Notes under the pieces: model-generated
Told to the model about the DNA's origin: nothing
Seen by the model: the letters and a program-made list of their open reading frames with translations, nothing else
Database searches by the model: none
Shown: piece by piece, positions 1 through 64,000 of the stretch
Position numbering within the stretch: the first letter of the stretch is position 1
Layout: each line of letters begins with the position of its first letter
Source: Styela clava
Taxonomy: Eukaryota
Assembly (NCBI RefSeq): GCF_964204865.1
Contig: NC_135259.1
Coordinates: 8,060,001 to 8,124,000, forward strand
Length of the DNA stretch: 64,000 bases
Direction of reading: 5' to 3'
Position numbers and translations under genes: made by a program

Positions 1-3
1 TAA

Positions 4-765
4 TGTTTTGGTACACAAACTAACCATGTTGAGATTGACAAAAGAGTTGAGGGAAGACAGGGGCATGACAAACCTGAATATTTGACGAAGGAATTCAAAA
101 TTTTGGAAGCACCCCAGGAAGTTTCAAAGCCAGAACCCATAAAACCGCAGGGTCCTGTATTCAAATTGAAGAACAGAATGCATATCGCTCAGATCAGACA
201 GGAAAACAAAGAAAATTTTGAAAAAGAACAAGCTAAGGAAAAGGCAAAGAACGAGCTAAGGAAAAGACGTTGGCTGAGAAGGAAAAGCATGCAACAACCT
301 TCATGAAAACCAACGGTAACAGCAAAGAAAAGTATTGAAAAGAAATGTGAAGTGAAACCATTCTCATTTGATTCAAGAGATAAAGGAAGATTTGCTAAAA
401 AGGAAGAAAAGATAAAACAAATTTTAGAATCCGAAAAAGCGAATGCAAGTTCATTTCGTGCTACTCCCATATGTCAAACAATTGCCCAGTAAAGCACTGC
501 CATCTAAAAATGTCAAACCACCTACTGAACCAAAACCTTTGCATATGTATTATGATGAGAGAGGAGCATTAAGGGCAGAGAAATGGAAAAAGGAGGTAAA
601 GGAGTGAAAGCATTGAGAGAAAAGCCTGAATTTAAAGCAACTACCAATTATTCTAAAGTACTTCAGGGAAAACCATTCAAGCCAGTTATCAACAAGAAAT
701 ACACAAAACTCTACCAGATGGAGCCGAAAAGATTTTCCAAACCTGGACAAAAATTGGAATGTTGA
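4..765 (+). pseudogene. TPX2: TPX2 (spindle assembly factor) C-terminal region, intronless and disabled; likely processed pseudogene, open at the window edge
   Basis: Translation across frames gives FKLKNRM, KPFSFDSRDK, FRATP, LPSKNVKPPTEPKP..DERGALRAEKWK and EFKA...KPFKP, collinear with remembered TPX2 motifs (FALKNRIRM, PFSFDSRDK, LPEKKVK..TDRRGALKAQTWK). In-frame TGA at 304-306, frameshifts near 470-490 and 600, no introns over more than 750 bp. Confidence 0.85.
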
Positions 766-1468
766 ATCTGCGTGAAATGACTACAAATGTCTGAATGTTG
801 GGAGTTCTCAAGCGAAATACGAACAAATGGTCAGAACAATGAAGAACCCTGTAACAGTAGCAAAGCAACACATAATTCTATTCAATGTAGAGAAAGTCCT
901 CAAATCATCTGAAATCTATGAAAACTTTTATTGTTAGTTTTTATGTGCAACAATTCGACTGCCTTCAAATTTTGGTATCTGTATATGCGTGTTCTAGAGT
1001 TTGTTTGTTTTGCTGTATTCAGTTTGCATTCTCTTTGATCACATGTAATTCTTACCCAAATGCGTTTATTTGGTTGAAACGTGTAGTTATTTTTTCAACT
1101 TCAACGAGTTTTTTTGTGTTTTCAGAATGCTGAAATGAAGTGTATTGTGTATGGGGTCGAAATAAACTTATACTTATATTTCCATGAATAGATTAAGGTT
1201 GTCATTCAGTGAGAACTGGGTAACAGCAAAACAGCAAAATTACCAATTCAATTGTGATAATATTCAATAAATTGCCTATCTGGGCCAATTGGAATATTAC
1301 TGATTATTCAAGATCATAAGTCCCATATAAAAAAATAGAAAACAAAAATTAAGTATATATATACAAGTAGTATATTTGGACTCCATGATCAGCATAAGGA
1401 TAAAATGATTGATAAACGTGCTGTGTGGTTAGGTATTTACTGTTGGATTTGTATCGCGTAATATCAGC

Positions 1469-1705
1469 ATGATCAAAGACCATCTACCGGAATTAAAGAA
1501 GTTTATGGATAGAAGATTGGATTTTAAAGTTAAATAGTGGACGATTTGTTAGGGGTGTATTGCGAGCTTTTGATCCTTTTATGAATCCTGTTGCGTGAAT
1601 GATGAAATAGAGTGCAGAAAAGACAGGATCACTGCACCTGTTGAAATGGTGGTCGTTCGTGAAAATTCAATTTAAATGTTGGAAGCATTGGAACTGATAC
1701 AATGA
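1469..1705 (+). pseudogene. SNRPG: Small nuclear ribonucleoprotein G (SmG), intronless disabled copy
   Basis: ATG at 1469: [17 protein letters not shown](fs)LKLNSGRFVRGVLRAFDPFMNPV...MVVVRENSI*MLEALELIQ*. Matches SmG ([37 protein letters not shown]...MVVIRGNSIIMLEALE), with frameshifts, stops and no introns. Confidence 0.9.
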
Positions 1706-2743
1706 TTTTAAGTTAAACTAATTGAAAACGACAAAAAACCTGATAGGCCTACCCCAATCCATGATTTGTGCATAGACTGATATGAAACATTCAATCTATT
1801 TAACGAGCTTGTTTTTTAGTAAAAAAAAATTTTGTCACTGTGTTCAGGTGTTATTTTTGCAATGAAATTGAACTACAGCATCACCATATTACGTCAACGA
1901 GTGTTTTTTACTCCATATTTTTGTAGTGGAAAGCACTGTTGTTAAACACATAGCTTACACCTCTCACATTTTGAAATTGATTAAAAGGTATTGTCGATTT
2001 CACATCGTGTTTTTGTTTCATTGTGTTTTTTTTTTCTGTTTGGTAGTTGTACGTTTTTAACTTTTTTATTAAGCTATGCCCATCCTCCAGGTCCTCTGCA
2101 TTTTGTTTATCGTTTGTTGTTATTTTGTTTCTTCCAGAGTGACCGAAATAAAATTGATTGATTGATAAAAACAAATACTGGTAATTAATAACAAATTACC
2201 GTACTGAATTGATTGTTGTAAGTGAATTGGGACCAATGATTAATTATCGCTGGTCAGCAAATACCCATCTGTCGTACCGGTACTAACCTAAATGCCGAAT
2301 TAAATCCAAAAGTACCGGTACCGGTATGTGATTGTTTTGTAAAAAACTTACGGAACTGGGGATCGGATGGAGTTCTATAAGCACTGTAGCGGGCATCTTG
2401 TCCCAGCACTTGTTGCCACACAGTCACGTTCATTTTTGTCTTTTAACACACAGCGACGAAACTACTATAGTCTAAATTGATTCAGAAATACCGAAATAGG
2501 TTGCGAACTGTTATAGTATCATGCAAAAAACATTTATCCGTGCACCTGAATGGACCTTTCTGCGACCTTTGACCCCCAAAAATTCTTTCTATATACAAGG
2601 GGTTCCCAAACCCAAACCGTATATAGAGGACTTGCACGGGTCACGTGACTTTGTTACTGGACGGCAATAAAACATAAACGTCCATTTGGCTTCTGTCAGT
2701 TGCAAGTCGGATTATACGTTTCCGTTTTATTTGGCTGTTGAAA

Positions 2744-3173
2744 ATGGTTATTTCGTATTGTTCCGTTAGCTGTACGTATAGTATGGACAACGAAATGGAT
2801 CTTCAGTTTCATTCCACTGTTTTCAAAAGTTCCGGAACGTCGCGCAATGTGGATATCTCTTGCACGGGTCACGTGACATTGTTACTGGACGGCAATAAAA
2901 CAAAAACGTCCATTTGGCTCCTGTCAGTTGCAAGTCGGATTATACGTTTGCGTTTTGTTTGGCTGTTGAAAATGGTTATTTCGTTGTTCTGTTGGCCGTA
3001 CGTATAGTATAGACAACAAAATGGATCTTCAGTAATATTCCACTGATTTCAAAAGATCCGGAACGTCGCGCAATGTGGATATCATCTATTGCCTATTGGC
3101 AGAACTGCTTGGTGTCAAGTCCAGAAGCCATCTTACTTGTGTTTCACTGTTTGCGGACAGCACTTCGTTGATG
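2744..3173 (+). pseudogene. THAP zinc-finger N-terminal exon relic in the left arm; its first part is tandemly duplicated (ATG 2744 and 2972)
   Basis: MVIS.CSV.CTYS..(fs)..SKDPERRAMWISSI...KPSY.CFTVCGQHFVDG followed by a GTGAGT donor at 3174. Fits the THAP pattern M..C...C.....FP.D..RR..W...C..HF. Confidence 0.75.
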
Positions 3174-3569
3174 GTGAGTGATAATGTGGTGATAGTGTGC
3201 CGTTATCAATTTCTTTAAGTATTCACAAGCTCCCTCATTTCAATGGAAAGCAGATGACAAACTACCCAGATAGCACAACTACGTTGGGCCAACGTTATAA
3301 TCCGCCGGCAACCGTTGTACGCGGTTTTACAACCATTTACCATGGTAAGGCCATGATTGGCCTTCAACGAAACACTCCATTATGCGAAGAAATGCGCGCG
3401 CGATTCGAATATAGCACATGAGGTCGCCATTCATTCTGGCGGTACTCGTAATCGATAGCCTGTTACGAGGTTTTTGCCGTGGATGGGACAGTGACATTGA
3501 ACTTTTAATGCTTTCATAGTAGAATGGCGAAAGTAGAGATAGCCTAGTTGTAACCGTGTAAGTTAATCT

Positions 3570-3990
3570 CATGGTACCGGTACCCTAAGTGCGTTGTCAG
3601 GTCACGGTTCATAAGGGTGATAGGGTACCATACCGGTAAAAGTTACATATTTATCCCTGGACACCGTAGGTACCGGTAACGGCAGAACGAGATGAGGTAC
3701 GGTACCGTGCTTGGTCTTTTGGCATTTTTTTGTTAAACTTTTTTAGGTTGCCATCTCTCATTTACCAGTATTCGTTATCGAGTACCGGTACCGTACCAAT
3801 GGTAGATACCGGTAAAAGTTACATATTTATCCTGGACACCGTAGGTACCGGTAACGACAGAACGAGATGAGGTACCGTACCGTACAGTACATTACCGTAC
3901 TTGGTCTTTTGGCACATTTTTTTGTTAAACTTTCTGAGGTTGCCATCTCTTATTTACCAGTATTCGTTATCGAGTACCGATACCGGTATT
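3570..3990 (+). repeat. About 180-bp imperfect tandem duplication rich in GGTACC/GTACCGGTAC palindromes, inside the CACTA-like element
   Basis: ACCGGTAAAAGTTACATATTTATCC...GTATTCGTTATCGAGTACCG occurs at about 3631 and about 3808. Confidence 0.8.
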
Positions 3991-5010
3991 GGTCCTTCAT
4001 CCCTGGATATGATTTTTTATATTTACTTTATTTGTATAAGTGCAAACATTTCCGCAGCCCAAATCCAACCCGTTGAACGACTTAATCCAGTAATCTGAAT
4101 AGTTGTACAGTTGTGAACCTTCTGTCTGATGAATTTCAACAAATCTAAATACAGATCTCAATTGGCTGAAATCTAAAATATGTTTTAACAATTGCCACAA
4201 TCAAACTGAAACTAAAATTTGATGTTTTTGGGTAAAAAATAGCTGAAGGATTATTGTTTTCCCTTTTTGTTTTTGTAACACTTTAAATTTTTTTTTTAAT
4301 TTTTGTCCGAGGTCCGAGAACTTTGTCCAACCCTGCTCTATTTCATATTTTCAGCTTTGTTGAGAAATAAATTACTGATTTTTGAATAATATCTATTTTG
4401 TTTTAAAATTCAATAGAATTATATTGGGTAATCATATATAATAATATGATTTATTTTCAGTATGTATGCTATGTAATCTTACCCAACCAACCTTAATTAA
4501 GTGTTATTATCGGAAAGTAGACCGCTAGCAAAAAGATTCGGGCGATTGGGGGGAAGCCCACTCTGTACAATGACTGCCAAATGTGCATGCAACTGTGCAA
4601 TGCCCAGCGACTCTAAAAGCATGAAGTATTGTACGACACATCCTTTACAAATATTTGGACATATTTTGTGTAATATCCATTTTTTTCCGGTTATTCTAAA
4701 TAATTATTACCGATTAGATATTCTGTCAAGTGTCAATATTACCATTGTAAGTTTAATGATATATACCATTTTTATAACAGGCCCTATGACAATGGACTGG
4801 AAAATTCACCTGCTTCAATTCCCTCTTTAACGCAATCATACACTGTGTCATTTCAAGCATCTCAATGTTTCAATGCGGACAATGCCCAAAACAGGTGTTT
4901 TTGTTTTATAGTTTGATAGTAGCTCCTTGCATACCTGTGCCATAAAATATTGCACAATAGCTAGATATATCGGTTGAATAATTACCTAGTACAACATCAT
5001 GTGGTTAATA

Positions 5011-5469
5011 CCGTATTTTCCGGCGAATAAGTCGCTTTTCTAGACCCAAATTTTTAGCCTGATTTTGGGGGGGGGGTCGTCTTATTAGGCGAGTATGATC
5101 ATTTTCATTTTTTTGTCGCCCTATTAATGAACCCGGACAATAAAATACCTTCGGCGATAGCATCCCCCACGTCCTCATCAGGTTAGTTTAATTAAATCGA
5201 CATTCTCGTGCTGTGAATCTGAAATTTCAATGCTGTGATTATCATATTTGCATTATCATATATGGACTGAATATTACGCTACAAAAAAAAGTCATAGGCT
5301 ATTTTAACCAATGCGCAAACGCGGCGACCGCTCGAAAGGCATTGCATGGTAATTTGAGATTCCCGACGTTGATGCGATTTTACTACCCCGACTCATCGGC
5401 CGGTTATATGCAAAAACCCATTTTTTCAGGCTTAAAAACAGGCCTCGTCTTATTCGCCGGAAAATACGG
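5011..5469. mobile_element. Tc1/mariner-pogo-type MITE (459 bp)
   Basis: Perfect TIR CCGTATTTTCCGGCGAATAAG / CTTATTCGCCGGAAAATACGG, with TA on both sides. Confidence 0.85.
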
Positions 5470-5586
5470 TAACTAATATTAATGAAAAATTTATATTCTG
5501 GTAATTAGTATAGGCCATTCGTTCACGTTTATCATCTGAAAGACAATCATGTACTATATATTGTGTAACACTAACTTGATTTTCAG

Positions 5587-6714
5587 AGATCAAGCCATGC
5601 TCCAATCCAGTCCATGGAAAAGTTGTTGGGACAGGCGGTAGAAACTCTTATGCTACAAGCTACGGCATCTGCAACTTTCCACTGATTATAGTGTGGACTC
5701 GGACATAAAGGAATTGATGAAATTCATTGTCAATTCATTGTCTGATTACATTTTGATCCAGAAAACATTCAAGGATGAAAAAATCGCTCGTAAGTTGAAT
5801 ACTTTTATAGGCTGATTACATACACTTTACGGCAGTGGTACCCAAACTTTTTTTTCCGCGATCCCAATTTTTGTAAAATCACAGACTACAGATACTTGTG
5901 ACCCCACAACGAGAAAACATTAAAAATCAATTTATTCTATTCAATCATTCTGATGAAAATCAACTGTAAGTTTGCGGGGCATTAGTGCAACGTGGTTGTA
6001 CTTGTACTTAAGTTCAGTGGTTCCCAACCTTTTTACCCCAGCGGCCAGCGGGCATGCAAAATTAATTTAAGAGTTCGCTCACCGGTAACACATGCCATCG
6101 TATGAAGACCACGATGTATAAATCTCTGAGATTCAGAATATTTGTTTAGTTTTAGTACAATGTTAAAATATTGCAGATTACTCCATAATTAATTGGAAAG
6201 CCAAACAGAACATGAAAGTAAAATAGGTGAAAATACCCTTGCTGGGTCTCATCTTATTGAGTGCCTTTTATTTTTTGTCGTTTTGTTTTTGACTGCATGA
6301 AGCGCTTCGAATTTATGTATGAAATACAATATGCCCAATATTTTCGCTTCGTGTTCAAGGAAGATTATTTAAATGTCTAAATACGATCTGATTGCAATAT
6401 TAAAATTGTTCACTTTTATACGAATGGGATGTGGACAAAACACATATGTGTATATTTTAGAGTAGATACTCGCGATAATTTAACATAGAGCTTTTGCAAC
6501 GGATGAAAACCTTTTCATTAGATGTATTCTTATAATTGTGCTTATTTACTCATTCCAGATAAGATATTTGTCAAGTCTTGGAGGTTGCTCCGAGAAAGAC
6601 TGGATTGGAGAATCATGAGCTCAGTTATAACAAATTTACTCTCCCGCTCTTTCAACTGTGCAGGACGCGGTGGATAAGGAGTGAGTGGGACGCCCTTAGT
6701 TTCTGCTATTAAAG
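5587..6714 (+). pseudogene. Degenerate spliced accessory ORF of the CACTA-like element (DUF4806/BEN-like)
   Basis: AG/GT-bounded blocks at about 5587-5789 and 6559-6714. The second reads IRYLSSLGG..(fs)..RIMSSVITNLLSRSFNCAGRGG*GVSGTPLVSAIK, resembling the LGG..R.M....N.L...FN..G...T.L pattern of DUF4806. Contains stops. Confidence 0.5.
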
Positions 6715-7889
6715 GTACGTATGTAATATGTTTATCATATTGTACCACCATCTTTCTCTGCTCTACCCTCTTCTATTTTATAAGTATAAGATTATTTTGA
6801 CTCCAAATCAGCTTAAGATAATTCATAAGGGAAATGAACAAAAATTGATTAAATAGAATCTGACAATCTGGAGTGAAAACAAAACCTTAATTAAGATTGA
6901 AGCGTAAAGAATATAAGGTTTTGCCAAAAAGATGCCTATCGTGTTCATGAATTAAATTAAGTTACTCACACACAACAACAACAGAGATATAATAAAATAA
7001 AAACAGGCGAGAAAATTTAGATAAGTTTGGTAGTAAACAAAATGTACTTGCCAGTTGCCACACCATTCATTTTTATCATTATGATTGTCAAATTGAATAA
7101 TGATTTTGTAAACAACTGTGAACAGTAAAGAAATTGAATGTAGATTTTGTATACAAAAGTGAACAGTATAGAAAAATATTTATTAAGGAGATATCGCCAA
7201 GCTGATTATGGTTAGAGTCAAGTGCCAAATTGCCAATCCAATGTTGCCAGAGTTTGGTGCATAATGGCGAACAGTGGTTTTCGAACTTATTTGTATCATC
7301 GCTCCCGTACAGTACTTTTTACATTATCATCCCCCCCTAGCACAACAGCAAATTATGAATTTACAAATTAATTTATTTTAAATCAATTAAACAAATAGAC
7401 TAATCATGGTGCATGATGTTTCTAATAATGTAGATGAATTTCAACAAGGAATATTTGAAGACATTTTAGTCAGATAAAATCTCAAATCATCATTATTCCC
7501 TCCAACAAATATTCCCCTCAAAACATTGTCTACGCCCCCCTTGCGGAATCAAGAATTTCTGTATTTCTCAATTATTATTGTCTTGTCAATGTAAGCTTCA
7601 CTCACACATTTGCGACTGCAGAAACTTGGCTTAAGATTCCTACTCTGAAAATTTGTTGGGATGCAGTCATTCAGACTAGGCTTTGAACTCTGGTGCTGTA
7701 ATTTGCTAATACTGCAATTTAACACAGAATTTTAATATTTTTCAGCTCTGGATGATCTGGCAACGAACTCCGATTAATTTTATTACATGTATACATATTT
7801 GTAAAATAAAGACATTTTGTTATTTTTTGTTTTTTATTATATAAATAATGTTAGATTAGTGGGAAATTTCTATGTAGTATAGATCCATA

Positions 7890-8210
7890 CCCTGTCTGTA
7901 CAACACATCGCCTAACTTGGCCCGACCATGTGCCACGATTGTATTACAACGTGTCACCTACGTAGGCCCGTCTATATGTCACGATTGCGTTACAACGTAT
8001 CGCCAACGTTGGACCGGCCATATTTCACGATTGTGTTACAACGTATCGCCTACGTTGGCCCGACCATTTGCCACGGTTGCATTACAGCGAAAGGACCGAC
8101 GTTGGCCCAGCGGCCAAATCTTCGCTGGAACATGGTTGTTCGCCATTATTGGGCCGGTGGTTCGAACAACGTTCGGCCATGGTTGTTCCGACGTAGTTGT
8201 GCTATCTGGG
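7890..8210 (+). repeat. Subterminal array of about 48-bp units at the right end of the CACTA-like element
   Basis: Repeated ACAACGTATCGCC(T/A)ACGTTGG(C/A)CC..CCAT....CACGATTG units. Confidence 0.8.
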
Positions 8211-8435
8211 TACTGTTATCAGTAGGCCTAGGTGCAGACTTGACTTGTGTAAGACAGTAAGGAATTAATCTAATAATCAACTACTGTTATTAGTAGGCCT
8301 AGGTGCAGACTTGACTTGTGTAAGACAGTAAGGAATTAATCTAATAATCAACTACTGTTATTAGTAGGCCTAGGCGTGGGCCTACTTGCAGTTGCAGACT
8401 TGACTTGTGTAAGACAGTAAGGAATTAATAATCAA
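8211..8435 (+). repeat. About 71-bp tandem repeat, about 3 copies
   Basis: TACTGTTAT(C/T)AGTAGGCCTAGGTGCAGACTTGACTTGTGTAAGACAGTAAGGAATTAAT repeated; single-copy in the opposite arm. Confidence 0.85.
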
Positions 8436-8564
8436 TTGCTGTAAGGTATTGTTTCCCTAATTAGCAGGTAATCTATTACTAAGTGTAAAAGGTTGAATAG
8501 ATAACTAAAGTTTAACACCAGTGTTCATGCAAAAAATAACCAGAATTCAATTGAATTCGCCATC

Positions 8565-8772
8565 TAGGAATACGCTCGCCTGATACTGATCACCCTGGTA
8601 GTTTCACAGGTTTTAATCCCATGCGGGGATGGTTATGTGCTAGAGGATTGTAGCTCCACTCCCACCGAGGGTGGTTCACATGACCGCTGATCGGTTACGA
8701 CCATTCCCCACCATCCAAGTCCATGCTTCTGGAAACAAATAACTGGCTCTCCCCCAGATAAATTCTATCCTA
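8565..8772 (+). mobile_element. Decayed tRNA-derived SINE copy
   Basis: Shares AATCCCATGCGGGGAT.GTTATGT..GAGGATTG, GGGTGGTTCAC, CATGCTTC.GGAAACAAATAACT and a CTATCCT tail with 22215-22527. Confidence 0.65.
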
Positions 8773-9197
8773 ATGGTGCTTGTACAACTGATTCAAAATG
8801 TCTTTTTATTGTCATTGGTAAAAAAGATATGCTACCCGGAATCAAATTCATTTACGACTAGTGGCTGTGGTGGGATATGGACATAAATTTCACACTCCTT
8901 GATCGTTAGATTTTATGAAAACTCTTATCTGTATCCATTATTGGACACGTAGTGGACATAACGATCGTTTCAATATTATGTTGTTGTTGTTCTTGTTCTT
9001 GTTCTTGTTGTTCTTTGACACGTTTTTAAAAAGTCGCTTTTCTCTTCGAATACTGGACCAATTGCTTTGAAATTTTTAGTGGTTAAAGATAAAAATTTTC
9101 TCCAGAAGGCTATTACTTTTTTTTTCGCTATGACGTCATCAAAATTATGTGACTCTACGTGTCCATATATTTGAGCATAGCTCTCTTGTCTTACAGA

Positions 9198-9560
9198 TAT
9201 GGGTGCGACCATGGAATAGATGGATGGCAAAGTATAAGTTGCAACAAGACCACAGTGGCACAAGACCTCAGCTTGCGTGACTTGATAATACATCCTCAGT
9301 ATCCATTTATTGATGCCTATCGTAATGACCAAGTAACTTGTCATTACTGTGGATTGGTGGAGATAAAGTGTCCATTGTGCTTTAACGAAATCAACTTCAA
9401 GACGACCCTATCAAGAAAAAAAATTTGTTTCGGTGGGTCTGGTCGTGAAGGTTTCAGTCTAACGTTGGACACCGATACTACAACCAGATACAGTCGCTAA
9501 TGAAACTTAAGCGAGGCGTAATATTGCGACTTTGTGATCTGAAAGGAAATTCTGATGGGT
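9198..9560 (+). pseudogene. YqaJ/lambda-exonuclease-like domain relic (transposon accessory nuclease)
   Basis: LIIHPQYPFIDAYRNDQVTCHYCGLVEIKCP, then after a frameshift HRYYNQIQSLMKL..*YCDFVI. These match the eukaryotic YqaJ motifs (ASPDG..C.CCG...EIKCP; H.YY.Q.Q...CDFVVW); the ASPDG motif has decayed. Confidence 0.85.
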
Positions 9561-10349
9561 AGCCGGCTAGCCGCAACCTTTTGTTTAAAGAATATTATGA
9601 GATACGTCTTAAGAGTCTAAACTTTTGTTTGAGAGGGGTGTAACCCAAGCTAATTTGCAAATAGTATTCATGGTACCAAATGTCTCACACACTTTACAGT
9701 AATTATAAATTATATTTGAAAAATAAAGCACGTCAAAAATGTATTTTTAAAAATCAATTGGTTTTATCTGCAGATACTAGGTTGATATTAAGATTGACCA
9801 TTTCAATGCTAAATTTTCTTTAGTCAAAAGGCACACTTGATTCGCAAAAATTTGTGAATGCGCACAGTACACCAATTTGTCTAATGTTTTGATTCCATAG
9901 GCAGGAGGTTGTGGATCGGTGCTGCTCAGGATGGGATATCTTCGCCTCTAAATGCATATTACGTGTTTCACATGAATCCATCGTGCTCAGATTAGACTAT
10001 TTTCAAGGTCTGAAGGCTCCAACAGCCTTATTTTATGGGTACACAAGAGAATTTTCAGTGTGGCATGCATGAGTCCCTAACCTCAAGATATCTATAAGCA
10101 AGGATAAGATAACCTGGAAGTAACATTCCATAATTTAGAGTACAAAATGTATCTGCCTCCACAGTCCTTTCAAATGGAAGATATGATGCCTCGGGGGTAA
10201 TTTCTATCAAATATTTTACAGTATTATGGTTCTAGTGAAAAGGGGTGTAGGCGGCTTTTTTTTTAAGTGTGGTAGGTCTAGTCGAAAGACACATTAAATG
10301 TTTATGCTAACAACTGCGAATTAATATTGCAACGCATCCAAAGTTAACA

Positions 10350-11412
10350 GAATTTGTTGAAATGGTCCTGCCTTTTGCCTTTCTTCAAAATCCTCCTTTT
10401 TCTAACTATTCTCTTCTTCTCTGGGGATGGCGAAAATTCAAATATCGATGGGACATGTAAGCAGCTGATAATGGGTTATCTTTCCTTTTTCCTGAAAATA
10501 AAATTAAACACTAATCATCATTTAACAGTGCCAAGTTTGTGTATCAGATCAGTAATAAATTACCTGCTAACTAACAAAACAATCAGACAACACCTTCTGA
10601 CCATTAATGAAGATTTCTTTCAATTTCAAACGCAACTATGCCTACCAATGTGGGTAGTTTTTAGGATAGAATTTATCTGGGGTTGGGGACAGATTGCAAG
10701 GTGCAACATCGTACGATTACCTATATATTCTATGTCGGGATTAGTTAGCCAGGTATTTGTTTTAGAAGCATGGACTTGATGGTGGGGGATGTCATAATCA
10801 ACCAGCAGTCGTGTGAACCACCCTTAGTGGGAGTAGAGCTGCAATCCCCTCGCACATAACTATCCCCGCATGGGATTGGAACCTGTGAAACTCCCAGGTG
10901 GGTCAGAGATGCGGTGGCGAGCGTATTCTCAGATAGAGAATTCAATTGAATTCTGGTTATTTTTTGCATTAGCACTGGCGTTAAACTTTAGTTATCTATT
11001 CAAATTTTCACACTTACTAATAGATTACCTGCTAACTAGGGAAACAATACCGCATGGCAATTATTGATTAATACCTTACACGAGTCAAGTCTGCAAGTAG
11101 GCCTACCTCTAAGCCTACCAATAACAGTAGTTTGTCATCTGCTTTCCATTGAAATGAGGGAGCTTATGAATATTTAAAAAAATTGATAACGGCACATCAT
11201 GACTCACCATCAACGAAGTGCTGTCCGCAAACAGTGAAACACAAGTGAGATGGCTTCTGGACTTGACACCAAGCAGTCCTGCCAATAGACTGATAGATGA
11301 TATCCACATTGCGCGACGTTCCGGATCTTTTGAAAACAGTGGAATATAGCTGAAGATCCATTTCGTTGTCTATACTATACGTACAGCCAGCGGAACAACA
11401 CGAAATAACCAT
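10350..11412 (-). pseudogene. Spliced THAP-domain relic, likely the 5' part of the element's transposase gene
   Basis: Exon 11412-11208 reads MVISCCSAGCTYS..(fs)FSKDPERRAMWISSI..VCGQHFVD with a GTGAGT donor (phase 1). Exon from 10491 reads GKRKDNPLSAAY(fs)VPSIFEFSPSPEKKR, the THAP C-terminal Y-VPSIF box. No DDE domain seen. Confidence 0.75.
10661..10930 (-). mobile_element. Decayed tRNA-derived SINE copy in the THAP intron
   Basis: Reverse complement of the SINE body seen at 8565-8772 and 22215-22527. Confidence 0.65.
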
Positions 11413-12096
11413 TTTCAACAGCCAAACAAAACGGAAACGTGTAATCCGACTTGCAACTGACAAGAGCCAAATGGACGTTTTTGTTTTATTGCCGTCCAGT
11501 AACAAGATCACGTGACCCGTGCAAGTCCTCTATAGGAAGAGTTTTGCGGAGGTCAAAGGTCGGGGAAAGGTCCCTTGCAAAATTTCCGGGGCTTTTTAAG
11601 AGTGCTTTTGCGAGTTGGCGACTGTAAAATGGAGTATGTTTTTCAAACCATCATTATGATTCATCGCATACAATAATATGTTTTGTAAAAGTACTGGTAT
11701 AAAATTTTAGCCTAGGTTATCACAGCTATTTCTACACTAATTTTTTATTACTGCAATTAATTGCTGATTGGCCAATGTCACGAATTAAACAAGGAAAACG
11801 ATGCTCTGGGAAATCTTCATTGCAAAAATTCAATTAAGTGGAAGTTTACCCGACTTTTGAACCTGAAAATATTCCAAAGTATTCATATTTCTTGGTGTTT
11901 TTCCAGATTTTTGACCAGCGAATACAGAATATTCTGATTAAAATCGCCTGTTTAACCCTCATCTGCAATTGGAATACACTGCTGCACTGACATATGATTA
12001 ACGTTTCCTGTTCTCAAACTATGCTTCATCTACCTACAATAACTGAATAGGGTACCGTACTCCGGTAGACCCCGGTCCAGAAACGAGAACCGGAGA

Positions 12097-20056
<7,960 letters not shown>

Positions 20057-22214
20057 CAAACAAACAAAAAAACATATTTATGTGTATATTTAGTGCATTG
20101 CAATCACTTATGTTCAGCTCTAAGCGCAGTAATCTATGAATATGACGATTCAAAATGGGTGAGATGATATTTAATCTTTCACAACTTCCAAAGAATGGAT
20201 GCCTATGTCTGAGCAATATTGTGTATAAATCCTTAGACTTTGGGTGAAAGTAGGGTTGGGACCCTGGGAAATCCCGGGATTTAGACTGTATTTTTCAATC
20301 CCGATCCCGCAATTTTTTTATTAAAAATCCCGTGATTTTAAAGCTTTTTTATTTATCCACATACAGATATTCTCACAACTGGTAGATTATACCATTTTTA
20401 TATTTATTTTGAAAAAAAAAACATCCACGCTTACAGTCTGAGTCAGTCAGACTAGCCTAAGTGGAATTATTGTGCGAAATTTTTCTCAAATTTGACTAGT
20501 AGAATTGTCATTATTGCCGACTTATTTAATCATAATTTGAACTCAAAATAGCATTCAGGATTCACGCAATGACTTCACAGGGTTTCTATTCACTATTTAT
20601 TACAAAAATAAAACAGCCACAATAAAAAAGTAAAATCAAGAAGATCAACTATCGTCTTCATAATTATCCGCATTCCGGGTCAGAAATGATAATATTTTTA
20701 GCTTGGGATTGGGCCAGTTTATTTACAAACGGTGACAAGAAAGATCAAAGCCGACCCAATAGATAAAAATTGGAATAAAATCCCGAATTCAGCTCCATAT
20801 TCGACAATTCGTTAAAATTATTCGATTCGATGAAAATATACTTCTTTGCCCACCCTTGCGATCTGTAATCACGCCAGTAATCTGGCGAAACGTGTGGTAG
20901 TCAAAACACTAATGCAATGAAACTTAACAAAATTTAATAAATTGCATTACCTAACGAAAGCGTGATGGTATTGACGATTATTTCATTGACGGCTATCCGC
21001 GGTCTGAAAAGGGTTTTGACATAGTAAGTGCTATGATCTTTGCCATCAAATTATGCTCGGGCCTTGCACGAAATTCATAACGTGAAAAGATACGTCCAAC
21101 GGTGAAAATTGTATAACAACTTTAAACCTATTTAGTGTTTTTAGCGATAATAATTAATTGTAATGAAATAACAGTTTGTTTGCCTCTTTCATTTCTTTCG
21201 CAAGTGCCGACAATAATACCATTGAATAGTTTTGGCAATGGGAGAAACATATTGCATTGTAACAAAAATGAATTAGGTTGTGAAAAAGTGAGAATACATG
21301 TGATAATAATAAGTGCTTGACGTGGAACGGCGAGCAAAACTGGAGCCAGTGATCGGCGGTGCGTCTGAAGACCACGTGTTACCCGTACGGCGCGCAACTT
21401 TTACAATAATGTGAGGTGCTCCGAAGACGCTCTCGTTTACATTAACGTAGGAAAACAGTAATATCGGCAACTATTAACCATTTGTTCGCGTTAGACTATC
21501 GCACCCTTTATGAGTAGAAAATGTCCGTGTGTATGGAATAGTAGTTAATTAGACAACATTTTCTACAGTAAAGTCCGGGGAAACTTGAAGTTAGCCCAAA
21601 ACATCTTCTAGTTTAAAAAAGTATTTCGGCATAATATATTATTTACCCTGATCGTAACAAGCGCGACAGCGATAAACAACAAAACGTGTTTTGTAATAGG
21701 TGTGCCGCGAATTTTTAAAGAGCTAAACAGTGTGCCACAATATAAAAAAAACGGTTGGGAACCATTGGCCTAGATCAGGGGTCACCAACCTTTTCGAAGC
21801 CGAGAGCTACTTCTTGGGTACAGATTAAGCTGCGGGCTACCAGTTCAATGTACACTTCTAAAAATCTCAGTTGTTCGATTAAGCTTCAATTATTGATATA
21901 ATTACTGGTATTTGGTGAAGTATAGACACTTTAGTGAAGTATAGACAATAAACTTTAGGATTCTTCAGGAAATCAAACGCATATCACAACGTTGCAAATA
22001 AATTTCTATCGATAACACTTGTATTTCAAAACTGAGTGTTTTTAATTGATTTTCAACAATCTGCACAAGTCTAAGATAAATTGGACTTAACAGATGTACT
22101 ATGAAATGTTGCAGAGTATTATACTCCGACGTGTAACTTGACAGTCGACACTGTAACTCTGAGCGATTCTTGCAGATTTTCATCAGTGAGGCGTGTTCCA
22201 TGTTTGTTCCTGGT

Positions 22215-22527
22215 GGAGTGAGTCGCGGCGCTATGGCCCATCGTGTTAAGCATTAGGTTCGCAGGTTAGAATCCCATGCGGGGATAGTTATGTACGAAAG
22301 GATTGCTGGACTCCTCGCCGCCGTAGGGTGGTTCACGTACCGTAACCGCTGGTCGGTTGAGGCTTCCTTCGCCATCAAGTTCATGCTTCCGGAAACAAAT
22401 AACTAACTAATCCCATACCCGACATCGAATGGTAACCGGCGAGAAGCCGTGGTTTGTCATATATGGTTAAGCCGTCCTATCCGCTATCTTCTCCCCCGGG
22501 ATAAATATGTAAATCTCCTCCTATCCT
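22215..22527 (+). mobile_element. tRNA-derived SINE, best-preserved copy in the window
   Basis: A-box-like TGGCCCATCGTG, B-box-like GGTTAGAATCCC, body of about 300 bp, CCTCCTATCCT tail; two other copies in the window. Confidence 0.7.
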
Positions 22528-22738
22528 GAGTTTATGTCAAAAATGTTGATTCGAAAGGATAGGTTGAAACAAACAATGGTCCCGTAAAATAGGATTGCTG
22601 TATGACTTGACTCGCGAGCTTTTCTGTCGGTACTGTGCTGACCAGTGGGTAGTTAGCGCGGAAGATTACGTGACAAGATGTGAAATATCTCTCCGCTTTG
22701 CCGTCGCTAAAATCGCCCCACTAATAAGACACACGCAG

Positions 22739-24822
22739 CATAGGCGTAGCCAGGGGGGGGGGGGGGGGGGGGGGGGTCAGAGGGGCCATGGCCCCCCCCC
22801 CAAAATTTTCAAGAATTCCATTCCTAATCCACCAGTTTTGTGGCATCTTGTCTCGTCACGCTTGTTGATTGTCATTGTTACGTCACAAAGACTTGACCGG
22901 TCGCTCTTATGAGCAGTATGGGAAAGACTGTTTCGCAAGCTTTCGGTCAGTTGCTCGGTCTTGATTTGTTCTCGCCTGATTTTTATTCGAAACGCTTGAA
23001 TTTTGATGACCAAATTACTTCGATCGCTAAATTTAAACAGGCGAAATTAGATAGTTTTTTCCAGCGAAATGAAGACGCGCTTTCCTCATATACATCAATA
23101 AGCGCTTCTCAGGCTGTGGATGCACCGGTTACGTCAGTTACGTCTATCACTTCTATTCCCGAAGATGAACTAATAATCAACGAAGGCAAAACAAACGATC
23201 TTGGATTTGTTCTTAAGAAACATACACAGCTTACCGATGCGGAGAGATACAGGCTTCTAACTTCGGATGGTCCGAAAAACGTGACGATTCTGGATACTGT
23301 TAGACAAAGTCGTCGTAAATTTCTCAAAAAATGGCTTGACGATAACAGATTTTGCAGTTGGTTAGTTTACACCCAACTCTCTGATGGGGGTGGTTTGTGT
23401 AAGATATGCATAGTCATGCAAGCACGTTTGAAGCATGGAACTCTCAGGGACACTGCCTTTGTTACAAGACCATGCATCGACTACAAAAAATTTATGGAAA
23501 AGGCTGTAGCACATCGAGACACAAATTACCACCGAGAATCAAATATAGCTGCGAAAAATTTTGTCAAAAGCATGGAAACTGGTCAAAATGTGCGTGCAAA
23601 CATGGAGGCCCAATATGCTACGCAAACAAAAGAAAACAGACGAATAATGACTTCCATTGTCAAGACTGTCATGTTCTGTGCTTCGGGTAACATATCCTTG
23701 CGCGGACATTCCGGGGATAGTGGAAATTTTGTGAACCTTCTTCTATTTCGTATCGACGCAGGGGATGAAGATTTGAAAAGGCATTTCGCTCGAATGGCCG
23801 GAAACGCTAAGTATACAAGCCCGATGATACAAAATGAAATTCTCAAGGTAGCAAGCAACATGATAGTGCAAGATATCGTTATGGAGGCTAATAAATCGTT
23901 TGTGTCCGTAATAGCCGACGAATCATGTGATATTTCTGGGAAAGAACAACTAAGCATCGTTTTGAGGTATGTGGAAGGTGGTGAAGTGTGCGAGCGCTTC
24001 ACAGGATTAGTGGAAATGGATTCTGTTTCTGCCGAATCAATTTCCTCAAATATTTTGACCCACCTCTCTGGTATAGGAGTGGATTTGCAAAAACTTGTGG
24101 GGCAAGGCTATGATGGTGCAACGACAATGGCAGGTCACGTCAGCGGTGTGCAAAAACGCATTCGTGATAAATACCCGCGCGCAATATTTGTGCACTGCGC
24201 TTCTCATTGTTTGAAGTAAAGTTGCAATCATCAGAAGCACCTGTGATATCATTCGTGAGACTATTCGTTTTTTCAGGGAGAGCCCTAAAAGGCGCGCGGG
24301 TTTAGGAATTAACATCCCTTTGTTCTGCCCCACCAGATGGTCTGAGAAGTACAAGAGCATCCGAATCTTCAAATGCAACTTCAAACGAGTACTTGAGGCT
24401 CTTGATTCTTTGGCGAGAGATGCTAACGGTGAGACGCGGGCGAAGGCTTTTTCTCTGAAATCTGCTCTAGAAAAGTCGTCGGTTATCTACGCCGTATGTT
24501 TGATTGGTCGATATTCGGCACTAATGGAGCCACTAGCGCGCGCACTTCAGGCGATCGAGTCAGTGTGCCGTCAGTAAAGAACCTCACATCCTCTCTTCAG
24601 AGCGTTATCGCTGAAGAACGCAATGACTCTGAAATCGCATTGAATATTTACAAAGAAGCTTGTGAAATAGCTGGCTTGAAAGAGTTGACAATACCCAGAG
24701 TAGTCGAAGTACAAGTGTATCGCGACAATGTCTGTGCTGATTCAGCATCCCAGTACTTTAAACGTTCCGCATATCTCCCATACGTCGACGGCTTGAGCTG
24801 CTCTATTCGGGAATACACGTAA
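22739..24822 (+). mobile_element. hAT transposon (ZMYM1/ZNF862/PRKRIR-like DUF4371 transposase) with a disrupted transposase; main ORF 22909-24219, continuing in shifted frames to 24822
   Basis: Left end CATAGGCGTAGCCAGGGG. ORF has a TTF-type zinc finger (WLVY..GGLCKIC..H..H), SLRGH..GNF..LL, YTSPMIQNE, SVIADESCDISGKEQLSIVLRYV, GQGYDGATTMAG and HCASHCL, then a premature stop. CPTRW follows in another frame. C-terminal dimerisation domain and right TIR not seen. Confidence 0.9.
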
Positions 24823-25104
24823 AAACAAATTTTCCGAATTTTCGTATTCAATTCTATATTCTCTTATCATTATTATAAATATATTACTTCTTGTTGAACT
24901 TGTAGCATGGAGAATTTATAGAACATTTTCATATTGAATATTGCTCAAGAAAATCAGTAGTGAGTTTGAAACCCAGGGAACACATTTGTGCGCGTAGGAT
25001 TATGCCTGACAACGTTGGTCCCAAGCAGAAGCAAATTTTCTAAAAATAAAAACGCGTGACAACGATGGGCCACGAGGCGGACCATCGTTGTCAACCTTTT
25101 TATT

Positions 25105-25232
25105 NNNNNNNNNNNNNNNNNNNNNNNNNNNNNNNNNNNNNNNNNNNNNNNNNNNNNNNNNNNNNNNNNNNNNNNNNNNNNNNNNNNNNNNNNNNNNNNN
25201 NNNNNNNNNNNNNNNNNNNNNNNNNNNNNNNN
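25105..25232. other. Assembly gap (128 N)
   Basis: Run of N, flanked on both sides by ACGCGTGACAACGATGGGCCAC. Confidence 1.
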
Positions 25233-26744
25233 TTTATTATCGGTTTTTTATTTTATTTTTATTTTCAATTTTACGCGTGACAACGATGGGCCACCATACT
25301 GCTCCGCTAACCAACGGACAAGAAAAAACGCGGGTTCGTGGAAAGTGATCTCAGTGTGATGTCATAATTGGAAGAGTGTTAATTGACCCGTCACATTACT
25401 GAGGTCAAATAAAAATAAGGTTGATGGTTACAATAATTATTATAGTGTCATTTCTAGTTCCCATATAAGTGTGATTTATACTAAAATAGCAGGAGAAAAT
25501 TTAATTGATGTAGCTTACTTATAAGAGCCGTTATTAAGCTTAGTTTGGAACAGACCTGCGGGCGACTCATATGGTCCTCGCGGGCGACTTGGAGCCCGCG
25601 GGCAACGCGTTGGGTGACCCCTGCCCTAGATGCTCTAATATTTCTGCGTCGATATTACATGAAATAAATACTTGCTTTTATTGTCATGCAAGTTTTCGCT
25701 TGATCCCGAGATTTTACGCTCAATCCCAGGATATCCCGATACCGGGATTTCAAAAACAGTATGAAGTAGAGTTACCCACTCACTGATTCAAGTATATATT
25801 ACTTGTGGTTGGTTATTACTAATACGAGCCATTCCATTAATACGGGGGTGGCCAACCAGTCGGAGATCAAGAGCCTCATTTCTTAGTTTATTACAGCGAA
25901 GAGCCACATTTTAAACAATAACACTCACGAACACAAGATATACCTTTATATGCTGAAAGAATGAAACGTTTCATCTGCACTTCTATTATCCCTGCCGGAT
26001 TCCGGTAGTTAGATAGTTTATTTTGAAAACTCCGCAATCTGACAATACACACAAATTATAAATGGAGAGAATTCTCGAGAGCGAGCAAGCAAAGCCTTTA
26101 AAAAAGTTTAAAACAAGTTGAGTATCATGTGCCCGCACACCAATATACAACAAAATCTTGTTAAACAAATCTTGGGCCAAAAATAAGCACGCGAATGTAT
26201 TAAACTTTTGGGCTGTTGTATACTTTTAAAATACTTAGGCCAATAAATACCAATTCAATCTGATACAAAGGCAACAAGAGTAGGTGTAATGTAATAAGGT
26301 GACGAGAACGGTCAAAAGCCATGAAAAACTACATTGATTTGACATCGATGAAAATGTGATAAAGTGGTTTAAGACACATACAAACGAATCAAAACAATGC
26401 TGGTAAATTATGTGCACATGCACTCATAAAAACAATCATCAGAAAAACACTAACTGACTAATCACGCGTAAACATGTATGCAAAATAATGAAGCCAATGT
26501 CCTCAAAAACAGGATACACACAAAACAATAGTACGCCATGAAATGAATATGTAAAAACGTTATGAATTGACCTGGTTATATCGTGTTACATTACAAAAAT
26601 TTTATGCATATATCGTACCAAAGAGATTGTTCGATTTTTTTTTAATTTCCAAATAAAAATTGCAGTATCTTGCTGACAGTTGAATTTCAATTCCATACTT
26701 TTATTCATATTCCTGATCCAATATATTTTGATTCTGTTATGTTA

Positions 26745-27124
26745 CCTAATGTCCCTTTCATATTGCGATAAAACCACGAGCTGAACGTCTTGTATGGTCG
26801 TTGATTGTTCGTATGTTGATCCCGTTGATAAACCATTATCTGCAAACCTTTTCGTTTAATGTTTTGTGCGGTGGCGACCGTATTCTCCCAATGCTTGACA
26901 CGTCTCATTGTTTGGCAAGCCTTGGAAATGTGACCAAGGTTGTTTACAGTGAATTTTATTACTGTTTACAAAATATAATGAGTTCAACAAGTATATATAA
27001 CAACCGTCAACAAAATATGAAGTATAGGCACAAAAAGTTGCGCATCGGTTACTCAGGAAAGGCCGATCACTGTTCTTGCCGAAAGATCGATACCTGATAT
27101 TTCACCCAACATTTGCTGTTCCAT
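26745..27124 (-). CDS. Possible small spliced orphan gene
   Basis: Exon MEQQMLGEIS (donor GTATCG) joins in phase 1 to an AG-bounded exon VIKFTVNNLGHISKACQTMRRVKHW...MKGTL (donor GTAACA). No recognisable domain. Confidence 0.3.
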
Positions 27125-27585
27125 TTTAACAGCTGACTGCTGTTGGATCGAATATGTTTTCCTTGTTCTGTATTGTATCTGTTCATTTATTTGTGTATTT
27201 CTGATATTTTTTCTAAGAAAAATAAACTTCCTTGCGTGCGTCATCAGACTATCGAAACTTTTGTTAAAAAGTTTGAAAAATGAAAGCAGCGAGTAATAAT
27301 GTTAAAAAAAGATAAATAAATATTGAATCTAAAATACATTGGGTAAGCCACAAATCACCAGCGAGTAATAATGTCAAAAAAAGATAAATAAAAAACTAAT
27401 CAAAAATGCATTGGGTAAGCCACGTCGGCAAATCTCCAAGAATGAGGGTCGCTACAAGATTAAATACGACAACGACTGGACATGGTAGAAGATAGTAATT
27501 CTGAAATATGAGGTATATGATTTGGCAGAATACCTCCTTTTTTGTAAGACTCCCCCGGCATTTATTTGTATAAATGCTATATGTC

Positions 27586-29751
27586 TTAAAATTTATGAAT
27601 ATATTCACGATTTTCATCTTTGGCTTGCTTAGATTTTCGAAACCATTTTTTCACAAATTTAGTCTTTTTCGGACGATTGTTAGACAACGCAGCTTCTGAT
27701 CTACTCAGTCTTGCCATATTCCCAACTGAAGAAATTTGGGGTCTTCGGGGAGCGGCTGCAGTTGAAAAACTGGATGGCCTGGGTGGAAGATCAGGAGCTA
27801 GATAATCTGACCCTGTCGCAATTTCTTCGTTGTGATCGATGTGAACTTTTACTTGTGTTGGTTCGAGAGATCTAAAATAAGCGTTGTTGTAGTCAATTTT
27901 CACTGTCATAATTCAATAAATGAAAATTTCCTAAATTTTTCTTGCTATTGTGTTCAACAATTGTTGAATGCGTGTAAGGACGCTTGTATTTATTATAAAA
28001 TGTCCAACCATCCATCGTGTTGCTATCTATCATAAATGTCCAATATAGTAACTGGTAACTCGGGCTGAGTATATCCAATAGTAAATTATTCGAATCCATT
28101 CAGACGAAAATTCCGAATCGACGCCATTCTATTTTTTTTGTCCACCGAAGGTCGAGGTGAATTTATCAATTTTTTCTTATTGAAGAAATATTTTTAGAAA
28201 TGCAATTCTAACATATATATAGATTATTCCTTTGTTCCTAGTGAGTTACTTGTGAAACATTTTTTTTGTGTCTGAGTAATAGATTCTATGATTTCAGTAA
28301 TTTGGTAATAAAAATAGAAAAGTCACATGCAATTACAAATCTTCCAAGTAGGCTATTCGAGATTCGATTCGAAAAAAATATTCGATTGGATTCTGAAATT
28401 ATCAGTTATTCGAAAATGCCCGGTCTTACTGAGAACAAGGCACATTAAACGCGAAATTCTCAACTATATATATAATATATAATGTAATATAAATCTTACT
28501 TGATGTCATCAGTCGCCTCTTGTGCGCTTGTTGTTGTAATGTTTGAATATAGTGTATCAACATCTGTGAACACAATTCAAAATTTATTAGCATTTAAAAG
28601 TGGCAAGAGCATTGAAGAAAGGGCACAAATTTTTCTTTAACTAATATATATATGAAGCGGGTTATTTGTAGTGTTTGACCCAAAATCCAACATTGTAATC
28701 TAAAAATGCGGAATGGAAAAACGAAAATTTTAATACCTTCTTCCCGGTCTCTTTGAGGCTGCACATGGCGTAGAATTCCATAATTCAATTCCTCGTCTGA
28801 ATCACTTAATTCAGCGCCACTATATATCAATCTTGACAATCGACTCTCCAAAACTTGGGCGTTTAGCATTCTCTGCAATGCTTCATTCCTCTCCCTTTCT
28901 GCTTCGTTTTTTATCTTTAGCAACTGAATATAAAAATGTTTAAAAAAGTTGATTATGACATATATATACATATATATATATCAAGCGTTTCACACTTTGA
29001 AAATAATGATTTTATATGAGATAGATATACCTGTCTCAACTTCATACATTCTTTCCTGTAAGTATCTCGCTCTTGTCTTATTATAAAGAGTTCTTCCTGT
29101 AAAATTGAAAAAATGTATTATGAATACCGAAAATATATTGTATATATATATATATTATCGCCAACCGTCATAAATATTGTGTTATTACTCTAATCAAGCT
29201 TTGCCTGTTGCGATGATTTATAATTTATTGCAGCGTTGTCCCTCGAGCATCGATCAATAATTGTCGCATTCTGCAAGGTCTATATCCAAAAGTAATACAT
29301 TTTTTAACGCGGGATCTAAATTTCCTTAACCCAGCTCTAAAAGGCGATTAATTGAATTACAATTAAAATCGTGCATACTATTTTATGTGTTTAGTGTCCC
29401 TGAATTACATGCGGACCCCGGCACAAATTCTTGCATGCAATGTGGCCCCCGAATATCTACAAGTTTGACACCCCTGATTAAATTCTCATTAACTAGAGAC
29501 ATATCAGCTTAATGAGAACATGACAAGTTATTTCGAAACACATCCGCTGTAAATCCCGTTCTACAGTTAAAAATTCTTAAATAGTATCACGTTAAAATAT
29601 TAGGCCAAGCCAATCCGAATCGAACATGGCAAACTAGTTGCTGTATTATAACAGATAATTCTCTTACCCGCAGTTTCAGCACATCTTGCTCCGCTTGAGT
29701 TCTAATGCCGAAGTTATCGAACCTTTCAGCTATGTTACTGAAAGAGGCCAT
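27586..29751 (-). CDS. Uncharacterised coiled-coil protein, about 228 aa; exons 29751-29668, 29096-29031, 28923-28737, 28563-28500, 27871-27586
   Basis: Five GT-AG exons join with consistent phases 0,0,1,2. N-terminal half is E/R/K/L/Q-rich and heptad-like; the tail is low-complexity with LNYGIL, TLYSNI, DYLAP and PDLPPRP. Confidence 0.7.
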
Positions 29752-32700
29752 ATTCCATATACTTGTCAAAAGTAATATCTCCCAAAATGTATAACAAAAC
29801 CTACTCTATACGAGTTTACGTTCTCCGACCTACTTACAGTAATATATGCGATTTGTATATACTATTCTCTAATAATATTACAAAAATAAAAAAGGTAGAG
29901 TGAAGGCGAGCAAAATTGATTACCTAATTTGTGTGGTAACTTATATGAAAATTCAATTATTTCAGCTAAAAAATGATGAGCAAAAATTTATAATAAAAGC
30001 ATAATAGTTTTCAACAAGGATAAAATATTAAAGACGGCATAATTAGGAAATAAATGATATTTTGCGATGTACATTTATTTATTTAAGTTACTGTTTGAAG
30101 ACTATTCTAAGACCTCAAAATTGAAAAGATGGCATTAATCGAAAGTCATTTGCCAGAAATTTTGAATAATAAACAATCTTAGTGAAGCTATAAATCCAAT
30201 TTAAGTTGGTGTTTTTGTTGTTTAAATCATTTTTATAATTACAATATTACTTATATAAATGTTTAGCAAATGTTCTTCGATTGACTCCATTGATATCCTC
30301 AAATTCATTTTAATTTTATGTTTCTAATTATCATGGAAACCTAATAATTAGTTGAAGTTCACAGCAACGAGGTGCTACCTGCAATATGATGTTTTGCGAC
30401 GGATAAATTCTGATAATATATCATACTTGCCAGGCGCGTAGACTGCTCATTACCTCGTCTGCTGGCTAGAACGAACTATGCTATATGAATCGCTGGACTG
30501 TGATCTTTTCAACTCACTGAACAGACCGATGAGACCATTCCTCACAAAAGTGTGATTGTTTCGATAAAAAAAAACTTTGATCGAATTATAATCCGATTGT
30601 AATTTACTGTATATTACTCGTCCTTGTGCAACGACCTTAAAAATTTCTCTGTATTTATAAAATTATATATATATATATACGTGGATGCCGTTTGATATGA
30701 CATGAACCCCTCCAAGATTCATTCAGACACAATGCCATTTCTTACATTCACATATAGATTTGCAGTGATTTCGAACTCCTCCGTCCGTATTCTGTTTTCT
30801 AGCACTAATACTATTTTAGTTTTCACGGTAGATTTCCGGTAAATCTTACCCGTAAAGTCATGGACGCTAGAGATACGATTTATTTACACATATTTACAGC
30901 GTTACTATCTGTCTTAGTGGGCTATGTTCAGTTTCTATAGAACGAGAACATTTCTGGTTAATATCATACTTGTTGACATAATGACATATCACTAAGACGT
31001 AATAATTTCGATATCTCCATTTTCTTGCGTGTAACAAATCTGTACCGGTATCAGAATTTTTAGGGGCTGCACCGAATAAACTTTGTCGATATTGGAGAAT
31101 TATTAGAAATAGGGCATTTTCAAGTTTCCAACCCATTTCAAAGGTATGAAATGAATGACTTACTAAATTGTTATACATAGTCTTACAAAAAAATCTTTTA
31201 CAGACGAATCATAATGTTTAATTGACGTAACCTGCTACCAAATTGTTTCTCTAGGTAGAATCAACATAATTATTATACTTGTTATTTTTTATAGTAGTAA
31301 TCAACCGAGTCGAGTTTATATATTTTAAAATTATAATTAAAATGAATTTCTTCCTTATTGTAATATATTTGTAATAAACTGTGGGTAAGCGCCGATATGC
31401 TGTTTACGCTACAGATTCAAACAAACGTATCAAAGTGAAACTAGTTGGCAATACGAATGTATATTGTTTGCCCAAGCGTTTAGATTGTGCAAATACATGA
31501 AATGTAACATATACAAGGCAACAGTGATACATTTTAAAAATAAGATACTCTAAACACAAATCCGCGAGCTACGTCGAAGATGCGAAAAGAGATAAATTTT
31601 TATTCCTAAATCCGGTGCTTTGTAGGCGCTATCGACATCAGCAGACGCAAAACGTGAACTGAGATGGCGCAATAGTGCAATACTATACCATTCATATAAA
31701 CAGACGGGCAGACGAAACGTAGCCTCACAGAATGAGAGTACTACGAAGAACTATCCGCTTTAAGCGACTGGAAAAGTGATTGCGAAAGTCCTTTACCTAA
31801 ACACTAGCTTAGGTGAATTATAAAATAATTATCTTATTATTACAACTAAACACTTTCTTTACTATTTTTACATTAACCTTGAAATGATCGTATAGGCCTA
31901 CCTTTAAATTGCAGGAAAATATATCAACAATTTTAAGTATAGAAACCTATACCTTATTTGGAAAAATTTTCCAGGTATTACCAGGGAAACAATTTTTTCA
32001 CGACTAAGCTGTCTTACTCTTTAACGCTAACCTGCAAAAGAAACTGAAAATATCGGTAGACGTCTCGTGACTTTCAAGATCAGATATGTGAGAAAAAAAC
32101 GCTGGTAATGTAATGAGCGCGAATTTGATATTTTGACTTACATACAGCGCAAGCAAGTCTGTGGTTGTAAAATTTCAACACATTACAAACTATACAGGGT
32201 TTACAAATTAACACATTTCCAATTATGGCGGTAGCTTTATCAATCGCTTCTAGGGGCTTTGTATGGATGTCGAAAATTCAACGTTCATTTATGTATATTC
32301 TTTCACAGTGTTGATATACAGATTTATAACTTGTACTCGTTCGTGCTAAAAAAATTATTGCAACGCGTTTCACAAATATAGCCTGAGGCCTAGTCTATTT
32401 TGTTTAGATTTGAACGTTCAATCTGTGGAATCAAACAACTGATTACATATTAACAGGTATTACTCGTAATTTTTCATACTACTATTCATATGACATTTAA
32501 ATGTAAACATTGTACATATAAGGAGCTAGATTTGGTATGAAGCTGGCCTATTTGCATTTCTAATAATTTCATGTTGTCGAGAAACAAACTAATCGACGTA
32601 ATTTTCACGAGCGATCAAGAACCAGTCAATTACCCAACAAGAAAATAGTCCGTTTTCATCACGCAGCCCTTTAGGTTTTCATGACTCATTGCGACGTGTC

Positions 32701-35253
32701 CTTAATTTCCTTTGGTGTTAAAATGAATAAATATATATATGTATTTATCAAAATGACGTTGCAATGATTTTGAAGTCGTTTCGATTGGTGCTAAAAATCT
32801 CAATTATTCGATAATTCAGTTTGCGAAATTCGACTTGAATTCTAACAATTACGTTGCATAGAGGGTTATAGCCAAACGAAACTGTTCACGTTATTTTAAA
32901 AAAAAAACGAAAGCATTTTCAACAAAAACTATTTTTTCATTTATTCCATTTAGATATAATTTACAACAGATAAAGTACTTTCATCAATTATTTCTAGACA
33001 AATAGGGAGAAAGTAACGAAATTTTAAATATTGTTTCTCACGTTGTTAAAATTTCCTGTCGAAACCAGGATATTTTATTTCTACAGTCAAAGAAGCGATT
33101 AATACCCGTAATTTATCATCGTTTTTAATGGGATAATTATTGTCGAAGGGGATATCACACACGATTGAAGTTTAAGCTAGGAGTACGATTCTCGCTAATA
33201 AAGAATAGCAATATAAGTTGTTCTTTACTTTAAAAATTTCGAATTTTTGTCCCAATTTTGAGTTTAAATTTTTTTATAGCATATTAATTATCAACTATTC
33301 GTATTTTCTTTTTACGAACAAATTGATTCACCTGTTGTGAACAAACTTTATCTAACAAGATACAGAGACATATCTCACTCAAAACTCATCTCAAATTTTA
33401 ATATGAGAACCTGTTTTATGTATGCGTATTCTCTGATTTGGTATGTATGCGCATTTGTATTCATATGTTGCAATTTTAGGATTGAAAGGAAGGAAATATG
33501 TAAATGAATGGAAGAAATCGAGGAAGAAATGACCGAAGCAAGTTGACAATAATATAAATGAACTCAAAGTTTTCTCCAAATGAAGTTGGTTGAATAAATG
33601 ATGTTTATGTTGATATTGAAATAAAGTGATAAATTTGCGTTGTAAAATGGAACAATGACAACATTTTTTGGTCATTTTATTCATTTGATTCACCTCCATT
33701 GATCGAATAGCCTACATGTCGAATCTTTCATCTAAACTAGCATTTTCATTCTAGTGACTTATTGTTGCTAGTACAAGACAATTTGTTGAATTGTAAGCAA
33801 CGTTGTTTGAAATTATATTTTAAAAAAGAACTACAATTACTAATTTAAAACCAACAGCTATTCTCCCTAGTTTCAGTTATGGATATCATTTAGTAAACTA
33901 TGACAAAAATTTGAAATATGAACATTTCATTTTATCAAAATATTTCCTAAAATATGTTTTTACTAGATGTAGAATTAATAGGTTATCAGATACAAAATAA
34001 AGTAGTTTTTAATTTTATTTCGCCGTACTGTTCCGCCTTGTGGGTGATTTAAATCAATCAATTTTTACGTTTGGAGTTGTTCTTTATTGTTAATGTGCCA
34101 TCAACATTTAGCTAGTATACGCCTATACGGCATCAATCATTGTAGGTAATATATTATAAATAACTGATTTGTTAGAAAACTTCCGGGAAAAATACCCAAT
34201 AATTATAATTTTGCCGTGCAATTTTTGTTTTATATTAACTTGAAAGCAATGCTCAATTCATAGGCACAAATGTTCAATGACTAAACGCAACACTGTGGCC
34301 CGTGCGACAATGAAGTCTGTTATCTGATCATTTAAAAGATTCTAATCCGAATTGCATCCCCACCGCCGCAGGTATGAAGTAACAATGGTATTGTAAGGGT
34401 CGCGCATCGGTACCGGTACGGCTACGCGCTAGAGTATCGCGTGTGCTTTACTAGAAAGGTCCGGCGGGTAATCGTGACGTACGCGGTTGAGCGCGGCAAA
34501 ATAAAAAGTGCTTCCGGATACTCAAAATAAAATAGCAGATAAAATCAATAGATATATGTTTAAGTGTTGAAAATTTGAAATCGCTTGGTACATTAGGTAA
34601 AACGAATGGGATTTTTTTCTGAACAAAAGCAACAAGAATTTAGCAGAACGATCTATAATCGGTTCAACTCATGTCCAATAAAGCCAAGTCATTCTTAGCC
34701 CTGTTATATAGTGAGAGTGATCATGAGTAAATTTGCCATATTTGTGTAAGTGTTTTAAGTAACTGTTGTGCCTGTAACTTGACTCCTGGTGAAACAATAC
34801 TACATACAATACACAATGCTACTTTCTATGAAATGCGAACCGGAACGTCGAGACATATTATATCTTGATGACTGGAATTTGATTTGATTATTTTATCTAC
34901 AAAGAAGTAGTGTTCAAATCAGAATGAGAAATTACTATACATATTGTCAAGGTTTGCACTTGACATTGCATGACGTGTGATTATAATGGAATGTGGCAGT
35001 CTTTAGTGTATTAGAGATAGCTATTAGTAAACAGCATATCTACCGCCATATACGAATTTGATTTATGTTATAGATTACGAAAAAACATTGGGTTAGTTAT
35101 TTTAGATGCAACGTAGTTTTGCTATTTTCAACAACAACGAAATGTGGATGTTTTATATTGCAGGTATTAATAGAATGTATCTCTTCCCCTAAACAACATG
35201 ATGTCATCTTCTTACATGAGGCTCACATTGTCGTATTATATACTTTAATTGAT

Positions 35254-37407
35254 ATGGATGATAATAGCACATTCAGGATTTCAATCTCTGATTTTCTCGA
35301 GACCGGGATAATTAGCAACAGAGAACTCACTATTAATTATATCGAAAATCTACAGGTGGGCTCTTTAATAATTCGATAATACTTTGATGAAACACATTTT
35401 TAACTTGAAATTTTACTTGATTTTAATTTCATTACATACTTCTAGAACAAGTTACGTGACGTCACTGACCTTGCAAATAAAAGAAAAGCCAAAATTTTAC
35501 GGCTAAGAGAAAGATACAGTCTTCTCAAAAATGACAATAAAGAAAAGTCAGATGAACTCAGAAGAATGTCAGATGAACTCATGAAATCCATTGGGAAAAT
35601 AGAAGAGCTTAGGGTATACTTTGCTATTTATTATTGGAGTGTTTTGGAACCTTGTGGCTCGTATCTAAATGTGCTTTATATAGAATTTTTTATCGATGCA
35701 CTATATCATTGGTCTGTGATGTATATATATGCTTTGCTCTGTGATCACACGAAGTATTTAATATATTTCTTAAAAATCCTATCATTCTCCTTATTCTTCA
35801 AGTACTTTGCATTTGATATACCATCAAGTATCGTCAAAATCCACAAATGTCAGATTTTAGCTTTATGTCTTCATTTACTACTGAAAACACAATTGAGATA
35901 GGATACACCATGTTGCAATTTAATTATATTTATACTTTTTCGTTATATTATTTTTAGATGTTTCAAAAGAGACTTGTTGATTTGTTAAGTTCGCCCGTGA
36001 CGGGTAAGATGAATTTTCACTAATTGTGTTTAAAATTTATAATATTATCTGAAATAAAAATCATGTGTTTTTGTGCAGATAACTCCGCGTATCGCCGAAA
36101 TGAAATGATTCGCAGGTAAGGTCTTAATAGAAAATCAGAGTGATTCTCCATTCGAAAAGTTTTGTCGTATTGAATATAATTGTTTTATTCCAGTGGTTCC
36201 CAACCTGGGGGCTCCCTTGAGGGGATCGCGAATCACAATAATTTCACGTAGAACTTTTTTCTATCAGCAATTTTTTTTAAATCCCAATTGAATCACCCTC
36301 CCTCTGAGACTCTTGTTTATCGCTTCTAAAAAATGTCATAACTTTTTGTTCAAACGTGCGAGAAACTTCACTGATATCTTGTTGAAAATCTTATTTTAGC
36401 CGCTTTATGCCAGCAGTTTCTCGAGACGCATGCGCGCTGTTGCGAGCGAGCGGAATTAGAATTGAAAATATGCGAAAAGAAATTACGCGCGACCGTGATT
36501 ACGAACACATTTACAGGCAAGGATCATGCTTGAGTACGACGCAAAAGTGTCTTGAATTGCTTTTGTTTTCAGCATACGTCCACGATAAGACGTATACGTA
36601 ACGGATGTTAACTCTTACTAACCAATCATATTAGAACCATATTATAGCACATAAGTAGCATCCCGATTATATCGCGTTCGGCAATATAAAATGAATGCAT
36701 ATAAAAGCGGAAAAATTAAAAACGGATACCAATCTTTAAGACTTAAACTTGGCTGATATTGGGATCGAGTTGTGAGCGCTCTCACCAACATGACTTCCCG
36801 CGTGTTAAATGCGCTCTATTTTTGAGTAATTTCAATTCTATTTTTCTCATTTCTTTTTCAGCTGGCGGACCCAGCATTTTTATTATTATTGTGTAGCGAA
36901 TCAAAAATGGTTGAGAACCACTGTAATTTATTCATTTACTAATGTAAGCTGCTCACCATATAAACTTATAATTGTTCAATAGTTCAATCTATTTTGCTCT
37001 GTCAAATACTTGATAACGTGGAGAACAAGAATGTGCAACATAAAAATATATAACTATTACAGATCTGCGAGTTTTTGCTCTCCGACATCGGATAGATCAG
37101 CTTCTGTTAGAAGATCATTATCTCTTGGTAAGGTATATATAGGATCATATATGAGTCCCAATAGTTCTGGTTGAAAACATAGATAACACGCATTATCGGA
37201 TTAATTACATAGGTATTTTGGTTTCAAAATAAAACGCTAATATTTGTTTTTATAGCTTTAAGACTATTAAGCAATTTGAAAAAAAGAGGACGACAACCAA
37301 TTGTGAACAGGCTGAGTTCTCGAATTAATTGGAAATCGGACACTCACTTTTGGTTGCGACATGTTTTCACTCCACAGCAAAGCTATCCCAAAGCCCAAAG
37401 GGTATAG
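35254..37407 (+). CDS. Uncharacterised coiled-coil protein, about 189 aa; exons 35254-35355, 35446-35613, 35958-36003, 36079-36115, 37063-37127, 37256-37407
   Basis: Six GT-AG exons join with consistent phases 0,0,1,2,1 and no stops. Exon 2 is coiled-coil-like (NKLRDVTDLANKRKAKILRLRERYSLLKNDNKEKSDELRRMSDELMKSIGKIEELR). The true start may lie further upstream. Confidence 0.7.
36191..36923. mobile_element. hAT-type MITE in an intron
   Basis: Ends CAGTGGTTCCCAACC / GGTTGAGAACCACTG; TSD not preserved. Confidence 0.65.
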
Positions 37408-38599
37408 GGATTTAATTCAATATTTTTAAATTCAAGAGAATAACATTCTGTGTTAACATCATCATCAGCTCTGGCATAAGCGATATAAAGCGTGGGCTGT
37501 TTTTTTAAGGTCGAGAACAAGACCGGAACGATTATTCCCGAAGAATATTGGAAGACGTGAGAAACGATATCCGCCCAGAAAGCGATCGCAGTTGTCATTT
37601 ATGTTCCGCAGAACATAGTAGATCACCGTCTATGGTGCCGCAAAACAGCGTGAATAAATACCGCAGTAGGTCTACACGTCCCAAGACTATTCAGTGATCG
37701 ATCTGGTTTCAAATTTTACGATTGAAATGTGTGATTTCGTTATCTTACAAATATAATACAGTACATGTATTACTTATTAATATCTCAAACATCAAATGTA
37801 TATGTGCGATTTTTATTGGTAATATATTGCAAATTATCTCGATAATTGATGAAGTAATGTCACATTACAAATAGCACGACAAAGAGCTGATATACAAAAA
37901 TATTTTTCTGTAATGTAAGATCGTATTTTATTATTGAATTCTTTTTATATTCGTATCTATTTTCAATTTTTATATGACTAATTCAAGTAAGTATATATAT
38001 ATATATCTATGTAAAATCTGGAACATATTATATAATAACATATATTCAAACCGACTACCCTGTTTCGAATTGGTTTTTAAGCCAAAAACGTTAATTTTCT
38101 TAAAGGATGTTTCCCCTTGTTAACGTTGTCGACGGAAGTTCTATTATTTCGTTAATATCATTTTGTGCATTGATATAGCACGACTTCAAATATTTCTATT
38201 ATAATATTTCATCCATTTCTAAAAGTGAGAAGTTTTCGACTACCAGCTTCTTTTAAAATTCGAATTTCCCATACGACCCACTTTTATAATATTCATTCAA
38301 TGAGTGTTATTTTACTTGGAAAAAGAAAATGCAGAATTTTGCTTTTTTGTGATAGCACTCCAAAGCTTGGCCTATTTTCCTTATTTTCATACAATAATTT
38401 TAATCATAAAATTGAAAAAGTAAAGCATATTTTTTTTCAACGAATCAGCGAGACTATTCGTAAACTTTCGTTTGATCAAAGTCATAACTTCCTGAGACAA
38501 AACAAGATATAACTGTAAAAATAAAGATCACATTAATTCTAAGAATCAAGTTTTATGCCGAAATTAGAGAACATTTTAGGATAATGCTCTTGTTTATTG

Positions 38600-41500
38600 T
38601 TATCTGGCATTTTCAAGCTGATTTATTGTCTTATGAAGCCCATTTGTATAGTTATTTACTTCATATAATTGGGAAGATCCGTATTTTAAAGGTTTGTACT
38701 TCTCGTTTTTAAAAACATCAGGATCGCTCTCCAAGCATTCAATATCTTCTCTTCCATAAATCACATTTTCCATATGTTCTGTAATTGTCCGTCTTGCCGT
38801 TCCATTTGTAAAAAGAGGTATCTTTGGGTTCATCGAATTGAAATCTGGCTTGAAACGCTCATCTATGTTGATTCCATTCACAATTCGACATATTTGACAG
38901 TATGCCGTTTGTCTTCCATAATTAGGCATATCTTCTCCTGGAAGAAGATACCAACTGTAACAAAATGAAATGAAATATAGAAGCATGTTGATTCAAAGGT
39001 ATTTTTAAAAATTTGCTTATGGTCTGACGTTCTCAAGTCCATCAGGCCAAGGCGATACACTGATATGAATTATGACAGTGTACAGAAGTTATACGTTGAT
39101 AAAAATCAAAATTCATTTTTTCTATTTTAAAAATTGAGTTATTTTAATTCTCTCCTTTAAAGAAAATATGTCTGAACTTCTCTGTAGATCTCATTTGATA
39201 ATGAGTTTCAGTTCAGTAAAAAGATATAATTCCAGAACAAAATTTATTTATTATAACTTGATGCATTTTACCATCAACTTTCAGTCGTTGAACAATGACT
39301 TGGGGTAAATAATATCAGAATATTGTGCGTGCTGAACGGGCTGTGAACTCAATTAACTACTTTTCGAACATCACATTAGATTTAAATATGAAGGATATGG
39401 AAGAAGTTAGAATATATTAATGAAACAGTTGTAACAAAAGATTACAATATTGTCAATTCCCATCACTGCATGTTTTATGGGAGAATTTCTTGTGTCATCG
39501 TCTGACTTTTTTTTAGGTAGAACTAGATTTAAATTACGGTAATTCGACATTTAATTTTTTTTAACAAGAGTCCAAATCTATCACTGTAATGTTTAACATC
39601 TATACAATTTTTAAATTATACGAATCTATCGAAGATTTATTAAATCAAGTATCCCGAAAATATTTTCACTTACATAATGGAATGAATTATCTATTTCGAA
39701 TATATCCCACGAAATTATTCCTGTGGTTGGACTTATTTTATATAAATATTTCTTTTGGAGAAAATTCACAATGTTGTGTTCAGAGCAATAAGCCACCGGG
39801 TGACAAAGGTGTGCAAAAACTTCAATATATATGTATATATAAAACAACGGCGCTCCCGAAGTATATGCACCAAGATGGCGCACACCCTGACCCCTAACCT
39901 GGTACACATACTATGTTAAGGTTGTGCGCCATCTTGGTGCATATACTTCTGGAGGTCCAAAACAACTTACCCAAAATACTTCAGATACTCTTCATCGTTA
40001 TTATCCAAGAAGTCAAGATATGAAACTAGTTCTTGTAGTGAAGAGAAATCGTCAACGTGAATGAAAGAATTCGGTGGTGCAACTCTGTTGTAGTCATCCC
40101 GTTTTGGACCCCACACAACTGGTACGACACCATTTTGCAAACCAATTTTAAAGAATTTTTCAGTGATATAGTCTTTACAGTGGTAAGAATTTTCAAAAGC
40201 GAGATAGAATTTATAGGTTTTTAATATTTCTAAGTGGGATGCTCTTTCTAAAGTGTTGTTGAAGCAAGATCCGAACTTATCTATTCTAAGTCCATATTCT
40301 GACATTTCTGTTATGATTTTTATTCGGATACGTGCAGCAGGCGAAAACATGCAGTTCGAAATAATAGCTATGGTATGATTTGTTTTTACTCTGAGCATAT
40401 TTTCAAATTTTCCATCGTATTCCTTTGCAAATAGTTTGTTTACTGCTTGATGCGAAAAAAAGGCGTTTCCGTAGGTATAAAAAATGTCGGAATCCCTTCT
40501 TAAAGTCATTGTGGCATTGAATTGTCGATCAGTTTCAAAAGTGAAGTTCATCGATCTTTGTTGTAGAGAAGATGGAGATTCACCACTTAGCCAAATGTAC
40601 AACTGGTCAGGACGTCTGAAGTCGAATATAAACAAATCAAACTTTAGTAAAAAAAAAACAATCGTTATTATTTCTATAGTATATGGTACTTGAATATAGC
40701 TACGCATATTCATGAGTATATATGTGCCATTCTTTCTATATATATACCTTTAGAATGATGCACATAGTTTTTGGATTACAGAAAATTCAATGCCAGAATA
40801 TGAAATATACATCTACCGAAATTTGACAGCAACATGCAAAATTCATGTTGGACCCACATTTAAGATTAATCCCTCAAAACCCCAGTACTGTATTGTACTT
40901 TTACGCTAGTTTGTTCAAAGCCAAGACGAAACGTCAGCAAAAAGTGAAAAGACTACAAAATACTTCAGCTGAAATAAACAACTTAACGTGAAGCGACGTA
41001 CATCAATAATATCTTTGTGGATATAAACGAGAAAGGGGGTGAAACGAGATTTTTCAAACTTTATTCTTATTTAATAGTACAAATTACCTTAATGATTTCG
41101 ATGGCATAGTCGCAAAGTTCACCTTTCTGTAGGTAAACACTACAGCTGCTGTATGACTGTCCACTATCTAGACATAAAAATATACCGCTTTTGGATGTCA
41201 CACTGTATAAATCACCAGTAAGTTACGTTTGAAACAATGTAATAGGCACAAAAGAGTAATACTTCTATTCAAATCCCCTACATTTTTTAATTCACATCAA
41301 CGTTATAACTATTCTCCACGAAAAATTTGACAAATAGCTGAAAGGAATACAAAGATTCAAGTTTTCGATGGAATTTCATTACAAATTTTACCTACTAGTA
41401 TTTTCCTGCCATAAATCTAAATTAAACACTTTGAAAGTAATCACACCCTTGTATTATTCTTTGCGACAAGGCTACAGTATCCACAATTTCTATTCATTTC

Positions 41501-42376
41501 ATTCCCAGTTCTTTCGGGTCTGTTGAATCCGCCCCAGATCACAATCACCTTCAAAATTGAATAAATAACTGTAGTGCAGAAAAATAATGTATGCTGATAA
41601 CTAGACATGAGCTGAACGTGATAGCTTATAAAAAATAATATATTCTTGATCAGATTTCTGCCAGTCCATAACCTCCGAAAATAGACAAAAGAAAAGAGAT
41701 ATAGATTTCATTGCCGTTATACCGTTTTCAAGTTCTTTTTCGGCGCTCTATAAGTATGTGTACCCATATGGAGTTAACTAATTTTGTTCGCCTACTTTAC
41801 ATCAAGTTGTGTAAAGGGACGGAAGCCTATGGGTAGGGGTATATTCACTTGGCTAACTCAAACAGTCCCCCGAACTCGTAATATAACTAAAATAAGAAAA
41901 ATCAGAATAAAATTATGTCCTAACCCTAACCTGGTACATTATACGGGAGTACCCATTTTTCTTCGGATCTTCAAAATATTTGCTTGGAAACACATTGCAC
42001 AATATCGTAAAACAAATGGGGAGAATTCTATTTAAGGGAATTTTATCTCTATTGATTATTTACGACTAAGTTATATTTAAACATACTTGCCTTTAATTAT
42101 CAATCAACATACCTTTCTATTTTTCGATGCTTGGTTTAATTTCTCAGTAAGCTGCTTTTCTTCTTCCTCCGTTAATTGATATATGGTAGGAGTGAATGAT
42201 GCTTGCTTACTGGAAAAATCTTCAAAGTTGTCTCTTCCCTCATATTCAGTTTTAGAAAACGACATTTGCTGGTAGGTTGTCGCCATATATCCGTTATATA
42301 TGTGAGTTGAGATATAAACACAGTACACAATTGTCAGTATACACGTCGTTATGAAGCACATGTTGCGTTTGAACAT
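38600..42376 (-). CDS. Alpha-1,3-fucosyltransferase (GT10 family), about 481 aa; exons 42376-42113, 41548-41447, 41167-41088, 40615-39971, 38954-38600
   Basis: N-terminal type II membrane anchor. Motifs RRPDQLYIWLSGESP, FNATMTLRRDSDIFYTYG, YKFYLAFENSYHCKDYITEK (alpha-1,3 FucT motif), VPVVWG, PPNSFIHVDDF and YFGW. Exon phases consistent. Confidence 0.93.
39849..39958. mobile_element. Short MITE of the GGCGCTCCCG family, about 12 nt from the fucosyltransferase exon 4 donor
   Basis: GGCGCTCCCGAAGTATATGCACCAAGATGGCGCAC ... GTGCGCCATCTTGGTGCATATACTTC; internal CCTAACC. Confidence 0.75.
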
Positions 42377-45145
42377 TGTTACCTTTCTATATTTTCATTG
42401 TATACACTTAACGAATATCATACATTATTATAGTATTTGTAGTAAGTTGAAAGTCACTTTAACAAGACTGATCTAGTCATTAGTCAGAAGAGTGATTTAG
42501 TCAGATAAGACCCCGAATCAACCTTCGCTACGCTGTAACATTAATTCTGTTTTACAATTCAGAAGCGCAGGTAACCTATAAACGTACTACTGACATAAAA
42601 TTTGCAAGAGCGCGCTACTTGTTTTTGTGCCAAAATATACAAATGTTTGAACAATGCCTGAGGCATTGTGATTTGGCCGTTAATGCTCTAATATCTATAC
42701 GCAATGTATTTTATTCCATTTTAAGATTAGTTAATAATTTCTTAGAAGCATTGCATTTTAATCAATACCGATTCTCGAAATCAAAATAATCCTATGTTAC
42801 GATTCGAAAATTTTTACTTTGCACAATAACTGATAAAATTTTGCACAAAATCACCATGTAGCTGAAAGTGTGATAGCATTTTCTGTGTGTTTTCTTTCCG
42901 CTTGTCTTGTTGCAATCTTGCTCTGGAGAGTCATATTATATCAATCGAAGTCTGACATTGCACAAGTCTGATTTTATGACAGCAGATTACATCAGAGAAA
43001 ATCAGCGACCGAAAAACAAATTGTTTCTGGCTCCCATAATTACATATTTTAATTTAAGTATGATTTATTTTTAATTAAATAATGTTAAAAATAAAGCACA
43101 CCGAAGAGTGAACGCGATTCAGAATCGGGCAATACTATTAACGCAAGTTAAAAGTTAAATTAAACGCAAGCAAAATTTAGGTGGATAATTGAATGTAATA
43201 AACTCTCAACATCTACTTTCGTCTTTGATTGATGAAAATTTATTCTCATGTTCGTATCCAATTATGGTTTATTGAGATGAGAAAATCAGAATTATCCCCC
43301 CAGCTCATATTTTGTACTTGGTAGACTCAGTTAGATTGTTTATAGCTTTTAAGATGAGATAGATATACGAACATACGTTAATTACATATATATATATATA
43401 TATATATTTATAAATTATGGTTCAGTTTTTTTTTTCAGGTATAACGCCAAAAGGAACTAAGAAATAAATTTTATAGCGAAAAGCACCTGATAATAATATT
43501 CCCCAGCTTATCAAGGCCCTTTGTGGTAGTGGCTGTTATAGCTTGATTTGCAAATGACGTATTTGTTTATTCAAATTATACTTATTGACAGAACAAACAG
43601 GAACAAGCCAGGACTTTGGTGGCCAAAAATAAATTCTCTTTATTAGTAGTGCTTTGTTCAGTTCTAGGTATAGTTTAAATAGAACTAGATTTGCGCAGAA
43701 CTTGGAAGATGTGTATACCAAGAGCATTCCTTGTACGCGGATTCTTAAATGGCGTTTATAAAGATACAGTCAACACGGAAGTCATACAAGATAAATCATA
43801 GTTTCACACAATAATGTTTTTTTTATGTAAAATTGAAATGATATTAAGTCGAATTGTATTTTCTAGAACAAAATTTGATGTATCTCACAACCGCATGCCT
43901 CGAGATTTATTATCTAAAATCGAATTCATAATCCAATGTTAACTGTTGAAGTGCTGGGGAAACCTTTTATTTTTATTCGTGTCGTCTGCGATCCCAGAGT
44001 ATACAAAATAGGACTGGATACGATATTATTGACGTTTTTAGTGGCTTCGAATTATTAATTATGAATAAATGACTACGCAAAACTTCAAATCCAATTTAAT
44101 ATCAGCGACAAAAGCTAATTTCATTGAATTAACTGAAGTGTAAGAGCTACAATTTGTAGAGTACGATTGGAAGAAAACTCGCGTAGGTGAAATGAATCCT
44201 GCAAGGACAAAGAAATGTCGATTTTTTTTAAATAAGGTTCATATGTAAAACGTCATGTGGTATAAAACAGTTTTTTTTGCTATGATATATAGATATCCCA
44301 TACTCTCAAATGCTTTTATTCCTATTACAAATAGGGAAGGCTTACGTCATGCTTTGTTGATCCGCAAGTAGTTCCCGATGTAATATTTGAACTATTCCAC
44401 TCCAGTCCGGTTCAAATTTGGTGGTATTTTAAACGTTTTAACTTTCACTTTCTTTCAACGATAGACACTACGATGACAATTGAAATGTGTGAAATCAACA
44501 ATACAACTCATATATAGTAATTCCTGATTACATTTTAAATACTACCATAATTCGACAATTATATTGTAACTCATGTTTTACCATTGCTTGTGAACAACAT
44601 GACATCAAATTTAGTTTCAAGATTCAAACAAGATCTCGAATTCTATCTACTCAACTTTGTCAAATAGGTAGCAAATTTTACATCAATTAATTTGAACATT
44701 TAGAAAGTTTGCAATAACAAAATGTGAATAATATTCAACATATTCATGCTGTTTACCCACCTGCTTCAATGAAGAATCATTTTTAATGACATGAAAATTG
44801 TAATATAATTGCATTCGTAGTATTTAGAAATTGCATGACATCAAAATCAACAACCACTGACATTGCTTAAGTAATTTATAATATGCTAATTATCAATTAG
44901 AGCATTGTATAAATACCATTACCTACAACCTATCCCACGCATCCACCCACGCGTGTATCAAATCCGACTTTTTACTATATCTGGTTAACAAAGAAAGCTT
45001 ATCCTAACAGAGAATTAACTCTTTTATTCTATATACCGAAAAAATTAATTTAAATTTTCAAATATCATCAATAAAACACTTTATTTATATTGCGCAAATA
45101 AATTCTGTATTGCCTGCCCCGTATAATTATTTTGAAAATGCTTCC

Positions 45146-45216
45146 GGTAATTCCCCTGGTGGTGTGAGAAGGATCGTCCACATATATATATAACCGTGAA
45201 CAGCGCTACGGTAAGC
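45146..45216 (+). promoter_or_regulatory. Putative IAP core promoter: kappaB-like site, TATA-like run and a donor for a short non-coding exon
   Basis: GGTAATTCCCC at 45146-45156 (reverse GGGAATTACC, one mismatch to GGGRNWYYCC), ATATATATATAA at about 45182, ACG/GTAAGC at 45211. Confidence 0.4.
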
Positions 45217-45390
45217 ACATACGAGAGACTTCATTTCAGCAAAATTTTACGGTTCAATAAAAAAATGCATTCCTGCATTTCAAGTATTCAATAGTCTAGT
45301 ATTTCTGCAACCTGGATTTTCTTCTACACCTAAAAATTCCAAAATTAACAACGTTTCTTGGCAAGAAGCAACATCTGAGCAAAAATCATC

Positions 45391-48300
45391 ATGGAAAAGC
45401 ACATATTGAATCATCGGAAGTTACGTAATTCCTTTGGACCAGATCTTCCAATATCCGATTGTTCTCAGTCATTGAGGGGGCATTTTGATATTGGAAATGA
45501 ACTTGAGTCCAATGAAGATGACGATGAAGGTAAATGCTTATTATAATCAAATGCATAAATGAATGAAATAGATGTAAATGCTGTACTGGAAATGAATCAA
45601 ATGCCAAATATGCGTGATTATAATACTGTTGTTATTCATCATTTTAGATATTTTGAAGCGTTATTTCAATAGATAATATAGTAAGTTGTATATATGGGTG
45701 TAACTACTTGATAACAATATTGTAATACAACTCAAAATACACCACAAAACAACTTAGTTAGAACTGGATTGGAAACAAAGTTGTTCACTACAAACTACGC
45801 GTTGGTATTTCATCGTTGTTTATTCTTCTTCTGAGTTTTCTTCCTTACTTTAAAATGCAGACGGTATAGCGGAAATCGGTGCTACCAAGGGGACAGAGGC
45901 CGATGGAATCCGACACGAAAATGCAGTAGATCCGCCTGGTTAGTAAATTTGATTACATTGTTGTAGAGTGCTGTGGCGCATAATTGATTTTATATGAATT
46001 TCCTTTTTAAGTAAAATTTAAGCATTAACAAGAGTTTTCTTTCATGTTATTGCGAAACGTTCTTGTCTTGAATACATATTGTTATTCATTTGTATCACGC
46101 ACCTCAAGCGTGCACTTGTAATCGTGGCGACAGTCCAAAGAATAAAAGATTGATCAAACAATGTGGTTGTTATGTGGCACACCCACGCTACGCCCCGGGC
46201 AATTTACATATCCTTGAACAAAAAGAATAAGGGTCGATTTTAAAGTATAAGTATAAAAAATTAGTAAAATTAACATTAGTAAACCAATTATATTTATTAA
46301 ACCTGAGTACAAGATAAACTGATCTTGTATGTAAAAGCTTGTTCTATGTAAAAGTTATATGAAAGCTTAGACTCTTTATTTCAAGTAAAAATCGAAATGA
46401 AACAATTCAATAATTAACTGCAGACTACCTGTATGTTCTCATATAATATAATTTGCACCATAATTCATTTAGCATTTAACATGTACGAGTATGATGAATG
46501 CACTTAAAAAATCGTTTTTTTCAAAAGCTTGTTGACTGCTTCATATATTCATTTGTTGAATAGTGTGGGCTTATTGAACACAAAATGTAAACTATATGCT
46601 CGAATTAGATGTCGGTTATATTCTCGCTAGATTCGCAATGAATGACACATTTGTTTCATTTTAAAATATTTACTCTTAATTAAAGACCAAAATCCGCAAC
46701 ATCTAGATCACTTCCGATGAGGAGGTAACTATAGTGACCAGGATATGAAAAATACTCATCGCAAGTGCAAATTGTATTTAGTATTAACGTTGCAATTTCT
46801 TTTCTTTTTTTCTGAAAGAAAATATATTAGTATTCAAGAATTTGGAAATAGTTAGAGCTAGAATCTTTATTTCACCAGGACAAGGATCTGTATATATACC
46901 ATCAGGAGACCACTGGAACGAAGATTATAGACTTGCTACATTTGCAAAATTTCCAATAGGTTCAGCTGTTTATCCAGCAGACTTAGCATCATCGGGATTC
47001 TATTATACAGGACATAGAGATAGAGTAAAATGCTTCAGGTGGGATATTTTTAAGAGCTACCGATTTGACTGAATGCTCACAAACAATTTGAAATTGATTA
47101 CAACTTTTTTTGTGTGTTTCTCATTAATAATGAAACGCAGAGTATGCGCATTGTAATATTCAAACTTATTTTAAAAGTAAAATTTGTTGCTGCCGTATAT
47201 TAAGTTTAAAGCAAATAATTAAGAATAAATATGTATTGGAGACATTTCTTGACAATGATCTGTTCTTGCTTAAAATCAATAATGTGTTCGAACTATGTAA
47301 GTGACTTTGCGGTGTTTTGTAGTCAGTTACTAGTATATATATATATTCCCAAGCAATGGCCACAAATATCAGCACTGTTTCTTTTGAATTTACAAATTCT
47401 ATAACAAAATTTATCCTCCGGCACCGCATTGACGATTTCAGCTGTGGAATCGCAGTAGAAAACTGGATCATTGGCGACGACGGACGAGATCCTGTGTGGC
47501 ACACAAGTGATTGTCTAATGGTTAACGGAAGAGCAGAATCCAACGTTCCTCGCGAATTTTTCAGATATCAAACATTTTTACCACAACGTCAAATGACAAA
47601 TAATACTGGAGGAACAGGGGTTTCCAATTCTGCGAGCGCGGTAAGAGTTAATATGGAAAGTTCAATCTATAGGGAATAGTAACACAAATGAATCAGAGAA
47701 ATTTAAATAGCAGTCTTCTGCTGTTATTTTGTGGAAGAAATTCAGCGCGAAAACATCACAATTTCAATAAATAAATGCAGATTTTGGGGTAATTTTTGTT
47801 TTTTATTCAGGCAAGGCACCATCAGTGGCATTCCGTCGCCCAGCAACCATTCCTTGCATGCTCGGGTAAGTTTTTATTTTATTTTGGCGGTATTCTATAA
47901 GGAAGTTGTAAATATTCAAATGAACATACAGGGTGAACTCCGAAAAACGGAACCTTTAAATTTTCCTAAGGACTTCCACGAAAATAGTGTAAAGTATTCA
48001 ATTTCATCTACACTTGAACAGTTCATATATGATTGCATGCAAAGTGTTTTTTAATCCTTTTCAAATGCCAACCTCGGCGTTGGACACAGACTTACATCCG
48101 TTAAGCAAAATAATCAATCACTCGCACACACTTTTCTATAGGAATTTCGCTGATTATTATTATAATTGCACCCTTGAGTTTACCAATTGTTTGAAAAGAT
48201 GACAATTTCGCGCGACGGATGCAAATCTGTCTCAATGCCGAGGAGGTAAAATTGGAACATAGTCTAGCAAGAACATAACTTTTGTTGACAGCGTCCTAGA

Positions 48301-51300
48301 TTTATGAAAATCTTGGTTATAATAGATACACAAACAGAAGTTCAAGTGCAAACAAAATTAAATATATTGTTTACATTTTCGTAGAAGAAATTTAAAAAAA
48401 TTATGAGTCCTGTTTAATTATGGATCACCATTGTATCAATAAAAATTATATTGTTTTCTATCTTTTATACTAAATACGCGTTAACATTTTTGTTCATAGC
48501 GAGTATCCAAGTGGCTGACGATTTATCAACTGATAGATATGCTCATCCTAGAAACATGCCAAACCAACAACAGGAGTTTGAGGTATGGAAACCGATGACT
48601 CTTTTTATTAACTTTGCTTGACTGAGTGTTTTTATCTTGCCTAATTTTTATTCTTAAAACACATGTAATAGCAAAACGAAATAATGTTTCTGTTTCAAAT
48701 CTAGGAATTACGCTTGGGAGAAATACATTCTGAAGAACATGAACGTTTGATATTTTCTCTTGATTTAAGAAATGAGGAACACAGAAGGTACAATGAATAT
48801 TTTGAAAAGTTTTGCTTCATTCTTGCACAAATTTACTCCTGTAAATTCGTTTCGTTTGACTATATAACACCTTTACAGAAAACCAGTGTCATTTTTTAAT
48901 TTCCGATTCTAAAATTCATTCTGATGTAATATATTTGCAGAAAAACTTTTGCCAAATGGCCTTCTCATCCAGCACCAGAACTTCCAGCTAAGTTAGCAGC
49001 AGAAGGTTTCTTCTATCTTGGCAATTTAGACCGGGCACAGTGTTTTTCTTGCTCTGGCATCCTCAGAAATTGGACCAGAAATGATGAACCACGAAGAGAA
49101 CACAGGAAACATTTCCCGAATTGCAAGTGAGTATTAAATGTGTTACCGTTGTAAAATAACATCATGAATAGAATTATAGCAATGGCAGTTTGTTGAAACT
49201 CCTGATGTCTTTCACTGATATTTACTTAATAGTGAGGAAAAGTTAGACTGTAATATGACATTGTTAAGTTCCGATGCAATCGTCTCCACTTGTACTTTCA
49301 CATACATTAACTTCCACAAAATTTGAATATCCAAGGCCTTGCGGTTGTTTTGATAATCACTTACATCTTCCATTTAAGCATTTATGATTGTGTTGAAGTA
49401 AAATGTACGGTTGTAGTAAATCACATCCACAATATCCCCGAATTTTTCAGACAATAGTAAACTTCTTCATTGTTCGATATGCAAATATTACAAACAAAAG
49501 ACGAATGTGGAATGTAACTATGGATTTTAATGTTATTTAACCCCTCTGTATTAATAGTATGTGAATTTAATGAATATGTCTGTGCCCTATTTTTCCCGAT
49601 TATGAATTATTGGGACAAGTGACAAGTACTAGCAATGCTTCTCTGTTTTCGACTGTTCTTTGTATCGACCAATTTGTGACGTGTTTCCGGCTTCCGTTTG
49701 AGAGTTGAGAATTTAGTGTTTTTCCTGTTTTGTGTTGCTTACTGATTTAAATTTCAACCATATAGTTGGTATTAAGATTTGGGTGTATATTTTAATATAT
49801 CTGTTTGGATTCAATTTCATCGTGCAAATTTACAATATAGGAACATTTGGCATTACAATACATTGTGTGCTTATTGAACTATGAGGAGTCAGTTGGGGTT
49901 TCACTCCGCTAACGTGGGTTTAACAATACGAGAGTAAGGACAAGCAGATTGGGACAACTATTCTACTATAAAACCTTTCGGATACACACTATAAAATCAT
50001 ATATATATAAGATTGTGCTTTTTACATTAGTTATCTTACGCGATATTATCGCCAATGTTGCCGTAGATACATACAGCTTTACTACAAAAATGGGTTATTC
50101 AACAAATACAACAACTTTCAAATATACAGAATAATAACTGGGATTGAAACGAGAAATATACCAATGACGGACATAGAAAGACAACGAATTGACTTTGAAG
50201 AAAAGCTTCGTTTAGATTCTCTCAGTTCTGAGCAAGAACCTGCAAATCCCACTTCAGACGAGCAGCTATATCTAGAAAATCATTTCAAGTGTCTTCATCC
50301 GTTGAATCCCCATATGCAAAACATTGAAGATCGAATCGCATCGTTTGGACCCGAATGGCCAGGTCATAGACTAAAGGCAACAGTTCGGAGCATTGCAAAC
50401 GCTGGCTTTTTCTACTTAGGTACGTTTACTAGTTTCATCTGGTTAGAACTAGAAACATTAGTTATATTGCAATTTGCAAAATGGCATCATCAATTACGGT
50501 CACCCTTAAATTGTTATTGTTAAATATCAATTACGGTCACCTTTAAATTGTTATTGTTAAATTAGTAAATCAGACAACTGCTGCTAATGTATTCTAAAAA
50601 TCTAATATTTACATCGCTTGCTATAGTAACTTTGTATTGTTATAAAATTGTGTTATCCACTTTAATACTTAGGCCAAGGGGACCGGACGAAATGTTTTTA
50701 CTGCAATGGGGGTTTGCAAAACTGGGATGAAGGGGATGAGCCGTGGACTGAGCATGCTAAATGGTTCCCGGGGTAAGTTCGGATATAGCTATACCTCCAA
50801 AACTGAAACCTTCAATAGATTCGTATTCTACTTATATTCACATACTTACTGAATATTGCTGTAAAATTGAGTTCTACTAATCTGAATTTTTTTATAATGC
50901 TTCGGATTTACCCCATAATATTCGCACTGCCTAGTATAATCGGATAAAAGCATGTTTTAAAAAAAATTTTGGTTGCTGTTATAGATGCGAGTATGTTCTG
51001 CGTCGCAAAGGAGTTAATTTGGTCAAAAGATTGCTAGAAGAGCATCCTAATATTCGAAGACCAATAATAAGAAATCATTGTTCCTACGACATACCGCCAC
51101 CACCTGTCGGCGAACATGTTGGAGTAGCTCAAGGCCCGCCTGTTCCGATCCCTGCATTTCAAAATCCCAAGAAAGGTAGCAAATTTTTTTTATTTTTTAT
51201 TTTTTAGAATATGATAATTGTTGTTGTTGGAATAAATAAACTAATTTTATAAACTTTGATTGTGATTTTATTTTCCTCGCAGATACTGCGCAAGTATTAC

Positions 51301-51470
51301 GTAATCTTCAATCGGAACGAATTTGCAAAGGATGTTCCTCACAAGAGTCAGATCATCTTTGCATGCCTTGTAGCCACCTGTCATTATGTTCCCGTTGTGC
51401 TGCAACTAATAAAAAATGTCCTACTTGCAATACAAAAATTGGAAGTACCATAAAAATATTTCGCACTTGA
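45391..51470 (+). CDS. Inhibitor of apoptosis protein (3 BIR domains plus C-terminal RING), about 583 aa; exons 45391-45529, 45861-45938, 46879-47038, 47442-47640, 47811-47865, 48500-48582, 48705-48787, 48941-49126, 50130-50419, 50673-50772, 50985-51175, 51283-51470
   Basis: All 12 exons join in phase. BIR1 [29 protein letters not shown]; BIR2 [38 protein letters not shown]; BIR3 [49 protein letters not shown]; [23 protein letters not shown]. Confidence 0.95.
47929..48433 (-). mobile_element. Internally deleted Tc1/mariner element in IAP intron 5
   Basis: Ends TA-CAGGGTGAACTCC and GGATCACCATTG-TA. The minus strand retains a decayed transposase C-terminus [12 protein letters not shown] (compare R...C....GGHFE). 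Confidence 0.65.
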
Positions 51471-52849
51471 AAAGTTGGGAAGGCAAAGTATGATGTTATT
51501 ATCATAGACTCGAAACTCAGCTAATTTCGCCAATCAAAGTAAAAGTATTCACGTATTTTGAAGCATAGAGAACTGCATACTGACAACGGAAACATGACAA
51601 GGATAATTTCGACTCAAATTTTCGTAATCGCGTAATCGAAAGAAACAGAAAACTATTTCTGATTTCTCGTGATTGCCCTGTTAAACGTCGCGGAAATGTT
51701 ACAAATATCGGCCATACAAAATAATAGACGTTTTAGTCTCTACTATTTCTAGTTCTGACTTAATAGAAGCAGTTACTAGCTATTCGTACTATTCATTTTA
51801 AGCCCAAATGTTAAAGTTAAAAGAAGAACTGATGGTTTCCAGATCTTTCCCATGATAGAAAACAGGAAACAGACATTTTGAATACAACTCGCTAGTGCTG
51901 GTATTTTTGCAGACGTGCTAACGTTTCTGCAAAGAGGGAACTTATATATAAATTGAATGCAGCAATGTATGAACTTTGACATATACATACAACGTAGGAG
52001 GTGAACATATTTGTTTGCAGAAGATAAAGTCACCAACGCAACCGCTTCATTAAACTGAACTTTGCACGTAACTATATTTACTCTCCAATAAAATGAGTTC
52101 AGCAAATAATTGTCTGCAGGTCCGGGTAATGTCCCAAGATATAAGTATCGGGGAAAGATTGTTGATTGAGTTACTGTAATTGTACATTTACGTCATGTGA
52201 CAACTTACATACAGTACACAATTTCAAATTCAACTACATTTGATTAATGTTAAACAGTTAATAATTCAACAAGAATGCTTATTATGCACGCTGTATCTGC
52301 ATTTTCTGTGAAGCACCGATTTGACGCATCATGTCATTTAGTGATTGAATTGCAAATGGCTCTGAGCAACTTAATCTGAACGAAATAGCGGATAACGTTC
52401 TGATAGTCAAAGTTTATTTTTTTAATTTGATACAAAACTGTTAATGCTATTACTTGCATTATCAAGTACCGTTTTTTCTGCTGCTCTGCGGTGTCATTTG
52501 TCATGCTGGAAACATATTTTTTAGGAATTTGACGAAAAAATTTAATACTTGTTCAGTACAATTGAGGCTTGTTTAAAATTTTCGTGCACAATTTTTCTAA
52601 CTTCAATATATTTGTTATAGAAGTTGAGTATAAATGCTAAAAAGCTTGCAAAAGTTGTTTCAGATTTATACTATTTGATGCGTATATTATTGATCTTTGT
52701 CTCAATAGTGCATATCTATGGCCAAATTCAGCAATACTAAAATGATAGTAAGTCATGTACTATTAAAATTAAAATTTTGTAATTGTTCTTCTTTCTATGC
52801 TTTGTAATTCTGTATTTCCCAACGGAATTCAGTTCACAACAGTTCACAG

Positions 52850-53065
52850 ACCTCATTGCGTAAATGTTCTCGAGTCAGCTGCCTCATAAAACCACTACCT
52901 GGACCTGGTGAATCCCCCGAAAATTGTCGAGGAAAACATTCGAGAACAAAGAACCCAGGTTCCACGAATTCAAGAAGTAATAAACAGCATCTATTTATCT
53001 TTGTATTCGCCAAACTGAAAAATTACATGGGGGTGCTTTACTAGGTTCATACTATATAAACTCCA
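52850..53065 (+). promoter_or_regulatory. Conserved upstream block of the duplicated orphan gene, with C/EBP-like, kappaB-like and TATA motifs; homolog at about 61218-61430
   Basis: GACCTCATTGCGTAAATG and CCTGGTGAATCCCCCGAAAATTGTC are identical in both copies while flanks diverge; TATATAA at about 53053 and about 61419. Confidence 0.5.
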
Positions 53066-53739
53066 GTAAGCTCAATTGTTATATAATATCAAAAAATTCT
53101 TTCAAGAATAATGATGTAATCAGTAAAAAATATTAAAATCACAACAATTCCCAAAACCACACATTCAAACTGCAAATCAAATTCTGCATCTGTCAGATTT
53201 TCATATTATACATCTTGTTTATCCTAAATACGTATATATACCACACTGCAACCATAATCATTGTTTTCAAAATTGTAACCGGTGGTCGAGTATGTGATTC
53301 TATTGCAGAGTTTCATTGTCACTCAGTTCTGTGATGTTTAGTAAAGACGTCACCTTTTTATTTTCATTATAAAACTTGATTTAAACTTATGTTGAGTATT
53401 ACAGTGTCGTTAAATCTATTCAGCGAATTTTCTAAACATCTAAATTCTAAACCAACAAAATGTATTTAGCGTCGTATGCTACTTTAAAAGGATTCTAATG
53501 AATTCTTTTTCATAGATACATTAGTTTTTATTATTGAATGGCTCGTTTTCAATCTATGTCTATATTGCTCTAGTTTCTATCATGAAAGAATAATCGATCT
53601 TGAGAACATTATACCTAATTTTATTTTTTCAATTTTCAGCATTAATGCTATTTAAAATGTAAAAGTAAATTGTGTTGGATTTGAACAAATTTATTCAAAC
53701 TGATTTTCTTAGTATATCGCCTTCGTAAAAATTACTGTC

Positions 53740-54809
53740 ATGGGAGATATACAACCAGAAGTAAATTCAACTACATCCGACCCATCATATCAGGAAGAAA
53801 TATCAAATCAATTACCAATCCAAGAATGTGCGGACCAGAGACAGAGTGAGTATCTTACAGCCATTTCCATATTTTAATAATTTTCATAAAATATTAAAAA
53901 ATTGCTTCGTTGTAATACACAGAAAAATGTTTCCGCTGAACTTTTTGCAGTGCTGGGGTTTTCAAAACAATACGTTCAACCGTTTAGCAGATATTGAATA
54001 GAAAAACATATTTAAAATTCAATATTTTGAAGTTTACTAATTACTGAGTCCCTAAAAAAAACTAAAGAGGTATGTTGATGATGAATATGTGGAGATCACT
54101 TAAGATCATGAAACGGTGCATATTCGTATATATTTCACCTTTTTACTATATTCGATCTAGGGTCCAATTTTAATTTTTACATATGCCTTACCGTTTAAAA
54201 GCAATAATTTTCTCTTTTACTGAATATTAGTTTACAACTAGGCTAAATACTGTTGATAAGGCCCAATCAACAAAATCACTTATATTTCATAGATGATAAA
54301 AATAGCCAAAAACCAACACCTGATGTCCCGAATTCTTTGATCAATGAACCGAATCAGAAAGGAAGTAATTCCTGCGTTCGCTGTGAAGGCAATTGCAAAA
54401 GAGCATGCATTGCTGCAGGCCGCCCAGAATCTGCTAGGTATATTTAATATTCGATATATTTAATAGCCGTGGATTTTGCTGACATATAACGGCACTTTAT
54501 TTTACCAAATTGAATATTTTATATAAGTTTATTTATGTATCGAACATTTTGTGGATCTATTTTAATATGGCTTATATGCTGGGTCAATCGAATAGAGCTT
54601 CATGGATTGACTGATAACATCTGTTGTAGCTAGAGACAAATTTAATATCCTCCGTGAAAAGATCGAACGAAAATATTCTATATTATGATATTTTGCAGTC
54701 GGAATAAAGTAGATTTCAATTACGGTAATTTTTGTTTTCTGATAAACAGAGCCGCTGAACAAGTCGTCAACGGAGATTCAGACTCGGATTCAACTAGAGA
54801 CTATGTACG
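53740..54809 (+). CDS. Small orphan protein, copy 1; exons 53740-53845, 54293-54437, 54750-54809; 3' end uncertain, possible last exon 60152-60233
   Basis: Phase-consistent exons conserved with copy 2: MGDIQPEVNSTTSDPSYQEEISNQLPIQECADQRQ/NDKNSQKPTPDV..CVRCEGNCKRACIAAGRPESA/RAAEQVVNGDSDSDSTRDYV. Indels between copies are multiples of 3. Confidence 0.75.
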
Positions 54810-54886
54810 GTATGTTTATAACTTTTGCGACAAAACCCCAAATCCGGAATGGTCAGTACGAATTGCAGTTATCTGAATAGAATAGT

Positions 54887-55575
54887 CAAGCTTGTCCATG
54901 GGAGACAATTTTCTGCCCCATCCCATCCCGTAGCAATTTATGCCTGTCACATCCTATGTACAAAGAGATATGCAATACGACAAATTATTTATTGACTTTG
55001 TCAAACTTCAGAAGTATCGTTTGACTATCGCAATTGAGTATCATCCTGCCACTCTTATTCTACTTCTGAGTTCAGCAGATTTCTTGCTCATCGACTGTTT
55101 TTAATGAATAAGATAATCCGGGTAATTTCTGAATCATTTTCTTAGTTTTCATGTTACATGCGAATCTGATGTATACGGCGTTTATAACAAGAGCAGGTAA
55201 AATTCCTTTTCTGTAAGTTACTCTCCAACAATCCGGCTGCACAAAATAAGCACCCCACTGCTGCCAATGGCACTGGTATGGCCAAAAACAATTTTCGCAC
55301 CAGGTTTTCGCAGTGGAGACGTGTGTTCATTTTTCGAATAATCTATTAGTTGTGAATTTGGTTGTCGTAATTTTTAAAACAAAATAAATAATAGACACAG
55401 TATATAGAGAAAAATGGAGAGTAAAAAACATTTGAAAAGTAAAAAGTATAAAGACTAAGTTTAGCTCTGACGTAATCAATTTGCTATGACATGGATACTG
55501 TCCCATGGGAAATACTAATGTGTACTGTCTCTACGCATGCGATGTTTCTCATGAGATTCCAACGGGACAAGTCTG
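54887..55575. mobile_element. hAT-type MITE with a perfect 8-bp TSD
   Basis: Ends CAAGCTTGTCC / GGACAAGTCTG; TSD AGAATAGT at 54879-54886 and 55576-55583; subterminal CCCATGGGA motifs. Confidence 0.8.
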
Positions 55576-55595
55576 AGAATAGTTGAAAAGTTAGT

Positions 55596-56201
55596 CAGGG
55601 TGGTCCAAACCCAGGCCCGCGGGCCACATGTGGCCCGCCGCTTCATTATCTGTGACCCGCGTCACATTCGGAGAGTAATCATTAAATCGCATTTCGTTAT
55701 GTTTCGTAATAAAATTGCCCAGAAAAATATTTTGACATATTGTTACATCACTAATGTCACTGAATTGACTAGTGTTATGGCTAGCCGAGGCAACTAGCGA
55801 AGTTGAATGATGTGCGTGGCAGTCTATTTTATTATCTGGCTTTCTATCTTTTTGGTCGGGAATATATGCTAACGATATAGGCATCATAGAAAACTAAAAA
55901 TCGAAGGCGGATTATATTAGCCTGGGATGGCTATGTCCAGTAGTGGGATTCAGCCGGTTGGCACCGGTTCTATAGAACCGTCTCACGGAATTTTATGAGA
56001 TCTGCGAACCGGTTAGCATTACATGACTTTTTGTAACAGAACCGCCTGGAAATTCGACATTTGTATGGTGGATCGACTGACAAAAAATTTGAATTCCACC
56101 ACTCGCTATGTCTGATAACCATGTGTTTGCTTTGTATTGTACTATTTATCTATTCTTGGCACTATTGTGGCCCGCGGAGCCGACAACCTTGGACCACCCT
56201 G
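55596..56201. mobile_element. hAT (Charlie-like) MITE, absent from duplicate copy 2
   Basis: TIR CAGGGTGGTCCAA / TTGGACCACCCTG; near-TSD AGTTAG(A)T; empty site near 63502. Confidence 0.85.
55938..56104. mobile_element. Small hAT-type MITE nested in the preceding MITE
   Basis: Ends CAGTAGTGGGATTCA / TGAATTCCACCACTC; perfect 8-bp TSD GCTATGTC. Confidence 0.8.
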
Positions 56202-57574
56202 AGTTAGATGATATGATAAATATAGTAAGTCAATGTGGTACATGTTTGTAACATGAAGCAACAACAACAGACAATACTGAAATGTATGAACACGAAAATC
56301 GAACGTCTCACCGCAGTATCGCAGCCTAGAACTTACACTAAAATTCGTTATCTGATCTATCAAAATCTCTAAAGATTGTGAATCAATTTCCACTTCGGTA
56401 GCTATTCACAGCTGGTAAGACCATGACTAAGTGGGGAGCATCGGCTTTGTGGGAAGATATCCGACTGGTTTGTCACATGATGTTATTTTAGAAAATATCG
56501 CACGTCATAAGAATCAGCGAGAATGGAATAATAATCATTTAGCAGCTTTTAACCATTTTTAAATACTGAAAATTTGAAAAGGATTAGTATATTAGTTTCT
56601 GAGAAAAGCGACTTTTTCCGACTACAAATGCCATTCCATCAGAAACAATTTAAGAAAGCCATCCATTCCGTGTCTAATAAGATAACCGTAGAATAAATTA
56701 GATCAAAATAAAAACATGTTTCATAACCCATAAACATAATGGTTTTTACACGACAAATGCGTTCAACAATTTTTGAAATAATGTTGGAATATTGAAATTT
56801 TCTAACATTCCGATTTTTTTTAAAATTTAAAACACTTCAATAACAAGAGAAACACAGAAATACTGAAAGGTATCCTAATGTATATATAAAAAGGTCCATT
56901 CATAGTAATATAGTAGGGTTACACGACAGATTCGAATTGGTAAATATTTGTTGACTATTTATCAAGTTCAGTCAGAGATAATTGTGAAACGGTTTCTTCT
57001 TTAGTAAAGATTAACTTCAGTCAGGTTTACGATACAGAACACAGTCGTTAAAAAAGAAATAGAGTAGGGACAAATGGAATATCATTGCAAGTGATTGGAA
57101 TGTTGAAGATGACATTTAGGATTCAAGTACAACGCTGTATTGTTGGAATGTTGTGGGATGTTACTCTCGCTAATTTATCCTACGACACTGTAACAATTGG
57201 AAGGTGGAACGATGGAATAACGGCAGTGTATCTAAATTCTTCATATATTTTTGTGGGATTTATTCGAGACATAATAAGTTCCTCCTCCTACTCTCATAAT
57301 AAGTTTGTCAATGTCGTCATACCAATGAAAGAAAGCAAACTATTAGTTTTTCGATGAATTCAAAATGCAATGCAAGAAGGAACGAAAAATCGACGAGGAT
57401 ATGTAAAACAAAACACGTTGTATGACGGCACAAATCAACCAGTACATTTACAGACTTTAAGGTGCCCAGTACGTTCGATATATAGCGAATGTGTATTATC
57501 TTTGTTATATATATACATATTATATGTATACTCAAATATACCAATTTCAACGATGAGGTAGAAAAATCTTCGAG

Positions 57575-57888
57575 CAGTGCTTCTCAAGCATTTTAGGCCG
57601 CGCCCCCTTTTTAGAATTAATCAAGTCTCGCGTCCCATCTCAAAAATAACTAGCTAACAATAAGCTTAAAACTACAGATAGTAAGGCGAAAGTATATATG
57701 TTTTATTCATAAAACACGTTGAAAGTAAATAGATGAAACGTAAATATTAAAATGAACAAAGCGTTTTGAAACGTCAAAAATAAGGTGGCCAAGTTCAAAT
57801 CTAACAAATATTTTTATTTTTAACTTCATGCCTCCTCAAAAATTGTCTAGCATCCTATGCGGCGCGCCCCGCCGTTTGAGAACCACTA
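57575..57888. mobile_element. hAT-type MITE
   Basis: Ends CAGTGCTTCTCAA / TTGAGAACCACT, with subterminal CGCGCCCC motifs. Confidence 0.6.
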
Positions 57889-60323
57889 AGAAAGTGAATT
57901 TGGATAAATCAAGATTTGTTAAGTTATTTTTTGTTTCATGAAGTCAATAATTTATGTTACAGAAACGTTTTTGAAATATAAATATATAAATTTCATTTCT
58001 AGGGCAAAATCTTTCTCTCTAATTCTATGATGTAGGCGTCTTTTCATATATATTTTCAATATGTTTCGAATTGTATTTTATTCTGAATCGTCCATGGAAT
58101 ATTGGTTTTTGAGTATAAACTGTGATACAAAACATATATTATGTATTCGATTATTTGGATCCAAATAAATTCTGGAGTCTCTTATCAATAAAAATTTAAA
58201 TATCCATGCACATCCTATACGGTAGTTTAGTTTTTAACATATTTATATGATGACTTATAACTGTGAATAGATTCGAATTCCTTCTTTCTAAACAATATTT
58301 GTGAATCCTATTTCTCGTGGACAAGTCTGCATGTAACAAACTTCCAATGGGATTTTTTTAGAAGAGTCACTGCAGATATAGGTCGTATTATCCCCTTATC
58401 TGTGAAATTATTTTCTCAATTTTCTATGGTGCTGGTTATCATTTGAACAAAAATCAGTAGGTCGTTAAAAACTAAACTAAAATGTAAACGGGACCAGTAT
58501 CTACGTTAAATTACTGCCATATTTTAATATAAAACGTATCATCGAAATCAGAAAAGAGTTCGACCCCGAATCAAAAATTTCATGAGAAAATTTATCATGA
58601 TCGTTTTGTCTTATCTCTGAAGTGACTCTCCAAATGTGTTTGAATTGATGACCATTCTACGATGTGGCAACAAGTCTTAAAGTTTGTACAGTCACATTGC
58701 TCTATATTTATGTGGCAATACTATACCTACGTCAAAAGTGTAAAAATAAAATTTGGAAGAAAAAAGCTTTGGGTTTTGGGTTTTAAAAAAAATTACCTAT
58801 AATAAGACCCTACGAACTGTTTTATAAATGCTTGGATTTATCTCGCGGATTAATTTTCTGTTTTGATACATCCCAAGTGAATTAAGACATCTCGGATATA
58901 ATACTGGTCAACTGCGATTTGAACTTGAAATCTCTAACATGCCATGCTAATATAGATATATGTGATGTAATTATTGCACCCCATTCCATTGAGATTTGTT
59001 TTGTGTCATACTGTTGCCCATTGCTGTTTGAAGTCGTTGGTTCGGATACCTTGGTTAGCTGTTCTAAACATGCTTTCCAAGAAGTAATGCTGTATATTTA
59101 TTGTCACCACGTTGCTATTGTTCATTTGCAATTTGATATTTTTATATGTGATATTTTGTTTGATTTTTTATTTTAATATGCAAAATAAATAAATGAAGGT
59201 TAGAAAGAGGTAAGATTGAAATACAAAAATAAGCAGTTTTTGGCAAATTGTAGTCTGTTTTCTGACTGCTGATTATTCTATATTTGCATTTCTTGTATTC
59301 CTATTTCCTATATCGAATGCTGAAAATTTTGAAAGTCATTGATTTAGCAGTTTCAGATGAATGCATACTATAACAGCAACATCAATTTGTCAAAGTTTTT
59401 CTCTGTGTCTACTAGCGAGAGAGAGAAAACTTCGGTACATTGCAACTTTACTAAAGTCCAAGAAGAAACCGAAATATTATCTTATTAACAAAGTGGTATC
59501 AATAATAAACCATATAAAATTTAAAGAAGTTCGTGGTGAAGTAATTCCAAAAATATCAATTTTTAAAAATTATTGTTAATCCTATAAATATCTGGGAAAT
59601 TGTTGTTGCTGGTTATGTATATGCTTCTGTTACGACATAAACTTCTTTTCACCCACTCAACCGTTTCCTAATATTCAAAAGCTTGAAATAGATCCTTTGA
59701 ATAGGGTAATAGTTTTCGAATTCATTTACTGTCTGCGGTTTTTCAACCATTTCTTTATTTTGGGGAAAATTAGGTCATCAGATGAATTCTTCAATCATGC
59801 ATTTCGGAGAACGATTGTTCAAGCGTCATATTGTTGTGATAAAATTTGTATATATATATATGTGCACCCTCACTTGATCTTTTCCACGTTTGAAATTTCA
59901 GACTCAACGCAAATTTATTTCAGATCAGCTGTGTTCTTTGCACAAGTTCCTGGAATGGGGAGTTGAAAATAATGATGTTATTAATTTGAAAGCATCTGTA
60001 AATTTCAGGTCGTTAGCGAAAAAAGGCAGAAAGAACGAAGGAACCTCAGCTAATCTTAGAAAGCAAAGTGTCCGTGCAAAATGTTTAATCGAGCAAGTTT
60101 TATTTATACAAATGACCCAAATTATATATGTATGTTTGTGTATTTTCACAGTAACAGGTCATCGCAACCACAAGATGATTCTCAAGGACGCCATTTAGCG
60201 GAAATTGAACAGGAAGAACAAAAAAATAAGTGAAAAATCAACGAAGGTTCGTGTGTGCAATAAAAATCTTATAACTAACCCATGAAAGCGTTCGGAGTAG
60301 CCAGTGATTATATAACTAACGCT

Positions 60324-60550
60324 GGCGCTCCCGCAGTATGTAAACAAAAAAAAGCGGACATCTGAACATAGTATGTGTACCAGGTCAGGATTATTTGATA
60401 ATTTGATTCTAATTTTCCTTATTTAAGTTCTATTACGAGTCCGGGGACTAGCCAAGTGACTCCCGTAGTATTTGTAAAATTATAGCCTAACCCTAAACAC
60501 ATACTATGTTCCGGTGTCCGCCATCTTGGTTCACATACTACGGGAGTACC
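60324..60550. mobile_element. MITE of the GGCGCTCCCG family (longer form)
   Basis: Ends GGCGCTCCCGCAGTATGT / ACATACTACGGGAGTACC; internal CCTAACCCTAA. Confidence 0.7.
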
Positions 60551-62080
60551 CTAGCGCTAATCTGGTTAGATATTGTCGTATTCATTTGGTATTGATGAAT
60601 CATTTTCTTTTTAGTTGCTGATCAATGCGAAGACGAATCGAGAAACGACACGGACAAACAACAATAAAAATAGTATATTTTGTAAAACAAAAGGAATATA
60701 TGTAGTAATAAAACAATAAAATGTTATTTATTGTAACTATGTAAGTGTAATATAACAAATTCTAACTACTTTCTACTACGTTCTGATAATTAAAATTATT
60801 TGGTATAATTTGATACAAAACTGTTTTCGCCATTCTTTGCATTATCAAGTACAGTTATTTCTGCTGCGTTGTGGTGTCATTTGTCATGGTGTTAACATAA
60901 GTTTTATGAATTTGACGAGGATATTCAATACTTGTTCATTACAATTAGAGGATGTGTCAAATTTTTGTGCGCAACGTTTTTAAATTTAATGTATTCTTTA
61001 TAGAACTTTGGGATACATACTAAAACATTTGCAAAGGTTGCTTCAGATTTAGACTATTTGATGCCCATACTGGTCTTGTTCTCAATAGTACATATTTATC
61101 ACGAATTTGAGCAGTACTTACAATGATGGCAAGTCATGTAGTAATAACATTTAAATTTTGTAATTGTTCTTCTGTGTCTGCTTTGTAATTTTATATTTAA
61201 GTTCACAACAGTTCCCTGACCTCATTGCGTAAATGTTCCCGAGTCAGCTTCCTCCTAAAACCACTATCTGGGCCTGGTGAATCCCCCGAAAATTGTCAGG
61301 GAAAACATTCGAGTACAAAGAGCTCAATGGATAATATGAAGGAATTAATAACCATCTGTTTGGATTCTTATTGGATAAACTGAAAAATTACATGAGGGGT
61401 GTTTTTCTTGGTTCATAATATATAACTCCATCAAGCTTAATTTCCGGAAAAGCTCAAAATTGCATTCCGTAACAGCGATGTAAGAATCTGTGAATAAAAA
61501 AACTCACAACAACTCCAAAAACCACACATTCAAAGTGCAACTCCAATTCTGCATCTGTCAGATTTTCATATTATATATATATCTTGTTTATCCTAAATAC
61601 GTGTACTACACTGCAACCATAACTATAAGTTTACAATTGTAACTTGTGGTCGAGTATGAGATTCTATTGAAGAGTTTCTTTGTCATTCAGTTCTGTGATG
61701 TTTTGTAACGACGTCATCTTTTCATTTTTATTATAAGACCCCATGTTGAATATTACAGTGTCTTTAAATCTATTCAGAGAATGTTCTCAACCAACAGAAG
61801 TTGTAGATAAATCTGTCTATGTAGCTTTGAAATGATTATAATGAATTTTTGTTTTGATACATTTAGTTTTCATTTTTGAAGTGCCTGTTTTCAATTTTGT
61901 TCATATTGTTCTGATTTCTATTATGAAAAGTATAATCGATCTTGAAAATATTATAATCGATTTTATTTTTGACTTTTTAGCATTAATGCTATTTTAAATG
62001 TAAAAGTCAGTTGTGGTGGATTTCAACAAATTTATTCAAACTGATTTTCTTTGTACACCGCGTTCATAAAAATTACGGTC

Positions 62081-63275
62081 ATGGGAGATATACAACCAGA
62101 AATAAATTCAACTATAACCGCCCCATCATCTGAGGAAGAAATATCAAATAAACTACTTATACAATGTGCGGACCAGGAACCGAGTGAGTATCATACACTT
62201 TTTCCATATTAATAAATTGTTTTCATAGAATTCAAAAAAATACTTCATCATAAATTCATAATGCACAGAGAAAATGTTCTGACTGAATCATCTACAATGT
62301 TTGATTTTCAGGAAAATAAGCTTGCCCGCTTACTATATATTTACTTCCAAACCAATAATTGAATAAGAAAATATATTTAAAAATTAAACATTTTGAAGTT
62401 TAATAATTACTGAGTCCCTAGAAATAGCAAAACAGGTTTGAGTACATATGTAGACGAATATGTGGAGATCGCTTTAATTCAAAAAGCGGTGCATATTCGT
62501 ATACAGATAAACATTTTTACTCCATTCGATCCTGTGTCTAAGTTTTCTCAATTTTTCAAGGATGTCTATCTTTTGAAAGCAATGATTTCCTAATTTACTC
62601 AATAATACTTGACAAGTAGACTAAATTCTGTTGATAATGTCCAATCATCAAAATCACTTATATTTACCAGCTGAAAATAATAGCCGAAAACCGACTCCTG
62701 ATGTCGTTCCTGGTTCTTTGATTAGTGAACAAAATCAAATAGCAAGTAATTTATGCGTTCACTGTAAAAGCCCTTGCCAAAAAATATGCACTGCAGCCGG
62801 CCGCCCAGAATGTGCCAGGTATTTTCAAAATTTTTTATATTTGATTAGATTTAAAAAAAGTGTTGCGCTGTATAGTAGCTTTCGTAGATTTTGCTGAAAT
62901 ATACCGGCACTTGTTTCGACCAACTTGAATATTTTACATAAGTTTATGTAATGGCTATCAAACATTGCGTAAATCGTTTTTTAAATCTTATGGGCCATTT
63001 GGACTAAGCCCTATTCTTCAATTGTTAACACTATCTAGGAGTACTATGTAGTTGAATCTAGACAAATTTGATGTCCTCTGTGAATATATCAAATGAAAAT
63101 ATTATATACCTATAGGATATTTTGCAGTTGGAATAAAGTAGATTTCGATAAAACCTAATTTTATTTTTTCCAACATTTTAATATTATGCTACTATACATT
63201 TCAACTGAAAAACAGAGCCGCTGAACAAGTCGCCAATAAAGATTCAGACTCCGATCTGACTGAAGAATATGTAAC
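62081..63275 (+). CDS. Small orphan protein, copy 2; exons 62081-62183, 62671-62818, 63216-63275; probably continues beyond the window
   Basis: MGDIQPEINSTITAPSSEEEISNKLLIQCADQEP/TENNSRKPTPDVV..CVHCKSPCQKICTAAGRPECA/RAAEQVANKDSDSDLTEEYV; same splice positions and phases as copy 1. Confidence 0.75.
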
Positions 63276-64000
63276 GTATGTTTATAATTTTTGTAAAACA
63301 CCAAAACAAAATGATCAGTATACGTACTGCTGTTATATATGGATATTCCACTTCTAAGTCACTCTGCTTATTCAGTATATTCTTTAGTTTTCTTGTTAGG
63401 CTACATGCGAATCTGATGTCTACAGAGTTTATGACATGGGATGTTTTCCAGTAAATCCCCACGAATATCTATTTCCATAGACGAGCCCGAGATTAGTTGA
63501 AAAGTTAAACAGTATGATAACTATATTATAGTTGTGTGGTACATGCTTGTAACATGAAACAACAACATACAATACTAAAATGTACAGACACAAAGATCCC
63601 ATGTCTCACCGCAGTATCATAGCCTAAGCGACACTGGAATGCGCTATCTTATCCTTCAAAATGATCAGATAAAAATTGCAAATCAAGTTCCACCTCGGTA
63701 GCTATTCACGGGTAAGCCTGTAATACACCACCTAAGAATTGAGCCTCGACTTCGTCAGAAAGAGGACCGAATGGCATGGCCACGTGGTGTCGCAATATCT
63801 CACAAAACATCGCCTGCCATAACAATCAACGAAAATTTGACGAAATTAAAATAACAGTAATTTAGCAGCTTTGAACCATTTTAGGCACCAAAAATTCAAA
63901 ACCGATTAGTATATTAGTTTCCGAAAAAGAAGATTTTTCCCGTCGACGAATGCCACCCCAACAAAAATAATTTCAGTTAACCATCCATTTCGTGTCCAAT

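Follow-up and report, generated by a model that had tools for sequence, protein, structure and literature searches.

A candidate inducible cluster of an IAP gene and a tandem-duplicated orphan gene in Styela clava

Three co-oriented genes, an IAP and two copies of a small orphan gene, carry a C/EBP-type word paired with a kappaB-like word in their promoters, and within the window, i.e. the whole 64 kb stretch of Styela clava DNA that was analysed, this pair occurs at these three promoters only. As the pair is, in addition, conserved above background between the duplicates, co-regulation gains support, and the promoter sequences make co-induction of the three genes plausible. We see about an even chance that the IAP and the two orphans form, as proposed in full, a small gene cluster inducible by immune or stress signals. 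A role of the small proteins as TRAF/IAP adaptors or decoys is unsupported.

The IAP gene and its family

The IAP gene (45391..51470, + strand) has 12 coding exons (45391-45529, 45861-45938, 46879-47038, 47442-47640, 47811-47865, 48500-48582, 48705-48787, 48941-49126, 50130-50419, 50673-50772, 50985-51175 and 51283-51470) that encode a BIR-BIR-BIR-RING protein of 583 aa (P0001), identical to the 583-aa "BIRC7-B-like" protein of Styela clava at NCBI. Pfam finds BIR domains in three stretches (PF00653, E 1e-58) and a C-terminal RING at 533-575 (PF13920), with no UBA or CARD match between BIR3 and RING at E up to 10. The best ascidian matches have 40-47% local identity, and in a quick tree of 33 rows the IAP clusters with three Styela paralogues (SH-aLRT 99) in an ascidian-only clade set apart from vertebrates (SH-aLRT 100), not with vertebrate BIRC2/3. 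The gene is annotated already and is ordinary for ascidians; passages of PMC13159474 describe an IAP family expanded to 18 genes in Ciona. Titles and abstract openings of the literature on Styela clava and inhibitor of apoptosis contained nothing on the locus.

The initial annotation had referred to cIAPs, which act with TRAFs. According to PMC6360406, the TRAF2-binding residues of cIAP2 BIR1 are L30, M33, E47 and R48, and alignment of the IAP BIR1 to cIAP2 BIR1 (structure 7nk0) places D88, L91, P105 and A106 at these positions. The E47/R48 pair is present in three of four vertebrate rows and in 0 of 19 ascidian rows (3-BIR IAPs of the 33-row tree set). The IAP lacks the TRAF2-binding residues of cIAPs and is no cIAP. 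The absence of the pair from all 19 ascidian 3-BIR IAPs fits the rewiring of tunicate apoptosis reported in PMC13159474.

The duplicated small gene

Small gene copy 1 (53740..60233, + strand) comprises coding exons 53740-53845, 54293-54437, 54750-54809 and 60152-60233 and encodes 130 aa; its third intron spans 5.3 kb and poly(A) signals follow from 60259 on. Copy 2 (62081..63275, + strand), the uncharacterized LOC120338474 of NCBI, has three exons inside the window (62081-62183, 62671-62818 and 63216-63275) and a fourth outside it, and encodes 131 aa (P0002). All three genes of the locus lie on the + strand, as the initial annotation had described; it had missed exon 4 of copy 1, which P0002 revealed, and an apparent exon of this copy at 55146 was discarded. 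Of the frames in introns or intergenic DNA of 51779-59963, five were compared with Pfam and had no match; an Rfam search gave none either.

The two copies are 74% identical over 52395-54872 and 60778-63336, non-coding DNA included, with 84 of 132 columns identical in the protein alignment. On this evidence both orphans are one tandem-duplicated four-exon gene, and their promoter and peptide motifs therefore count once. In exons 1-3 the copies differ by two indels, each of 3 nt, as compared to 5 of 34 in non-coding DNA, the probability of an open frame at non-coding rates is 0.00045, and frames, splice sites and start context are intact in both copies. By these measures, and with P0002 as an NCBI model, the small gene is really coding, with weak constraint on the protein (dN/dS 0.61, Fisher P 0.08; identity between copies 81% in coding vs 77% in non-coding DNA, P 0.08).

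P0002 matched no Pfam family and no PDB sequence at E up to 10 and had no protein similarity to 72 named IAPs (best E 0.16). Among 1.84 billion representatives it gave two matches at E up to 0.001, one being P0002 itself and the other an unnamed 1035-aa protein that matches residues 54-79 alone, in nine stretches, which we read as a Cys-repeat artefact. The small gene thus appears to have no detectable relatives beyond its own cluster in Styela clava, the orphan status of copy 1 resting on the searches with its paralogue P0002; LOC120338474 is unmentioned in the literature searched. The description as tandem small orphans applies to one duplicated gene, and the possibility that the exons are the N-terminus of a known unrelated protein finds no match in these databases.

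The small protein is acidic and mostly low-order. Cys 63/66/70/74, forming a C-x2-C-x3-C-x3-C cluster, are kept in both copies and lie within predicted helices (single-sequence fold of low confidence, pLDDT 51). A hydrophobic segment is absent (maximum 19-residue hydropathy 0.6), and the protein is probably intracellular rather than a secreted peptide. Neither copy fits myristoylation or transmembrane patterns or the IAP-binding motif (Smac/Reaper type, N-terminal or post-Asp, Ala-first), and BH3 (L-x-x-hydrophobic-[GAS]-D-x-hydrophobic) has a strict match in neither copy and a loose one in copy 2 only.

Promoter words

The promoter words are named after the C/EBP-type and kappaB consensus sequences. 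Upstream of the IAP gene a C/EBP-type word (45089..45098, + strand) is followed by a kappaB-like 11-mer (45146..45156, - strand) and a TATA-like (TA)n word (45183..45194, + strand), the latter being weak evidence. Copy 1 has a conserved promoter module (52849..52944) with the C/EBP-type word at 52855-52864 and the kappaB-like 11-mer at 52907-52917 (- strand), a TATA-like word (53053..53060, + strand) and a second conserved non-coding block (53135..53232, ~94% between copies). In the promoter module of copy 2 (61224..61286) the two words are located at 61224-61233 and 61276-61286 (- strand).

The kappaB-like sites of the initial annotation are thus present at 45146, 52907 and 61276; all three belong to the - strand and have one mismatch to GGGRNWYYCC. 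With up to one mismatch allowed, 78 strand-hits are counted in the window, as compared to a mean of 46 in 12 shuffles, and a site occurs in 30% of 600-nt tiles; on their own the kappaB sites are weak evidence, the two orphan sites being one observation. The 11-mer GGGGAWTYACC occurs three times in the window, solely at these promoters, and in none of 12 shuffles. The proposed TATA-like words exist and are uninformative: TATAWAWR has 99 overlapping matches on the + strand, the word of copy 2, TATATAAC (61419), departs from it, and the spacing from kappaB to TATA-like word is unequal (37 vs 146 nt).

Unremarked in the initial annotation, a C/EBP-type word lies 51-56 nt upstream of each kappaB site. 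Its core is found at four places in the 64 kb, three of them being those just described, and the three pairs agree in order and orientation, have similar spacing and depart from the consensus in the same way. The simulated rate is ~0.003 pairs per 600 nt for a motif pair chosen post hoc, and 6 of 40 window shuffles contained at least one pair anywhere. Between the copies the promoter module is identical at 89 of 96 nt (93%) as compared to 1309 of 1698 (77%) elsewhere in the non-coding DNA (Fisher P 7e-5, with boundaries set post hoc). The block at 53135-53232, which might be an untranslated first exon or another enhancer, is as conserved, so that the module is not unique.

Beyond the two words the promoters of the IAP and the orphans cannot be aligned, indicating two independent occurrences of the pair. 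We rejected the idea that the orphan promoter was copied from that of the IAP, as the local scores of 24 and 18 compare with a null of 18.7 ± 3.1 (maximum 31); similarity to the IAP promoter had P 0.06-0.41 for the spacer between the words and P 0.5 for the flanks. The literature searched contained no NF-kappaB and C/EBP composites in ascidians and nothing relevant on a precedent for the non-canonical kappaB word. Ciona haemocytes express Rel/NF-kappaB and Cebpa, and in the same source the two mark different haemocyte clusters, Cebpa clusters 8 and 16 and Rel mainly cluster 21 (PMC12816324). A non-canonical kappaB word preceded at ~55 nt by a C/EBP-type word could serve as a compact signature that defines an ascidian Rel regulon, to which the pair of uncharacterized orphan proteins may belong.

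Peptide motifs and competing explanations

All words on which the TRAF reading was built are present at the genes named: SIQVADD (48502..48522, + strand), itself not conserved, in the hypervariable BIR1-BIR2 linker of the IAP, SYQEE (53785-53799, + strand) and PIQECAD (53815-53835, + strand) in copy 1, and SSEEE (62126-62140, + strand) and LIQCAD (62156-62173, + strand) in copy 2. IQxAD is not literally common to the three proteins, as copy 1 has one extra residue, and not one of the three words fits PxQxT or PxQxxD. According to PMC6125299, Px(Q/E)E is the major TRAF1/2/3/5 motif and TANK binds via PxQxT. IQVADD (213-218) was also rejected as the XIAP caspase-binding linker; the pre-BIR2 segment of Spea XIAP aligns at ~240-250, ~30 residues on.

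According to the initial annotation the small proteins are NF-kappaB-induced, TANK-like TRAF-binding adaptors or decoys acting with the IAP via IQxAD or acidic motifs, which we consider very unlikely. An exact Px(Q/E)E is located at residues 26-29 of copy 1, S-x-[QE]-E (residues 16-19) and a CADQ word are retained in both copies, the acidic, low-order sequence resembles that of linear-motif carriers, and the promoter pair suits feedback genes. However, the Px(Q/E)E has a shuffle P of 0.15 and is absent from copy 2, and [PSAT]x[QE]E is about as frequent as expected by chance (P 0.13 and 0.09), such a word occurring in 65 of 72 named IAPs. Neither small protein contains PxQxT or Px(Q/E)xxD, the IAP has no PxQxxD and a single PxQxS at 72, outside the linker, and none of the three proteins has a TRAF6-type PxExx(acidic/aromatic). 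Six 4-of-5 words are common to P0002 and the IAP (shuffle mean 2.7, P 0.06), but at least one is shared with the IAP in 92% of shuffles, and the IAP BIR1 residues also argue against this role. The motifs are not conserved, IQxAD being found in one of 72 named IAPs and PxQE being absent from copy 2, an outcome which the initial annotation itself had held to speak against the proposal; the common protein motif looks like chance.

The IAP and the orphans might instead be unrelated neighbours, with promoter words that are coincidental or serve other bZIP or non-Rel factors. The non-canonical sites, the post hoc choice of motifs, the unequal kappaB-to-TATA distances, the occurrence of pairs in shuffled windows and the lack of similarity between P0002 and named IAPs are in line with this explanation, yet all three pairs are found upstream of these genes and match each other in arrangement and consensus departure, and the 11-mer is confined to them, which makes it somewhat unlikely. 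Little credence is due to the idea of the small genes as decaying remnants of the IAP or another known gene, or as products of a duplicated IAP promoter, with little function: they adjoin an IAP of an expanded family, are weakly constrained, and the inter-word spacer of copy 1 slightly resembles that of the IAP (shuffle P 0.06), but they have neither protein nor DNA similarity to the IAP gene, their frames, splice sites and start context are intact in both copies, and the gene model is complete including stop and poly(A) signals.

For the inducible cluster, which we favour, Rel/NF-kappaB and a C/EBP factor would bind the paired words and jointly activate all three genes in immune or stressed cells. 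The IAP would then serve as inducible survival factor and ubiquitin ligase via BIR2/BIR3 and RING, not via TRAF2, and the small proteins might be young, fast-evolving accessory response proteins acting, as a guess, via the Cys-helix core, by lipidation or binding of metal, and an acidic C-terminal helix, not via IQxAD. If co-induction holds, the locus shows cleanly how a young gene joins an old immune regulon. It is a long shot that the Styela-restricted orphan pair with its apparently independently acquired module represents new small inducible TNF/TRAF/IAP feedback regulators, membrane-tethered or metal-binding through the Cys-helix and with an N-terminal acidic TRAF-type site; if true, they would take the place of TANK-like brakes in an invertebrate-chordate group whose IAPs lack the cIAP TRAF2-binding residues.

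Composite NF-kappaB and C/EBP promoters are known from IL-6, IL-8 and other inflammatory genes, and cIAPs are NF-kappaB target genes. Like the IL-6/IL-8 composites, the promoters described here have, ahead of a TATA-like word, C/EBP-type and kappaB-type words within ~60 nt, whereas their putative kappaB word is non-canonical. With vertebrate cIAP1/cIAP2 (BIRC2/3) the IAP has three BIRs, a RING and possibly a kappaB-driven promoter in common, but it lacks CARD, UBA and E47/R48 and belongs to a separate clade. The expanded "XIAP-like / BIRC7-like" IAPs of Styela, Ciona, Phallusia and Clavelina have the same three BIRs and RING; some ascidian IAPs carry a UBA (PF21290), in contrast to the short BIR3-RING spacer found here, which has no UBA match. 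As to TANK/I-TRAF and LMP1-type TRAF-binding peptides, copy 1 has the letters PIQ with C and D nearby, but the small proteins are without PxQxT or Px(Q/E)xxD and share no family similarity. They resemble taxonomically restricted immune or stress genes in tandem duplicates, being short, low-order, fast-evolving and without relatives outside their cluster, and differ from these in being apparently intracellular and not secreted peptides.

The IAP gene and its affiliation

The window has the composition of AT-rich eukaryotic DNA. Using an IAP exon frame as query we retrieved the Styela clava 'baculoviral IAP repeat-containing protein 7-B-like' (P0001, 583 aa), which matches the window with 100% identity, exon by exon, so that the 12-exon model at 45391-51470 (+) equals P0001. 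Pfam identifies three BIRs and a RING in P0001, and neither a CARD nor a UBA. The TRAF2 contacts of cIAP2 are L30, M33, E47, and R48 (PMC6360406); the IAP has D88, L91, P105, and A106 at these positions, and the E-R pair (E47/R48 of cIAP2) is found in 3/4 vertebrate rows vs 0/19 ascidian rows. A quick tree built from 33 named proteins groups the IAP with three Styela paralogues (SH-aLRT 99) inside an ascidian clade (SH-aLRT 100). Judged from its sequence, the IAP is not a cIAP. Since its TRAF2-binding residues differ and it belongs to the ascidian clade, the premise of the initial annotation that cIAPs act with TRAFs is not transferable to it.

In BIR1 (46879-47640) the last two zinc ligands are spaced H-x3-C in ascidians vs H-x6-C in the rows of other animals. 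IAP genes are also present in Endozoicomonas genomes (P0030 / L001:402-2333, L002:6001-8025, L003:6001-7566), with P0030 being placed within the ascidian IAP clade; an earlier paper already describes this as host-to-bacterium transfer (PMC11521996).

A tandem pair of small genes

The two genes downstream of the IAP are a single tandem duplication, 52395-54872 and 60778-63336 being 74% identical with non-coding DNA counted in. Copy 2 corresponds to the NCBI uncharacterized LOC120338474 (P0002, 131 aa), which led us to a fourth exon, located at 60152-60233 in copy 1 and beyond the window in copy 2. The copy 1 product has 130 aa and is identical to P0002 in 84/132 columns. Both indels (2/2) between exons 1-3 of the copies are 3 nt long, as compared to 5/34 in non-coding DNA, and the open frame was kept in 0.045% of 20,000 simulated runs at non-coding rates. 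The small gene is genuine, but weakly constrained, its dN/dS of 0.61 (102 codons) being not significantly below 1 (P 0.08).

Intron-3 sequence is duplicated as well (56212-56678 vs 63513-64000, 72%), with no reading frame conserved between the copies. Two short elements bounded by terminal inverted repeats, which by eye resemble hAT/MITE elements, are inserted in intron 3 of copy 1 at 55596-56201 and ~57575-57890; the first is missing from copy 2. Elsewhere the window contains a DUF4371/hAT-type transposase-like ORF that continues in a shifted frame (22897-24574, +), a 1.7-kb inverted repeat (12124-13909 / 15909-17651, 94%) whose arms are tandem units of roughly 424 nt, and a multi-copy family of short palindromic repeats (14339-14458, 39849-39954, 60354-60550).

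P0002 has no Pfam family and no PDB relative, and a search against 1.84 billion representatives of any length returned only itself and one Cys-repeat match (residues 54-79). At the sensitivity used, this excludes that its exons form the N-terminus of a known unrelated protein, a possibility the initial annotation had named against its own proposal. The orphan status of copy 1 is borrowed from these searches and hence presumptive. The small genes are annotated yet uncharacterized, and no publication naming LOC120338474 was found in literature whose coverage is poor for subscription papers. The small protein is acidic and lacks a hydrophobic segment. Its single-sequence fold model is of low confidence (pLDDT 51) and best at residues 61-90, where the predicted helices bear Cys 63, 66, 70, and 74, all common to both copies.

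TRAF-type and IQxAD peptides

The peptide words of the initial annotation (SIQVADD, PIQECAD, LIQCAD etc.) are present where it placed them. TRAF1/2/3/5 recognise Px(Q/E)E, Px(Q/E)xxD, and PxQxT, and it is PxQxT that mediates TRAF binding by TANK (PMC6125299). The minor motifs, Px(Q/E)xxD and PxQxT, are absent from both small proteins, and PxQE occurs once in copy 1 (shuffle probability 0.15) and not in copy 2. Neither copy has significantly more [PSAT]x[QE]E, a looser pattern, than expected by chance (P 0.13 and 0.09), and this word is found in 65/72 named IAPs among the matches listed, the set comprising the 72 with an organism name among the 120 matches listed of 203 and leaving out 48 unnamed rows. 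P0002 and the IAP have six 4-of-5 words in common vs a shuffle mean of 2.7 (P 0.06), with at least one shared in 92% of shuffles; IQxAD looks rare only when the word is picked beforehand. Its sole carrier among the named IAPs listed is the IAP used as query, where it falls in a poorly alignable stretch of the linker; the part of the linker that ascidians conserve follows ~30 residues further on. The pre-BIR2 segment at 48705-48787 (hydrophobic-A-T-I...H-E-type) is conserved in ascidians, lines up with the pre-BIR2 linker of XIAP, and is a better candidate for a functional linker than IQVADD.

Promoter words and readings of the locus

The kappaB-like sites at 45146 (IAP), 52907 (copy 1), and 61276 (copy 2) each have one mismatch to GGGRNWYYCC (3/3), at the same position in all. 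Words with at most one mismatch give 78 strand-hits in the window, with at least one in 30% of 600-nt tiles, and TATA-like words are ubiquitous (99 matches). Thus, of the kappaB-like site and TATA-like word proposed for each gene, the former stands, although mismatched and weak alone, whereas the latter carries no information. The shared 11-mer pattern, set post hoc, occurs three times in the window, only at these sites, and in 0 of 12 shuffles. Upstream by 56, 51, and 51 nt lies a C/EBP-type word; three of the four places with its 8-nt core in 64 kb are these. Simulation over 3 Mb yielded 15 C/EBP + kappaB pairs, a rate of 0.003 per 600 nt, and 6/40 whole-window shuffles contained at least one pair anywhere. 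The copy 1 block comprising both words (52849-52944) is identical between the duplicates at 89/96 positions vs 1309/1698 for the remaining non-coding sequence (P 7e-5, with block limits chosen post hoc); block 53135-53232 is equally conserved. IAP and orphan promoters are unalignable outside the two words, and the pair therefore represents two independent occurrences, not three and probably not one.

The alpha-1,3-fucosyltransferase (GT10) gene at 39970-42394 (-), transcribed away from the IAP, has no such pair upstream. A perfect kappaB consensus site is located at 20266, beside an AlkB-type 2OG-Fe(II) oxygenase exon (19649-20053, +). In Ciona haemocytes Rel and Cebpa are both expressed, mainly in different clusters (PMC12816324); no publication on kappaB + C/EBP composites in ascidians was found, coverage being poor for subscription papers.

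The analysis establishes how the genes are built, which domains they encode, that the small gene is duplicated and coding, that the IAP has lost cIAP features, and that the motif pair exists and is conserved between the duplicates. We give roughly even chances to Rel and C/EBP co-inducing the cluster, with the IAP shielding the responding cell: both factors would jointly induce the IAP and the two small genes, and the induced IAP would protect the cell via BIR2/BIR3 and RING. It is a guess that the small proteins serve as accessory response proteins via their Cys helix, by lipidation or metal binding. That the IAP and the small genes are chance neighbours is a less probable but serious alternative. 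An adaptor function of the small proteins for TRAFs or IAPs, as initially suggested from IQxAD, is favoured by one [PSAT]x[QE]E word at residues 16-19 of both copies; the TRAF-binding-like reading fails on the absent minor motifs, PxQE in copy 1 only, and IQxAD in 1/72 named IAPs among the matches listed, and we regard such a function as quite improbable.

The locus provides no evidence for a new signalling system. Its IAP is already annotated and ordinary among ascidians, an IAP expansion in Ciona being already published (PMC13159474), and next to this immune gene lies an orphan gene pair that is possibly inducible.
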